The position numbers and the translations under genes were made by a program. Positions 1 through 64,000 of a stretch of 64,000 bases of DNA are shown piece after piece (positions within the stretch are counted from its first letter, which is position 1; each line of letters starts with the position of its first letter). The notes under the pieces are model-generated. The model did not search any database, was not told where the DNA came from, and saw only the letters and a program-made list of their open reading frames with translations. The DNA is from Chiloscyllium plagiosum (taxonomy: Eukaryota), in the NCBI RefSeq assembly GCF_004010195.1, contig NC_057718.1, positions 71,943,271 through 72,007,270 on the forward strand, in the 5' to 3' direction.

Positions 1-279
1 GAATACGGGTTTTATTACATTTGATGTTAACACATTCCGAGCATGTAAGAGACTTAAATATACACTCTGGTTAGTTGTAGGTTAGATTAGTAGATAGTTG
101 AGTTTTGTCTGTTTGTTTTTTTTTTTGGCGGTTTTTTTTTGTTTTGTTTTTTTTGTCAAATTTTGGCTATTGTATATTTGAGCTAATTGTATATCAATGT
201 TTATATCTGAGAGTTTTGTTTATTTTTGTAAACTTGTAAAAATGTTAAATTTCTAATAAAAATATCTATTAAAAGAAAA
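1..279 (+). mobile_element. 3' end of an L1-type LINE (T-rich 3'UTR, AATAAA, A-rich tail)
   Basis: T-rich tract, AATAAA at ~255 and A-rich tail at 270-279. Family assignment is by architecture only. Confidence 0.5.
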
Positions 280-2460
280 GGTCACACCTCCCCCCCCTTT
301 ACCGCCTTGCCTGTTCTTAATGAAAGATTTAAACCCTGAAACCTGCATCATCCATTCCTCACCCTGCTCTAACCATGTCTCCAAAATGGCCACAACATCA
401 AAGTCCCAGGTACCTATCCATGCTGTAAGCTCACCTACCCTATTCCGATATTCCTGGCACTGAAGTAGACACACTCAAAATCAGCTTGCTGTCTGCCAGC
501 ACACTCCTGTGCCCATGAAATCCTGTCCATGTCCTCCCTACTCTCATCCTCCTGTGCACTGGAACTACACCACAGATTCCCATCCCCCTGCTGAGCAAGT
601 TTAAACCCACCCGAATAGCACTAACAAATTTCCCACCCAGGATATTAGTACCCCTTTGGTTCAAGTGAAGACTGTCCTTTTTGTGGAGATCCTACCTTCC
701 CCAGAATGAGCCCCAGTTATCCATATACCTGAAACCCTCCCTCCTGCACCAACCCTGCAGCCATGTGTTCAGCTGATATCTCTTCCTATGACTTGCCTCG
801 CTGTCATGTGGCACGGGTAACAAACTACAGATAACAGCTCTGTTTATTCTAGCTCTCAGCTTCCATCCTATCTCCTGAAATCCTGCCTTACATCCCTATC
901 CTTCTCTCTACCTATGTCGTTGGTACCTATGTGGACCATGACTTGGGGTTGGTCACCCTCTCCCTTCAGGACCCCAGAGAATTATCAGAGACATCATGGG
1001 CCCTGGCGCCTGGGAGGCAACACACCAACTGTGAGTCTCTTTCGTTCCCAACAAACCTTCTATCTGTCACTAACTATTGAGTCCCCAATGACTAACACTC
1101 TCGTCCTTTCTCTTCTGTGCCAGAGATCTACACCTCAATGCACGCCCCTAGTAAGTCGTCGTTCCCCCCAACAGTATCCAAAACAGCATACTTGTTTCTC
1201 AGGGGAATGATCACAAGGGATCCCTGCACTGACTGCTTTCTCCCCCTTCCAACAGATTCCCAGGTTTCTTCATGCTGAGGAGTAACTACTTCCCTGTGTT
1301 CCCGGTTAGGTGAATTGGTCATGCTAAATTGCCTGTAGAGTTAGGTGCATTAGTTAGGGGGAATGGGTCTGGGTGGGTTACACTTTGGAGGGTCGGTGTG
1401 GACTACCGAAGGGCCTGTTTCCACACTGTAGGGAATCTAATCAAATCTAATCTTAAATTCTTACCGATCACAGATTCTGCCTCCTGAATGATCCAAAGTT
1501 ACAAAGAACAAAAAACATTTACAGACCAGGAACAGGCCCCTTCTGCTCTCCAAGCCTGAGCCGATCAAAATTCACTGTCTAAACCTGTCGCCCAATTCCT
1601 AAGCATCTGTACCCCTCTGCTCCCCCCCCTACTCATGCGTCTGTCCAGACGCATCTTGAATGAATGTTTCCACACTCTAATCTAATCTAATCTAATCTAA
1701 TCTAAGAATCTACCATGCCTGCCTCTACTACCTGTGCTGGCAACGCATTCCAGGCATCTATCACCCACTGTGTAAAGTACTTGCTGCGTGTATCTCCTTA
1801 AAACCTTTCACCTCTCAACCTTGAAAGCATGATTTCTCGTTATTGAATCCTTCACCCTGGTAAAAAGCTTATCCCTATCTACCCTTCATGATTTTGTAGA
1901 CCTCAATCAGGTCCCCCCTCAATCTTGTTTTTTCTAATGAAACAATCCTAATCTACAAAAATGGAGATTGAAGGGGGACCTGATTGAGGTCTATAAAATC
2001 ATGAAGGGTTCCTCCACTAATGGCGTCCCTCACCTCAAACATCATGCAGGAGGAACATTCTTCTCCCTGCACTGCCATTCCTGCTAGTCCCTGATCAGAA
2101 AATAAAAATGAAGAGAAACTTACCTGATGCGTCCCTGGTGTTTAAAGTTGGAGGTGGTGGATGGGTGGTACGCCCTACAAGAGGTCTTGGGTTTAGAAAA
2201 CCCTCATTATATAGCTGAGGGGAAACAAAAAGTCCCTTCTTTCCCAGAAACCTCTGCTCTCCAATGTCAGATGTAAACATTTAAATTAGTGACTCACCTT
2301 TCCCGGCAGGCCCTGGACCAAGCTCCCGCTCTTCCTGCTGCTGAAATCAGAATGGAGGGCTCCGACGCTAGAGGTAAGGTTTTAAAGATTTAAATGAGTG
2401 ACTCACCTTTCCTAGCAGGCCCCTGGTCAAAGCTCCTGTTCTTCCTGCTGCTGAAAATGG
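280..2460 (-). mobile_element. CR1-type LINE 5' portion (ORF1 esterase region and start of ORF2), interrupted by an HE1 fragment and a CR1 3' fragment
   Basis: ORF 253-474 WDFDVVAILETWL (AP endonuclease start), ORF 440-664 NQRGTNILGGKF (SGNH esterase end), ORF 1128-1322 IPLRNKYAVL (ORF1). Duplicated ~65 bp 5'UTR-like unit at ~2281-2348 and ~2390-2458. Confidence 0.75.
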
Positions 2461-3219
2461 AGCCCAAATGCATCTGGGAGCATGCACAGATCCAATGTGC
2501 AACTCTGGTTTGCGCTGCTCCAATGCTTTTCTGACCATCAGAAAATCTAAGTTGTTGTGTTAGGAGCATGCACAGAGGTAACTGACTAACAAACAAGAAA
2601 CAGTCAGGATAAATAGGTTAATTTCAAGCTGGCAACGTCTATTAGCATTGGGTGCCTTAGGGATCTGTATTACAATCTATGCTAATTAGTTGGCTGAATG
2701 GACAAAATGTATTACAGCAAAGTTTGCAAGTGATAAAAGATAGGCATTTTGTGATGTGAAAATAAAAGGGTGGAATTTTCCTTGCCCACCCAGAGTTTTT
2801 AGAAGGGTGGGCAGTAAAATTTCAATTTCCCAAGGGCAGGCTAAAGTTTGGTTTAAATTCTCAAAAACCTTCAGACAGTTTTCTGGAACCTGTTTTTATC
2901 ATTTTATGGTAACTCATTAACGCACCGACTTGCTGCAATTACATTCACAAGTTCCCCTTAGCAAATGTAGAAAATCCATGTGTTCATAACTCTGGCTGAT
3001 GACTGATATGAGGGGAAATCCAGTGGGATTGACTTCTTCCTATAAAGCTCTGGTGAGTGGAAACAAAAACAAACCAAAAATTTCTGGAAAAACTCTGCAG
3101 GTCTGATAGCATCTATGAAAAGAAATCACAATTAACATTTCAGATTTCTTCAGAACTGTTAGATGCTCACCTATGACACCACTTTCATGATACGCCACAG
3201 GATCTTACCATTAACTGTG

Positions 3220-4640
3220 TAAGTTTATCTTATCAAAGTGCAGCACCTTGCATTTACCGGCATTAAATTCCACCTGCTATTCCTCAGCCCCCTGGCCCGA
3301 TTAACCAAGATTCTGTTGTACTGTATCCTACTAATTTTCGTATCATCTGCAACCTTACTAACCATGTCTCCTGTATTCCCATCCAAATTGTTTATATACA
3401 TGACAACAAGCATTGACCCAGCACCCACCCTTGTGACACACAGCTGCTCACAGGCCTCCAGGACAACAATCCTCTACCATCACTCTCTGTCTCATACTGT
3501 CAATCTATTTTTTATCCAATTAGCTAGCTCTTCTTGGATCCCATGTGATCTAATCTTACTAACTAGTCTACCATGCCATACTTGGTTGAAAGCTTTGCTA
3601 TAAAGTCTATGAAGACAACCTCCGCCGCTCTGCTTACATCAGTCTTATTGGTCAGCTCTTCAAAAGCTCAATCAAATTTGTGAGACACAATTTCCTATGC
3701 ACAAAGCCAATGCTGACTATTCCTAATTAGTCCTTGCCTTTCCAAATGTATATTGGTCCTGTCTGTCAGAATCCCCTTCCACAACTTAGTCACTTTCTGA
3801 TGTCAGGCTCATCATTCCCAGACTTTTCCTTGCAGCCTTTGCTAAATAATGGCATAATATTAGTTACCCTCCACTCTTTTGCACCCATGGCTATTAATGA
3901 CCCAAATATCTGTACTGAGGGTCCTGCAATTTTTTCCCGAGCTTCCCACAATGTCCTGGAATAAACTTGATCAGTTCCCAGGTAGTTACTCACATCTATG
4001 GCTTTAAGACCTCCAGTACCTCCTCTTCCGTAATGTGGACTCTTTTCAAGACATCAGTATTTATTTCTCTGAGTTTCCCCACTTCTATGTCTTTCTCCTT
4101 GATAAATACTGACAAGAAATACCCTTTTAGGATCTCACCTGCTTCCTGCGACTGCACACATATATGGCATTAAGGGGCCCTATTTTCTTCTTAGATAATC
4201 TTTTAACCTCAATGTACATGTAGAATCTCTTTGGATTCTCCTTTACCTTATCTGCCAAAGCTAAATCATTCACCCTTTTTGCCCTTCTGATCTCCCACTT
4301 CACTGTATTCCTAACCCCCCCCATACTGCTCAAAGGATTCACTTGATCCCAGCTGCTGTTATCTGACTTATGCCTACTGCTTTTTCTTGAACAGACCCCG
4401 AGTAATTCAGTGTTCCCTCCTCCTGCCAGCCTTGTCCTTCACACTAACAGGAACACGCTGACTCAGAACTCTCATTATCTGACTTTTGAAAGCCTCTCAC
4501 TAGCCAAATATCTCTTTAATTGTGAACAGCCTCCCTCCACCAATCTACTTTTGAAAGTTCCGGTCTGATACCATCAAAAATAGCCTTGCCCCAAATTAGA
4601 ACTTAAACTTGTGGACCAGGTCTATCCTTTTCCATAACTA
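3220..4640 (-). mobile_element. Degraded CR1 LINE ORF2 (RT)
   Basis: MYINNLDG..SKVADDTKI and KENPKRFYMYI motifs in minus-strand ORFs. Confidence 0.8.
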
Positions 4641-5223
4641 TTCATGACATGAAGGGGTTGTGGTTAACGGGTAAGGTTGAGCAGATTGGGTCTATTGGAA
4701 TTAAGAAACATAATTGATCTTACTGTTAAGAGATTAGATTCTAAAGAGGGTTAACAGCATATGTATTGAAAGATTGTTTCCCCTTGTGGGGGATTCTAGA
4801 ATCTAAAGAGCACTTAAGGAAAATGTGGGACCTATCAAAGATAAAAAGAAAAATTGTGTGAAGCTGCAGAAGATATGGGAGGAATTTTAAATTAATTTTT
4901 TGCCTCCGTATTTACAAAGGAAAGGGGTGATCCGAAATGACCATTGAGAAAGATGGACAAAATAATTATAATGAAAGACAAAGTGTTAAAGGAATTGGAA
5001 TAAAGGTCAGATAGATTATTCCCTAGGATGCTGAAGGTGGTCAGGGAGGAAATAGCAGATGGTGGGGTGGAGCATAAGACATAACGGTGGGTCAGTGGCA
5101 AAATAGATAACGCGCCTGACTTCAGATCAAAAGGTTGCACGTTCTAGTTCTACCTGGCTCAACTGTAATGTACTACTTTGACCCTGTCTAATGTTGGCGG
5201 TTGCCTGTCAGGCGCTGTAGGGA

Positions 5224-5550
5224 TGTGGCCAATGTGTTTTTCAGGGTCGGCACAGTGGCTCAGTAGTTAGCACTGCTGCCTCACAGCACCAGATACCAGG
5301 TTCAATTCCAGCCTCGGGCGCCTGTCTGTGTGGAGTTTGCACATTCTCCTCGTGTCTGGATGGGTTTCCCCCGGGTGCTCTGGTTTCCTCCCACAGCCCA
5401 AAGATGTGCAGATCAGATGAATTGGCTGATGTTAAATTGCCCATAGTGTTAGGTACATCAGTCAGAGGGAAATGGGTCGGAGGGTCGGTGTGGACTTGTT
5501 GGGCCGAAGGGCCTGTTTCCACACTGCAGGGAATCTAATCTAATCTAATC
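5224..5550 (+). mobile_element. HE1-type tRNA-derived SINE
   Basis: GGCACAGTGGCTCAGTAGTTAGCACTGCTGCCTCACAGC head with A/B boxes. CR1-like 3' tail GGGCCGAAGGGCCTGTTTCC followed by (TCTAA)n. Confidence 0.9.
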
Positions 5551-7350
5551 ATGCTCTGAGAATTATTTTCCAATCTTCACTAGACACAGGTGAGGTGCTG
5601 AAGAAATGCAAATATGTTTCTGACATTTCAAAATGCTGAACGATTATAAGACATTAGTCTTACTTCAGTGGCAAATTGTTAGAAGAAATCCTGAAAGCTC
5701 AAATATCCCGTCACTTAGAAAGACATGGAATGGTCAAGGATAGTCAGCATGCTTTGTTAGGGGAAAGTCATTCCTCATAAATTTGTTTGAATTCTTTGAG
5801 GAAGTGACAAGGAGGATTGATGAGTGAAGTGCAGTGATGTTGTCTACATGGATTTTAGTAAGGCATTTGACAAGGTCCCACATGGTAGGCTGGTCAAAAA
5901 AAGTAAAAGACAATGTGTCAAAATGGATCCAAAGTTAGTTTAGTGAAAGAAAACAAAGGGTAATGGTTAATGGTTGCCCTTGCAAATAGAAAGCTGTTTA
6001 AAGTGGTGTTCTGCAGGGCTCGGTCTGTTTTATACATTAACGATTTAGACTTGAATGTTGGGGACACAACATTTGCAGATGACAGAAAAATTGGCCATGT
6101 AGAGGATACAGATGGTTGGTAAGTGGGCAAGAAAGTGGCAGATGAAAAGGAGGACAAACATGAAAACAAATATGCAATAAATAGGAATATGCTGAGAAGG
6201 GTAGATGAAACGAGAGATTAGATTAGATTACTTACAGTGTGGAAACAGGCCCTTCGGCTCAACCAGTCCACATCGACCCTCCGAAGAGCAACCTACCCAG
6301 ACCCACTTCCTTCTGACTAATGCACCTAACACTATGGGCAATTAGCACAGCCAATTCACCTGACCTGCACATGTTTGGACTGTGGGAGGAAACCAGAGCA
6401 CTCGGAGTCCGAAGAGTAACCCACCCAGACCCATTTCCCTTTGACTAATGCACCTAACATGAAGGGCAATTTAGCATGGCCAATCCATCTGACTTGCACA
6501 TCCTTTGGACTGTGGGAGGAAACCAGAGCACTCGGAGGAAACCCACACAGACACAGGGAGAATGTGCAAACTCCACACAGACAGGCGCCCAAGGCTGGAA
6601 TCGAACCTGGGACCCTGGTGCCGTGCGGCAGCAGTGCTAACCACTGAGCCACCGTGCTGACCAGATCTTGGCTTGCAAGTGCACAGGTCCCCACAGGTAA
6701 ATAAGGTTGCAAAGAAAACATATGGAATGCTTTCATCATTGACAGAAGTATAGAATACAAGAGTAGGAATATAATGATGGAATTGTGTAAGATACTGGTG
6801 AGGCTACAACTGGAGCATTGTGTGCTGTTCTCGTCACTACATTACAGGAAGCACACAGTTACTCTGGAGAGTGTGCAGAGAAGATTTAGTGGAATGTTGC
6901 CAGGCTGGAAAGTTGTAGATACAAGGAGAGGTGGGGCTGTTTTCTTTGGAATAGAGAAGGCTGACAAGTGACATGATCAATGTATACAAAATTGTGAGGG
7001 GTACAGAGTAGATAGATGGAATCTGTTTCCCTTGACAAGAGTTCTCAAAAATCAGGGGTGATAGATTCAAGCAAAGTGACAGAGGAGTACATGGGATATG
7101 AGGAAAAACTATTTTTTGCAGTGGGTGGTGGGCATCTGGAATTCGTTGCCTGAGATGGTGGTGGAGGCAGAGACCCAAACTCTTGTAAGATGAACCTGGA
7201 TCTGTGCCTTAGATACTTAGAGCTGCAGGGCTATAGACCATGTGCAGGATGATGAGATTAGAAAGGACATCTCTGGGGCATCTTTGGGTTGGCATGGACA
7301 AGTTGAGCCAAATGCTCATTCCCCCTTCTGGGTTGCACCATTTCTATGGT
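5551..7350 (+). mobile_element. Degraded CR1 LINE 3' half, interrupted by a reverse HE1 SINE
   Basis: Sequence encoding DFSKAFDKVPH-like and LEHCVLFSSLHYRK motifs, plus 3' tail. Confidence 0.8.
6217..6657 (-). mobile_element. HE1 SINE with internal partial duplication or nested copy
   Basis: Reverse complement of HE1. The central segment is repeated (~6285-6403 and ~6409-6535). Confidence 0.85.
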
Positions 7351-7407
7351 TGTGTGTTGTAACTTGAGAATCTGGTTTCAAAGTAAGGGGGGTCTACAAT
7401 TGACGGT

Positions 7408-7725
7408 AGATTAGACTAGATTTCCTACAGTATGGAAACAGGCCCTTCAGCCCAACAAGTCCACACCGACCCTCCAAAGAGTAACCCATCCAGACCTATT
7501 CCCCTACATTTACCCCTGACTAATGTAGCTAACAATATGGGCAATTTAGCATGGCCAATTCACCTAACCTGCACATCTTTGGATTGTGGGAGGAAACCCA
7601 CGCAGACACGGGGAGAATGTGCAAACTCCACACAGACAGTCGCCCAACTTGGGAACTGAACCTGGGTCCCTGGTGCTGTGAGGCAGCAGTGCTAACCACT
7701 GCGCCCCCTGAACCACCGTGCTGCC
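7408..7725 (-). mobile_element. HE1 SINE
   Basis: Reverse complement of HE1 head and CR1-like tail. Confidence 0.88.
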
Positions 7726-10614
7726 ATAGAGGTAAGGAGAAATTTCTAGTCTCAAATTGTCAGTCCTGTTTGTAATTGTCAACCCAGAAAGCAGTGGAAG
7801 CTGGGTCATTGAATGTATTCAAGACTGCATTAGATAGATTTTGGAGGGTACATGTAGAAGTTGTGAACTTGTGTAAAATTGCAAGATCATGAAATGGGAG
7901 AAGCATTACATGGTCCCTTTAAAAGATGGCATGCTTTTTCTAGGCTTGGAGAGTCTAAAAAATGTCTGCAGGCAGCAGCAATTTTCTTGAAACTGAAATG
8001 TGTGCATTCAAAGACCAAAACAATAGTTTTGAACTCCAGCCAAATAATTTGAACCAGGCCTTTGGTTATCACAAATTTATTAAAGTTAAATTTGATGATT
8101 TTGACAACTTAAAACCAAACTGATTGTAAAGAAATTAATAGGTCACCAAGGACACAAAAAAAGGGACATTTGGAAAGTCAGGCAGGGGAAACAGCCATCT
8201 GCCAACAGTTAACAACCATTATTTTGAAGGAAAGAATTATTGGCTCTCACAAAATTCTCTAAGCTTCAGAGTAAGAAACATCTAAATAAAGGTATCGCGA
8301 CACTCTTAGCTAATATTCCCAGCAAAAGACTTCAATGGACAAGGTGCCCTAACCAAAGAATTCAACTGTGAACGCATTCCTGAAAGAAGGTGAACAGAGA
8401 ATTCACACAAAGGTCCAGAAGATGCATCCTAGCTGTAATTTTGAAGAGACTGAATTCTATTGTTTTGCTATTTAAATGAGCTTTGTGATTTATTAAAACA
8501 GCACACCAATAGAATTCTGTTCAGTTAGTAGTTCGAGGGGAATTGTTTGGCTGTTAGTAACTCTGTTAATTTGGTCATAGTTGGAATTATATAAATAAAT
8601 TGTAACTTATTGATTATAGAGCGAGTGAAAGGATTTCATTTTATTTAATCACTCCTTCATAATATCGGAAAGTGGAAATAAGATCGTTATTAGATGAGCT
8701 AATTAAACGGCCTATTCCTGCTCACATTTCTTATGTTCTTACATTCCTATTGGGTGTCATCTGCAGCACTAATCTTTGGAGAACACTACTTCCCATCTTC
8801 TGTCACTCTTTATTCGCATTCTCTGTTTTCTATCTTGTTGCAAGGATTGAAGATAACAGCTTTGGTCTTTCCAGTATTGTAATCAAATGAAATTTCTAGT
8901 TGTCTAGTATTCAGTGTCAGACATGCAGTCACACAATTTAGATAGTGGAAGGATGATGAAAGACAGCAGTGGTGAGATATGCAATGTACCAAACATGTGG
9001 GAACCGTTTTACACACCATGCCCTTGAGAGACAGTGCACAGATGAGAAATGGAAGAGGGCCAAGGATATTTTTTGGGGGGACAAGATAATGATGTAGGAA
9101 CAAAAAAAGATGCCACTGTAGTTAATTTTCTGGCTAGGATTGGATATACAGAGTAGATTCAGGTGAATGTAATCCCATTCAAATAGTATGAAAGAGAGAA
9201 GCACTGGAGGAGGAGGAGGAGGTAGTCAGCCAAGCTGCAGGTACATTAAAATGGATAGTTTATTCAAGTGCCCGTCACAGTACTTTAACAAAAGCCTTTT
9301 TGGTACTGAAAAACAGTGCAAACCTAATCAGATAATTTATACATGTTCCTGGAAAGATGAGCGTGGATTTTCATAGGTAGCAGTCTATTCAAGGGCTTTA
9401 GGGTGAAAACAACACTTGGAAATGGAGCAGTAGTTTGTAACAACTGAGGGATCAAGGCATGGTCTTTAAGAGGAAATGTGAATAAGCAGACAGTATTAGA
9501 GTACAAAGTATCATTAACAATATAAAATAACAAAGACAACCCAAAAGGAAAATTTGATGGTTTGTAGGATTGGATAGTATGAATAGGATCAAGAAACGAA
9601 AGACTTTAATTTATATATGACCTTTCATTACCACTGATGTCGTAGAGCTCTTTCGAAGTACTTAAGTGGCTATGAACTGTAGTCACTGTTCAGAGGTAAG
9701 AAACACTGCTGCTAATTTGTGCACAGCAAAGTCTTAGAAAATGCACTGTGATAATGATCAGAAATTTATTTTTGTAATATTGACTGAGCCATACATAAGG
9801 ACACTAGGATAATCCTCCTGACTGTCACTACAGCAGAAAGGATGTCTCATCTGAAAAAGAGCTGATAGTACTGCAATAACGTTTCTGACTTATTAACCTT
9901 GAAACAATCATACTTGTCTGAATATCATCATTGAATCAGAGATCTAATGAAAAGAGATCTTTTCATTAGATCTATCTTTTCGGTCTATCAAGTCTGAACC
10001 AGTCAAAATCAACCACCTAACTACTCTAATCCCATTTTCAGCACTTGGTTCATAGCCTTGTATGACTCAACACCACAAGTGCACATCTAAATATTATAAA
10101 TGTAATGAGGTTTTCTGCCTCTGCCACTGTTACATATACCAGTTTAACTTCTTATAAATTATAAATATTTTACAGGTTGGTAAAACTTCCATGAGCATAG
10201 AAACAGAAATCTGCTTCTGAAACATTGTTCACCCTCTATATAAAAGTCTTTTAGTTTGTAATGTGGTAACAAGATTCCAAGTTGAATATAGAGAATAAAC
10301 TTTTATTACAGCATGCAAATGACAATGAATTAATTAATAAAACAATGTGTACTCTGAGAATCGTATTATAATTAATTATCAAGGAACAAACAATTCATTC
10401 AACTCATTAAAACACTGAGGAGAGCAATCCAATTCAATCCATTCCCACTTTCAAACCCCACAGACCAACACATTTATTTACCTCAAGCGTCCATCCAATT
10501 TCCTCTTGAAATCAGTGACCCATTTTTACTAACATCACAGTCATAGTTCTCAGTCAATACCATTAAAAAGTTCTCCTTCCAACATCGCTTTCCAAACATC
10601 TTAAATCTGAACAA

Positions 10615-13600
10615 GTGATAGTTGTCGAGGATTCCATAATTAGGGGAACAGATAGTATCCTCTGCAAGCAGGATCGAGAGTCGCACATGGTATATTACCT
10701 GGCCTGTGCAAGGGTGAGGGACATCTCTGACTGGCTTGAAAGGATATTGGAGAGGGAGGGGGAGCATCCGGTTTTGAGATGATCAGAAACTAGGAACTAA
10801 ATTTAAAGAACAAGTTCTCGAGAATTATAATCTCCAGATTATTGCCTGAGCCACATGCAAATTAGCATAGGGACATGAGATAAAGGGAGATAAATACGTG
10901 GCGAGAGTGCTACATGAAAGAGGGGTTCCTTTTCATGGGGCATCAATTTCAGAACTGGAGGGATGTGTACCGTTGGGATAGTCTACACCTAAACCGAGCT
11001 GGGACCAATTTTCTAGCAAGAAGGGTAAATAGGATGGTCAAATGGACTTTAAACTAGCAAGCGAAGGAGAAGAGAAGGGTAAAACTCCAAATAGTATAAT
11101 GACCAATTGGAAACAAAGCAGATAGATTCAACCGCGTGAAAAATATGAAAATAATGAAAAGAACGGAGAACTCAGGAGATGTTATTAAAGTCTCCAGCAC
11201 ATAAAATAGGATAGTGTTTGGAAAAGGTTAGGAATTAAACTTCAAGCACACTGGATAAACAAGTGACAATGAGAAGAGGGACAGTCAGTACAAGACTGAA
11301 GGTGTTGTATCTGAATGCATGCAGTGTACAAAAATAAGGTAAATGAGCTAGTGGTGCAGATCAAAATTGGCAGGTATGACATGGTGGGCATCATGGAGAC
11401 GTGGCTGCAAGGGGATCAGGCCTGGGAGTAAATATCCAAGAATATACGTCCTATCAAAAAGACAGGCGCTTGGGCAGAGGAGAGTGGGTTTGCCTTAATA
11501 GTAAGAAATGAAATTAAATCAATAGTGAGAAACAAAGTAGGGTCAGATAATACATAATCTGTATGGATAGAGCTGAGAAGCCACAAAGGTAAAAACCCGT
11601 ACTGGGGTTTATGTACAGGCCTCCAAACAGTAGTCAGCATTTGGGGCACACGATACACCAGGAGATAGAAAAGGTGTGTAAGAAAGGCAAGGTTTCAGTG
11701 ATCAAGGGGAACTTCAATATGCAGGCAGACTGGGAAAGTCAGGTTGATAGTGGATCACACAAAAAAGAATTTGTGAAATGTCTATGAAATGGCTTTTTGG
11801 AGTAGCTTGTGGTGTAGCCCACTACAGGACAAGCAATTCTGAATTTAGTGTTGTGCAATGAGGCAGACTTGATAAGGGAGCCGAAGATAAAGGAACCCTT
11901 AGGATGCAGTGACCATAATATGATAGAATTTACTCTGCAATTTAAGAGGGAGAAGGTAGAATCAGATTGAATACAGGTGAATAAAGGCAACTACAGAGAA
12001 ATGAGGGTGGAAAGCCTACAAAAACGAACAGCAGACAACAAAAAAAAGGAGGGAGAAGATTAACTATGAGGGTAATCTAGCTGATAATATAAAAGTAGAT
12101 GGCGAGAGTTTCATTAGATATATAAAGGGCCTGTTGGAAAATAACGCTGGAGTAGTAGTAGTGAGGAACAAAGAAATGGCTGAAGAACTAAATAAGTACT
12201 TAGATAGCAAAGAGATAGTGGAGGTGTTAGTGGTGATCTTTCAGGAAACACTGGAGTCAGGGAGGGTCTCAGAGGACTTGAAAAATGCTACTGTAATCCA
12301 TCTGTTTAAAAAGGGAGTAAGACAAAAGATGAGAAATTACAGGATGATTAATCTGACCTCAGTCATTGGTAAAATTTTTCTAATTCTTGAAAGTGCATAG
12401 TAAAATAGGGTAAAATCAGCATGGTTTCATCAAGGAGAGGTCATGCTTGACAAATCTGTTAGAATTCTTTGAGGAGGTAACAAGCAAGTTAGACCAAAGA
12501 GAGCCAATGGGTTTTTTCTACCTGTATTCCAAAAAGCCTTTGACAAGGTGCTGGACCCATGGTGTTAGAATCTAGGTTAAAAGATTCGCTGTCTGGCAGA
12601 AAGTAGGAAGTGGGGATGAAAGGTCCTTCTCAGGATGGCAACCTGTGACTAATGGTGATCCACAAGGGTCAGTGTTGGGACCACATCTTTTCACTTTAGA
12701 CATTAATGATCTGAGGACATTCTGGCTAAGTTTATAGATGATACAAAGATAGGTGGAGGGACAGCTAGTATTGAGGAAGCGAGGAAGGATTTAAGATCAA
12801 GTGTGTGGTGCTGGAAAAGCACAACAGGTCAGGCAGCATCCAAGAAGTAGAAGAATTGATGTTTCAGGCATAAACCCTTCATCAGCATGTCCTGTGCTTT
12901 TCCAGCACCACACTCTTCACTGTGATCTCCAGCATCTGTAGTCCTTGCTTTATCCCTGCAGAAGAATTTAGACAGGTTAGGAGAGTGGGCAAAGATGTGC
13001 AGATGGAATATAACATGGAAAAGTATGAGGTCATGCACTTTGACAGGAAGACTGCAGGCATGGATTACTTTCTAAATTGGGAGAAAATTCAGAAATTTGA
13101 AGCACAAACTTGACAGTCCTAGTCCAGGATACTCTTAAGGTAAACTTGCAGGTTGAGTCGGTAGTGAGGAAGACAGATACAATGTTGGCATTTATTTCAA
13201 GAGGACTAGAATGAAGCAGGGATGTTCTCCTGAAGCTTTACAAAGCTCTGGTCAGACCACATTTAGAGCATCGTGAGGAATTTTGGGCCTCAGACCTCAG
13301 GAAGCATGTACTGGCCCTGGAGCAGGTCCAGACGAGGTTCACGAGAATGATCCTAGGAATGAAAGGCTTAACATATGAGGAACATTTGAGGACTGTGGGT
13401 CTCGACGGAGTTTAGAAATTTGATGGGGAATCTAATTGAAATTAACAGAATTCTAAACGGCCTGGACAGAGTGCACATTGGGATGATGATTCCATTGGCA
13501 GGAAAGACTAAGACCCACAGGCACAGACGTAGAGTAAAGGGAAGACCCTTTAGAACAGAGATAAGGAGAAAGTGATGAATCTATGGAATTCATTGCCACA

Positions 13601-13760
13601 GAAGGCTGTGGAGGCCAGGTCACTGAGTATATTTAATTCGGAGATAGATAGGTTCTTGATTGTCAAGGGGTCAAGGGCTACCGAAAAACTTATCAGCCAT
13701 GAATGGCAGACCAGACTCAATGAGCCGAATGGCCTAATTTCTGCTCTTATGTCTTATAAT
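10615..13760 (+). mobile_element. Long degraded CR1 LINE (ORF1 esterase, endonuclease, RT, 3' tail)
   Basis: GDSIIRG-like at ~10625, YLNACS/ETWL at ~11305-11410, RT motifs at 12400-12750, CR1 3' tail at ~13700-13760. Confidence 0.85.
12796..12955. mobile_element. Short inverted-terminus PLE derivative nested in CR1
   Basis: GTGGTGCTGGAAAAGCAC...GTGCTTTTCCAGCACCAC inverted arms. Degenerate hammerhead core on the minus strand (CTGATGAAGGG...TGAAAC). Confidence 0.75.
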
Positions 13761-14201
13761 CTTTCTGGATTCTCTAATCATTGTACAAGTTAACTGGAAC
13801 AATTTTTGTCTGCCTCACCAAAACTGTCATAATCTTTTCCAAGTCTATCAAAATTCCCTCAATCTCCTTTGCACTAACGAGAACAAATTTGAACTTTGCC
13901 AACCTAACCTTGTGTATATAATCCCTTATCCATGGGATCATTTTGCTAAATCTCCTCTCTATCCTGAAAGTTTCCTCATATCCTTCCTAAAAAGTGTGGT
14001 TAGTACTGGTCACTGGATGCAGTATTGTACTTGAGGAACGGTCTAACCAATGTGTTACAAAGGTTCACCAAACATCCCTTCTTTAGTATATAATATATCT
14101 ATTTTTTAAACCCAAAATCCCAAATACTTTGCATGACAAGCTTAATGCCGACAATTATTCCATTCTAAATTTTCATGCTTCAATTTTAATTCTATTCATA
14201 C

Positions 14202-14436
14202 CTGCTTTACCATCAGTTTTGGGGTCCATTATGACAAATTCTGGTCGAAGCTTGCTAATTCGCCTCCCTTTTAAAATTGGCACGAGTCCACCCAAGTATT
14301 CCAGGTACAGGGTGTAGCATGGGCCCCCTACCTCTGGGTCATCTTCTGTACGCTTCATGGTGCAATGCAGTCTTTCATTTCCTGCTGTCGGGTAACTGAC
14401 AAAATCCCGCATATTATTTGGGTCTGGGATGGGAGG
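14202..14436 (-). CDS. TULP4: TULP4/TULP4-like internal coding exon (235 bp, phase 0/1)
   Basis: ttttgtttAG|CCT CCC ATC CCA GAC...AAA GCA G|GTATGA. Translates PPIPDPNNMRDFVSYPTAGNERLHCTMKRTEDDPEVGGPCYTLYLEYLGGLVPILKGRRISKLRPEFVIMDPKTDGKA, near-identical to recalled TULP4. Confidence 0.95.
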
Positions 14437-15533
14437 CTAAACAAAAATATAAGCAGTGATTACTTAAATAAATTTAGTTAATAATCTTGCCATAGAAAAA
14501 AAAACATACTGAACTGATGAATTTTCTTATCTGGTGTATGCTGCTCCACATCTAAAACCCAATCCTAATATTCATTCATTGCTCAGGTGCATCTGCAAAG
14601 TACATTTCACTCTAATCTGTTTCAAAAAATTTTTAAACAAATGCAGAGCTCTAAAATCATTTTTAGCAATTAAACATGCAAGTCTCAAAAGATATTGAGT
14701 ACAATTTAATTATACAGAAAATAGAGCAGGTAAATATTAGACATTGTGTCTTAGTGCTGCAAATCACGAAACATGGAAAACATCTTTTCTTTCAAAGGGA
14801 TTGATGACAACTACTACAGATGGAATGTTTCAAATCAACATTAATTTTACTAAATTATTGACTAATTTAACTGTGATTTCATACCCATCAATAAATAAGA
14901 CTGCAAAAATGCATTTTCATATGGAAAATAACCATTATAATACATGTCTTTCTTTCACCTTATCAGGATGATCTGGATTCAAAAGTAAAATTGTAGTGGT
15001 GGAAGAAAATTTAGTATCAGCACTAGTTTCCTCCATATTCTATTCTAGTGGGATGCAAGAGGAGAATACATACTTTAGCCACTGGTTTTCATTTGAAATT
15101 AAGATTTCTTAAGCTTCTATTTTGCATCAATAAGACTATAGTTGACTGAGCTGTTGATTTGACTTAAACTGAAGACAATCTGGCATGTGCTGCATAGCAT
15201 TTAAAAGACCAACTTTATCAATACTGAGATACAGGGTCTTTGAATTGTGCTAGAGTCAGAATAATATAGGGCGCCACCTCAAGCTAATAGTGAATCAGAC
15301 TATATGCACCATTTTCAGTGCTCATGACTTCTTTGTTCATTCTACTTCAAACATTTTGCCAGATTTAATGTACATTTTTGCAAGGTTTGTGAAGGTTTGT
15401 AGCTCAGGTTGAGGTTTAGGGTGTAGCTTTGCTCACTGAGCTATAGGTTCGATATCCAGATGTTTCATTACCTGGCTAGGTAACATCATCAGTGGCGACT
15501 TCCAAGTGAAGCGAAGCTGTTGTCTTCTGCTTT

Positions 15534-16033
15534 NNNNNNNNNNNNNNNNNNNNNNNNNNNNNNNNNNNNNNNNNNNNNNNNNNNNNNNNNNNNNNNNNNN
15601 NNNNNNNNNNNNNNNNNNNNNNNNNNNNNNNNNNNNNNNNNNNNNNNNNNNNNNNNNNNNNNNNNNNNNNNNNNNNNNNNNNNNNNNNNNNNNNNNNNNN
15701 NNNNNNNNNNNNNNNNNNNNNNNNNNNNNNNNNNNNNNNNNNNNNNNNNNNNNNNNNNNNNNNNNNNNNNNNNNNNNNNNNNNNNNNNNNNNNNNNNNNN
15801 NNNNNNNNNNNNNNNNNNNNNNNNNNNNNNNNNNNNNNNNNNNNNNNNNNNNNNNNNNNNNNNNNNNNNNNNNNNNNNNNNNNNNNNNNNNNNNNNNNNN
15901 NNNNNNNNNNNNNNNNNNNNNNNNNNNNNNNNNNNNNNNNNNNNNNNNNNNNNNNNNNNNNNNNNNNNNNNNNNNNNNNNNNNNNNNNNNNNNNNNNNNN
16001 NNNNNNNNNNNNNNNNNNNNNNNNNNNNNNNNN
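15534..16033. other. Assembly gap (500 N)
   Basis: Run of N. Confidence 1.
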
Positions 16034-16217
16034 TTCATTTGTGTGTGTTGGGATGGTTGCTGGTGTAGTTAAGCATTTGGTCAGTGTTTGTCGGTTTTCT
16101 GTATAGATAGATCTAGATACCATCTATCAACCCCTCAGAAAACGAACAGGAAACGACATCACCACAAACATATAAATAGAAAGCAGGAGACAACAGCTTC
16201 GCTTCACTTGGAGGTCG

Positions 16218-16257
16218 CCACTGATGATGTTACCTAGCCAGGTAATGAAACATCTGG
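16218..16257 (+). ncRNA. Minimal type I hammerhead ribozyme motif (PLE terminus); inverted copy at 15456-15495
   Basis: CCA-CTGATGA-T-GTTACCT(AGCC)AGGTAAT-GAAAC-ATC-TGG: stem I CCA/TGG, conserved core and stem II. Confidence 0.75.
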
Positions 16258-16789
16258 ATATCAAACCTACAGCTCAGTGAACAAAGCTACACCCTTAATG
16301 TACATTATTCCCAAATATAAAAACAAAAACAGGCAGAAACAAATATAAAAAATTTTTAAATGGGTTCAAATCAGCCTTCAATACATGACTCAGTGTCAAA
16401 ATGCAATTTCCAACTTCACAAGGATTTCTCACTAAGATACAGTTCCTACATAAACAGCCCATTGCTACAAATGGTAAGTGATGTAACTAACTCATAAAAG
16501 ATGATCATCTGATAAATAAAACCTGAACACGTACATTCAGGAAATCGATGATGCCCAAAGTATACATGAACCAAGGTCAATAGTTAGATTGCAACAAGTA
16601 TCACAGCAATTCACTGTTATGAATAGCTGGACAGATTCTTTATCCAATAATATTTAGTCTGACAAAAAACTTGATATGCAAAAAGCCAATGTGGGTTCAG
16701 AACTGGTCATCGAACTAGACATGATCTTTACTGAGAAAACTTTCAAGAAGAAACCTCAGTATAGTTCACAAAATATAGAAGAGCCTAGG

Positions 16790-17500
16790 GAAAAGTTGAT
16801 GAGCAGAGAGATCTGGGGGTTCAGGACCACTGTACCCTGAAGGTGGATGCACAGGTGGATAGAGTGGTCAAGGCAGCACATGGAATGCCTGCCTTCATCC
16901 GACAAGGTATTGAGTATAAGAGCTGGCAGGTCATGTTAAAACTGTACAAGACTTTGGTTCGGTCACATTTAGAATACTGTGTACAGTTCTGGTCGCCACA
17001 TTACCAAAAGAGTGTGGACGCTTTGGAGAGGGTGCGGAAAAGGTTTACAAGGATGTTGCCTGGTATGGAAGGTGCGAGCTATGAAGAGAGGTTGAAGAGG
17101 TTAGGATTGTTTTCACTAGAGAAAAGGAGGTTGAGGAGGGATTGGGGTCTACAAAATCATGAAGGGTATAGACAGAGTGGATAGAGTTAAGCTCTTTCCC
17201 AGGGTGAGGGATTCAATAATGAGAAGTTACGCGTTCAAGGTGAGAGATGAAACATTTAAGGGGGATACACGCGGAAAGTATGCAGAGGGTGGTAGATGCC
17301 TGTAACGCATTGCCAGCAGAGGTAGTAGAGGCAGGCATATTAGATTCATTTAAGGTGCGTCAGGACAGATGCATGTGTAGGTGGGGAGCAGAGGGATACA
17401 GATGCTTAGGGCGATAAGTTTAGATGATTAATTTGAATCGGCTCAGGCTCGGTGGGCCGAAGGGCCTGTTCCTGGGCTATACATTTTCTTTGTTCTTTCT
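16790..17500 (+). mobile_element. CR1 LINE 3' fragment
   Basis: ORF 16843-17184 LEYCVQFWSPHYQK and CR1 3' tail. Confidence 0.9.
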
Positions 17501-18597
17501 TTCTTCTTAAGCCTCCACATTTGATTTTGAAGACCTAATCAAATCCTTCGATATGATAAGCATACAGCTCCCCCTTCTTCAAAAATTAGTCACCCACTGA
17601 GACTATTCCAGATCACAAAATGTTTCCATTGTGAAATGAAAGAAAGAATCATCTACAGTGACATCAGACTGAGTAAAGAAAGATTGCAATTTTGGGGCTA
17701 ATATTGTTCAGGATTCCCTCATGTTCAAATGACCTTCAGATCAGGTTCTGCATTTTGCTAAGATTTACCTGTCCAGATAGAGAGCAAAGACCAAAGTAAT
17801 ACATGTTCTAATGTATGAAACACCTGCCTGTTTGATGACACAGCTCTTATTCTGTGTTTGACTATAAGCCTATAGTCAATTTAACAAATGTTTTTAATTG
17901 CTGCAGAGAAATTTGAGACATGATCGAAGGCAGCACTCTGAAAGCTTGTACTTTCAAATAATCCTTTGCACTATAACCTGGTGTTGTGATATTTTTAACT
18001 TTGTCCATCTCAGTCCAACAATGGCACCTCCACACCACAGAAGACTGATCAGCCCAAGCAGCAGTACAACTAAACAACGAGCATTTGAAAAATACTAGAT
18101 TTGTAACCAAATTCATTTTTCCTAAGTCAAGTTGCAAAGATATTTTAATACAGTATAAGTCAGTAATATTTACTCTGTTTCTCAACAAGCAAATCTCAGT
18201 AACTTTTTTAAAAAAATTTGTTTATTCGAGATGAGGACATTGAAGTCCAGACCAATATTTATTATCCACTCTAATTCCCTTTGAGAAGACAGTGATGAAG
18301 TCTCTTGAAGTGCAAAATCCATGTGGTCCAGAGACACACACAATGCTGTGAAGAAGAGAGTTCCAAGAAGAAGTAATGGCAATATAGTTCCAAGTCAGGG
18401 ATGGTGTATAGCTTCAAGAGGAACTTCCAGGTGATAGAGTAACCATGCATCTGCTGCTCTTGTCCTTCTAGGTGATACAGCTCATTGGTTTTGAAGATGC
18501 TGTTGAAGCCTTGAATGCATCTCGTAGCGGAAACTGACTGTGTCAGGAGTGAATGTTGAAGGTCGTGAATGGGATATCAACCAAGCCGTCTACTTAG

Positions 18598-19300
18598 GTA
18601 AAAACAATGACTGCAGATGCTGGAAACCAGATTCTGGATTAGTGGTGCTGGATTTGGAACTAGGGTGAGGTGGGGGAAGGGGAAATGAGGAAACTGTTGA
18701 AGTCCACATTGATGCCCTGGGGTTGAAGTTTTCCGAGGCGGAAGATGAGGCGGTCTTCCTCCAGGCGTCTGGTGGTGAGGGAGCGGCGGTGAAGGAGGCC
18801 CAGGACCTCCATGTCCTTGGCAGAGTGGGAGGGGGAGTTGAAATGTTGGGCCACGGGCGGTGTGGTTGATTGGTGCGGGTGTCCCGAAGATGTTCCCTAA
18901 AGCGCTCTGCTAGGAGGCGTTCAGTCTCCCCAATGTTAAGGAGACCGCATCGGGAGCAACGGATACAATAAATGATATTAGTGGATGTGCAAGTAAAACT
19001 TGCAAACAACCAGCTCAGCACTGTCCCCATGACTTGTCCAGACTTGTTGTACCTGCCTATCTCCTTTTCCACTTGTCCACTCCACCCTCTCCTGCTTGAC
19101 CTATCACCTCCATCCCCTCCCCCACTCACCCATTGTACTCTATGCTACTTTCTCCCTACCCCCACTCTCCTCTAGCTTATCTCTCCATGCTTCACGCTCA
19201 CTGCCTTTATTCCTGATGAAGGGCTTTTGCCCGAAACGTCGATTTCGAAGCTCCTTGGATGCTGCCTGAACTGCTGTGCTCTTCCAGCACCACTAATCTA
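18598..19300. mobile_element. Penelope-like element fragment: GIY-YIG on minus strand plus inverted 3' terminus with hammerhead core
   Basis: NIIYCIRCSRCGLLNIGETERLLAERFREH. CTGATGAAGGGCTTTTGCCCGAAACGTC at 19213-19240. 16 bp TSD CAAGCCGTCTACTTAG at 18582-18597 and 19301-19316. Confidence 0.9.
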
Positions 19301-21530
19301 CAAGCCGTCTACTTAGTTCTCTGGTGGTGTAGAGCTTCTTCAGTGTTGTGGAACTACACCCTCCATGAAAATAGACAATACTCTATCACATTCCTGAATT
19401 CTGCCATGTAGATGGTGGATATGCTCTGGAAAGTCAGCTAGGGAGTTACTCACTCCAGACTCTGACCTGTTTTCTTAGCCAATGTTACAAAATAGCTGGT
19501 CTAATTCAACTTCTGGTCAACGGTAAGCTTCAGAAGGTTAATAGTGGGGACTGTGGCAATGGTAAATGCTATTTAACATTAAGGGGAACTGATTGGATTC
19601 TTTCTTGTTGGAAACGGTTGTTACCTGATACTAGTATGGCATGAGCGTTATTTTCCACTAACCAATTCAAGCCCGAATGTTCTGCAGGACCTGCTGCATT
19701 CGGACATAAACTGGCTCAGATTCTGAGGAGTCAATGAATGGTGCTGGACATTGGGGATGTTCGCTGACAATTGTACAATCAGGAATAATGCTGGAAAGAA
19801 GGTCTTTGATGGACTAGTTGAAGACAGTTGGGCTGACATCACCCTGAGGACTCATAGATATGTCCTGGAGCTGAATTGTCTGACCTCCAACAACCACAGA
19901 CATCATCTTTTGTGTAAAAAATGAATCCAATTAGTGGAAAGTTTTCACCATAATTTCCATTGACTCCATATTTACAAGTGTTCTATAATGCCATACTGTC
20001 ACTTTACACTCATATACTTTTGTAAATGTGAAGGCCCAGAGAGTCTCCGACCCAGAATTTATTCTGTGCCCTTGCTATCCTCTGTCCTTCTTCAATTGAC
20101 ACTCAACAGTCAGATTACTGCTTCATTAGCTAAGATAGTAATAAGCATAGGTAGAAATCAGGTTTCCTTGTGCATGTTTGACCTGATGCCATAGGACATC
20201 CTAGCTGGAGTCAATATTGAGTATTCTCATGGAAACTCCCTCCAACTACATATCCCAGTGTTGCTTGCCTGACAGCACATATCCAGAGATAGTATGGAAA
20301 CATCTGGAATTTTTTCCCCCAAGGTATAATTCAGTGAATAGGACTGTCAGGCTGATACTTGACTAGTTTGTGGGACAGCTTTCCCAATTTTGACACAAGC
20401 CCTCAGATGCTAGCAGTGAGGACTTTGCAGAGTGAACAGGGCTGTGTTTGCAAATGTCAATGCTGGGTATTCTGTCCAATTTCGTTCTTCTTCTTAGACT
20501 TTATAGCATTTTAAATCAAATGATTCTTTGAAAGGTCATTCCAGAGAGTATTGGGCCTGAATTCACCTGAAAGCAAAGTTAGGTAAGGGCAAAAAGTTTC
20601 CTTTAGTTAAAAAAAAATCTATGATTCAGTCATTGTTCACCATAATACCATTACAAGATACGAAATTGAACCAAAACAATGTTACAAAAACATTTTTCAA
20701 ACTTTGAAACATTGAATGAGATACATAAAATCGAAAAAATTGAAAACATTGTGTAAAGCTTATTAGTATTGCAAAACTCCAAATTCTAAGCAGTCTTTAT
20801 TGAAACTTCCAGCCCTAATTTTACAACAATATTGTTCGTTTAAGCATTAACCATAATTTCGCATTTGGACAGCCAATTGCAAAATACTGTTCAAATTAAG
20901 GTCAAAGAACTTATAGCAAGGAAAAAAAGCCCAATAATGCATTGTGACTGTGCCATTCATCATGGACCCATCTATTCTAAAGCTATTTCTCAGCAACAAT
21001 CTCCATATGTCGTATTTCACATGCTCATTCAAATACTCGTTGCATGTCTTCAGGATTCCTGTCTCTCCCATCGTTCAGGCAGTGAGTTCCAGATATCCAC
21101 CATACACTCATGAAAAACTTACTTCAAATACTCTCCAAACCTCCTACTCCTTATCTTAAAACTGTGACCCTGGTTATTGATGCCACTACTAAGGATAAAG
21201 ATTCCTCCCTATCTATGTCCTGCATAACTCTGTACACCTCAGTCTAGACCCCCTCAGTCTCTCTGCTAAGGAAAAGAACCCCAGCCTATCTAATTTATCC
21301 TCAGAGGTGAATCACACCAGCCCAGGCAACCACCTGATGAATCTCCTTTCCACACTCTTTTGTGCAATCACATCCTTCCCAAAGTGCAGTGACCAGAACT
21401 GTACCCAGTATTCCAACTATAGCCTAAATAATATTATCCACGGCTCCATCATAATTTCCTTCGCTTGTTTTCAATGACTTGAGGATTAAAGGATTCCATA
21501 AACCTTATTAGCAAATTTATCTGAGTGTCC

Positions 21531-22365
21531 TAGGTTTGTGAGAAGATTTGTAGCTCGGGTGCTCGTTGTTGTGGTTCTGTTCGCCGAGCTGGGAATTTGT
21601 GTTGCAGACGTTTCATCCCCTGTCTCGGTGACATCCTCAGTGCTTGGGAGCCTCCTGTGAAGCACTTCTCTGATGTTTCCTCCAGCATTTATAGTGATTT
21701 GTATCTGCCGCTTCCGGTTGTCCGTTCCAGCTGTCAGCTGCAGTGGCCGGTATATTGGGTCCAGGTTGATGTGCTTATTGATTGAATCTGTAGATGAATG
21801 CCATGCCTCTAGGAATTCCCTGGCTGTTCTCTGTTTGGCTTGTCCTATAATAGTAGTGTTGTCCCAGTCGAACACATGTTGCTTGTTATCTGAGTGTGTG
21901 GCTACTAAGGATAGCTGGTCGTGTCGTTTCGTGGCTAGTTGGTGTTCATGGATGCGGATCATTAGCTGTCTTCCTGTTTGTCCTATGTAGTGTTTTGTGC
22001 AGTCCTTGCATGGGATTTTGTACACTACATTGGTTTTGCTCATGCTAGGTATCGGGTCCTTCGTCCTGGTGAGTTGTTGTTTGAAAGTGGCTGTTGATTT
22101 GTGTGCTGTTATGAGTCCTAGTGGTCGCAGTAGTCTGGCTGTCAGCTCGGAAATGCTCTTGACGTATGGTAGTGTGGCTAGTCCTTTGGGTTGCGGCATG
22201 TCCTCGTTCCGTTGTCTTTCCCTTAGGTATCTGTTGATAAAATTGCGCGGGTATCCGTTTTTGGCAAATACATTGTATAGGTGTTCTTCTTCCTCTTTTT
22301 GCAGTTCTGGTGTACTGCAGTGTGTTGTGGCCCTTTTGAATAGTGTCTTGATGCAACTGCTTTAA
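21531..22365 (-). mobile_element. Penelope-like element 3' part (RT thumb, GIY-YIG) with hammerhead motif
   Basis: ORF 21486-22199 NVVYKIPCKDCTKHYIGQTGR..RIHEH..REFLEAW. Hammerhead core at ~21604-21643. Confidence 0.92.
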
Positions 22366-22919
22366 GAAGAGGATACTCAATCACTAACAGGATACAAAAT
22401 TGTTATGGAAGAAGTGTTGGATAGATTGTTGATATTTAAAAGTTGACAAGGGACGAGGACCAGATTGAGAGGCATCTATGGGTTTTGAAGGCGAAGAGAT
22501 TGAAATTACAGATGCACTGACCACAGATTTTCAGTCTTTCCGAGACTCAGGGGAGGTGCCAGAAGACTGTAGAATTGCAAAATTGTCTTTTCAAGAAATG
22601 CTGACAAGTTGACTAGTCAGTTTAACTTCAGTGGTGGTGAAGCGCCTTGAGGCAGTTATTCAGGAGATAATTAGTAGTTACATAGAAAAAAGTGGTTAGG
22701 AAGAGTTAGCACGGATTTCTAATGGCAAATTTTCATTAACTTGCTGGAATCTTTTGAAAAGGTAATAGAATGGTTTGATGGCTTGTGAGGCAAGTTATAG
22801 GTTATGCAATAATAGGGTCAATAGCAACATGGATACAAAATTGATTTGGTGACAGAAAACAAAGAATAATTGTCAATGGATATTTGTCAAGCTGGAGCAG
22901 GTTTGGAGTAGAGGTAACA

Positions 22920-25010
22920 TAGAAACTACAAAATTAGAGGAGTATGTAATTTGGCCCTTCAAGTCTACTCCACCAGTCATTATGATCACGGCTTATCATC
23001 CAACTCAATAGTCATTCCAGCTTTTTCCACATATCTTTGGATCCCTTGAACCCCAAGTGCATCCAACTTCTTCTTGGAATCATAAAATGCTTTGGCCTCA
23101 ACTGCTTCCTGTAATAGTTAATTTCATAGGCTCATTGCTCTCTGGATAAAGAAATATTTCTTCATTTCAGTCTTAAATTCTTAACCCCATATCCTTAGAT
23201 TGTGACCGCTGCTTTTGGACTCCCCTGCCATTGGCTACATCCTTCCTGCATTTAATCTGTCCATTTGTTATAATTTATAGGTTTCTATCAGATAACCTCT
23301 CACTATTCTGAACTCCAACAAAAAGAATCCTAATTGATTCAACCTCTCATCAGATATCAGTCCTGCTATCACAATAATCAATTTGGTAAAGCTTTGCACC
23401 ACTCCCTTCCTCAGATAAGGAGTCTATACTGCATACAATATTCCAGGTGTGGTCTCATCCAGGCTCTGTATAGTTGCAGCCAGACATTCCTGCCCTTGTA
23501 TTCAAAATCTCTTGCTATGAAGGTGCCTCCTTTAGCAACTCAGCATGCCTACCTTCAGTGATTAGTGCACAAGGACATCTATGTCTCACTGGATATTCCC
23601 CTCTCTCACTTTATAGCCATTCAACTAATAATGTCTTCTTATTTTCCTACCAAAGTGGATAACCTCCCATTTATCCATATTATACTCCATCTGCCATGTA
23701 TTTGCCCACTTACTCAGCTTGTCTAACTGTCACTGCGGCATCTCTGAATCCTCCTCATATCCAGCTTTGTGCCATCTGCAAATTTTAAAGTATTACATTT
23801 AGTTCCTTCATCTAAATCATCCATTTGTATTGTGAATAGCTGGGATACACACTGATCCCTGCTTCAGTACCCCAATAGTCACTACTTTCCATCCAGAGAA
23901 AGACTGTGTATTCCTGCGCTTTGGTTTTTATCAATTTTCTACCCAAATCCATACATTAGCCCAATCCTATGAGTTTACAGACCAATATCTCATGTGTGAC
24001 TTTGTCAAAAGCCTTCTGAAAGTCCAAATAAACCATATCTATGGGCTCCCCTCCATCAAATCTATTAGTTATATCCTTAAAAAGTTCCAGTAATTTGCCC
24101 AGCATGATCTCCCTTTCCATGCTGAATGTTCAATCCTGCCACTATTTCCCAAATACTCAACTATTAATTATTTTATAAGGGACTCTTTTATAAATCTCAG
24201 TTTTCCTTCTGCCTACCTTCTTAGAGGGATTATATCAGCTTTCCTCCAATGCATGAACAATTCCAGAGTCTCTAGAACTTTGGGAGGTGACCACCAATGC
24301 ATCCACTACTTCAAGGACAATTCCTTAAGAACTCTGGGATAGAGATTATCAGAGTCCAGGGATTTATCGGACTAAATTTCTCTAATACCATTTTCCCACT
24401 ACTAAATCTGATTTCCTTCAGTATTTCCTTCTCATTAAACCCTGTGCTCCCCTACTTTACTCATATTAGGGCAGCATGGTGGCTCAGTGGTTAGCAGTGT
24501 CCCAGGTTCAATTCCAGCCTTGGACTACAGTCTGTGTGGAGTTTGCACATTCTCCCTGTGTCTGCGTGGGCTTCCTCCGGGTGCTCCGGTTTCCTCCCAC
24601 AATCCAAAGTTGTGCAGGTCATGTGAATTGGCCATGGTAAATTGCCCATAGTGTTCGGTGCATTAGTCAGAGGGAAATGGGTCTAAGGTGGGTTACTCTT
24701 CAGAGGGTCGGTGTAGACTGGTTGGGTCAAAGGGCCTGTTTCCACACTGTAGGGAATCTAATCTAATCATATAGACACTGAACATTACTTGTGTCCTCTT
24801 TTGTGAACACAGAACCAAAGTATGTATTTAATTTGTCTGCCATTTCTTTGTTTCTCATCACAAGTTTTCCTGTTTCTGACTATAAGGGGCCAACAATCGT
24901 CTTCACCAATTATTTTCTCTTCACAGACTTACAGAAACATTTACAATCAATTTATATGATCCCCAAGCTTATTACTGCAGTCTCTTTTCACTTACTTAAT
25001 ACTTTTGTCT
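22920..25010 (-). mobile_element. Degraded CR1 LINE ORF2 with nested HE1 SINE (~24469-24770, +)
   Basis: Reverse-strand CR1 RT and tail motifs. HE1 head GGGCAGCATGGTGGCTCAGTGG. Confidence 0.75.
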
Positions 25011-25789
25011 TCCTTTCTGCAATGATCAAAAATGACCACCTAACTCTTCTAATCCCATTTTCCAGAACAAAGCCTTGTATTCCTTGGTACACTTCTTAAA
25101 TGCCATGAGAATTTCTGCTTCTACCACTCTTACCGGTAGTGAGCTTCATAATCCTACCAACCAAGAGGTGATAAAGTATTTCCTGACATCTCCTCTAAAC
25201 ATTCTATCCTTTACCTTAAATCCATGCCCCGGTCATCAATCCCTCTACTAAAGGGAAAGGTTTCTTGCGGTCTATCCTATCTGTGCCCTTCATAATTTAT
25301 GTGCATTCCTTGCATAATTTCCCATGACCTGCCATTTTAGTTTAAAGCCTCCCCAACCACTCTCACAAATACTCCCCCTAGGATATCAGCCCCAGTCCTG
25401 CCCAGTATAACCTATTCAGTTTGTACTCCCCCAGAACCAGTTCCAAAACCCCAAGAACCTGAAGCCCTCACCCTCACACCATCCCTTCAGCCAAGCATTC
25501 ATCTGATACATCATGCAATTTCTGTTCTAACTAGCACGGGCACTGGCAGTAATTCTGAGATCATGATCTTTGATGCCCTACTTTTCAATTTAATTCCTAA
25601 CTCCCTATATTCTCCTTTTAGGACCTCATACTTTTTATAAAGTTATGACATTGGTACCAACATGTACCATGACAACTGGTTGTTCACCCTTCCCCTCCAG
25701 AATATCCAGTAACTTTAGATCTCAACTGGAGTAATGTGTAAAATTGTGAGCACATGATGGGAAAGATGTAAGCACATCATATAGGGCAG

Positions 25790-26140
25790 TAAGGTGGCAC
25801 AGCAGCTCAGTGGTTAGCATTGCTGCCTCACAGCATCAGGGATCCGGGTTCGATTCCAGCTTCAAGTGATTGTCTATGCGGAGTTTGCACATCCTCCCCG
25901 TGTCTGCATGAGTTTCTGCTGGGTGCCCTGGTTTCCTCCCACAGTGATGTGAGCATTAGGTAGACTGGCCATGCTGAATTGCACATAGTTTGCAGAGATG
26001 TGTAGATTAGATGCATTAGCCACAGGAAATTCAGGGTTACAGAGATAGGGTAGGGGGATGGGTCGGGTAGGATACTCTTCGGATAGTCAGAGTGGACTTG
26101 TTGGGCCAAATGGCCTGTTTCCACAATGTAGGGATTCTGT
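25790..26140 (+). mobile_element. HE1 SINE
   Basis: tRNA-like head and CR1-like tail. Confidence 0.85.
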
Positions 26141-26639
26141 GGTACATCAGAGAGTGTGCAAAGTCAGTTTACAAGATTGATTCCAGGGACGAAAAAGATT
26201 TCAAATATCAGGACTGATTGAAAAAGTTACAACTGTTCTCCTTGGTGAGAAAAAGGCTAGAGGAGATCTTGTAGAGCTTTTCAAAATTTTCAGTGGGTTG
26301 GACAGAGTAAATAGGGATAAAATATTCCCACTCATAAAATCTACAAGGCACAGATTTATTGTGCAACAAAAGCAAGGGTGAAGTCAGGAAAGTCTTTTTC
26401 ATCAGCAAAAAGTTAGGGTATGAAATGCACTCCCAGGAAATGTGAAAGAGGCAGAATCAATTAAGGCATTCAAGAGGGTATTGGAAGATTGTCTGGATGA
26501 CAATAACATGCAAGGAAATGTGGAAAAACCAAGAGATTGACATTTATTTAACAAACTAGTGTAGATACACTGAGCCAAAATAGTCTCGTTCGGCGCCATA
26601 ATATTTTTGTGATTTTGCTGCCTTCAAGGATGTGTAGAC

Positions 26640-27760
26640 ATGGGAAGTCTTTCACAGAGAAATGGTAGATGGAGTTTAATCCAAAAAAATGAGAGGTGAT
26701 GCAGTTTGGAAGATCTAATGCAGAAGGGACATATACAATAAATGGCAGTACACTTAGTAGTATCATCATACAGAGGGATTTAGGCATACAGGTCAACAGT
26801 TCTCTGAAGGTAACAACACAAGTGGAGAAGAACATCACGAAAGCACATAACATGCTTGCCTTCATCAGTCAGGCACAGAGTATAAAGATTGGCAAGTTGT
26901 GTTGCAGTTGTACAGACTTTTAGTTAGGCCACATTTTGAATATTGCAAACAATTCCAATCACACTACAAGAAGAAGATTAGATCAGATTACTTACAGTGT
27001 GGAAACAGGCCCTTCGGCCCAACAAGTCCACACCAACCCTCCAAAGAGCAACCCATCCAGACCCATTCCCCTACATTTACCCCTTCACCTAGCGCTATGG
27101 ACAATTTATCATGGCCAATTCACCTAACCTGCACATCTTTGGATTGTGGGAGGAAACCGGAGCACCCGGAGGAAACCCACGCAGACACAGGGAGAATGTG
27201 CAAACTCCACACAGACAGTTGCCAGAGGCGGGAATTGAACCCTGGTCTCTGGCGCTGTGAAGCAGCAGTGCTAACCACTGTGCCACCGTGCCGCCCACAG
27301 AAGGTGGAGGCTTCAGAAAAAAATTCTTTATTAGGATGCTGCCTGCTTTGGAGGGTATTTGTTCTGAGGAGATTGATAAAGTTGGTTTGTTTTCACTGTC
27401 GAAGGATGAGAGAGGACCTGATAGAAGTTTACAAAATTATGAGAGGCATGGATAGTCAGTCTTTTTTCCTGGGGTGGAAATGTCAATTACTGGGAGACAT
27501 GGCTTTAAGGTAAAAGAGGGTAAGCTTAAAGGAGATGATAGAGCAAACATTTTATTTAGAGGGTGGTAAATGCCTAAAATGCATTATCAGAACTTGTGAA
27601 GGTGACGGACACAAGCTCAATATTTAAAAGGTATCTTCTATGAATAGATAGGAATAGAGTATTACAAAGCACAGAGAAGAAAAATTTTTTTGGTTTAGAA
27701 ATGCATGTGTCAGCACAATCTTGGTGGGCCAAAGGGCCTGTTTTTGTGGAGGTTTTTTGT
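26640..27760 (+). mobile_element. CR1 3' fragment with nested reverse HE1 SINE (~26978-27296)
   Basis: QRDLGIQV and LVRPHFEYC motifs. HE1 reverse complement inside. Confidence 0.8.
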
Positions 27761-28159
27761 TCTTTGATATGGGGGAAAGGAGGGTGCAGGCTGCTGAATT
27801 GGATTATCAACCATAGTAATAAATGAATCATGCAGAATACTTAAAGGGCCAAGAGGCTAAGTCCTGTTCCTAGTTTCCATGGTTCTAACATCAAGGGGTA
27901 TTCATTAATTATAAATAACAGACAAAAAGGAACCAAACATTGTTAGTAAATGAGTAAAATCAACACAATTATGAGGAAGGATATCACTGACATGTTCAGA
28001 GAGGCATATGAGAGAATGGATCTCAGATTAAACATAGAACCAGAGAATTTTACAATACAGAATGAGGCTATTTGACCCATCATGTCTGTAATGGCTTCCA
28101 AAAGAGCTATCCAGCTGGTCCAACTCTTCAGTATTATTTTTAATAGCCCTCCACATTTA

Positions 28160-28928
28160 ACATAAAACAGTACAGGCCCTTTGGCCCTTGATGCTGTGCC
28201 GACCCTTTATCCTCCTCTAAGATCAAACTAAACTACATACTTTCCATTGTAGTATCTTCCATGTGCCTATCCAAGAGATGCTTATATATCCCTAATGTTT
28301 CTGACTCTACTAATAACGCTGGCAATGCATTCCACGCACCACCACTCTGTAAAGAACTTACCTTGGAAATCTCCCCAACACTTTCCTCTAGTCACCCTCC
28401 TCATGATAGCCATTTCAGCCATGGGAAAAAGTCTCTGGCTATCCACTCAATCTATGCCTCTCATCATCCTGTCCACCTCTCATCCTTCTTTGCTCCAATG
28501 AGAAAAGCCCTAGCTCCCTCAACCTTTCATCATAAGATATACCCTCCAGTCCAGACAGCAACCTGGTAAATTTCCTCTGCACCCTCAGTAAAGATTCCAC
28601 ATCCTACTTATAATGAGGCGACCAGAACTGAACACAGTATTCCAAGTGTGGTCTAAACAGGGCTCTATAGAGTTGCAGCATAACCTCACGGTGCTTGAAG
28701 TCCATCCGCTTGCTAATGAAAGCCAACACACCATACATCTTCTTAACAACCCTATCAACCTGGATGGCAACTATGACGGATCGCTGGACATGGACCCCAA
28801 GATCCCTCTGTTCCTCCACACTGCCAAGATCCTGCCTGTAAGCCTGTATTCTACATTCAAATTCGATCTTCCAAAATGAATCACTTCATACTTTCCAGGT
28901 TAAACATCATCTGCCACTTATCAGCCCA
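28160..28928 (-). mobile_element. CR1 3' fragment
   Basis: ORF 28604-28819 RPHLEYCVQFWSPHYK. Confidence 0.88.
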
Positions 28929-28929
28929 G

Positions 28930-31240
28930 GCCCCCAAAATAGCAACAAGAGACACGGAGGAGCAAATAGTTTGGCTGGAGCGGTTTTTGTCAGTTGTGTC
29001 CAAGAAGGGTTCCTGACTCAATATGTAGATAGGCCTAGAGGGAAGGCCATATTGGATTGGGTGATTGGCAACAAACCATGCTCAGTGGGAGAGCATTTCG
29101 ATGGGACAGCAACTTCCTGACCTTAACTATACTGTTGGAGACTGATAGGAGCAGACAGTATGGGAAAGTATTTAACTGGGGGAAGGAGCATTACAGCCCT
29201 ATTAGGCAGGGATTGGGGCTCCTAAATTGGGAACAGATATTCTCAGGGAAATGCACAACAGAAATCTGGAGACTGTTTAGGGAGCACTTGCTGATAATGC
29301 TGGACAGGTTTGTCCCATTGAGACAAGGAAGAGATGGCAGGTTGAAAGAACCGTGGGTGACAAGGGATATGGAACATCTAGTCAAGTGGAAGGAAGCTTA
29401 CTTAAGGTTGAAGAGGGAAGGATCAGACAGGGTTCTAGAGGGTTACAAGGAAAGAACCGAAGAGTGGACTTCAGAGTATTAGAAGGGGGTATGAGAAAGC
29501 TTTAGTGGATAGGATCAAGGAAAACCTAAAGTCATTTTACACTTACGTGAGAAACAACAGGATGGCCAGAATGACAGTATGGCCGATCAGGAATTGGGAA
29601 GGGAACTTGTGCTTGAGTAGAAGGAGGTAGAGTGGTCAGCAATGAATACTTTGCTTTTCCTGAGAGGGACCTTGACATTTTGTGACCACAGCGTGAAACA
29701 GAGTGATATGCCTGAACAGAATGATGTTAAGAAGGAGGATGTGCTGGAAATTTTGAAAAATATAAGGATAGATAAGTCCCCTGAGCCAGAGGGGATATAC
29801 CCAAGATTAATACATGATTTGGAGATGCCGGATGAATGGGCACCGCACAACAATCAACAGACAGGAGGGTTCCCTCCCAGTTGGGGAACACTTCACTGGT
29901 CCAGGACATTCAGCTCAGACTTCGGATGACCATCCTCCAAGGTGGACTTCAGGACAGGCAGCAGAGGAAAGTGGCCGAGCAGAGGCTGATAGCTAAGTTC
30001 GGTACCCATAGGGAGGGCCTCAACCGGGACCTTGGGTTCATGTCACATTACAGGTGATCACCACTGCAACACACACACATTCTCACACACTCTTGCACAC
30101 ATTCTCACACACTCTTTCACTCTCACACACATTCTCTCTCTCTCACGCACATTCTCTCTCTCTCACGCACATCCTCTCCCTCTCACACACATTCTCTCCC
30201 TCTCTCACACATTCTCTCCCTCTCACACATTCTCACACACATTCTCTCCCTCTCACACATTCTCACACACATTCTCTCCCTCTCACACATTCTCGCACAC
30301 TAGTGGGGGGCTCGATCGTAACACAGAATTTATAGCAAAAATTTGCAGTTGATTTACACATGAAAGAAGTGAAACTATCACTGTATTCTAACAGATGAAA
30401 GGCTTAACAGACAATCAATTTTTCAATGTATAATTTCAGTTACATCACACTGCAAATTTTTGCTATAAATTCTGTGTTACGATCGAGTCCTCCACTATCA
30501 CCTGATGAAGGAGCGTCACTCCGAAAGCTGGTGTGCTTCCAATTAAACCTGTTGGACTATAACCTAGTGTTGTGTGATTTTTAAGATTAATACAGGAAGC
30601 GAGGGAAGAGATTGCTGCACCTTCGGTGATGATATTGCTTCCTCACTGTCCACTGGAGTAGTTGGACGACAGCAAAAGTTATTCCCTTGTTCAAGAAAGG
30701 GAATGGGGATAATCCTGGGATCTACAGACCAATCAGTCTTACATCTGAGGATTTTGAGAGACAGGATTTACGATTACTTGGAAAATCATAGCTCAATTAG
30801 AGATAGCATAGCGTTTTGAGGGGCAGGTCATGCCTCACAAACCTTGATGAATTCTTTGAGGATATGACAAAACATGTTGATGAAGGTAGAGCAGTGGATG
30901 TGGTGTATATGGATTTCATTAAGGCATTTGGTAAGGTTCCCCATGGTAGACTCATTCAGAAAGTAAGGAGGCATAGGATACAGGGAAATCTCGTTGTCTG
31001 GATACAGAATTGGCTGACCAAAAGAAGACAGCAAGTGATAGTGGATGGAAAATATTCCGTCTGAAGCTCGGTGACCAGTGGTGTCCTGCAGCAATCTGTT
31101 CTTGGGCTTCTCCGCTTTGTGATTTTTATAAATGATTTGGATGAGGAAGTTGAAGGGTGGATTAGTAAGTTTGCTGATGACACCAAGATTGGAGGAGTGG
31201 TGGATAGTATGGAGGGCTGTCGATTGCAACAGGACATTGA
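28930..31240 (+). mobile_element. CR1 ORF2 fragment interrupted by a PLE
   Basis: RGRSCLTNL, MDFIKAFGKVPH and FINDLDE..KFADDTKI motifs. Confidence 0.88.
29815..30582 (+). mobile_element. Penelope-like insertion (GIY-YIG C-terminus, CA/CT microsatellite, internal inverted repeat, hammerhead motif at ~30499-30533)
   Basis: RKVAEQRLIAKFGTHREGLNRD. CAC-CTGATGA-A-GGAG..CTCC-GAAAGCT. 12 bp TSD AAGATTAATACA at 29803-29814 and 30583-30594. Confidence 0.88.
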
Positions 31241-31359
31241 CACCCCTTCATCACTTTCAAATATATGGCTCTCTTTTGAAACTTCCTAGGGAATCCGTCT
31301 CTACCGCTTTACCAGGCTGTGCATTCCCATTCTTGAGTAAAGAGGTTCTCCTCATCCCA

Positions 31360-33575
31360 TAGATTCATACAGTGCAGAAAATGCTCTTCAGTCCAAAGTG
31401 CCTGCACTAACTAACACTAATGATACGCTAATTCCAATTTCCTGCACTTGTCCGATATCTTTGAATAATATTTCACGTACTCCTCTAAATATTTTCTAAA
31501 GATTGTAAGGTTTCTAACCTCCACTACCTTCCCAAGCAGTGCATTCCAGACTCTCAACACCCACGGAGTGAAAAAGTTTTTCCTCCCGATTCCCTCTGGA
31601 TCTCCTGCCCCTTACCTTAAAATTACGCGCTCTTGTGATTGACCTCTCAACCAAAGGAAACAGCTGGTTTGTATTCACCCTGTCTATAGCCCTATAATCT
31701 TACACACCTTAATTACAACTCCCATCAGTCGTTTCTACTCTGAAGGAAAACAATCCAAACTTATCTAATGTGTATTTGTAGCTCAATTTCTCCATCCCAG
31801 GTAATATCCTGGTGAACCTCCTCTGCACCTCTCTAGTGCTATCACATCCTTCCTGTAGTAAGGCAACTAGAATTGCACACAATATTAGAGTTGTGGCCTG
31901 ACCAATGCTCTGTACAACTCTAACATTACCTCCCTGCTCTTATACTCGGTGCTATGACTGATGAAAGCAAGTGTCCCATATGCCTTCTTTACTATCCTAT
32001 TCACATCACTGATATATATATAACAAACAATAAGTGTCCCAGTACTGATCTTTACAGGTACATCCCTGAACACTGGTCTCCAGTTACTCAAACAGCATTC
32101 TACCACTACCTTTTGTGTCTTATTACTAAGCCAGTTCCTGATCCGTCTCACAAGTTCCTCCAATTCCATGTGCTTTACCCTTCTCAATCTCCCATGTGGA
32201 ACCTTCTCAAAAGGTTTGCTAAAATTTGTATGAACTACATTGACTGAACATCCCTCATCCACAGACTTGCTCACATTTCAAAAGCTTCTAACAAATTTGT
32301 TCTGCATGATCTCCCTCTTACAAAGCCATGCTGACCATTTCTAATTAACCCACGCTTTTCCAAGTCAGTATTAATTCTCTCCTTTAGAATTTTCTTTAAT
32401 TGTTTCCCTACCACTGATGTGAGACTGACAGGTCTGTCATTTTCTGGTTCATCTGTATCACCCTTTTGAAAGTAGAAGCACATTAGCCATCCTCCAGTCT
32501 TCTGGTACTTCCCCATGGCTACAGAGGCATTAAAAGTTTCTGTCAGAGCCCCTGTAATTTCCTGCCCTGCTTCCCACAGCAGCCTGGGATACAATTCATC
32601 CAGGCCAGGGAATCTCTGTTTTCAAGCCTGACAGAATTCCTTATAGCGCCACATTTCCTGCATAAAACTGTGCAAGTTCCTTTTCCTGAATTCCATACCT
32701 ACGTTCTCCTTTTCCAAAGTGAAGACTGAAGAGAAGCATTCATTTAATACCCTCCAATATCCTGCAGGTTCACACAAAAGTTGGCCCCTTGTCTCTATCA
32801 CTTCCCTATAATGTATTTATAACGTATCTTAGGATTCTCCTTATTCATTGTTCACAAGTCCTTTCTAATGCCGACTGTTTGCTCTTCTAATTGCTTTCTT
32901 AAGTTCCCTGCTGCACATTTTACATTTCTCTTGGGCTGCAGCTGAATTACTTCCTTTGGACTTGCTTCTCTTCTTCCTCATCACTCCTGAATCATCCCAG
33001 ACATCCAGAGTCTCTGAACTTATTGCTCCTACATTTCCCTCTGAAGAGTACATGTTGGACCTGTACACTCTCCAGCTCCTTTTTGAATACCCCCTGCTGC
33101 TCTGTTATAGACTTACCTGCAAAGAGCTGTTTTCCAGTCAGCTGTGGTCAGATCGTGCTGTATTTTAAGAAAATCTGCCTTCCCCCAGTCCAAAGCTATC
33201 TTCTGCAAGCCATTTTTTTCCTTGTCCAGAACAAATTTGAACCATGCTTGAACCATATCACCTAAATGGTTCTCTGCTGCCACAAAGAACACTTGTCTGG
33301 CATTTTTCCCCTGAACCAGATCCAGCACTGCGCCATCACTTGGTGGGTCTTTATCTATTGATACAAAAACTCTCCTGGTTTTCAAGAAATTTGCCCTCTC
33401 TGGACCCTTAACACTGTGACTATTCCAAGTTATGTTGGGATTGTTGAAATCCCCCAGCATAACTATCCAATTACTATTCTTACCCACCTGTGAACTGTCT
33501 ACATATTTGCTCCTCTATTTGCTGCTAACTCTTTGGCAGCCTATAATACACTCCCAGTAAAGTAGCTGTACCCTT
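31360..33575 (-). mobile_element. Degraded CR1 ORF2; an ORF1 remnant resumes at ~34785-35050
   Basis: IVMLGDFNNPNITW, RPVSLTSVVGK and QHGFVRGRSCRTNL motifs. ORF 34772-35050 has the C-x2-C..HMCRTCSKLQ ORF1 motif. Confidence 0.85.
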
Positions 33576-34782
33576 AACATAGCCAGGCCCATGCGGGTGT
33601 CCAACGAAGAGGCAGACATAGCTAGGGCCTATACGAGTGTCCAACGAAGAGGCAGGCATAGCTAGGGCCCATGCCTCTTTGTTGGATAGCTATGCCTGCC
33701 TCTTCGTTGGATATGTGGAACAGTCCATCTTCCGCAGCTACACTGGCACCACCCCCCACCTTTTTCTCCGCTACATTGATGACTGTATCGGCGCTATCTC
33801 GTGCTCCCACGAGGAGGTTGAACAGTTCATTCACTTTACTAACACTTTCCACCCCGACCTCAAATTTACCTGGACTGTCTCAGACTCCTCCCTCCCCTTC
33901 CTAGACCCCTCCATCTCTATCTCAGACGACCGACTCAACACGGATGTATACTATAAACCGACTGACTCCCACAGCTACCTAGATTACACCTCTTCCCATC
34001 CTGCCCCCTGTAAAAACGCCATCCCATATTCCCAANNNNNNNNNNNNNNNNNNNNNNNNNNNNNNNNNNNNNNNNNNNNNNNNNNNNNNNNNNNNNNNNN
34101 NNNNNNNNNNNNNNNNNNNNNNNNNNNNNNNNNNNNNNNNNNNNNNNNNNNNNNNNNNNNNNNNNNNNNNNNNNNNNNNNNNNNNNNNNNNNNNNNNNNN
34201 NNNNNNNNNNNNNNNNNNNNNNNNNNNNNNNNNNNNNNNNNNNNNNNNNNNNNNNNNNNNNNNNNNNNNNNNNNNNNNNNNNNNNNNNNNNNNNNNNNNN
34301 NNNNNNNNNNNNNNNNNNNNNNNNNNNNNNNNNNNNNNNNNNNNNNNNNNNTGCACCCGATGTGGCCTCCTATACATTGGGGAGACAGGCCGCCTACTTG
34401 CGGAACGTTTCAGAGAACACCTCTGGGACACCCACACCAACCAACCCAACCGCCCCGTGGCTGAACACTTTAACTCGCCCTCCCACTCTGCCAAGGACAA
34501 GCAGGTCCTTGGCCTCCTCCATCGCCAGACCATGGCAACACGACGCCTGGAGGAGGAGCGACTCATCTTAACCTCCTTCCACCTATCGCATTCCCAACTC
34601 CCCTCCCCCAAGTCCCTACCTTTTATTTTAGCCTGCTTGGCACACCCTCCTCATTCCTGAAGAAGGGCTTATGCCCGAAACGTCGATTCTCCTTCTCCTT
34701 GGATGCTGCCTGACCTGCTGCGCTTTTCCAGCAACACATTTTTAAGCTCTGATATCCAATATCTGCAGTCCTCACTTTCTCC
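33576..34782 (+). mobile_element. Penelope-like element (RT with YIDD, GIY-YIG, 3' terminus with hammerhead-like core) containing a 316-N gap (34036-34351)
   Basis: ORF 33637-34464 FLRYIDDCIG..LPFLD..TDVYYKPTD. CGLLYIGETGR follows the gap. Confidence 0.92.
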
Positions 34783-35343
34783 TACTCTTTCTGGACTGTC
34801 TATTGATCACAAATTCCCTTCTTTCCTCTAGTCCCCTAAGCTGCATCCATGTGACTACTTCTCTAAACATGCTGTCCACAAAACTCAGCTTCATAGATGC
34901 GCCAAATTCCTCAAACTCAGAGAACCCGAGCTCCAGTTTCTGCAGCTTGGAGCACGTCCTGCACATGTGATCATCTAGGAAAGTGGCAGCATCCAGGGCT
35001 CCCCACATAGGACAAGCTACATATTCTGCTCGATGGGCCTCTCTTGACATTGCTGAAATTTACAATTAATGCCTTAGAATATTCGGCTTCCTACTCTAAG
35101 GTTGTGAGAAGGTTAACTATAATTAAGTTCACACTGCTCTAAATCTGTATGATAAGAAAGGATTAAGCAGTAATTCCCAAAGACCTTCACCAATTAGGAG
35201 CCTTTCTCACCTTTTCAAGTTATGACATCAACAGGAGCTGCACTGAAGATTCTCACAGTATTCCTGCAGTTTAGAGGTTACTGTGTCCCTCCTCACCTCC
35301 AACTGATGTTGCTCCTAACTAAATGCCTGTAAGGACTAGATCC

Positions 35344-36640
35344 TGTAGTTGTATTAACAAGGTCAGCAAGGTGGACTTCACAGAATGAGTACCCTGATGG
35401 GGGCAATGAATCTGGTCCAATCAGGGAGCCCTGTCTGACAGATATAAATAGATGTCTTGCATCTGCAGAGTTTCAATCATTGGTAATGCTTGTCATTCCT
35501 CTTGAGGGGTACACTGTAAGAAATGACATGGAGCATTGATACTTCCCCAGCTATAAGTTGAGTTCTTTTCTGCTGGATTTACTTTAAATGATTTCGTATG
35601 AAAATTGATCCATTTTATTATCAATTAAACAATTGGTAATTTAAAAAAAAACAGATGTCTTCCCGCAGGAGCCTGTGCCCCACAACCTGAGCCGCCTCCG
35701 GAATTTTAATTTTGTGTCATTTAGGGATATAAAAAGGAAAGCCCTGTATAGACTGCTGCTGCACACCGTCCACCTCTTCTCCCTCATCCACCGTCCGGAC
35801 ACGCCTTGGCGTGCCCATTTGCCACCGGGCGGTGGGGATCCCCAGTGGAGGGCTGAATACGCGGGAGTCCTCCCCCTTTCTCTCGGGGATCTGGAGTGGA
35901 GGGTGCTGCATGCAGCAGTCCCCTGCAACTGCAGGTTGCGGTGGTTCACGGACTCCCAACCCAACTGCTTGTTCTGTGGCGCTGTGGAGTCCGTGGACCA
36001 TGTATATATTGGGTGTGGGCGTTTGCACTCCCTTTTTGATTTCCTGAAAAACCTTCTCCTCTGTTTTTGGCTGCACTTCAGTCCCACGCTCCTGATCTTT
36101 GGGCACCCGGTACGGAGGAAGGAGGGCACGTCTGAAGACCTTCTCGTGGGTCTGCTCCTGGGCCTGGCCAAACTGGCCATCAACAGGTCCAGGCAGCGGG
36201 CCGTGGAGGGGGTCGTTAGGACCGACTGCCTGCCCCTCTTCCGCGGTTACGTTAGGGCCCGGGTGTCCTTGGAGAAGGAGCACGCGGTGTCCACTAACAC
36301 CCTGGAGGAGTTCAGGGAGAGGTGGGTGCCGCAGGGAGTGGAGTGCATCATTTCTCCCTCCAACTCTATTTTGATTTAGTCCCTACCCTCACCTTCACTG
36401 TTTTGATCACACAGCACTGCCCTTTGATGTGAAGGGTAGTGTTTGTCACTGGCCACCCGGGTGTTTTCCTATCTTCCTGGTGGTGGAAATTGAATAAAGA
36501 AAAAAAAAATAAACAGATGTCAGAGGTTTTGTTCAAATTGAGAGCTGGCTCCGAGAAAGTTGGATCAGTGTCAAGGACATTCCATGTAAAAATAAAAGGT
36601 CACTTTGTGACAGGATACTGGCCTCTGTAGAGTTATTTCA
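35344..36640 (+). mobile_element. Solo Gypsy-type LTR (TG...CA) interrupted by two retroinsertions just downstream of its TATA box
   Basis: TGTAGTT...TTATTTCA, CCAAT at 35417, TATAAA at 35443, AATAAA at ~36591. Homologous to the LTR at 50169-52447. Confidence 0.85.
35660..36510 (+). mobile_element. 5'-truncated Tx1-clade LINE (ORF2 C-terminal zinc-binding region, 3'UTR, poly(A))
   Basis: Open ORF 35675-36379 with DLEWRVLH..CLFCGAVESVDHVYIGC..LLLGLAKLAI. AATAAA plus A-tail. TSD AAACAGATGTC at 35649-35659 and 36511-36521. Confidence 0.88.
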
Positions 36641-36879
36641 GGCCCAAATCTGCACTGTACTAGATTTATAGGGTTACTGATTACTGTCTCCCTCCCTGGC
36701 TCCCGACTGTTGCTGCTCCAAGCTAAATGGCCTGTAAAGATCTAGCAGTCTTACTGACAATCTTGAAATTTGGACCCTAGTTACTGAGATACCATCTAAT
36801 GGAAACAGAATATTTTTCTCTCCAAAGTCAACATCTGAAAACAAAGGTTCTCTACTGACTAATCCTGCCAGACAACAGT

Positions 36880-37070
36880 GATTCCTGGCCATCAAAATCG
36901 GCGGACAGCCCTGGACACAATATACCATTTCACATATTTTGGGAGCTGCTTCTCAGTAAAAGTAGATGTTGACAATGCAATCCAACATCACCGCCAATTC
37001 GCCAGTATAGCTTTTAGACAGCCTGAACAAGGAGTCTTCAAAGTCCGAGACCTTAACAATACTGGAGGTT
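36880..37070 (+). mobile_element. Old RTE LINE fragment
   Basis: HFTYFGSCFSVKVDVDNAIQHHRQFASIAF resembles the RTE RT C-terminus. Confidence 0.6.
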
Positions 37071-37657
37071 AAATTTGGTCAGAGGAATTGTCTTAGCCTT
37101 AATACAGCATGCAGGTGAAAGTCCAGACTCTGTTAGATTGTCAAAAAACAAAGAAAACATGACTTGATTGATCTATTTCTCCCCCTGTAATCTACTTTGT
37201 CACTGGCTCAATGTTAACTTAAGCACAATAAAAACAAGTCCAGCACATGTAGTTTGTTATTCTCACTTTGTTATTCTCACATAATCCATTTCTAATACAG
37301 AGTTCATTAGTTCTGTATAGACATTATAGTGATTAAATTTATATGAAAACACGAGTTGGTATGAAGTGCATTTGATATGACGTGTATATCAGCTAAGGGT
37401 AGGTAGCAGGCATGAGTTGGCAGTGAATTGGTATGATTTATGCTATATAAAGATGCCATTTCAGCCATCAAATCCATTCAAAAAGATCAGCCTAATCCCA
37501 CCTTGCAGCTCTTGATCCCAGTCCAAACTAAATATTATCTAGTAAGTAGTTAATTGACTATTTGTTGTTAATTAAAGAAACACTACACGGAGGGTGATTA
37601 TATCTCAAAAGCATCATTTCAGAAAGTATGCAATTTATGAATGCCTGACTTACAAAT

Positions 37658-38384
37658 TTAAAAATCAGACAACACCAGGTTATAGTCCAAAAGGTTTATT
37701 TGGAAGCACTAGCTTTCATCAGGTGGTTGTGAAGCAGACCATAAAACACAGAATTGATAGCAAAAGATTACAGTGATACTATGACACATAGAACAAATCT
37801 CAGAACTTTTTTAAGTCACATTCTCAAGATAATTTAAGGTATTATAACAAAAGGTGACACCTCAGCTCAGACAATGCCTTAAAGGTGAGAGGTTAGAGCC
37901 TGTCTGGATCCTAATCTTGAGTCAGACTGGTTCTATTTCCAAAGTAGAATTTATAAATATTACATGGATTGACTACCTGCAATGAATTGGGTGAATTTGT
38001 ACTTGCAGATGCACTCTATTTTGCTGAAAAAAATGCAGAACCTGCAAGCAGTCAATGCAGGCAGTCAATCCCGGTAATATTTGTTAATTCCACTTTGGAA
38101 ATAGAACTAGTCTGATTCAAGATTGGGATACAGACAGACTCTAACCTCACACCTTTAAGGCACTGTCTGAGCTGAGATGTCACCTTTTGATGTTCAATGT
38201 ATCATTCTTTCACTGTAATCTTTTGCTAAAAATTCTGTGTCTTATGATCCTGCTTTATAATCACCTGATGAAGAAGCAGCACTTCAAAAGCCAGTGCTTC
38301 CAAATAAACGTGTTGGACTATAACCTGGTGTTGTGCGATTTTTAAACTTTGTCCACCCAGTCCAACACTGGCTCCTCCAAATCA
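37658..38384. mobile_element. Fold-back non-coding PLE derivative
   Basis: Roughly 300 bp inverted arms. 12 bp TSD TGACTTACAAAT at 37646-37657 and 38385-38396. Degenerate hammerhead core at ~38262-38296. Confidence 0.8.
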
Positions 38385-38537
38385 TGACTTACAAATGTTG
38401 TTACATATGAATGCAAATTCATACAAAGATGTAACTTTAAAGATCTGACATACGACTATTTCCTGAACTTACAAGCGACTCCTTTTTTTTGCCTTGCATT
38501 CTAATCCGACTTGCATACAAATCACAGACTCCAGAAA

Positions 38538-39380
38538 GGAGAAGGGCTAATGCCCGAAACGTCGATTCTCCTGTTCCCTAGATGATGCCTGACCTGCTGC
38601 GCTTTTCCAGCAACACATTTCCATCTAAGATAGCTGGGCAGGTAATAGGTAGATGAAGATGGGGGCGATTTGGTAGATCAGCAGGGAGAGTGAAACAGAT
38701 AGGTGGGAAGGAAGATGACAGGTAGGACAGTTCAAGTGGGCAGTGCCAAGTTGAAGGGTTAGATCTGGGACGAGGTAGAGGGAGGGGAGATTTGGCAACT
38801 GATGAAGTCGATGTTGATGCTGTGTGGTTGAAGGGTGTCATAGCGGAAGATGAGATGTTCTTCTCGATGACTGGCGGAGCCTCCCCACACCTCATCCCAA
38901 ATTCAACTGGGCACTGCCCTCTTGACCTATCCTACCTGCACATCTCCCTTCCCACCTCTCTGCCCCACATCCGGCTCTGACCTATCACTATCACCCCCCA
39001 ATTTGCATCTACCTATCACCTTCCCAGCTACCTCCCCCCCCCTCCACCCCCACCCGCACCCCCACCCTTTATCTATTTAACTCTAAGCCCCTTTCCCCCA
39101 CATTCCTGATGAAGGGCTTACACCAAAGTGTCGACTCTCCTGAATCTAGGATGCTGTTGAGTGTGTGTTGCTGGAAGAGCACAGCAGGTCAGGCAGCATC
39201 CGAGGAGCAGGGAAATCGGCGTTTCGATTTTCTTGCTCTTCAGATGCTACCTGACCTGCTGTGCTTTTCCAGCAACACACTTTCAACTCTGCAGCATCTG
39301 CAGACCTCACTGCTCCTAGGATGCTGCCTGACCTGCCACACTTTTTGACTCTCATCTCGAACATGTGCATCCTCACTTTC
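38538..39380. mobile_element. Cluster of PLE 3'-terminus fragments in both orientations
   Basis: Repeated GAAGGGCTxxTGCCCGAAACGTCG and GATGCTGCCTGACCTGCTG modules. Confidence 0.7.
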
Positions 39381-40286
39381 TCATAGAATCCACACAGTCC
39401 GGAAGTAGGTCAGTCGGCCCATCAAATCCACACCAACTCTCCGAACAGCACCCCATCCGGACTCACCGCTCTCCCCTCCCCTAAGGGGAGGTTTAAGACT
39501 GGTATTATAAAGAAGGGACTTCTCATATGTGCAGCAGAAAGTGGGGTTCGACAGTATTGTAGAGGTAGAAGTGTGAGTCATGAGGTCAGAATAAATGAGG
39601 GAAAAAAATGAAAGGTCTTTCTTCGCTTTTTATTTTTATTTTGTTTGTGTAACCAGCACTCAAATTATATGAAGATGGAGGGCAACTTCTCAAAAACCTT
39701 GAAAATTCAATAGTAAGGATGGCCAAGGATTATCTTCCAATTTTAGAGTGTTTCTCTCCCACATTTGCTGCTATTTGATAGAACAGCAAGAGGTTAAGAA
39801 AGGCAGCATAGTTGACTGAGTGAGTTGACAGAGTAGCCTTTTGTACGGATTAAAGATGCCATTCATTCAGTCATGGGTAGACTTTTGCCAGGTACAGGTG
39901 GGGGGTGGTCTATCTGGTGGAGAGGCTGTCTGCTGAGGATCATCCATTGCCAGGTCTAGGAGATCCCCTCCATTAGATATGGGGGCAGGAAGAAAGTGGC
40001 TACAAGAGGAGAGGAGGGATCAGGAAGGTATGAGAGGTGTGGAAGGGAAGAGGAGGCTTCAAGTGGGGTGTGAGTGATGAGATTTCAGGGGGTTGGAGAA
40101 GAAGAGAGCTACAAGAGGATTATGGGGAGAGTGTTGATGTTATGTTCCCAGCTGATGGTATTACAGGACACGTCTGTTTCTAGAATTTAAAGCTAGCAGA
40201 GTACATCTTTTTGAAAACTGTTAACATGATCTGTCACTGGGATATAAGGCTACAGGATGTATTTAACAGCAGAAGAGAGGTTTTCA

Positions 40287-40582
40287 AAGTTAGGGAGAAG
40301 ATTTGTAGCTCGGGTGCTCTTGTTGTGGTTCTGTTCGCGAGCTGGGAATTTGTGTTGCAGACGTTTCGTCCCCTGTCTAGGTGACATCCTCAGTGCTTGG
40401 GAGCCTCCTGTGAAGCGCTTCTGTGGTGTTTCCTCCAGCATTTATAGTGACTTGTATCCGCTGCTTCCGGTTGTCAGTTCCAGTGGTCCGCTGCAGTGGC
40501 CGATATATTGGGTCCAGGTCGATGTGCTTGTTGATTGAATCAGTGGATGAGTGCCATGCCTCTAGGAATTCCCTGGCTGTTT
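40287..40582 (-). mobile_element. Penelope-like 3' terminal fragment (same family as 21531-22365)
   Basis: High similarity to 21531-21830. Confidence 0.88.
40356..40396 (-). ncRNA. Intact-looking minimal type I hammerhead ribozyme
   Basis: GCA-CTGAGGA-T-GTCACCT(AGAC)AGGGGAC-GAAAC-GTC^TGC: CUGANGA core, GAAA, GUC cleavage triplet, stem I GCA/UGC, palindromic ACGU stem III. Confidence 0.85.
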
Positions 40583-41077
40583 AGCTCTCGATGTTGCACT
40601 GACCTATGGAACCAATCTGAAGCCCATCTAACCTGCACTATTCCATTCTTGTCTATATGCCTATCCAATGACCATTTAAATGCCCTTAAAGTTGGCGAAT
40701 CTAATACTGTTGCAAACAGTGTGTTCCAAACCCCTACTACTCTCTAAGTAAAGAAACTACCTCTGACATCTGTCCAATATCTATCACAAGGACACTTAGT
40801 TTCTGGCCACCTGCAGAATCCATCTATCACCTATCTTGTCTAAAAGCTTGAGCGGAGTGTTCATGACATGGGTGAGGATCTTTCCTGCTGTTGTTAACAG
40901 GGAAATTCCATGACAGTTTCCGCATTCAGATCGATTGCCTCTCCTTTAGTAACAACTGCTGAGTCTCTAAAGTCTGCTGGTACATCTTCATTTATCCAGA
41001 TCATGATGAGAAGTTGATGCAATTGGTAATGAAGCAAGTTACCTCCAATTTTGTACATCTCAGCTGGTATTCCATTG

Positions 41078-41174
41078 AGAGTCAAGATTAGTGGTGCTGG
41101 AAAAGCACAGCAGTTCAGGCAGCATCCGGCTAATCTTGACTCTGAGCTCCAGCATCTGCAGTCCTCACTTTCGC
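41078..41174. mobile_element. ~97 bp inverted PLE-terminus insertion
   Basis: 14 bp TSD CTGGTATTCCATTG at 41064-41077 and 41175-41188. Inverted AGAGTCAAGATTAG/CTAATCTTGACTCT. Confidence 0.85.
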
Positions 41175-41287
41175 CTGGTATTCCATTGTGTTCAGCGGCC
41201 TTGTCATTTTTCAAGGTTTTGATGGCTTCCTTGACTTCAAGCTAATATTTTTCTTAGGGAGTAGTCAACAGGCTGTTTTGGAATATT

Positions 41288-41634
41288 ATAGAATCAGAGA
41301 ACCCCTACAGTCTGGAAACAGGCCCTCCAGCCCAACAAGTCCACAACGACCCTCTGAAGAGTAACCCACCCAGACTCATTCTCCTACTCTATTACTCTAC
41401 AATTCCCCCTGACAAATGCACCACACCCACACATCCCTGAACACTTTAGCTTGGTTAATTCATTCCAACCTGCACACCTTTAGACTGTGGGAGGAAACCG
41501 GAGAACCCAGAGGAAACCCACACAGACACGAGGGGAGAACGTGCAAACTCCACACAGACTGTCACCCAGAGGGTGGAATCAAATCGCTGGCCCCGTGAGA
41601 CAGCAGTGCTAACCACTAAGCCACTGTGCCACCC
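41288..41634 (-). mobile_element. HE1 SINE forming the 3' end of the zinc-finger insert
   Basis: Reverse-complement HE1, head at 41634, CR1-like tail ending ~41288. Confidence 0.9.
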
Positions 41635-41736
41635 TTGAGCCATCGTGGTGATGGGGTGGCAGGTGAAGACCAGCAGAAAACAAAAAAAATCCCTCCAACT
41701 CTCCCACCGCACCCACTGTCAGAACGGGCAAGAGGT

Positions 41737-42240
41737 TCAGTCTTGGGGGTGACCCACAGCAGCGTCAACGGCAGAATCCGATTGTTGGGAGCACTGGTGC
41801 CCCCGCTAGTGCCTTCACAAGTTGCAGGTCAACATGAACCTGCGCTCACATTTGAGACGGCTGAAGGGCATATCCCCGGTGTGGACCCGCCAATGGGCCA
41901 GCAGGTGGGAAGAATTGCTGAAGGCCTTCCCGCACTCAGGGTAGCGGAAGGGTCATTCGCTGGTGTGGACCCACCGGTGGGCCACGACGTGGGTCAAGTG
42001 AGTGAAGCCCTTCGTGCACTCGGAGCAGCTGAATGGCCTCACCCCAGCGTGGACCAGTTCATGCCTCAATAGGTGGGAGGAATTGCTGAAGGCCTCCCCG
42101 CACTCAGGGCAGGAGAACGGCCTCTCCCCAGTGTGACTCTGCCGATGAGTCTCCAATACAGACAGGACATGGAATCCTTTCCTGCAGTCGCCACACTTCC
42201 ATGGTTTCTCAATGTGGCGGGGTTTCTCGGGTTTCTCCAT
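41737..42240 (-). pseudogene. C2H2 zinc-finger pseudogene/retrocopy (about 5 fingers, in-frame stops)
   Basis: [98 protein letters not shown]. Confidence 0.9.
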
Positions 42241-45200
42241 CGCCAAAGCTTCAGCCGCACACAAATGTGTACACAGCCCCTCCCCACCATGAATTCCTCT
42301 TTCCAGACTGTATAAATGTTTCAGGCTCCATACTCAGTGCACTGCAACAGTAGGGTCTCTCATCCAGTCCCACTGATGGTGGAAAAATACTAAAACAGGA
42401 ACCAAAAAGCTTTGCTCCTTCTCACAGAATCATAATCGAAAATTGTTGTGATTTGAAAGTGAGGACTGCAGACATTGGAAAGTCAGAGTCAAAAAAGCAT
42501 GGTATGGGAAAAGCACAGCAGGAAAGGCAGCAGCTCAGGAGCGGAAGAGTCAACATTTCGGGCACAAGACCTTCATCTGTTGGTTTTGAAACTTCCATTT
42601 CAGATCTTCAAACAATAGATGTTGGACAGAATGTTGTTGATCATATTCCCGTCAAAAGGGACGGTTTGATTTAGAAGATCTTCAAAGTGCTCTCTCCAAC
42701 CGGAATTGATGTCAGCACTGCTCTTCAGGATGGCTGAACAATTTTTGCTTTTGAGAGGGGCTTTGAGATGGGCCACAAATAGCTTTAGTTGTTGGCATCG
42801 CTTGTTGTTGGATTTCCTGAGCTTTCTTCCTCCACTATTGGTTTTTCAGGTTTCGGTGCTCTTCTGGACTGCCGCTGATTGGTGGTTATTTTGTAAGGTG
42901 GTGAAAGCTTTTCTCTTTTCATCGATAAGTTATTGGAGTAGTTTGTCATTATCATCAAACCAATCCTGATGGGTTTTTATCTTGAACCCAATAGGTTCTT
43001 TGCAGGAGGTGATGATAGCAGTGTTCTTCTACAGATGGTGGGATTTGAGGCAGTTGTTCTTGAAGATTTTGTTGGAACTTCTATACATGGTTGATGCCTT
43101 GAAGGATGCCAACACTGAATTTCTTGAAAATATTCTGATTTTGGTGTTTCCTTTTGAGCCGAATCTTCATTCTCATGGTGGACGAGATGAGTCGATGGTC
43201 TGCCCAGCACTCGTCGGCACCAGTAACAGCTCTTGTTATCAGTACATCTTGTTGGTCCCATGATGTAGTCGATGAGATGCCAGTGTTTGGGGTGTGGATG
43301 CTGCCAGGAGATTTTTTGTCTGTTTTTCTGACGAAATAGGGTGCTTGTAATCACCAGAGTGGGTTCAGCACATGTGGTGAGGAGGTCTGTTCTATTGGCA
43401 TTGACCTCGCCAACTCCTTAATTGCTTATCATTCCAGTCCAGAGCCTATGATCTTTTCCGACTCTGGCGCTGGAGTCTCCCAAGTCTCTTGTCGTAGTTG
43501 GGAACAGAGGAAAGGACGTCATCAAGTTGGGCATAGAAGTTTAATTTTTGGAGTTCCCGGGCAACAAAGGCAGTTCTCCTCTCTGGTCGGTCTGAGTTTG
43601 GGTTATCTTTCAGAGTTCGTATATTCCAGATTCCAAATTTCATAGCTTCATTTCTCAATGTTTTTCGATCGCATGGCGATGATCTCTTTGGATGTGGCTT
43701 TCCAGACAGGATGGGGTGAAGCAGGCTATTTTTAGGGCACCTCTTCTAGCCATCTCCTAGTTTAGGGTGAGCAGAGTGAATCCAAAATAGGGCTGCTCAG
43801 ACGTGAATACTGCAACCAAACAACTTTCCTGCTTCTGTCCAAAAGTTGAGCGACTGAATCAACTTTTCACTGCTTTCCTGCCGGTTCTTGACTAGGAACT
43901 TTCAGCCATCGCATTGCCTGCTCTCGTCGCTCTCCCCCGCTTGCCAAAAGACTTGAAGTGATCCACAGAACGAAGATGCCTGTGCGTGTATTTGTTTAAT
44001 ATGTACGTGATTATGCACTCCAAGAAGCACACAGCACTTCACAAATCAATCAACTGATTCCAATGGCATGGAAACCACGATGATTGGAGCTGATAGATTT
44101 GTTGCAGCCTTCATTCGCCTTCACACACGTTGAGTTCGGACTAACTTTGTCTCCCTGTTCCACCGTTGAGGTCTTGGTTGGACTGTTTTTCATCAGGGAC
44201 CTTACCGCCATACCAGAAGCATAGCTCCAGACGGCATCGTTCACGAGATCTCAGGACCACACAAGCTACTCCACAATGACAAGGTGACAATCACGGAGAG
44301 ATATCCACTTTTTACATGCTCAAAACAACTAGAAAAGTTAGGTTCTGAACTACCTTCTTGAAATGTATAATGTTTTGCTATTATGTGATGAGCTGAATTG
44401 TGGAAAACAGTCATTTTAGCATTAAAGTAATTTGCAGTCTCTGAGCAATTGTGATCTTGAGCCACAACACATTTTTGTCCTATAAAGCAGCTAAACCAGC
44501 TGGTTTTTATTCTGAAACCTTTGCTGGACTCAAGGAGTTCAACTTGGCTCATTTAAGTACCTACCCACATATTGCATTTTGGCTGACAACACAACCATTT
44601 TGACAATTTCCTATGACCGATTCCAATACATGTTTCTCAAAACTTCCTTTTCTCATAGTAGATTTGATCCTAAGCACCTTCTTCTCAGTAGATTCCTTGT
44701 TCTTTCATTTTTGCATCGACTCTTTCACTAACAGCAAACTCCCTCCACTGCAGAGTTTTTTGACAAGTTAGCAAATATTTTCCGTTTAAATTTGAAGTCA
44801 GTTTCACACTTCAATTGCTTTCTTGTGTACAGTCTACTCTGTGACTATGTCTCACATGTTTGTAACACAGACTGTACCGCTTGCTTTATCCTTTGCCCAG
44901 TAGTTAAAAAGTAAAGCATTCTTGTGTGGATTGAAAACATGAGGTTGACTGCAAGTATAGCACATTTGAGCTTGTAAAGGACTGACTTACACACTGAGAA
45001 AAGCAAAAAAAAAAAAAAAAATTGGGGGGCCACAAAAATGGTGTTGGCTTATATGCCATATCAAGTTTGTGTTGAAATCTACAGTATAAAAATGTATAAT
45101 CTTGGCACAAGGAAGCATCTGAAAGCTAACTGTGGATGTTCCATCATATCTTCCCATAAGGAAAACTCTGCATGATAAGAAGAGCACGCAAATCTAACTA

Positions 45201-45526
45201 AGGAGGTTCTGCAATGAATCCGTCATTATTTTGACAATATACAGAGTCAGCTTAATCTGATCAAGGTTTTCAACTGTATAATGTTGAAGTTAAATCTATA
45301 CTTTTAATGTTTAGGAAATTCATAAATCATTAATATTTTTTCGTAACTTAAATATTCAAAGTCTTTGATTCACAGAATTAGATGTCCTGCTTTTGTCTTT
45401 TTGATACACTTAATTAACAAAATTACATTAAATTATATTCATACTTAATATGATATCAGTTTTGGTAGAAGTACATATATGACCACAGTAATTTTCAAGT
45501 TAAAATTGCTGATCCAACCTCTGTAC

Positions 45527-45693
45527 CTGAGTAGGACTTTCCAGCGTGTAAATATGCTCTCCATGATTATTATAAAATTTAACAGCAGCATTTTTCACTA
45601 CTGGAAGACTTCCCGACTCATAAAGTTGACTCTCTTTTTCCATGCCTGCTACAGCAAGTAAGTTCCCCTGGCTGCTCCACTGTACAACTGCAT
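45527..45693 (-). CDS. TULP4: TULP4/TULP4-like internal coding exon (167 bp, phase 1/0), WD40 region
   Basis: ttctAG|AT GCA GTT GTA CAG TGG...CCT ACT CAG|GTACAG. Translates (D)AVVQWSSQGNLLAVAGMEKESQLYESGSLPVVKNAAVKFYNNHGEHIYTLESPTQ and is in frame with the preceding exon. Homologous to TULP4 VVAQWCTQGDLLAVAGMERQ...VKFYNVRGEHIFTL. Confidence 0.92.
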
Positions 45694-46989
45694 CTAGAAT
45701 AATAAGGTAGACAATAAAAGAATTACCACAATAAACTGACAAAGTACATCATTTAAGTTTTCAAAAATACAAACAATTGTTGCATAACTCAAAAGAAGTA
45801 TTTAAATGCTAGGTGTCATTTAATAAGTTCTTTATGTATTGAACAATAGACCTGAAACCTGTGGAAGGAAGGAGTTATTAATTATTATATACAGAAAGCA
45901 TTCATTGAAGTAATTGCATATGAAATACACAACTTATGTATGCAAAAATGCTTAAGTTTCACATAAAATCTCAAACTTATTCCATCTGTGAGGCAGTCGA
46001 AGTACATGGTTACCAGGGTCCTGTACTCTTCATCCAGCCATAACCTCCTTGTCTACACCCAAATAGCTGAGAGGACTGGCTCCATAAAAGCCAACTCAGA
46101 AATCAAAACATGTGAATATCAGAAGGGAAGAGGGAAGAACCACTCTCAATGATTTCATATATAATTTCGATACAGATAGCCTGCAACTAAAACGAAAAGT
46201 TTGAATCCATGATAACAATACAAATTGCTGGAAAAGCTCAACATGTGGAAAAGCTCAGCATCATCAATGGAAATAAATCAGAGTTAATGTTTTGGGTCCT
46301 CAGTTTGAACCTACGTACTGCTGTGCTTGTAACTACTTCAACTGTTCATTCTGATGCATTTATAAAACTTTAAAACAAGGTTCTGACTTAATATTTTTGT
46401 AGCAGGCCAAGCCTCTCCAACCGCCCAGATATATTCCCTGTACCTGACAAAGCGATCTGACAACTACTACTTTTCAGTGCAAAAGTGTTGTTGCCACAGT
46501 TTCACTTGCAATCATGCCGATTATAAAGCCACCACTCCAGCAGTCAAATTACTGCAGATGATAAAGTCCCTTACAGCTTCTATTCAAAAATCAATTCATG
46601 ACTTATATGTTGTGTAACATATTGTTCAACATTTCACTGTTGAAATCTGTCTCTGTTGTTAAATCATGTTCTTAAGGATTCACTCCATCTGCCTCTGTTT
46701 CATCCTTATGGTATTTAAAAAGCATTTATTGCTCATCCCTCGTGGCTATTGAGAATGTGTTGATGAGCTGCCTTCTTGAATTATCGTTGTCAATGTGCTG
46801 TACATAGAGTTACAACACAGTTATGGAGGAATTTGAAGCAAAGATACTTAAAGAAGGCCCATATTTTTCCACATTACGATGGTGATTGACTTGTAAGGGA
46901 ACTTGCAGTGCGTGGGAATCCCATGTATCTGATGCCCTCGTCCTTCGTTTGTGGGTTTGGAAGGTTCTGGTTGAGGAACTTTAGGGAAC

Positions 46990-47550
46990 AGGTTCAATTC
47001 CAGACTGTGTGTGGAGTTTGCACATCTTTGGGTTTCGTCCAAAGATGGGCGGCACGGTGGCACAGTGGTTAGCACTGCTGCCTCACAGCGCCAGAGACCC
47101 GGGTTCAATTCCCGACTCAGGCGACTGACTGTGTGGAGTTTGCACGTTCTCCCCGTGTCTGCGTGGGTTTCCTTCGGGTGCTCCGGTTTCCTCCCACAGT
47201 CCAAAGATGTGCGGGTCAGGTGAATTTGCCATGCTAAATTGCCCGTAGTGTTAGGTTAAAGGGGTAAATGTAGGGGTATGGGTGGGTTGCGCTTCGGCGG
47301 GTCGGTGTGGACTTGTTGGGCCGAAGGGCCTGTTTCCACACTGTAAGTAATCTAATGTGCAAGTTAGGTGGACTGGCTACGTTGAGTTGCCCATAGTGTC
47401 CTGGGATGTGTAAGTTAGAGAACTATGAATGGGAAATGTAGGATTACAGGGATAGGGTACTGGAGGGCGAGCTTGGGAGGGATGCTCTTCGGAGAGTCTA
47501 CTTGTGGACTAGTTGGACCAAATGGCCCGTTTCCAACTGTAGGGATTCTA
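46990..47550 (+). mobile_element. Nested HE1 SINEs: a consensus-like full copy (~47047-47356) inside an older copy
   Basis: The inner copy starts GGGCGGCACGGTGGCACAGTGGTTAGC and retains CpGs. The outer copy continues on both sides. Confidence 0.88.
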
Positions 47551-47924
47551 TGCAAAAGCTGACTGCTCAGTACCAAGGTTCAGGCCATCTGCTCAATGCT
47601 GGAGAGGATCTCACAGTGTGATGGGTAGGATCCAATCATTGTTGTTTTGGTCAACCAATGTCATGGGCATTGCACGGCCAGTAATCTATTTGATCTATTC
47701 ATTGGATGTGATCTTCACTGATTTGGCCAATACTTATTGGTATCCCTATTAGCCCTTCAAAAGCGGGTGGTAAGATGCCTACTTGAACCACTGGAATCTG
47801 TTCAGTGTAGGTATAACTAGAATGTTTTTAGAAATGGAGTCCCAGGATTTTGACCCTTAAAGTGGCACAAAAGGAACAGCAATATATTTCCAAGTCAGAA
47901 TGATGCATGGCTTGAAGAGAACCT

Positions 47925-48224
47925 CAAAGTTTGGGTGAAGATTTGTAGCTCGGGTGCTCGTTGTTGTGGTTCTGTTCGCCAAGCTGGAAATTTTTGTTGC
48001 AAACGTTTCATCCCCTGTCTAGATGACATCCTCAGCTATACCGGCCACTACAGCGGACAGCTGAAACTGACAACCGGAAGCAGCAGGGACAGGCCACTAT
48101 AAATGCCGGAGGAAACACCACAGAAGCGCTTCACAGGAGGCTCCCAAGCACTGAGGATGTCACCTAGACAGGGGACGAAACATTTGCAACAAAAATTTCC
48201 AGCTCGGCGAACAGAACCACAACA
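47925..48224. mobile_element. PLE termini in inverted arrangement, each with a hammerhead motif
   Basis: 13 bp TSD TTGAAGAGAACCT at 47912-47924 and 48225-48237. Cores at ~47998-48036 (-) and 48148-48187 (+). Confidence 0.88.
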
Positions 48225-48499
48225 TTGAAGAGAACCTGTAGACCATGGTGTCCCCATCTCTCTGCTGCCATCTTCAATTTTGATGGAGAGCAAATCTATT
48301 TGGGGGCAGGCAGGAATATGGATTAATTAGATCAGCAATAATTTTGTTGAATAGCAGAATGAGAGCAAGACACTAAATCCTGCTCCTAATTCATATGCTC
48401 ACATGTAGATTAATCGCCAGTCACACCTTATGACACTGGTGCTCCCTTGCCAGTACAGGATGCCTCCAAGTTCACATTGGCCTGACGTCTAAATCCAAT

Positions 48500-48825
48500 C
48501 CAGCACAGTGGCTCAGTGGATAGCATTGCTGCCTCACACAGTCAGGGACCAGTTTGATTCCACCCTCGGGTGACTGTCTGTGTGGAGGCTGCACATTCTC
48601 ACTGTGTCTGTCAGTGTTTCCTTCCAGGTGCTCTGGCTTCCTCCCACAGTCCAAATTTCCCACAGTGTTCAGGGATGTGCAGGATGGGTGAGTTAGCCAT
48701 GGAAAATGCAGGGTTACTGGATAGGATAGGAGGTGGTGGGTCTGGGTGGGATGCACTCCAGAGCGTCAGTTTGAACTTGATGGGCCAATTGGCCTGTTTC
48801 CACGCTGTAGAGATTTTTTGAATCT
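48500..48825 (+). mobile_element. HE1 SINE
   Basis: Head and tail motifs. Confidence 0.82.
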
Positions 48826-49559
48826 ATTTTACTACAAATAAGGCATGGTGATCATTATGAGATATTTTAATTTAGGGACTTTATGAGCAGTTTATCTTTT
48901 TTTTCAGGCTAACTGCTTAGAACAGCATAATCTGCAGCCAACCAGACAGCAGACTATTTTAGACCTTGTTCTGTAGAATTAATTAATTATACCAAAGTGA
49001 AGAGGGTAGCAGCAACCATAATATGATTGAATTTTACAATTAGTTTGAGGGAGAGAAGTGTGGTTCTGAGACTTTTATCAGATATATATGAGGGCAACAG
49101 AACTGGTATAGTGAACTGGGAAATTAGCTTAAAGAATAGATAAAGAGAGATAGTGGCAGACACTTAAGGAGATAATTCATAATAACCAGAACAGATACAT
49201 TCCAAAGAGTAACAAAGATTCACCCACCAACCATGGTTAATTGGAAAGATTCAAGATTCAAACTTAAAAATAGCATACAGTGCAAATACTGGTGGCAGCT
49301 CAGAAGATTGGACATTAAAAACGACCAACCAAAAAATGAATAAAAGGAAAATTAGAGCATGAGAGGAGGTTAGTCAGAAATATAAAAACAGAAAATTGGC
49401 TACGTAAAAATATTGAAAAGAGGAAAGTTAACAAAGTGATCTGAAATTTATCTGAAGAATAAGTAAGTATTTTGCATCCGTTTCCACTGCAGGTAACACC
49501 CCAGAAGCAGCCACAAATCAGGAAATGGAAGGTGACGAGATGTCAGGAATGTCATAATC

Positions 49560-49897
49560 ACTGAATCCCCAGTGTGGAAACAGGTCGTTTGGCCCAACAA
49601 GTCCACACCAACCATCTAATGAGTATCCTACCCCAGAGTTGTCCCCTATTCTATCCTTGTAACTCTGCAATTTCCTGTGGTTATTGCACCTAATCTACAC
49701 ATCCCTGAACACTATGGAGAATTTAGCATGGCCAATCCACCTAAACAGGGACATCTTTGGACTGTGGGAGGAAACCAGAATACCTGAAGGAAACCCATGC
49801 AGACATGGGGAGAACATGTAAACTGCACAGAGACAGTCATCTAAGGTTGGGATCAAACCTTTGCACTGTGACGCAGCAGTGTCAACCACCGAGCCAT
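49560..49897 (-). mobile_element. HE1 SINE
   Basis: Reverse-complement head and tail motifs. Confidence 0.82.
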
Positions 49898-50282
49898 TCC
49901 AGAATTAGTACGGGACAAATTATTTGAGCTGCAAGCTGAAAAGTATCTAGGTCCTGTTGGATTTCAACCAAAGGACTTTAAAAAGTGGTTAGAAAGATAT
50001 TGGTTTTAACTTCCAAATTTCTCTTATATCAATAAAGGTCCCATTAAATTGGCAGCTAGTAAATGATGATAAAGACATAGAATATGCAAAGTTGTAGGAA
50101 AGAAACTGCAACCATATTTGTAACCATGGAAATGGTCAGCTCAGAGAAAAAAAATGAGAGGCAAACTGTGTAGTGATTGTAATGAGGTCAGCCAGATAGA
50201 CCTCAGAATAAGAGTTCCCTGATTGGGTCTGTTAATCTGGTCCAATCAGGGAGCCCCAACTGACAGATATTAAAGGTGCATC

Positions 50283-52300
50283 TCTGGCCAAACTGTCCAT
50301 AAACAGGTTCAGGTAGCAGGCCGTGGAGGGGGTCATTAGGGCCGACTGACTGCCCCTCTTCCACGGTTACATTAGGGCCGGGGTGTCCTTGGAAAGGAGC
50401 ACGCGGTGTCCACCAACACCCTGGAGTTGTTCAGGGAGAGGTGGGCGCCGCAGGGAGTGGAGTGTATTATTTCCCTCTCCAATTCGATTTAATCTCTGCC
50501 CTCCCCTTCACTGTCTGCTCGCACAGCATTGCCCTTTGATGAGAAGGGCACTTCTTGTCACTGGCCTTTCGGGTGTTTCCTTTCTTCCTGGTGATGGAAA
50601 CCGAATAAAGATTTGTGCACCTTGTATCTTTCACTGTGTCCCACACCTGCACACACACAACATGGGTGCTGGGGGAAAAAATAAGCACTACCGCAGTTAG
50701 GCAGTAGTGTGGGGATTAAAAAAAACCCAGAAGGGTCACACCAGGACACACAAAAAAAAAGAAAAAAAAAAAAAAGAGTATCCCTGGCCAAACTGGCCAT
50801 AAACAGATCCAGGCAGCAGGCCATGGAGGGGATCGTTAGGGCCGACTGCTTGCCCCTCTTCCGCGGTTACGTTAGAGCCTGGGTGTCTCTGGAAAAGGAG
50901 CATGCAGTATCCATCGACACCCTGGAGTTGTTCAGGGAGAGGTGGGCGCCGCAGTGAGTGGAGTGTATTACTTCCCTCTCCAATTCGATTTAATCTCTGC
51001 CCTCCCCTTCACTGTCTGCTCGCACAGCATTGCCCTTTGATGAGAAGAGCACTTCTTGTCACTGGCCACTCGGGTGTTTCTTTTCTTCCAGGTAGTGGAA
51101 ATTTGAATAAAGATTTGTGCACCTTGTGTCTCACACCTGCACACACACAACATGGGTGCTGGGGGAAAAAAAATAAGCACTACCGCAGTTAGGCAGTAGT
51201 GTGGGGGTTAAGGGAAAAAAACTGTAAAAAAAATATAAGAGATGCATTCCTGGCCAAACTGGCCATAAACAGGTCCAGGCAGCAGGCTGTGGAGGGGGTC
51301 ATTAGGGCCGACTGCCTGCCCCTCTTCCGTGGTTACGTTAGAGCCCGGGTGTCTCTGGAAAAGGAGCACGCGGTGTCCACCAACACCCTGGAATTGTTCA
51401 GGGAGAGGTGGGCGCCACAGGGAATGGAGTGCATTATTTTCCTCTCCAACTCTATCTTGATTTGATCCCTGCCCTGCCCCTCACTGTTTGATCACACAGC
51501 ATTGCCCTTTGATGACACAGCATTGCCCTTTGATGTGAAGGGCACTGCTTATCACAGGCCACTCGGGTATTTCCTTTCTTCCTGGTGGTGGAAATTTGAA
51601 TAAAGATTCATGCACCTTGTGTCTTTCACTGTGTCTCACACATGCTTGGGTGCTGGGGAAAACATAAGCACTACCACAGTTAGGCGGTAGTGTGGGGGTA
51701 AAAAGAAGAAAAAAATAGAAAAAAAGAATAAAAAAGATAAACAGGAGCGTCAGAGGTTCTGTTCACTCTAAGAGCTGGCTCTGAGGGACCTGGATTAAGG
51801 ACTCTCCATGTGTAAATAAAGGGCGACTTGGTAAGAAAAAAAAAAGAAATAAAAGGAGTATCCCTGGCCAAACTGGCCATAAACAGGTCCAGCGGGCAAT
51901 GGAGGGGGTAGTTAGGGCCAACTTCCTGCCCCTTTTCCGCGATTATGTTAGAGCCCGGGTGTCTCTGGAGAAGGAGCACGCAGTGTCCACCAACACCCTG
52001 GAGATGTTCAGGGAGAGGTGGGCGCCGCAGGGAATGGAGTGTATTAGTTCCCCGTCCAATTCTATTTTGATTTAACCCCTGCCCTGCCTTTCACTGTTTG
52101 ATCACACAGCATTGCCCTTTGATGTGAAGGGCACTGCTTGTCACTGCCCACGCGGGTGTTTCCTTTCTTCCTGGTGGTGGAAATTTGAGTAAAGATTTGT
52201 GCACCTTGTATCTTTCACGGTGTCTCACACCTGCACACACCTGCTGAGAAAAAAATAAGCACTACTGCATTTAGGCGGTGGTGTGGGGTTAAAAAAAAGA
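50283..52300 (+). repeat. Tandem array of four ~430-450 bp Tx1-derived 3' units inside the LTR (starts 50283, 50783, 51249, 51863)
   Basis: Each unit starts (C/T)CTGGCCAAACTG, is homologous to ~36163-36500 plus ~100 bp extra 3' sequence, and ends in an A-rich tail followed by a copy of the LTR target motif. Confidence 0.92.
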
Positions 52301-52761
52301 ACAGAAGTGTCAAACATCCTGTTAAAAAAATAAAAAAGGAGTATCAAAGGTTCTGCTCACTCAGAGCTGGCTCAGTATCGAGATCTCTCCACATTTCAAT
52401 AGAGGGTGACTTGGTGACGGGATACTCGCCTCTGTTGAGTCATTTCAGTGATAACAAGAGAAAGCATACCCCCGAAGAAATTCGCTTACAACTGTCATCT
52501 GGGGTAAATAGTTCTGGCAATATTCCTTTATTTGGAACGTTTGACTTGTTTGAACCTGCCAGTATGTGGAAGGAATGCAATATCTTTCTGGGCAAATGAC
52601 ACTGGGACAGATGAAAACCAAAAGGCAATTCCTCTGACAGCTTGTGGACCCACAGCTTTTTCAATTATTAGGAGCCTGGACACCCCTGCCAGTCTGACCA
52701 AGCATGGGGAATACCACCTGAGTGAAAGCAATTCCATAGCCTCACTCAGGACACTCAGTGT

Positions 52762-53100
52762 GGGCAGCACGGTGGCTCAGTGGTTAGCAGTGCTGCCTCA
52801 CAGCGACAGGGATCCAGGTTAAAGTCCCACCTCCAGCGATTGTCTGTGTGGAGTTCGCACATTCTCCCAATGTCTACATGGGTTTCGTCTGGGTGCTCCG
52901 GGTTCTTCCCACAATCCAAAGATGTGCATGTTAGGTGAACTGGCCATGCTAAATTGCCTATAATGTTAGGTGCGTTAGTCAGAGCTAAAATATAGGGTAG
53001 GGGAATAGGTCTGGATGGATTACTCTTCAGAGAGTCAGTGTGGACTTGTTGGGCCGAAGGGCCTGTTTCCATACTATAGGGAATCTAATCTAATCTAATC
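52762..53100 (+). mobile_element. HE1 SINE in Gypsy gag
   Basis: Full head and (TCTAA)n tail. Confidence 0.9.
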
Positions 53101-53268
53101 ATATCCTGAACACAGGGACTTTAATTCAGCCCACTGCAAAACCCCAAAACAAAGCCAAGGCTCAGCCATACAGTTAAAACTTTCTTCAGAATCCGGGTCA
53201 GCAAGCTATTGCAATTGTTGCCAGTATGTGGACTCCAGACAGCAAGAGAATCACACTAAATCTAAATT

Positions 53269-53423
53269 TAAAAATCACACAACACCAAGTTATTGTCCAA
53301 CAGGTTTAATTGGAAGCACACTAGCTAGTGTGCTTCCAATTAAACCTGTTGGACTATAACCTGGTGTTGTGTGATTTTTAACTTTGTACACCCCAGTCCA
53401 ACACCGGCATCTCCGAATCATAG
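53269..53423. mobile_element. Near-perfect hairpin PLE-terminus insertion
   Basis: 56 bp arms about the axis 53324/53325. TSD ATCTAAATT at 53260-53268 and 53424-53432. Confidence 0.85.
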
Positions 53424-54984
53424 ATCTAAATTGAATGAGAGAACTCATAGGCTGGTACCCAGGAGAGTGCACAACCTGGAAAGTCCACCGACATCTGGTT
53501 TGGAACAGTTAAATTGCATCGCATCATCCAAATTAAAATCAAAGTAAATGTCTGATTAAATGGTCACCTGATTCTAATGGATGTTGATACCACTGCTTCT
53601 GTTTCCGTGATTGCAGAACCAGTCTTTAACAAAATTCTGGACTCCAACCTTTACGTTTGTGCAAGACCTCAGCTAGACTATGAACCCATTACAGTTTAAG
53701 GTTAAAAGTTTGGTTGTTGTTGTTGTGTTGCCATAATCTTACCAGACCATAGGACTGCTCTCTCATTAGAGAGAGAAGGGATTGGTGGTGATTTACCCTG
53801 AGGGCCACCATACCTCAGGTGAGGGAAGACATTGAGAAGGAGAGTCCTTCATGGTAACCTCAAAACAGTGATGGGAATTGAACGCACACTATTGGTATCA
53901 CACTGCTCTATAAACCAACAATCCAGCCAACTGAACCGAACCAATTCCCACACATTTGGTTCCGGTCTCATATGAGGGGCAAGATGGTTATCATTGATTG
54001 TTACCCCGAATGACCTACTTGGGCTCCAGAGTCGAAAAGACCGGGTTGCATGTGTTGTAAGATAAAGTGAGGGTGATCAAAGTTGTGAACAGAAGATCAG
54101 TGAAACAGTGTCACCTGCCATACAGCCTCAGACTTGTTCCTTCAGTCACTGTTGCAGATGTCAGACTGGCCTTCTTGAGAATGAACCCATGGAAAGCCCA
54201 GCCCAAGCTCGATGGGTTGAGAAAGATTCACTTAGATTGGCTCCACATATTTTGCTTAGAAAATGTCTGCCTAATTGAAGTCTTAATTAAATACTTGAGT
54301 GTTTTTCATGAAGGTCGAGACACTATCAAAGGAGTCAAAGCCACCTTGCATGTTGACCAGGAAGCAATTCCACGATTCTGCAAAGCATGTGCAGTGCCAA
54401 TTGCCTTCAAGGCAAAAGTAGAGGCAGAAATCAGAACGGTAGAAAGCAAACGAATCATCAAACCAGTCTAGTTTATGGAATGGATAGCACTGGTCGTACA
54501 GATTGTGAAGCTCAACTGGTCAGTTAATCTTTGTGGGATTTTAAACTGTAAACCGCTCTTCACAGCTAGATAAATACCCAATCCAATAAGGCAGTCTTGA
54601 AGGTGGATATGAGCCATATATACTTACAATTGTGATTAGATGAGGACTTCCAGAAGTTTGCTACATTAATATGCATTAATAGTTTATACCAATGTACAGC
54701 ACTGCAATTTGGTGTATCTGCAACCTATAGGGACCATGGAGAACATTTTGCAAGGTTTACCTCAGGTTGCTATTTATCTAGATGACATGCTAATAACTGG
54801 GAACACTAATAAGGAGCACTGAGAGAATGTGGATATAGTCCACAGATATTTTTCCCAAGTGGGCACATGCCTTAGAAGGGAAAAACGCGTGTTCCAGGCA
54901 CCCCGAATGACCTACTTGGGCTCCAGAGTCGACAAGACCGGGTTGCATCTGTTGGAAGATAAAGTGAGGACGATCAAAAGTGTG

Positions 54985-56500
54985 AACAGAAGATCAGTGA
55001 AACAGTAATACCAGCCATGACAGCATTGGATGTACCTGTTCCCTCAGTCACTGCTGCAGACACCAGATTGGCCTTCTTGAGAGTGAACCCATGGAAAGCG
55101 ACTGGCCCAGATGGATTCCCCGGCTGTGCATTTAGATCCTATGTGAACCAGCTTTGTTGACATCTTTAAACTCTCCTTGCCAGGATCTGAAGTCTCCACC
55201 TGCTACAAGAAGACCACCATCCTGGTACCAAAGAAAACATATGTAATGTGCCTCAATGACGACTGCCCACTGGTTCTCACCTCCATAATTATGAAGTGCT
55301 TCAAGACGTTAGTTGTGACTCATATCAACTCAAGCCTCCCAGCCTACCTCGATCCCTTGCAATTTGCCTACCAGCACAACAGGCCTACAGCAGACACCAT
55401 CCCCCCAGCCCTACACTCATCCCTGGAACATTTGGATAATAAGGATACCTACATCAGGTTTCTATTTATTGACTACAGCTCTGCCTTCAACATTATAATC
55501 CTAACCAAAATAATCTCCAAACTCCAAGACTAGGTCTCTGCTCCACCCTCTGCAACTGGATTCTTGACCCACAAACCGCAATCAATGAAAAGAAGCAACA
55601 ACACCTCCTCCATGACAACCCTCAACGCCAGCACTCCACAAGGATATGTACGTCCCCCCGTCTACTATACTCCCTGCACACTCATGACTGTGTGGCCAAA
55701 TTTCATTCGAACTCTACCTGCAAGTTTGCTGACGACTGTTCAGAGTCAGATATCAAACAATGATGTGTCAGAATAAAGGAAAGAGAGAGTGCTTGATAGC
55801 ATGATATAAAGATAACAATCTCTCCGTCAACATCAGCAAAATTAAAGTGCTGATCATTGACATCCCGAAGCAAGGAGGGCATGCTCCTATTCACATTGAT
55901 GGCGCTGAATGGAGGTGGATAACAGCATCAAGTTCCTGGAAGTGATGATCTGTTCTGGACCACCCACGCTAATGTGACAGTTAAGAAGGCATAACACCTT
56001 TTCTTCCTCAGGAGGCTAAGGAAATTCAGCATGTCCATAAGGACTGTCGCCAATTTTTATCAATGCAACATAGAAAGCATTCTATCTGGATGCATCACTG
56101 TTTGGTACAGCAAAAGCTCTGCCCAGGCTGTAAGAAACTGCAGCCATCCTTCTACACATTGGCTGCATCTATACTTCTTGATGCCTTAGAAAGACAGCCA
56201 ACATCGAAAACCTCTCTCACCCTGGTTATGACGTCTTCCAAAGTCTTCCATCAAGCAAAAGATACAAAAGCTTAACCGCATGTACAGTATTTCTCCCGTA
56301 CCCGCCAGAGTACATTTCAAGACCTACCACGGAAGCCTGAAACCATGGATAGGCACAAACTCATTCATTTAAATGGGAAATTTACCTTCCTGGCAGCGTC
56401 TGGGTTCTGGAAGGTTCCCTTTGATATGCTTGGGCTGTGGTAAACCCCAGGTAACTAAAACCGCAGATGCGGCGGTCGACCTGTACCAAAACGTTCAAAA
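54985..56500 (+). mobile_element. Rex1/Babar-type LINE RT fragment nested in Gypsy
   Basis: ORF 55177-55533 [39 protein letters not shown]. Confidence 0.85.
56285..56483. mobile_element. Possible Tc1/mariner (Tigger-like) MITE
   Basis: TA|CAG...CTG|TA boundaries interrupting the Rex1 tail. Confidence 0.45.
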
Positions 56501-57019
56501 CTGGTCACGTTGGCAAGTCAAAGTTGTCAGGGAAGTGAAGAAACAGCTCTCACCTTCTAAGGTGTTGGCATACTATGATCCCAAGTGAGATCTGGTATTG
56601 AAATGCAATGCTTCCCCATACAGCATCAGGGTAGTATTAGTACAATGGAGAGGAACATCCAACAGCATACTCATCCAGGACTTTGACTAATGCAAAGTGT
56701 AAATACACCTAGATAGAGAAGGAAGGTTTGGTGGTCATATACGGAGTCAGGAAGTTACACCAATACCCTAATGGATGTAAGTTTGTAATAATAACGGACC
56801 ACAGACAGGTCAATTAAAGAGGACAAAGCAGTGCCACCCATAGTTTTAGATCCGACCATTGAATTCACTCTGAAGCTAAGTGTGTAAAATTACAAGTTGG
56901 AACACAATCCAGAAGGCCAAGTAGCAAATGCGGATGCATTGAGACAACTACTATTAGCAGATACATACCGGGGCTACCATCACTGGAAGAGTCCATAACG
57001 ATTTTAAATTTTCTGGACA

Positions 57020-58660
57020 CAGGAGGAAGAGTAGGTTTAGATGGAAGAGTGGTTTGAGGAGGAGGAGGGAGAGCAGGAGATAGCAGGAAGAGGTTGAAGC
57101 ATCATCAGGGAAGCAGAAATTGCAAAACAGTTGGCAATGTTAAGGGGGCGGCATCATGTTTCTCCATGCAAATTAAGCATGTGGCCAAATAAGGAAGCAC
57201 TTCACCTGCTTGGGGCTGAGTTCGTGCCTGGTCTCCAGCAGTCCTCTGTCAATCAGTTTGTTCCAGCACCTTCTGCATACAAACCAATGACGTGTTCAGT
57301 TCGCGCCCCCAAATCTAATTTATATACTAAGGTGCTGGTTGAAATTTAGGGGAATGTCTTACATATTCAGAGGGGTCATAGGCCTCTTCCTCTGATGTTG
57401 CTGGTGTGAGAGGCTCAGATTGCAGCTCTTGGACTATGTAACTCCCCAGGTGCTGCTTGTACCTTTCGAAGTGAAATAAATAGTTCACAAAATTTCAAGA
57501 GAGCTTCTGCTGACGACTATGCTTGCTTACTGGGTTGCTGCTTACTGGCCTACTTGTGTCTCCTTGTCACTACAGGAACAATTCCCATCTTCTGCAGCCA
57601 GCTCAATGACATTTGCTCAAAAGAGAAAAGCAGCAGTCGACATCCCCCTGTAGGTCTTACCCTTCTCAAGGTGGTTGTGTGCCAACTTTTCCTGAAATAA
57701 GATTAACAGAAGTGATGAACGTGATGCTACAGAAGCACTTTGTGAGCATGTGTGACCATATGTGGTGGTGAACCACCCTCAGTGAGTGAGAAATGCAAGG
57801 AAAAAATTGTTTAATAGTTTCAGAGAATGAAGTGGCTGTGAACTCAAGTGCACAACATTCATGTGATGCCGAAGTTTGCAGACTGAGACTTTGAGAGATG
57901 CCTGTGCAATGACAGAGCTAGACTTAGTAATGCCCTTGCGAGTGTGTGAACTAGCAGAGAGACGGTGCTCCCTATCCTTAAGGCATGACATTTTCTTGTG
58001 ACACTGCTTTCCATTCCTTTTGGTGTGAACCAATGTCAGTTTGCGATCTCAGCCCAGGCAAGAAAGGTCCAACAACATGCCTTCTATTACGGGTCACCGA
58101 AGATGAGAATAGACCTTCCTTAGGTCAATCCATACAGCAGCTTTTCAGGGCAGCATCAATAAACTTGGGAGTGAGTTTTGACCTTTGGGGAGGTATTTCT
58201 GGGCCTCAAGGGCAAACCATAATAAGCTGAGCAGAAGCTCCTGGCTTGTAGCTTCTGAAGTGGTATCCAGCTAGCCTTGTAATGCAACACCAGAATCTGT
58301 GAGACTGGAAGACCATCCAGTTGTTCATTAAGCAACGCGCGCAACATCTTGCTTTGGTGGATATGATGCCAACACAGTGCTTCAATTCAAAATAAAAATC
58401 TATGCCACTATACCCAGATCATAATAATATTATGATAACAATTTTCTAAATAATACATCTGTGACTCATACCTGAAAAGGAATAATTCATCATCTTGAAT
58501 ATTTAGCTCAGAACAAGGCTGTCAAATCTCTCTGGGCACAATACCCAACTACAGATTTTGCTAAAACTGTCAAGGTAACTGAGATTTGGCGGGTTTGTAG
58601 TGGGTATTTATGAAAAGGCACTCCCAGTTTTAAGTCTGTTTTAGCAAAATCTCACACTCA
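57020..58660. mobile_element. Decayed Harbinger-like DNA transposon remnant (Myb/SANT-like fragment on minus strand, ~57985-58160)
   Basis: Minus strand reads DAAL...AWAEIA...TKRNGKQCHKKM across frameshifts, resembling Myb/SANT domains of Harbinger ORF1. Acidic purine-rich stretch at 57020-57100. Confidence 0.45.
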
Positions 58661-58675
58661 GCTTCCTGCAAGGTC

Positions 58676-60073
58676 CCCCTGTTCAAGAAGGGGAATAGAG
58701 ACAATCCAGGTAATTATAGACCAGTGAGCCTTACTTTAGTTGTTGGTAAAGTGTTGGAAAAGGTTATAAGAGATACGGTTTATAATCATCTCGAAAAGAA
58801 TAATTTGATTAGGGATAGTCAGCACGGTTTTGTGAAGGGTAGGTCGTGCCTCACAAACCTTATTGAATTCTTTGAGAAGGTGACCAAAGAGGTAGATGAG
58901 AGTAAACCAGTTGATGTGGTGTATATAGATTTCAGCAAGGCGTTTGATAAGGCTCCCCACAGTTGGCTATTGTGCAAGATTCGGAGGAATGGGATTATGG
59001 GAGATATAGCAGTTTGGATCAGTAATTAGCTTGCTGAAAGAAGACAGAGGGTGGTGGTTGATGGGAAATGTTCATCCTGGAGTCCAATTACCAGTGGTGT
59101 ACCACATGGGTCGGTGTTGGGTCCACTGCTGTTCATCATTTTTATAAACGACCTGGATGAGGGCGTAGAAGGGTGGGTTAGTAAATTTGCAGACAACACT
59201 AAGGTCGGTGGAGTTGTGGATAGTGACGAAGGATGTTGTAGGTTACAGAGAGACATAGATAAGCTGCAGAGCTGGGCTGAGAGGTGGCAAATGGAGTTTA
59301 ATGCGGACAAGTGTGAAGTGATTCACTTTGATCGGAGTAACCGGAATGCAAAGTACTTGGCTAATGGTAAGATTCTTGGTAGTGTAGATGAGCAGAGAGA
59401 TCTCGGTGTCCAGGTACACAGATCCTTGAAAGTTGCCACCCAGGCTGACAGGGTTGTTAAGAAGGCATACAGTGTTTTAGCTTTTATTAATAGAGGGATC
59501 GAGTTCCGGAACCATGAGGTTATACTACAGCTGTACAAAACTCTGGTACGGCCGCACTTGGAGTTTTGTGTCCAGTTCTGGTCACCACATTATAAGAAGG
59601 ATGTGTAAGCTTTGGAAAAGGTGCAGAGGATATTTACTAGGATGTTGCCTGGTATGGAGGGAAGGTCTTACGAGGAAAGGCTGAGGGACTTGAGGCTGTT
59701 TTTGTTAGAGAGGAATAGGTTGAGAGGTGACTTAATACAGACATTTAAGATAATCAGAGGGTTAGATAGGGTGGACAGGGAGAACCTTTTTCCAAGTATG
59801 GTGACAGCAAGCACGAGGGGGCATAGCTTTAAATTGAGGGGTGATAGATATAGGACAGATGTCAGAGGTAGTTTCTTTACTCAGAGAGTAGTAAGGGTTT
59901 GCCTGCAACGGTAGTGGATTCGCCAACATTAAGTACATTTAAGTCGTCATTGGACAAGCATATGGACATACATGCAATAGTGTAGGTTAGATGGGTTTCA
60001 GATTGTTGCGCCGACCTGTCATACCATCGAGAGCCGAAGGGCCTGTTCTGCGCTGTAATGTTCTATGTTCTAT
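58676..60073 (+). mobile_element. Well-preserved CR1/HER1 LINE 3' part (RT domain and tail)
   Basis: ORFs 58724-59914: QHGFVKGRSCLTNLIEFF, GVPHGSVLGPLLF, KFADNTK, RPHLEFCVQFWSPHY. Tail GAAGGGCCTGTTCTGCGCTGTAA(TGTTCTA)n. Confidence 0.95.
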
Positions 60074-60114
60074 GACTCTATATTAGGCTACCAGTTTCTC
60101 CATCTCCATCATAT

Positions 60115-60760
60115 CAACTCTGATGATACCACCTTCCACAGGGACAGCCTCGATTACATCCACCATTTTCCTCAACTGAGCATTCCGTCATCATGATTGA
60201 TAGGGCCCACAGCCATGCCTGACACATTTCCCTCTGCCCTCATGCCTTCCCACCCACAACAACAATAGGGACCGTTGTCCTCTATTTCCACCTCACCAAC
60301 ATCAGCATCCAAAAGGATCATAAGCCACCATTCCACCACCTCCAGTGTGATATTACCCTGCCCTCTCTTATCAACATTCCATACGATTCATTCCCTCCAG
60401 CACATTCTGATCCGCTTCTGCTCCATTCCCAACACCATCTCATACCCTCAAGGCACCCACCATGTAATCACAGAAGGTACACTACTTCCCCATTTACCTC
60501 CTCCCTCCTCACTATCCAAAGCCCCAGACATGCTGTCCAAGTGAAGCAATGGACTTCATTCAATCTAATCCATAGCATTTGGTGCCTGCCACTTCAACAC
60601 ATCACTATGTTCCCATGCCAGAATTTCTGTCACAGGCCTGCTGCAATGCTCCAGTGAAGCTCAGTGCAAGCTGGAGGAAGTACAGCTCATTTTTCCCCAT
60701 AGGTATCTTACAAGCCTCACAACTAACATTGAATGTAACAATTTCAGAACATTAACACCT
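60115..60760 (+). mobile_element. Old PLE fragment
   Basis: Degenerate similarity to the RT-thumb/GIY-YIG region of the PLE at 33576-34782 (e.g. AAGCTGGAGGAAGTACAGCTCAT). Confidence 0.55.
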
Positions 60761-61552
60761 GTCACTGTGTTTCCCTCATAACCCCAGGTCCTCTTATGTT
60801 ATTCTCCCAGCACAGCAAATTCATTTTTAACTACTCACTGTGAATCAAGATGTTGTCAAAAACTGCACTATACACAATGACTAACTACATTCAAGAAACC
60901 AACTTAACCACACTGACCATATGCTAAAACCTTACGCCTCAGAGACAAAGGAATCTAAACAAGTTTTTTCATCTTCCTTTGTATGGGATATTTTTCCTTA
61001 ACACTGTACATGTGTGGACCTATGTTACTGTGCAAAAGCATGTGCTTGACATTGTGATTTTCTTTATTTTCCTCAGTTAATGTGTTCCTTCCTTAACTCA
61101 AGCAAATTTTGTTGATTGGTTACCTATTGTTCACAGCAAACATAGTAAAATTACTTTTTAAACTAATGCAAAACTTAATCAAAAACATTGACTAGACAGT
61201 CCACTCTTTCTCACTTTTCTTTGTTCTTACATCAGCTATGGGCAGCATTGGCAAAGCTGGTATTTGTTTACCATCCCCAGTTTCCCCTGATTGACTGGCT
61301 TTCTAAACATTTGAGATTGCTGTTGGTCTGAGTCACATGAAGGCCAAACAGGGTAAGGTTTCCTTCTATAAAAGAATGGATGGGACTTTATGACATGGAC
61401 ACCGTTAAATTAGCCTTTAGTTTCAGATTTTTAGTGAAATTTTAATTCAAGGTCTGTCATGGTAGGATTCAAACCAATGTCCCCAGAACATCAGCCTGAT
61501 TACTAATCCAGTGATGTTACCATTACACCATCCATTCCTGGTTTAAAAAATA

Positions 61553-61712
61553 CAGAGGAACCTCGATTATCCGGCATTCGGTTATCCGAATAGCGAATTA
61601 CCCAGCAAGACTGCTCAGCTAAATTATGTCATCTGCGTTCGATTATCCGAAATTCGATTAACCAAACAAAATATTGCCTGTTCAGGCCCTTAGGTTAATT
61701 GAGCTTCTTCTG
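61553..61712. mobile_element. Tc1/mariner (pogo/Tigger-like) MITE
   Basis: TA|CAGAGGAACCTCGATTATCC...GGTTAATTGAGCTTCTTCTG|TA imperfect TIRs, internal TTCGATTATCCG repeats. Confidence 0.75.
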
Positions 61713-61904
61713 TACACATATGGATTTGAAAGTCAAAAAACGAGTAACATTGCACAAATAGAAGTTTTGAAATTTTTAATTTGGAAGAGGAAAGAGTGCT
61801 ATCTAATCTTAATTATAAAGGAATTAAATAAACTTTTTGACATGTTATTCACACTTGCAAATGAAAGAAATCTTCAATACTTTTTGATGAACTCCATTTC
61901 TCAC

Positions 61905-62039
61905 CTTTTAAACCTGAGTGGATCACAGTTGGTGACAAATCATCATAGTTGTTCATCATGCTAATATCCCCAGATGTGAAGCTAACAGTCAGCACTGGCT
62001 TGCTATTCTGAATTGGTATGGGGTATATTGTTGGGCCAT
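61905..62039 (-). CDS. TULP4: TULP4/TULP4-like internal coding exon (135 bp, phase 1/1)
   Basis: Minus strand ttacAG|AT GGC CCA...GGT TTA AAA G|GTGAGA. Translates (D)GPTIYPIPIQNSKPVLTVSFTSGDISMMNNYDDLSPTVIHSGLK, matching the recalled TULP4 segment DGPAAYPIPVQNIKPLLTVSFTSGDISLMNNYDDLSPTVIRSGLK. Confidence 0.93.
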
Positions 62040-62847
62040 CTGTAATGAAAGTACATAACCATAACTTAAATTTTAAAGGGCATGTAAAATAGCCTTTGAA
62101 TGCAAGAACGATTTTTGCAACCTCTCAAAATGGTACTACCTGAGACTTAAAGTTCATTGACTTTAACAGATTCAAACAGAAACAAAGAATTTTTTTTTAA
62201 TTTAGCCTAAAATGGACACAAATATAACTGCATAAAATTATTTTTAATAATTCTGCTTATTCACTTTTGAGCAAATGCTATGCAAAGTGTCAAATACTGT
62301 TGACTGAAAACTGGGAAAATCTGCTCATGGATAAATAACTTGTTAGTTCAAAACTACTGTGTGAGAGAGCATTAGTTGGTACCCTCTGCAGTATAAAATT
62401 AAATTAAAATGCTTACAAACATGAAAAATGATGATTCTGGAAATTGAAACTGTACAGCAAAGTGTTACAAAATGGGAGAATAAAACCTTGCAAGAGATAT
62501 CAAAATCAACACAAAAAGGTTAGTCAGGAATAACAGTGTGACCGGGAGTTATCTATTGAAAACTCAGTGACATTATAAATGAAAAGGAGGAAATGAAGGA
62601 CATTCTGCTACTTTGTATCGATATATATAGTGTAGGAAAGGATCAGCGCGCAATATTGAATCAAGGAACTTCTGAACTTCCCTCAATTTAAGGAGCATTA
62701 CTTACCATTTCTTTAACATTTCAGAAAGGAGATAACACTCAATGAATTATCGACCAAATCGCTTAATGTCTTATTTCAGAAATTAATAGCATCTATAATC
62801 AGGATGACAAATACCTAGAAAACAGCAATTTAAAGATTGCCAAAATA

Positions 62848-64000
62848 GGGAATCCAAGACGGCGGCCATCTAAACGGATTGCTTTGCTGGGTTCTGCATC
62901 ACAGTACAAGCAAAGCAGTGCTTTAACCCACCCTACTCAAACCATTTCGCGAAGTTTCAACACTGAAATAGTTGTAGAATTTTTATCAGTCCCTGTTTTG
63001 CCGAGTGGAAATGACAAAACACTGAAAAGGATCAATACGTGGAGCTCCCGCCAGAGGCATCTAATTCAGGCACGGCCGTGACTGCGGCTCCCCCTACCAA
63101 TTCGATGGACCCAATTCGATGTCGCACAGCTCACAAAGTTGTGTGAAAAGCTTGAAGACAAGATCAAAGAAAAGTTTAACAGTAAGTTGGACTCGCTCTC
63201 TACCGTAATACAAAAACATGATCAGCAGCTTGAAAACCTCGGGAAGAGAGCAGATGAGGCCAGGCGCTGAACCGCAATGGCAGAGACTGCGATTGATTCA
63301 TCATAAGATCAGATCCGAGCCCTTGAAATACAGGTACGTAATTCAATTGATCAAGTTGACGATCTCGACAGCAGGGGCAGGAGGAAAAATGCCCTTATCG
63401 TCAGTCTACTCGAGGGAACGGAAACCAGTGGAACTTTTCAAGAACTGGCAGCTGCAATTCCTCAACATAGAAGTCGAAATGGGTGGGTGAAAATTGAAAG
63501 AGCACACCGGGTTATGGCACGCAGGTCAGGTTTGTACCAGTGCCCTGCCCTATCTTCGTGCGGTTTCACAGCTCCAGGGACAAACAAAGAATCATGGAAA
63601 CCTCCAGAACCGGGGAAAGAGCCGAAGGCTTTGGCTCACGAGGGCTTCAGGATCATGTTTTTCCAGGACTTCTCGGTGGTAGTGATCCGGAAAATAAATC
63701 CTTTGAAGGATATCGAGAAAAGATTAAGGGAACTCGGGATCCAACACTATTCAAGGTACATAGCAGTGTTTTGGTTTGCTTTCAATGGATCTGCACATCC
63801 ATTCAATTCTCTACAGAAAGCAAAAACATTTGTGGACGCTTTAAATTAGATGGGACAATTTAATGGATACAGGTAATTTTTTTTATATTTAAAGAAAGTC
63901 TTGTTGGGATTTTTCTGGAACTAACCAGTGTTAAATTATACTTGGGGGTGGACATAGTCTTCACTTTTAATCCATTATTTAAAGCTATTTTTTCTCTTTT
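62848..64000 (+). mobile_element. L1-clade LINE 5' end with frameshifted ORF1
   Basis: 5' CCAAGACGGCGG (YY1-like). Coiled coil then DDLDSRGRRKNALIVSLLEGTE, KIERAHRV, IFVRFH and IMFFQDFS (L1 ORF1p RRM/CTD), then AT-rich inter-ORF sequence. Confidence 0.85.

Follow-up and report, generated by a model that had tools for sequence, protein, structure and literature searches.

A LINE of the Tx1L lineage inserts at one site within an old family of long terminal repeats (LTRs) in the shark Chiloscyllium plagiosum, and pairing of its cDNA with matching DNA downstream of the nick probably completes the insertion. We directly observed the site, the orientation, the target duplication, stacked copies that have a 5' end in common, and full-length heads that carry R sequence of the LTR or a tag from the LINE's 3' UTR.

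The window, that is, the whole 64,000-nucleotide stretch of DNA that was analysed, contains two separate copies of the LTR family, LTR-A (35344-36640) and LTR-B (50169-52447), which are 77% identical in their left halves and 72-75% in their right halves. Both are split 8 nt 3' of their TATAAA/TATTAAA by sense, poly(A)-tailed inserts. The initial annotation had recognized the two copies and their shared break point, but had taken all inserts for Tx1 sequence. The first insert of LTR-A (35459-35641) has one other match in the genome, at 95% identity, and this source shows a 3' splice-site-like sequence upstream, an ATTAAA a short way ahead of where the A-tail sets in, and no A-tract in the genome; such a single-source match with mRNA-end features ruled the insert out as a second Tx1 copy. 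No RNA data set was listed as containing this source. The target variant AAA(C/T)AGATGTC, previously listed at 35446, 35649 and 36511, has no other occurrence in the window, and all five Tx1 3' ends of the window lie within LTR-A or LTR-B, in agreement with the earlier statement that the Tx1 sequence is confined to them. The polyadenylated R piece at 51737-51850 in LTR-B is 71% identical to the local right half and, judged from the sequence, is likely a 3' transduction from a donor located in another LTR.

Table 1 Features of the two split LTRs and the adjoining internal region (positions in the window)
Feature	Position	Strand	Remark
LTR-A left half (U3, CCAAT-like and TATA motifs, first target copy)	35344..35456	+	TATAAA at 35443-35448
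Two additional bases before the first insert of LTR-A	35457-35458	+	
LTR-A first insert: retrocopied 3' end, likely of a cellular polyadenylated RNA, in trans	35459..35641	+	single other genomic match
A-tail and second target copy in LTR-A	35643..35659	+	target AAACAGATGTC at 35649-35659
LTR-A Tx1L-lineage LINE, 5'-truncated: ORF2 C-terminus with zinc-binding motif, short 3' UTR, A-tail	35660..36509	+	
LTR-A third target copy (36510-36521) and right half (R/U5); solo LTR	36510..36640	+	
LTR-B left half with target	50169..50282	+	TATTAAA at 50268-50274
LTR-B Tx1 copy 1, with A-tails, a short additional piece and a target copy	50283..50782	+	
LTR-B Tx1 copy 2; 5' start identical to copy 1	50783..51248	+	
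LTR-B Tx1 copy 3; 5' start identical to copies 1-2	51249..51736	+	
LTR-B foreign target copy and LTR R piece, A-tail after AATAAA; then local target copy	51737..51862	+	
LTR-B Tx1 copy 4, 5' start as copies 1-3; A-tails and last target copy	51863..52345	+	
LTR-B right half (R/U5)	52346..52447	+	
Decayed Gypsy-type internal region, interrupted by other repeats	52448..56900 (end approximate)	+	protease-like motif, RT, RNase H

The two loci do not derive from one segmental duplication, because the LTRs are about 25% apart, their immediate flanks differ and the Tx1 copies start at different points; the insertions are independent, as the initial annotation had supposed. A single LTR-LINE composite, multiplied through the Gypsy element or through segmental duplication, would account for the LTR family common to both loci, but loci differ in their 5' starts, in their target variants and in their flanks, and LTR copies are 74% alike whereas LINE copies are 91% alike. 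We consider this explanation refuted, with practically no probability left to it. The same identities give the LTRs a far greater age than their inserts, which does not fit the earlier suggestion that the LINE harms an active host element.

The host repeat has TG...CA LTR ends, then protease, RT and RNase H in Ty3/Gypsy order. The internal region 3' of LTR-B matched the Pfam domains RVT_1 (E=4e-14) and then RT_RNaseH (E=3e-12)/RT_RNaseH_2, with stops read as X, and a protease-like motif read by eye precedes the RT, consistent with the Gypsy-type assignment made before; an integrase after the RNase H and a second LTR enclosing the internal region were not seen in the window.

The LINE is a Tx1L-lineage member of the Tx1 clade of non-LTR retrotransposons, a placement already proposed at the level of the clade. 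Its ORF2 is 55% identical over 515 aa to Tx1L of Xenopus laevis (YTX2_XENLA, P0018) and forms a clade with Xenopus Tx1 ORF2 and with stingray, sturgeon and turtle sequences (support 100/99) in a midpoint-rooted tree of 26 rows, all of them Tx1-like matches with no L1 outgroup. In one broken copy (L032), the endonuclease N-terminus is 53% identical to Tx1L (E=4e-23) and the RT domain matches RVT_1 (E=2e-25). The start of an ORF upstream of ORF2 is also present, with no Pfam match, the ORF in L032 being mostly N. The copy in LTR-A is 49% identical to residues 1057-1291 of Xenopus Tx1 ORF2 (E=5e-54) and has a weak zf-RVT match under the Pfam cut-off (E=5e-4). A poly(A) tail, 5' truncation and target site duplications, hallmarks of the Tx1 clade, are all present. 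APE-type LINEs are the class to which human L1 belongs.

Genome-wide, one site of the LTR family is preferred, as the two window loci had led the initial annotation to expect. The first 100 motif matches on contig C1 formed 69 clusters, of which 61 were readable after 8 with N upstream were set aside. The LTR left half directly adjoins the LINE at one site in 30 of the 61 (95% interval 36-62%), and 36 loci lie in the LTR site once sister LTRs and intervening inserts are counted, two possible LTR sites (L156 and L133a) being left out as unconfirmed. All LTR-site loci are in sense and none of the 69 clusters is antisense. A Tx1 family is regarded as target-specific when more than 20% of its flanks fall in one sequence type (PMC4494074, in the part consulted), a share exceeded by 30/61. 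Among 30 positionally sampled LTRs, five contained the LINE at the site and a sixth contained another A-tailed insert. Junction patterns with an A-tail plus target (359) and with an empty target (645) were not used as occupancy, since the pattern lengths differ and transduced or stacked copies are counted several times. The targeting of one LTR site is real, and it is leaky: 25 of the readable loci were not placed in the LTR site.

These latter loci, about 40% of the total and with A/T-rich duplications, are what one would expect if dedicated targeting were absent and a generic, L1-like preference for T-rich nicks met an abundant LTR. However, roughly one locus in two falls at a single position of a 236 bp repeat, none of the 30 sampled LTRs had an insertion in its own AATAAA region, and the heads carry target-adjacent sequence. 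The enrichment at the LTR site, roughly 10,000-fold if 50,000 LTR copies are assumed and 70,000-fold for 7,000 copies, refutes a generic preference unless the LTR copy number is wrong by orders of magnitude, and we regard it as very improbable.

The target duplication in the LTRs is about 14-15 bp and its first base is inside the TATA box; in LTR-A the duplicated target is TAAACAGATGTC at 36510-36521. This start suggests that the first nick is made in the TATA box and that the +8 position is the 5' junction, so that the region between TATA and start site is not the cut point as had been proposed. Among the 27 listed loci without the LTR left half, 13 had duplications of 11-18 bp. A nick in the TATA box with a fixed orientation would also suit a LINE that is guided to its site by TBP, or by the transcription of active LTR promoters, and not by the sequence preference of its endonuclease. 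Intact TATAAA was not favoured, however (10/30 filled versus 7/24 empty LTRs, p=0.78, a test that later TATA decay could blur), TAAGAAC variants also receive insertions, and off-target duplications begin at A/T-rich motifs. We give steering by TBP or transcription a slim chance; the endonuclease would have a preference of roughly 15 bp.

Of 43 full-length heads, 42 were analysed (L239 had no head match and was dropped). LTR R-region sequence was found in the heads, most of which also have a later tag that comes from the 3' UTR of the element itself: target and R are joined directly in 4/42, and the tag, fused at a constant point some 130 nt short of the 3' end, is present in 38/42. Two blocks of one head (L216) co-occur in order in 9/24 LTR R regions versus 0/4,800 shuffles. 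A further pattern for R-type heads gave 43 matches, and among the 44 listed, 15 had a variant found in 0/30 plain R regions. The order in L243 and L250 is LTR-left, target, R, head and ORF1, and by a tally made by eye 6/24 heads that continue into the 5' UTR are outside LTRs (2 unreadable). The LTR-derived sequence may supply an LTR promoter to the LINE and lends indirect support to the promoter capture suggested earlier. Against it, one unit of L245 contains bases from within the target itself, which fits a transcription start upstream of the TATA box. A 12-nt ladder of 5' starts, predicted from repeated LTR-driven transcription and plausible to the eye, was not supported (p=0.45 for all units, 0.29 for heads). 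In the one usable raw RNA run, a single-cell poly(A) run aligned to L218, reads reached a depth of 1-3 on the head and revealed no start sites, and deep sense coverage, for which priming at the genomic A-tail is an alternative source, was seen over the family 3' UTR.

Copies stacked in one locus tend to share their 5' ends. Identical starts were found in 82/391 pairs within loci (21%) versus 113/18,719 between loci (0.6%). Starts were BLAST-defined against one reference and as many as 7 loci have the start 7739, so artefact or microhomology may explain part of the sharing. Shared starts occur in 25/37 multi-unit loci (permutation mean 5.6, maximum 12 in 5,000). Within loci, copies share 8.1 rare variants per 1,000 sites over their first 40 nt versus 2.6 beyond (37 loci, p=6e-5), in line with chimeric copies, and the figure between loci is 0.45. 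Two observations speak for upstream addition. In L131, L176 and L187, the junction of the left unit, read by eye, contains the first bases of its right neighbour. And of 38 untied arrays (from 40 that were examined), 27 had fewer rare variants in the first unit than in the last (p=0.014); in same-start sets alone the ratio was 18:11, not significant. The left insert of LTR-A is 5% from its source and the right Tx1 copy 2-3% from its nearest kin, which makes LTR-A a poor fit to strict upstream addition.

Same-start stacks could also form, with targeting unchanged, if a locus, or the LTR promoter in it, gave rise to read-through RNA that reinserted there. The excess of shared rare variants beyond 40 nt, two starts that alternate in L176 and duplicated LTR-right pieces in L134 and L157 are in line with such self-reinsertion, but units with a common start are told apart by subfamily-diagnostic sites and include target copies of foreign origin. 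Moreover, the four Tx1 copies of LTR-B are 91.6-93.7% identical to copies elsewhere versus 86.8-91.5% to their neighbours; because each is closer to a copy elsewhere than to any neighbour, this array is not a simple duplication either. We judge self-reinsertion unlikely as the source of the stacks, without dismissing it. Tandem duplication or unequal exchange at the DNA level after a single insertion is less probable still. Near-identical multi-kb repeats in L163 and L219/L220, and rare variants shared throughout in some pairs (L152, L159, L168), speak for it, whereas 3' end, A-tail and transduction are individual to each unit, with different 3' ends and transductions even among same-start units, and pair differences beyond 40 nt (7.8-9.5% within loci) are near the 12.5% between loci. 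We rejected it as a general rule; it accounts for a minority of arrays. Since sharing beyond 40 nt is above background, some stacks (L163, L168, L219/L220) are DNA duplicates or products of local read-through.

We favour, as the likely course, completion of the insertion by downstream pairing. The APE endonuclease would nick the bottom strand in TATAAA, and the nick would prime reverse transcription of a poly(A) RNA, occasionally a cellular one used in trans. The top strand, read beyond the duplication for anything between a few and about 40 bases, and in some cases farther, would then anneal to the cDNA and prime the second strand. In an empty LTR, R would pair with the R-derived head of the LINE, and TATA and the start region would be rebuilt before it; in an occupied LTR, pairing with the resident copy would let the newcomer take over the resident's 5' end. 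Newcomers would mostly enter the upstream target copy. Donor RNAs would often derive from LTR arrays and read through A-tails, and the chances that the LTR promoter drives them seem evenly balanced. The self-tagged head, now dominant, likely arose when the head became fused to the 3' UTR of a resident copy. A fuller reading, which we offer tentatively and with somewhat more doubt than belief, is that of a promoter-less APE LINE living on a dead LTR: it would nick the TATA box, head itself with the LTR start region and rebuild a promoter by downstream-homology joining at full-length insertions and, as targets filled, would have traded this head for one copied from the LINE's 3' UTR, which would let it join to, and be transcribed by way of, truncated copies of itself.

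Taken by itself, the targeting is one more example of what Tx1 elements are known to do. What the family adds is thousands of natural, age-stacked junctions in which homology downstream probably sets the 5' end, a LINE and an LTR tied together by a captured core-promoter segment, and an LTR site that gathers retrocopies of cellular RNAs. Whether APE LINEs use a branched intermediate in second-strand priming is still to be determined (PMC6895275, in part), and the wealth of junctions makes the question testable at scale. If the promoter-less reading is true, thousands of arrays hold a record of a second strand primed by strand invasion on the downstream side of the nick, a step open for APE LINEs.

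We found no paper on this LINE family, its target or inherited truncation points in the openly accessible literature, outside Repbase, Dfam and the supplements of PMC4494074. As to the earlier remark that no description of this target was known, LTR targeting by Tx1 families is in print for crocodilians (PMC4494074, in the part consulted). The closest published cases there are Tx1-8_Crp and Tx1-4_AMi, and also Tx1-Mar and SINEU. The crocodilian group clusters with Keno in the published tree and the shark LINE with Tx1L; by that tree, rather than by direct sequence comparison, their LTR targeting likely has a separate origin. Tx1L of Xenopus laevis, which inserts into the DNA transposon Tx1D (PMC4494074), shares the lineage of the shark LINE, and each targets another mobile element. 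The target of Tx1L is a piggyBac-type element and that of the shark LINE the TATA box of an LTR, and a target-derived head, known here for the shark LINE, is not described for Tx1L in the consulted part of that paper.

R1 and R2 of the 28S rRNA gene resemble the shark LINE in several respects. According to the parts consulted of PMC2718515 and PMC6895275, they make a 14 bp duplication, R1 forms tandem arrays by insertion into the 5' duplication, the second strand is primed by microhomology, and target sequence on the RNA's 5' end gives precise junctions. The likeness extends to duplication size and tandem arrays and probably to a homology-primed second strand, and the DNA anatomy of the shark LINE fits an RNA that would start in the target and carry target sequence. 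The target of the shark LINE is a dispersed, decayed LTR instead of the 28S rRNA gene, and the carried sequence lies upstream of the nick in R1/R2 but downstream in the shark LINE (LTR R or a resident copy). With this downstream position, the duplication would be effectively extended and 5' truncation points inherited. HeT-A of Drosophila telomeres, which is not known to have an endonuclease-defined site, also forms head-to-tail arrays, and its RNA starts with a tag from the 3' UTR of the upstream neighbour. The shark LINE shares both the head-to-tail arrays and a 3' UTR-derived 5' tag, but unlike in HeT-A its tag is a fixed fusion about 130 nt from the 3' end.

The window contains two copies (LTR-A and LTR-B) of a TG...CA repeat of ~236 bp, with an identity of 72-77%. 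Both are opened by sense, A-tailed inserts at one point, 8 nt past the TATA motif, and the three AAA(C/T)AGATGTC copies reported in the initial annotation lie exactly where it placed them. The window's Tx1 3' ends, five in total, all fall inside LTR-A or LTR-B. The proposed Gypsy nature of the host LTR was borne out by a decayed internal region 3' of LTR-B whose RT and RNase H follow the Gypsy order; within the window, neither an integrase nor a second LTR was seen for it. Part of this pol region is duplicated. A clean LTR target duplication was not seen in the flanks of LTR-A, and a degenerate direct repeat lies on both sides of it.

Features of the window and of individual genomic loci (L-numbers)
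Feature	Position	Strand	Remark
LTR-A	window 35344-36640
LTR-B	window 50169-52447
First insert of LTR-A	window 35459-35641		A-tailed
Degenerate direct repeat	window 35270-35340 and 36665-36750		~80 bp
Duplication in Gypsy pol region	window 54003-54197 and 54900-55099		200 bp, 86%
C2H2 zinc-finger array	window 41953-42333	-	Pfam zf-H2C2_2, E=2e-15; more finger-like sequence to about 41750
ORF with L1-type ORF1 look	window 63307-63849	+	by eye; no Pfam match
A-tailed unrelated piece	L189, about 2530-2770
A-tailed unrelated piece	L180, about 4320-4590
GC-rich A-tailed family	L182, about 1020-1740	-
Target-like 3' UTR stretch	L032, about 7760-7780
Array of target copies	L184, G000:C4:14399256-14400554

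The assignment of the inserts to Tx1 held: the ORF2 piece of a long genomic copy (L032) shares 55% identity with Xenopus Tx1 ORF2. In a 26-row tree this piece clusters with stingray, sturgeon, Xenopus and turtle sequences (support 100/99), with the Tetraodon, Danio and alligator rows falling separately. The LINE ORF in the window itself is 49% identical to the Tx1 C-terminus. The idea of two successive Tx1 insertions in LTR-A had to be abandoned, because the first insert is different. It has just one other genomic match (95%), and this source shows splice-acceptor-like sequence ~20 nt upstream, ATTAAA shortly 5' of the tail position and no genomic A-tract; the insert is best read as the end of a cellular RNA that entered the target by copying in trans. 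L189 and L180 also contain unrelated A-tailed pieces that carry polyadenylation signals and have the local target on both sides; like the window piece (the one traced to its source), these probably arose by retrocopying of the ends of cellular RNAs. In four loci (L059, L064/L154, L182 and L194) the LTR site is occupied by a second A-tailed family, whose body is GC-rich and repetitive; this family may represent a further LINE, or a SINE mobilised by the same enzyme.

Searching the genome for the LINE and collecting its flanks confirmed that the LTR site is used recurrently. An 18-mer from the LINE 3' UTR has 6,362 exact genome matches and one from the LTR has 1,878; reversed 18-mers gave none. 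The first 100 LINE matches on contig C1 formed 69 clusters, 61 of them readable (8 have N upstream). The LTR left half directly adjoins the LINE in 30/61. A further six also lie in LTR sites: in three (L154, L182, L189) a different A-tailed insert comes first, one (L157) adjoins a duplicated LTR half, and in two (L135, L177) the LINE is at the homologous site of a diverged sister LTR subfamily. L156 is possibly also such a sister case. Flanks of the other 25 were unrelated or not resolved, and antisense insertions at the LTR site numbered zero among the 69 clusters. At 13 of the 27 loci listed without an LTR left half, target duplications of 11-18 bp with an A/T-rich motif at the start were identified. 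In the first search, nine of the 30 closest LINE copies lay in the LTR, the window's own among them. Viewed from the LTR side, the LINE occupies the site in 5 of the first 30 LTRs and another A-tailed insert in a sixth; two (L065, L074) are broken further in by other sequence. Since just 3/30 filled LTRs retain the exact 18-mer, we estimate roughly 15,000-19,000 LTR copies with a wide error, and the enrichment of the LINE at the site, which rests on this estimate, is at least 10,000-fold.

3' of the A-tail, the first LTR bases are TAAAC or AAAC; the left junction coincides with the end of GGAGTGTC or lies close to it, giving a duplication of ~14-15 bp whose start lies within the TATA box. Under the standard TPRT model the bottom-strand nick is located in TATAAA, and the insertion point 8 nt past TATA is a real junction, as initially annotated, but the second-strand one and not the first nick. 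Intact TATAAA was not favoured (10/30 filled vs 7/24 empty LTRs). The median identity is 74% for LTR copies and 91% for LINE copies, so most insertions landed in old, probably inactive LTRs.

The 5' end of full-length copies (the head) also contains LTR sequence. Its pattern has 235 exact genome matches; among 42 heads analysed, a 12-nt block is common to all by selection and a second block of 13 nt is present in 24. The two blocks map about 51 and 36 nt into R, the LTR region 3' of the target, and occur together in 9/24 empty LTRs vs 0/4,800 shuffles. Target and R lie directly ahead of the head in 4/42, and a segment of the LINE's own 3' UTR (the 3' UTR tag), ending mostly at one place, does so in 38/42. 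A second head pattern matched 44 times, and 43 of these matches are of R type; 15 of the 44 carry a one-base variant found in 0/30 plain R regions, so part of R is inherited together with the LINE. In L243 and L250 the order is LTR left half, target, R, head and ORF1. L243 and L245, on different contigs, have a common double head (R piece, A-tail, target, head), a sequence arrangement that is evidence of read-through RNA begun in R or earlier. By eye, 16 of 24 heads extending into the 5' UTR are in LTR arrays (2 probable), 6 are outside and 2 are unreadable. A transduced LTR-type target often follows the tail in copies at unrelated sites (L136, L138, L143, L166, L172, L173), and also does so in window copy 3, so many donors reside in LTR sites. 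In L032, a 3' UTR stretch resembling the target reverse complement adjoins the joint of tag and head and may act as a secondary site of nicking. Whether the LINE uses the LTR promoter stands at about even chances: the anatomy fits, yet the ladder of 5' starts predicted from LTR-driven transcription is absent and RNA reads (one usable raw run, head depth 1-3) gave no start site.

At least two units (single LINE copies) are stacked in 37 of the 69 C1 clusters. An exact 5' start is common to 82/391 within-locus pairs vs 113/18,719 between-locus pairs, with BLAST-defined starts whose precision is limited (one recurs at 7 loci), and sharing was seen in 25/37 multi-unit loci against a permutation mean of 5.6. 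Microhomology to the target fails to explain this, because starts differ among loci with similar targets. The stacked units are mostly separate events, since same-start units differ in 3' ends and transduced tails (e.g., nine in L180) and for every LTR-B copy in the window some copy elsewhere is a closer match than any neighbour. Rare variants common to neighbours amount to 8.1 per 1,000 sites in the first 40 nt vs 2.6 beyond, and those shared between loci to 0.45. Two units in L218 have a common rare base 22 nt in and a subfamily switch ~20 nt further on. The excess sharing beyond 40 nt, together with the nearly identical multi-kb repeats of L163 and L219/L220, indicates that duplication or local read-through also happens. 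Same-start stacks also occur at non-LTR sites (L161, L169, L148, L168). L184 holds eight target copies, five at ~30 bp spacing, read either as a series of very short insertions or as duplications.

We infer that a single rule, cDNA pairing downstream of the nick, accounts for the heads as well as the stacks. Once reverse transcription is complete, the cDNA would pair with the top strand 3' of the nick wherever it matches, and the top strand would then prime the second strand. An R-type head meeting an empty LTR would rebuild the TATA box and start region ahead of the LINE; a copy resident in the target would pass its 5' end on to the newcomer, and the 3' UTR tag would supply full-length RNA with a match to resident copies. 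HeT-A is a parallel to such tagged heads in arrays.

As for the order of addition, rare variants are fewer in the first unit than in the last in 27/38 untied arrays (p=0.014), a gradient that transduced older neighbours could also yield; same-start sets alone gave just 18:11. Window LTR-A showed no clear fit to upstream addition. In L131, L176 and L187 the left junction, by eye, holds the right neighbour's first bases and not those of the LTR, in agreement with the inference for tandem R1 in PMC2718515.

A literature search, which did not extend to Repbase/Dfam, returned no paper on this shark LINE family, a downstream-derived head or inherited truncation points. PMC4494074 names Tx1L in Tx1D, Keno, Kibi and Koshi among target-specific elements, describes two crocodilian Tx1 families with a preference for LTR retrotransposons and tandem insertions of SINEU-3, and raises possible transcription from the flank. 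Overall, the initially annotated pattern is confirmed and its reading holds in part. LTR targeting by the shark LINE is a new example of this known Tx1 behaviour. R1 and R2 make precise junctions by target-derived RNA ends and use sequence upstream of the nick (PMC2718515, PMC6895275), whereas the shark LINE head derives from downstream, in R. Target-derived heads and homology-inherited 5' ends are what make it new relative to known Tx1 behaviour.

What the first reader, a model, noticed from the sequence alone, without database searches (positions are those of the whole stretch)
41288..42628. C2H2 zinc-finger cassette apparently retrotransposed using an HE1 SINE as its 3' tail
Seen: the RTE reading frame (minus strand ..DGNMINN|IPKQPVDYSL) rejoins across a 1.34 kb insert flanked by GAATATT (41281-41287) and GAATGTT (42629-42635), a 7 bp near-TSD. 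On the minus strand the insert contains a leader with a small PLE-terminus piece (~42454-42577), an intronless five-finger ORF, ~100 bp of 3' sequence and a complete HE1 SINE in the same orientation whose CR1-like tail forms the exact 3' junction. There is no poly(A). Established: HE1 shares its 3' tail with HER1/CR1 LINEs, whose RT recognises that tail. Inference: ZNF transcripts ending in HE1 can be mobilised by CR1 RT, which could help disperse the large shark C2H2-ZNF repertoire.
Basis: partly seen in the sequence, partly recalled or inferred. Interest (0 to 1): 0.75.

Follow-up and report, generated by a model that had tools for sequence, protein, structure and literature searches.

The report
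Dead zinc-finger copy with SINE tail
A broken copy of a shark zinc-finger gene was pasted into an old transposon in one piece and ends exactly at the tail of a short repeat, which suggests that a normally choosy copying enzyme moved a host gene by gripping that tail, though this is one dead copy and not yet a shown route for spreading such genes.

Summary
The insertion is real. Removing 1,348 bases (the 1,341-base insert plus one copy of a 6/7 target duplication) is the best join against an independent LINE protein that reads through the site; all 10 top joins of 1,800 remove exactly this length. The insert ends in the CR1-type tail of a full-length HE1-like SINE and has no poly(A). Corrections: the five-finger 'ORF' is a pseudogene (three stops, two lost cysteines); the Penelope piece has its own near-duplication, so it is a separate insertion; and 'intronless' shows nothing, since finger arrays are normally one exon. 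One event primed at the SINE tail by a CR1-type reverse transcriptase is likely (about 0.87 in all). Whether the SINE already sat behind the source gene (0.45), was joined by a template switch (0.30) or marks a repeated composite family (0.12) is undecided: no genome, paralogous DNA or laid reads were available. The dispersal claim has no support: listed shark zinc-finger models share one contig per species (5 of 5 and 3 of 3). This is a neat single case of a known kind of process.

The parts
41288..42628 (-). Whole insert (1,341 bases): ZNF-derived leader, ZNF pseudogene, spacer, SINE
   Evidence: Register fixed by alignment to LINE protein P0128
42629..42635 (-). 5' copy of the target duplication (AACATTC on minus; extendable to 42637)
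41281..41287 (-). 3' copy of the target duplication (AATATTC on minus; extendable to 41289); its ATTC equals the start of the tail repeat unit
41288..41634 (-). Full-length HE1-like tRNA-headed SINE of the older type seen in the window; 6-base gap next to the B box
   Evidence: 69-80% identity to 10 window copies; name recalled
41288..41340 (-). CR1-type tail: remnant stem (about 41321-41333) and two degenerate octamers (41295-41302, 41287-41294)
   Evidence: Sequence; motif ATTCTRTG in PMC8665684 and PMC5729268; fold not better than shuffles, z 0.19
41636..41650 (-). 15-base look-alike of the SINE head, directly upstream of the true head
   Evidence: 13/15 to one window copy, 10/12 to two others; 1.5% of random 20-mers score as well as the 10/12 match
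41635..41736 (-). 102-base 3' spacer after the ZNF stop codon, no poly(A) signal
41737..42240 (-). Five-finger C2H2 pseudogene (167 codons, three internal stops) of a carpet-shark ZNF family
   Evidence: Pfam PF13465/PF00096; C-terminus 70% identical over 30 aa to H. ocellatum P0082; decay at motif positions
42241..42340 (-). Family-shared leader; in another frame a degenerate remnant of the first finger of other shark ZNFs
   Evidence: P0001 match, 0 of 500 shuffles; P0031 and P0052 matches, 5 and 7 of 500
42459..42577 (.). Penelope-like stub, a separate insertion bounded by its own near-duplication (42444-42458 and 42578-42591)
42636..43562 (-). Host dead LINE, 5' part (endonuclease to linker)
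   Evidence: tblastn to P0123-P0130; P0130 has PF03372 and PF00078; 'RTE' label recalled
40835..41280 (-). Host dead LINE, 3' part (start of RT), itself interrupted by another stub

Best explanation
A one-off, now dead retrocopy made in a single target-primed reverse transcription event. A ZNF locus elsewhere had an HE1-like SINE about 100 bases behind its stop codon, in sense orientation. An RNA running through that SINE was bound at the SINE's CR1-type tail by the partner LINE's reverse transcriptase. Priming took place at a nick in an old LINE whose ATTC matches the tail repeat, copying ran through the SINE and about 1 kb of ZNF sequence, and repair left a 7-9 base duplication. Shown: one insert, its register, the duplication, the tail at the junction, no poly(A), a decayed ZNF. 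Inferred: the RNA intermediate, the enzyme, and that the SINE was already in the source locus.
For: The register is fixed by protein and holds a 6/7 duplication, chance about 0.0015. The tail ends within 0-3 bases of that junction; a chance coincidence with an independent SINE is about 0.0006 (hand estimate: 7 positions x 10 copies per 63 kb x 1/2). No poly(A) or poly(A) signal. It is the only ZNF stretch in the window (360 of 364 tblastn hits fall at 41-43 kb: 330 plus 32 less the two bins elsewhere are single stray hits). HE1 shares its tail with HER1 (table in PMC3747384). CR1-type RT is thought to need a 3' hairpin plus octamer (PMC8665684), which limits which RNAs can hitchhike (PMC5470649). 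About one such SINE per 6 kb makes ZNF loci with a sense SINE close behind likely.
Against: No source locus, second copy or transcript was seen. The SINE is complete to its first base, as a template switch also predicts. No intron loss can be shown. The SINE's distance from a mixed window consensus (20 of 133 non-CpG sites) cannot be told apart from ZNF decay (17 of 151 sites, or 13 after setting aside changes shared with P0048 and P0082), so the SINE is not demonstrably older than the event. The tail hairpin does not fold better than shuffles (110 of 200 fold as well).
Confidence: 0.45

Rival explanations
1. Template-switch chimera. The CR1-type RT primed on a free HE1 RNA, copied it to its 5' end, then jumped to a ZNF RNA and went on. 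It is the same single event, but no ZNF transcript ever contained the SINE.
For: The SINE is complete to its first base. A 15-base look-alike of the SINE head lies exactly at the ZNF-SINE boundary (13/15), as slippage or a homology-guided jump could leave. Template switching by CR1 RT is proposed for bird SINE heads (PMC5729268) and for hagfish SINE chimeras (PMC7245038).
Against: The ZNF part has no poly(A) or signal, so the jump would have to land internally or on an unprocessed end. Similar head duplications are visible in 2 of the 10 other window copies, so the look-alike needs no switch.
Confidence: 0.3
2. Member of a repeated composite element family (ZNF-derived body plus HE1 tail) that is copied again and again by CR1-type RT, like a SINE with an mRNA-derived head.
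For: Leader and C-terminus are shared with H. ocellatum models P0001 and P0082, so the body belongs to a multi-copy family. snoRTE is a precedent for a cellular RNA fused to a LINE tail becoming a family (PMC7245038).
Against: No second copy in 64 kb. No look-alike in the scan's indexed windows (0 windows; coverage is partial and needs about 90% identity). Relatives found are gene models on small scaffolds or one large contig per species.
Confidence: 0.12
3. DNA-level copy: a genomic segment (ZNF exon, flank and resident SINE) was patched into a staggered break by repair synthesis, with no RNA step.
For: No intron loss is shown. The leader holds two acceptor-like sites (14 of 18 and 13 of 18 pyrimidines). 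The first bases of the insert partly repeat the target (CAACAT), as repair can leave.
Against: A random DNA segment should not end at a SINE's last repeat. The acceptor-like sites are common: chance 26% and 46% in 270 bases.
Confidence: 0.08
4. Two separate insertions: a ZNF retrocopy first, then an HE1 landing at its 3' junction.
For: Lack of an own duplication is weak evidence, since only 2 of 9 other copies show one. The site contains ATTC, which the tail could favour. Nested insertions are common here (two stubs).
Against: No remnant of poly(A) on either side of the SINE. The coincidence is about 0.0006 without targeting (hand estimate). The 3' flank of the SINE matches the 5' flank of the whole insert, not its own 5' flank.
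Confidence: 0.05

Closest known systems
HE1 V-SINE / HER1 LINE pair of sharks and rays (listed in PMC3747384, table passage; original paper not read)
   Same: tRNA-like head, multi-copy, CR1-type tail at the 3' junction, short target duplication overlapping the tail unit
   Different: Carries about 1 kb of ZNF gene sequence 5' of the head inside the same duplication
Chimeric retrocopies made by LINE template switching (U6-L1 type cited in PMC5729268 and PMC2912911; PittSINE model for CR1; passages)
   Same: Two RNA-derived parts inside one duplication; the 3' part supplies the RT-recognised end
   Different: The 5' part comes from a protein-coding gene and the 3' part is a whole SINE, not a truncated LINE; whether a switch occurred is untested
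5' transduction by SVA and L1 in primates (recalled; search found 0 papers with my terms)
   Same: Upstream host sequence carried along because a longer RNA ends in the element
   Different: Those rely on poly(A) recognition by L1; here the handle would be a sequence-specific CR1-type tail
snoRTE / PlatSINE1 of platypus (PMC7245038, passage)
   Same: Cellular RNA sequence fused to a stringent LINE's tail
   Different: That is a uniform multi-copy family; only one copy is known here
Processed pseudogenes made by L1 (PMC3747384, PMC5470649; passages)
   Same: Dispersed dead gene copy with a target duplication
   Different: No poly(A); intron loss not shown

Membership tests
Retroposed (TPRT) insertion | Target-site duplication in the register of the empty site | tested here: met
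   6/7 (7/9) in the register fixed by P0128; chance about 0.0015. In a loose scan without that register the same match scores no better than 598 of 1,477 random positions, so its weight comes from the fixed register.
Retroposed (TPRT) insertion | Empty orthologous site in a relative | not tested
   No genome held; no reads were laid on the locus
L1-type processed pseudogene | 3' poly(A) | tested here: not met
   No A-run of 6 or more, no AATAAA/ATTAAA
L1-type processed pseudogene | Precise intron loss against a parent gene | not testable with these tools
   No parent DNA obtained; finger arrays are usually one exon (recalled)
CR1-mobilised element | 3' octamer microsatellite at the junction | tested here: met
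   Two degenerate units, each 6/8 or better against ATTCTRTG (motif)
CR1-mobilised element | 3' hairpin | tested here: inconclusive
   Stem present in the minimum-energy fold but z 0.19; three other copies z -0.49 to -1.64
HE1 V-SINE | Match to the published HE1 consensus and V domain | not testable with these tools
   No repeat library; Rfam 0 matches; identity to 10 window copies 69-80%; name recalled
SINE-tail transduction from a resident SINE | Source locus or RNA with the same SINE at the same position | not tested
   Collections searched held no shark paralog DNA; no reads laid
Template-switch chimera | Junction absent from every source locus; 3' partner complete at its 5' end | tested here: inconclusive
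   SINE complete and head look-alike at the boundary; source loci not seen
Composite SINE family | Many copies with uniform structure and individual duplications | tested here: inconclusive
   One copy in 64 kb; 0 look-alike windows, a weak search
Functional ZNF retrogene | Intact frame and zinc ligands | tested here: not met
   Three stops, two lost cysteines

The most novel reading that the evidence does not exclude
Sense HE1 SINEs lying just behind clustered shark ZNF genes act as built-in handles. They let the abundant, sequence-specific CR1-type enzyme export ZNF copies across the genome repeatedly, in effect a SINE-tailed ZNF retroposon family. This would be a general way round the rule that stringent LINEs do not make retrogenes.
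Probability: 0.15. Interest if true: 0.7.

Novelty: new variant of a known kind. Interest (0 to 1): 0.4.

Why it matters
Reviews hold that CR1 needs its own tail and so rarely copies host RNAs (PMC5470649). Yet a 2026 preprint counts 14,081 retrocopies in cartilaginous fishes and attributes non-mammalian retrocopying to CR1 or Tx1 by association only, and CR1 makes up 21.78% of the whale shark genome. A host-gene copy that ends at a CR1-type SINE tail without poly(A) shows one concrete way this could happen, and gives a simple genome-wide test: count retrocopies that end in SINE tails. As one dead copy it changes little about how working ZNF genes multiply.

Tried and rejected
No whole genome is held. 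Sequencing-run search: 24 runs listed; 20 hold part of 40650-43300 (shares 0.14-0.40, three coded organisms, 8 studies); no RNA holder listed. No reads were laid on the locus, so these rows are no evidence, and empty sites, paralogous junctions and expression stay open. Searches for paralogous DNA found nothing: viral contigs by protein (15 pattern matches, 0 confirmed) and by motif (0); metagenome contigs by two motifs (0 and 0). These collections hold little shark DNA. Word-index search for the host LINE failed (0 of 16 candidates); the HMMER search gave 9. Cluster look-up of 7 shark ZNF models gave 7 singletons, so no copy number. Earlier-findings look-ups by sequence, relatives and words gave nothing on this cassette; two searches returned unrelated notes. 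Rejected as uninformative: acceptor-like sites in the leader; lack of an own SINE duplication (one of the 10 other copies, at 47 kb, was left out because it lies among other SINE pieces); relative dating of SINE and ZNF (mixed subfamilies, few sites); tail folding. Unconstrained local alignment of the insert's flanks picked a spurious match; only the protein-fixed register was used. Ten literature searches showed no paper on HE1-tailed or SINE-tailed ZNF retrocopies in sharks. Most subscription papers are not held, Suh 2015 was not available, and the preprint's supplements could not be seen and may list such copies.

Full report
Setting. The window is shark-like DNA; the best ZNF relatives are Hemiscyllium and Chiloscyllium gene models. 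The locus lies between two minus-strand exon-like frames, 45503-45748 (weak hit to PF24797, WDR35/TULP4 N-terminal, E 8.2e-6, below the family cut-off) and 14176-14436 (no Pfam hit; TULP4-like by recall). It is therefore probably intronic, in the host gene's orientation. No genome was held, so the work rests on the window, on proteins and on papers.

The insertion is exact. Cutting out the insert restores ..DGNMINNIPKQPVDYSL. A HMMER search with the 5' side alone gave 9 proteins. One of them, P0128, continues ..VTNNIPKQPV, and others place the host as a dead endonuclease-RT LINE from about 43562 to 40835 ('RTE' is a recalled label). Of 1,800 trial excisions scored against P0128, the 10 best all remove 1,348 bases. 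In that register the flanks read GAATATT and GAATGTT: 6 of 7, or 7 of 9 if extended, with chance 0.0014-0.0017. The duplication ends in ATTC on the minus strand, which is also the start of the tail repeat, so the 3' junction is ambiguous by a few bases.

The SINE. 41288-41634 is full length and 69-80% alike to 10 other window copies. It groups by eye with the older copies whose tails resemble ATTCTRTG, not with those ending in AATCT repeats. ATTCTRTG plus a hairpin is the CR1 3' signature (PMC8665684 and PMC5729268, passages), and HE1 is listed with partner HER1 (PMC3747384, table passage). The name HE1 is recalled; Rfam gave 0 matches. The hairpin is present in the best fold but is not better than shuffles. 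There is no poly(A) and no poly(A) signal. The SINE has no duplication of its own, but only 2 of 9 other copies show one and the scan's null is high (598 of 1,477), so this says little. The stronger argument is position: the tail ends within about 3 bases of a junction fixed independently by protein, which I estimate by hand at about 0.0006 for an unrelated insertion.

The ZNF part is dead. It spans 167 codons (42240-41737) with five fingers, three stops and two lost cysteines; Pfam sees three open fingers. At motif positions 17 of 151 informative sites have changed, or 13 once changes shared with P0048 and P0082 are set aside. The C-terminus matches P0082 (70% over 30 residues) and the in-frame leader matches P0001, so both ends belong to a carpet-shark family. 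Part of the leader looks like a decayed first finger of other shark ZNFs (5 and 7 of 500 shuffles; 2 other proteins gave no signal, 263 and 46 of 500). The Penelope-like piece has its own near-duplication (13 of 15 columns, null 0.0076) and is a separate insertion, before or after the main event. 'Intronless' is not evidence of processing, as finger arrays are usually one exon (recalled). Two acceptor-like sites in the leader are within chance.

Mechanism. One event primed at the SINE tail explains the duplication, the junction and the missing poly(A); I put it at about 0.87. Three versions remain. A resident SINE behind the source gene (0.45) is favoured by SINE density, about one per 6 kb, and by the lack of a processed ZNF 3' end. 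A template switch (0.30) is favoured by the complete SINE head and a 15-base head look-alike at the boundary, though 2 of 10 other copies also show doubled heads. A repeated composite family (0.12) has only the multi-copy body in its favour. Dating does not separate them: the SINE differs from a mixed consensus at 20 of 133 sites (others 5-30%), overlapping the ZNF decay. DNA-level patching (0.08) and sequential insertion (0.05) fit the junction poorly.

The dispersal claim. This fits tandem clusters, as described for zebrafish and mammals (PMC10547256, passages; the word 'shark' is not in its main text). Protein sets miss dead dispersed copies, so their number is unknown. Searches for paralogous DNA gave nothing, and no reads were laid, so the decisive test is open.

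Comparison and novelty. It works like known chimeric or transduced retrocopies: U6-L1-type chimeras and CR1 template switching, snoRTE, and SVA 5' transduction (recalled). It fails the poly(A) test for an L1 processed pseudogene and the intact-frame test for a retrogene. Ten searches showed no report of SINE-tailed ZNF copies in sharks, within a library lacking most subscription papers; Suh 2015 was not held. All papers cited were seen as search listings or passages, none in full: PMC3747384, PMC5470649, PMC7245038, PMC5729268, PMC8665684, PMC8455134, PMC10547256, PMC2912911 and bioRxiv 10.64898/2026.06.26.734816, whose supplements could not be seen. Earlier notes on this genome mention Penelope stubs, a local template switch and another non-poly(A) retrocopy; they are unchecked leads.

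Verdict. A real, cleanly bounded insertion with a probable tail-primed origin, a dead cargo and unproven generality. New variant of a known kind; interest 0.4, rising to 0.7 if such copies prove frequent (probability 0.15).

Noticed in passing
window 41064-41188: A second Penelope-like stub in the same dead LINE, 84-98% alike to other stubs, with a perfect 14-base duplication; probably younger than the stub in the leader.
   Followed up: partly
window 42615-42637 (minus): The first bases of the insert partly repeat the target (CAACATTC then CAACATCT), and the junction reads ATTCTGT, like the tail octamer; possibly microhomology or slippage at 5' joining.
   Followed up: no
window 7700-7735 and 25785-25815: Two other HE1-like copies have doubled head sequences.
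   Followed up: no
window 6230-6660 and 47047-47552: HE1-like copies with internal duplication or stacked SINE pieces.
   Followed up: no
window HE1-like copies: Two tail types coexist, ATTCTRTG-like in more diverged copies and AATCT repeats in less diverged ones, suggesting a change of partner LINE or tail over time.
   Followed up: partly
window 45503-45748 and 14176-14436 (minus): Exon-like frames of a TULP4-like host gene (PF24797 weak hit; second exon by recall only).
   Followed up: partly
window 21489-22361 (minus): A 291-codon open frame resembling the end of a Penelope-like RT/GIY-YIG protein (by recall); part of it matches 40289-40581 at 92.5%.
   Followed up: no
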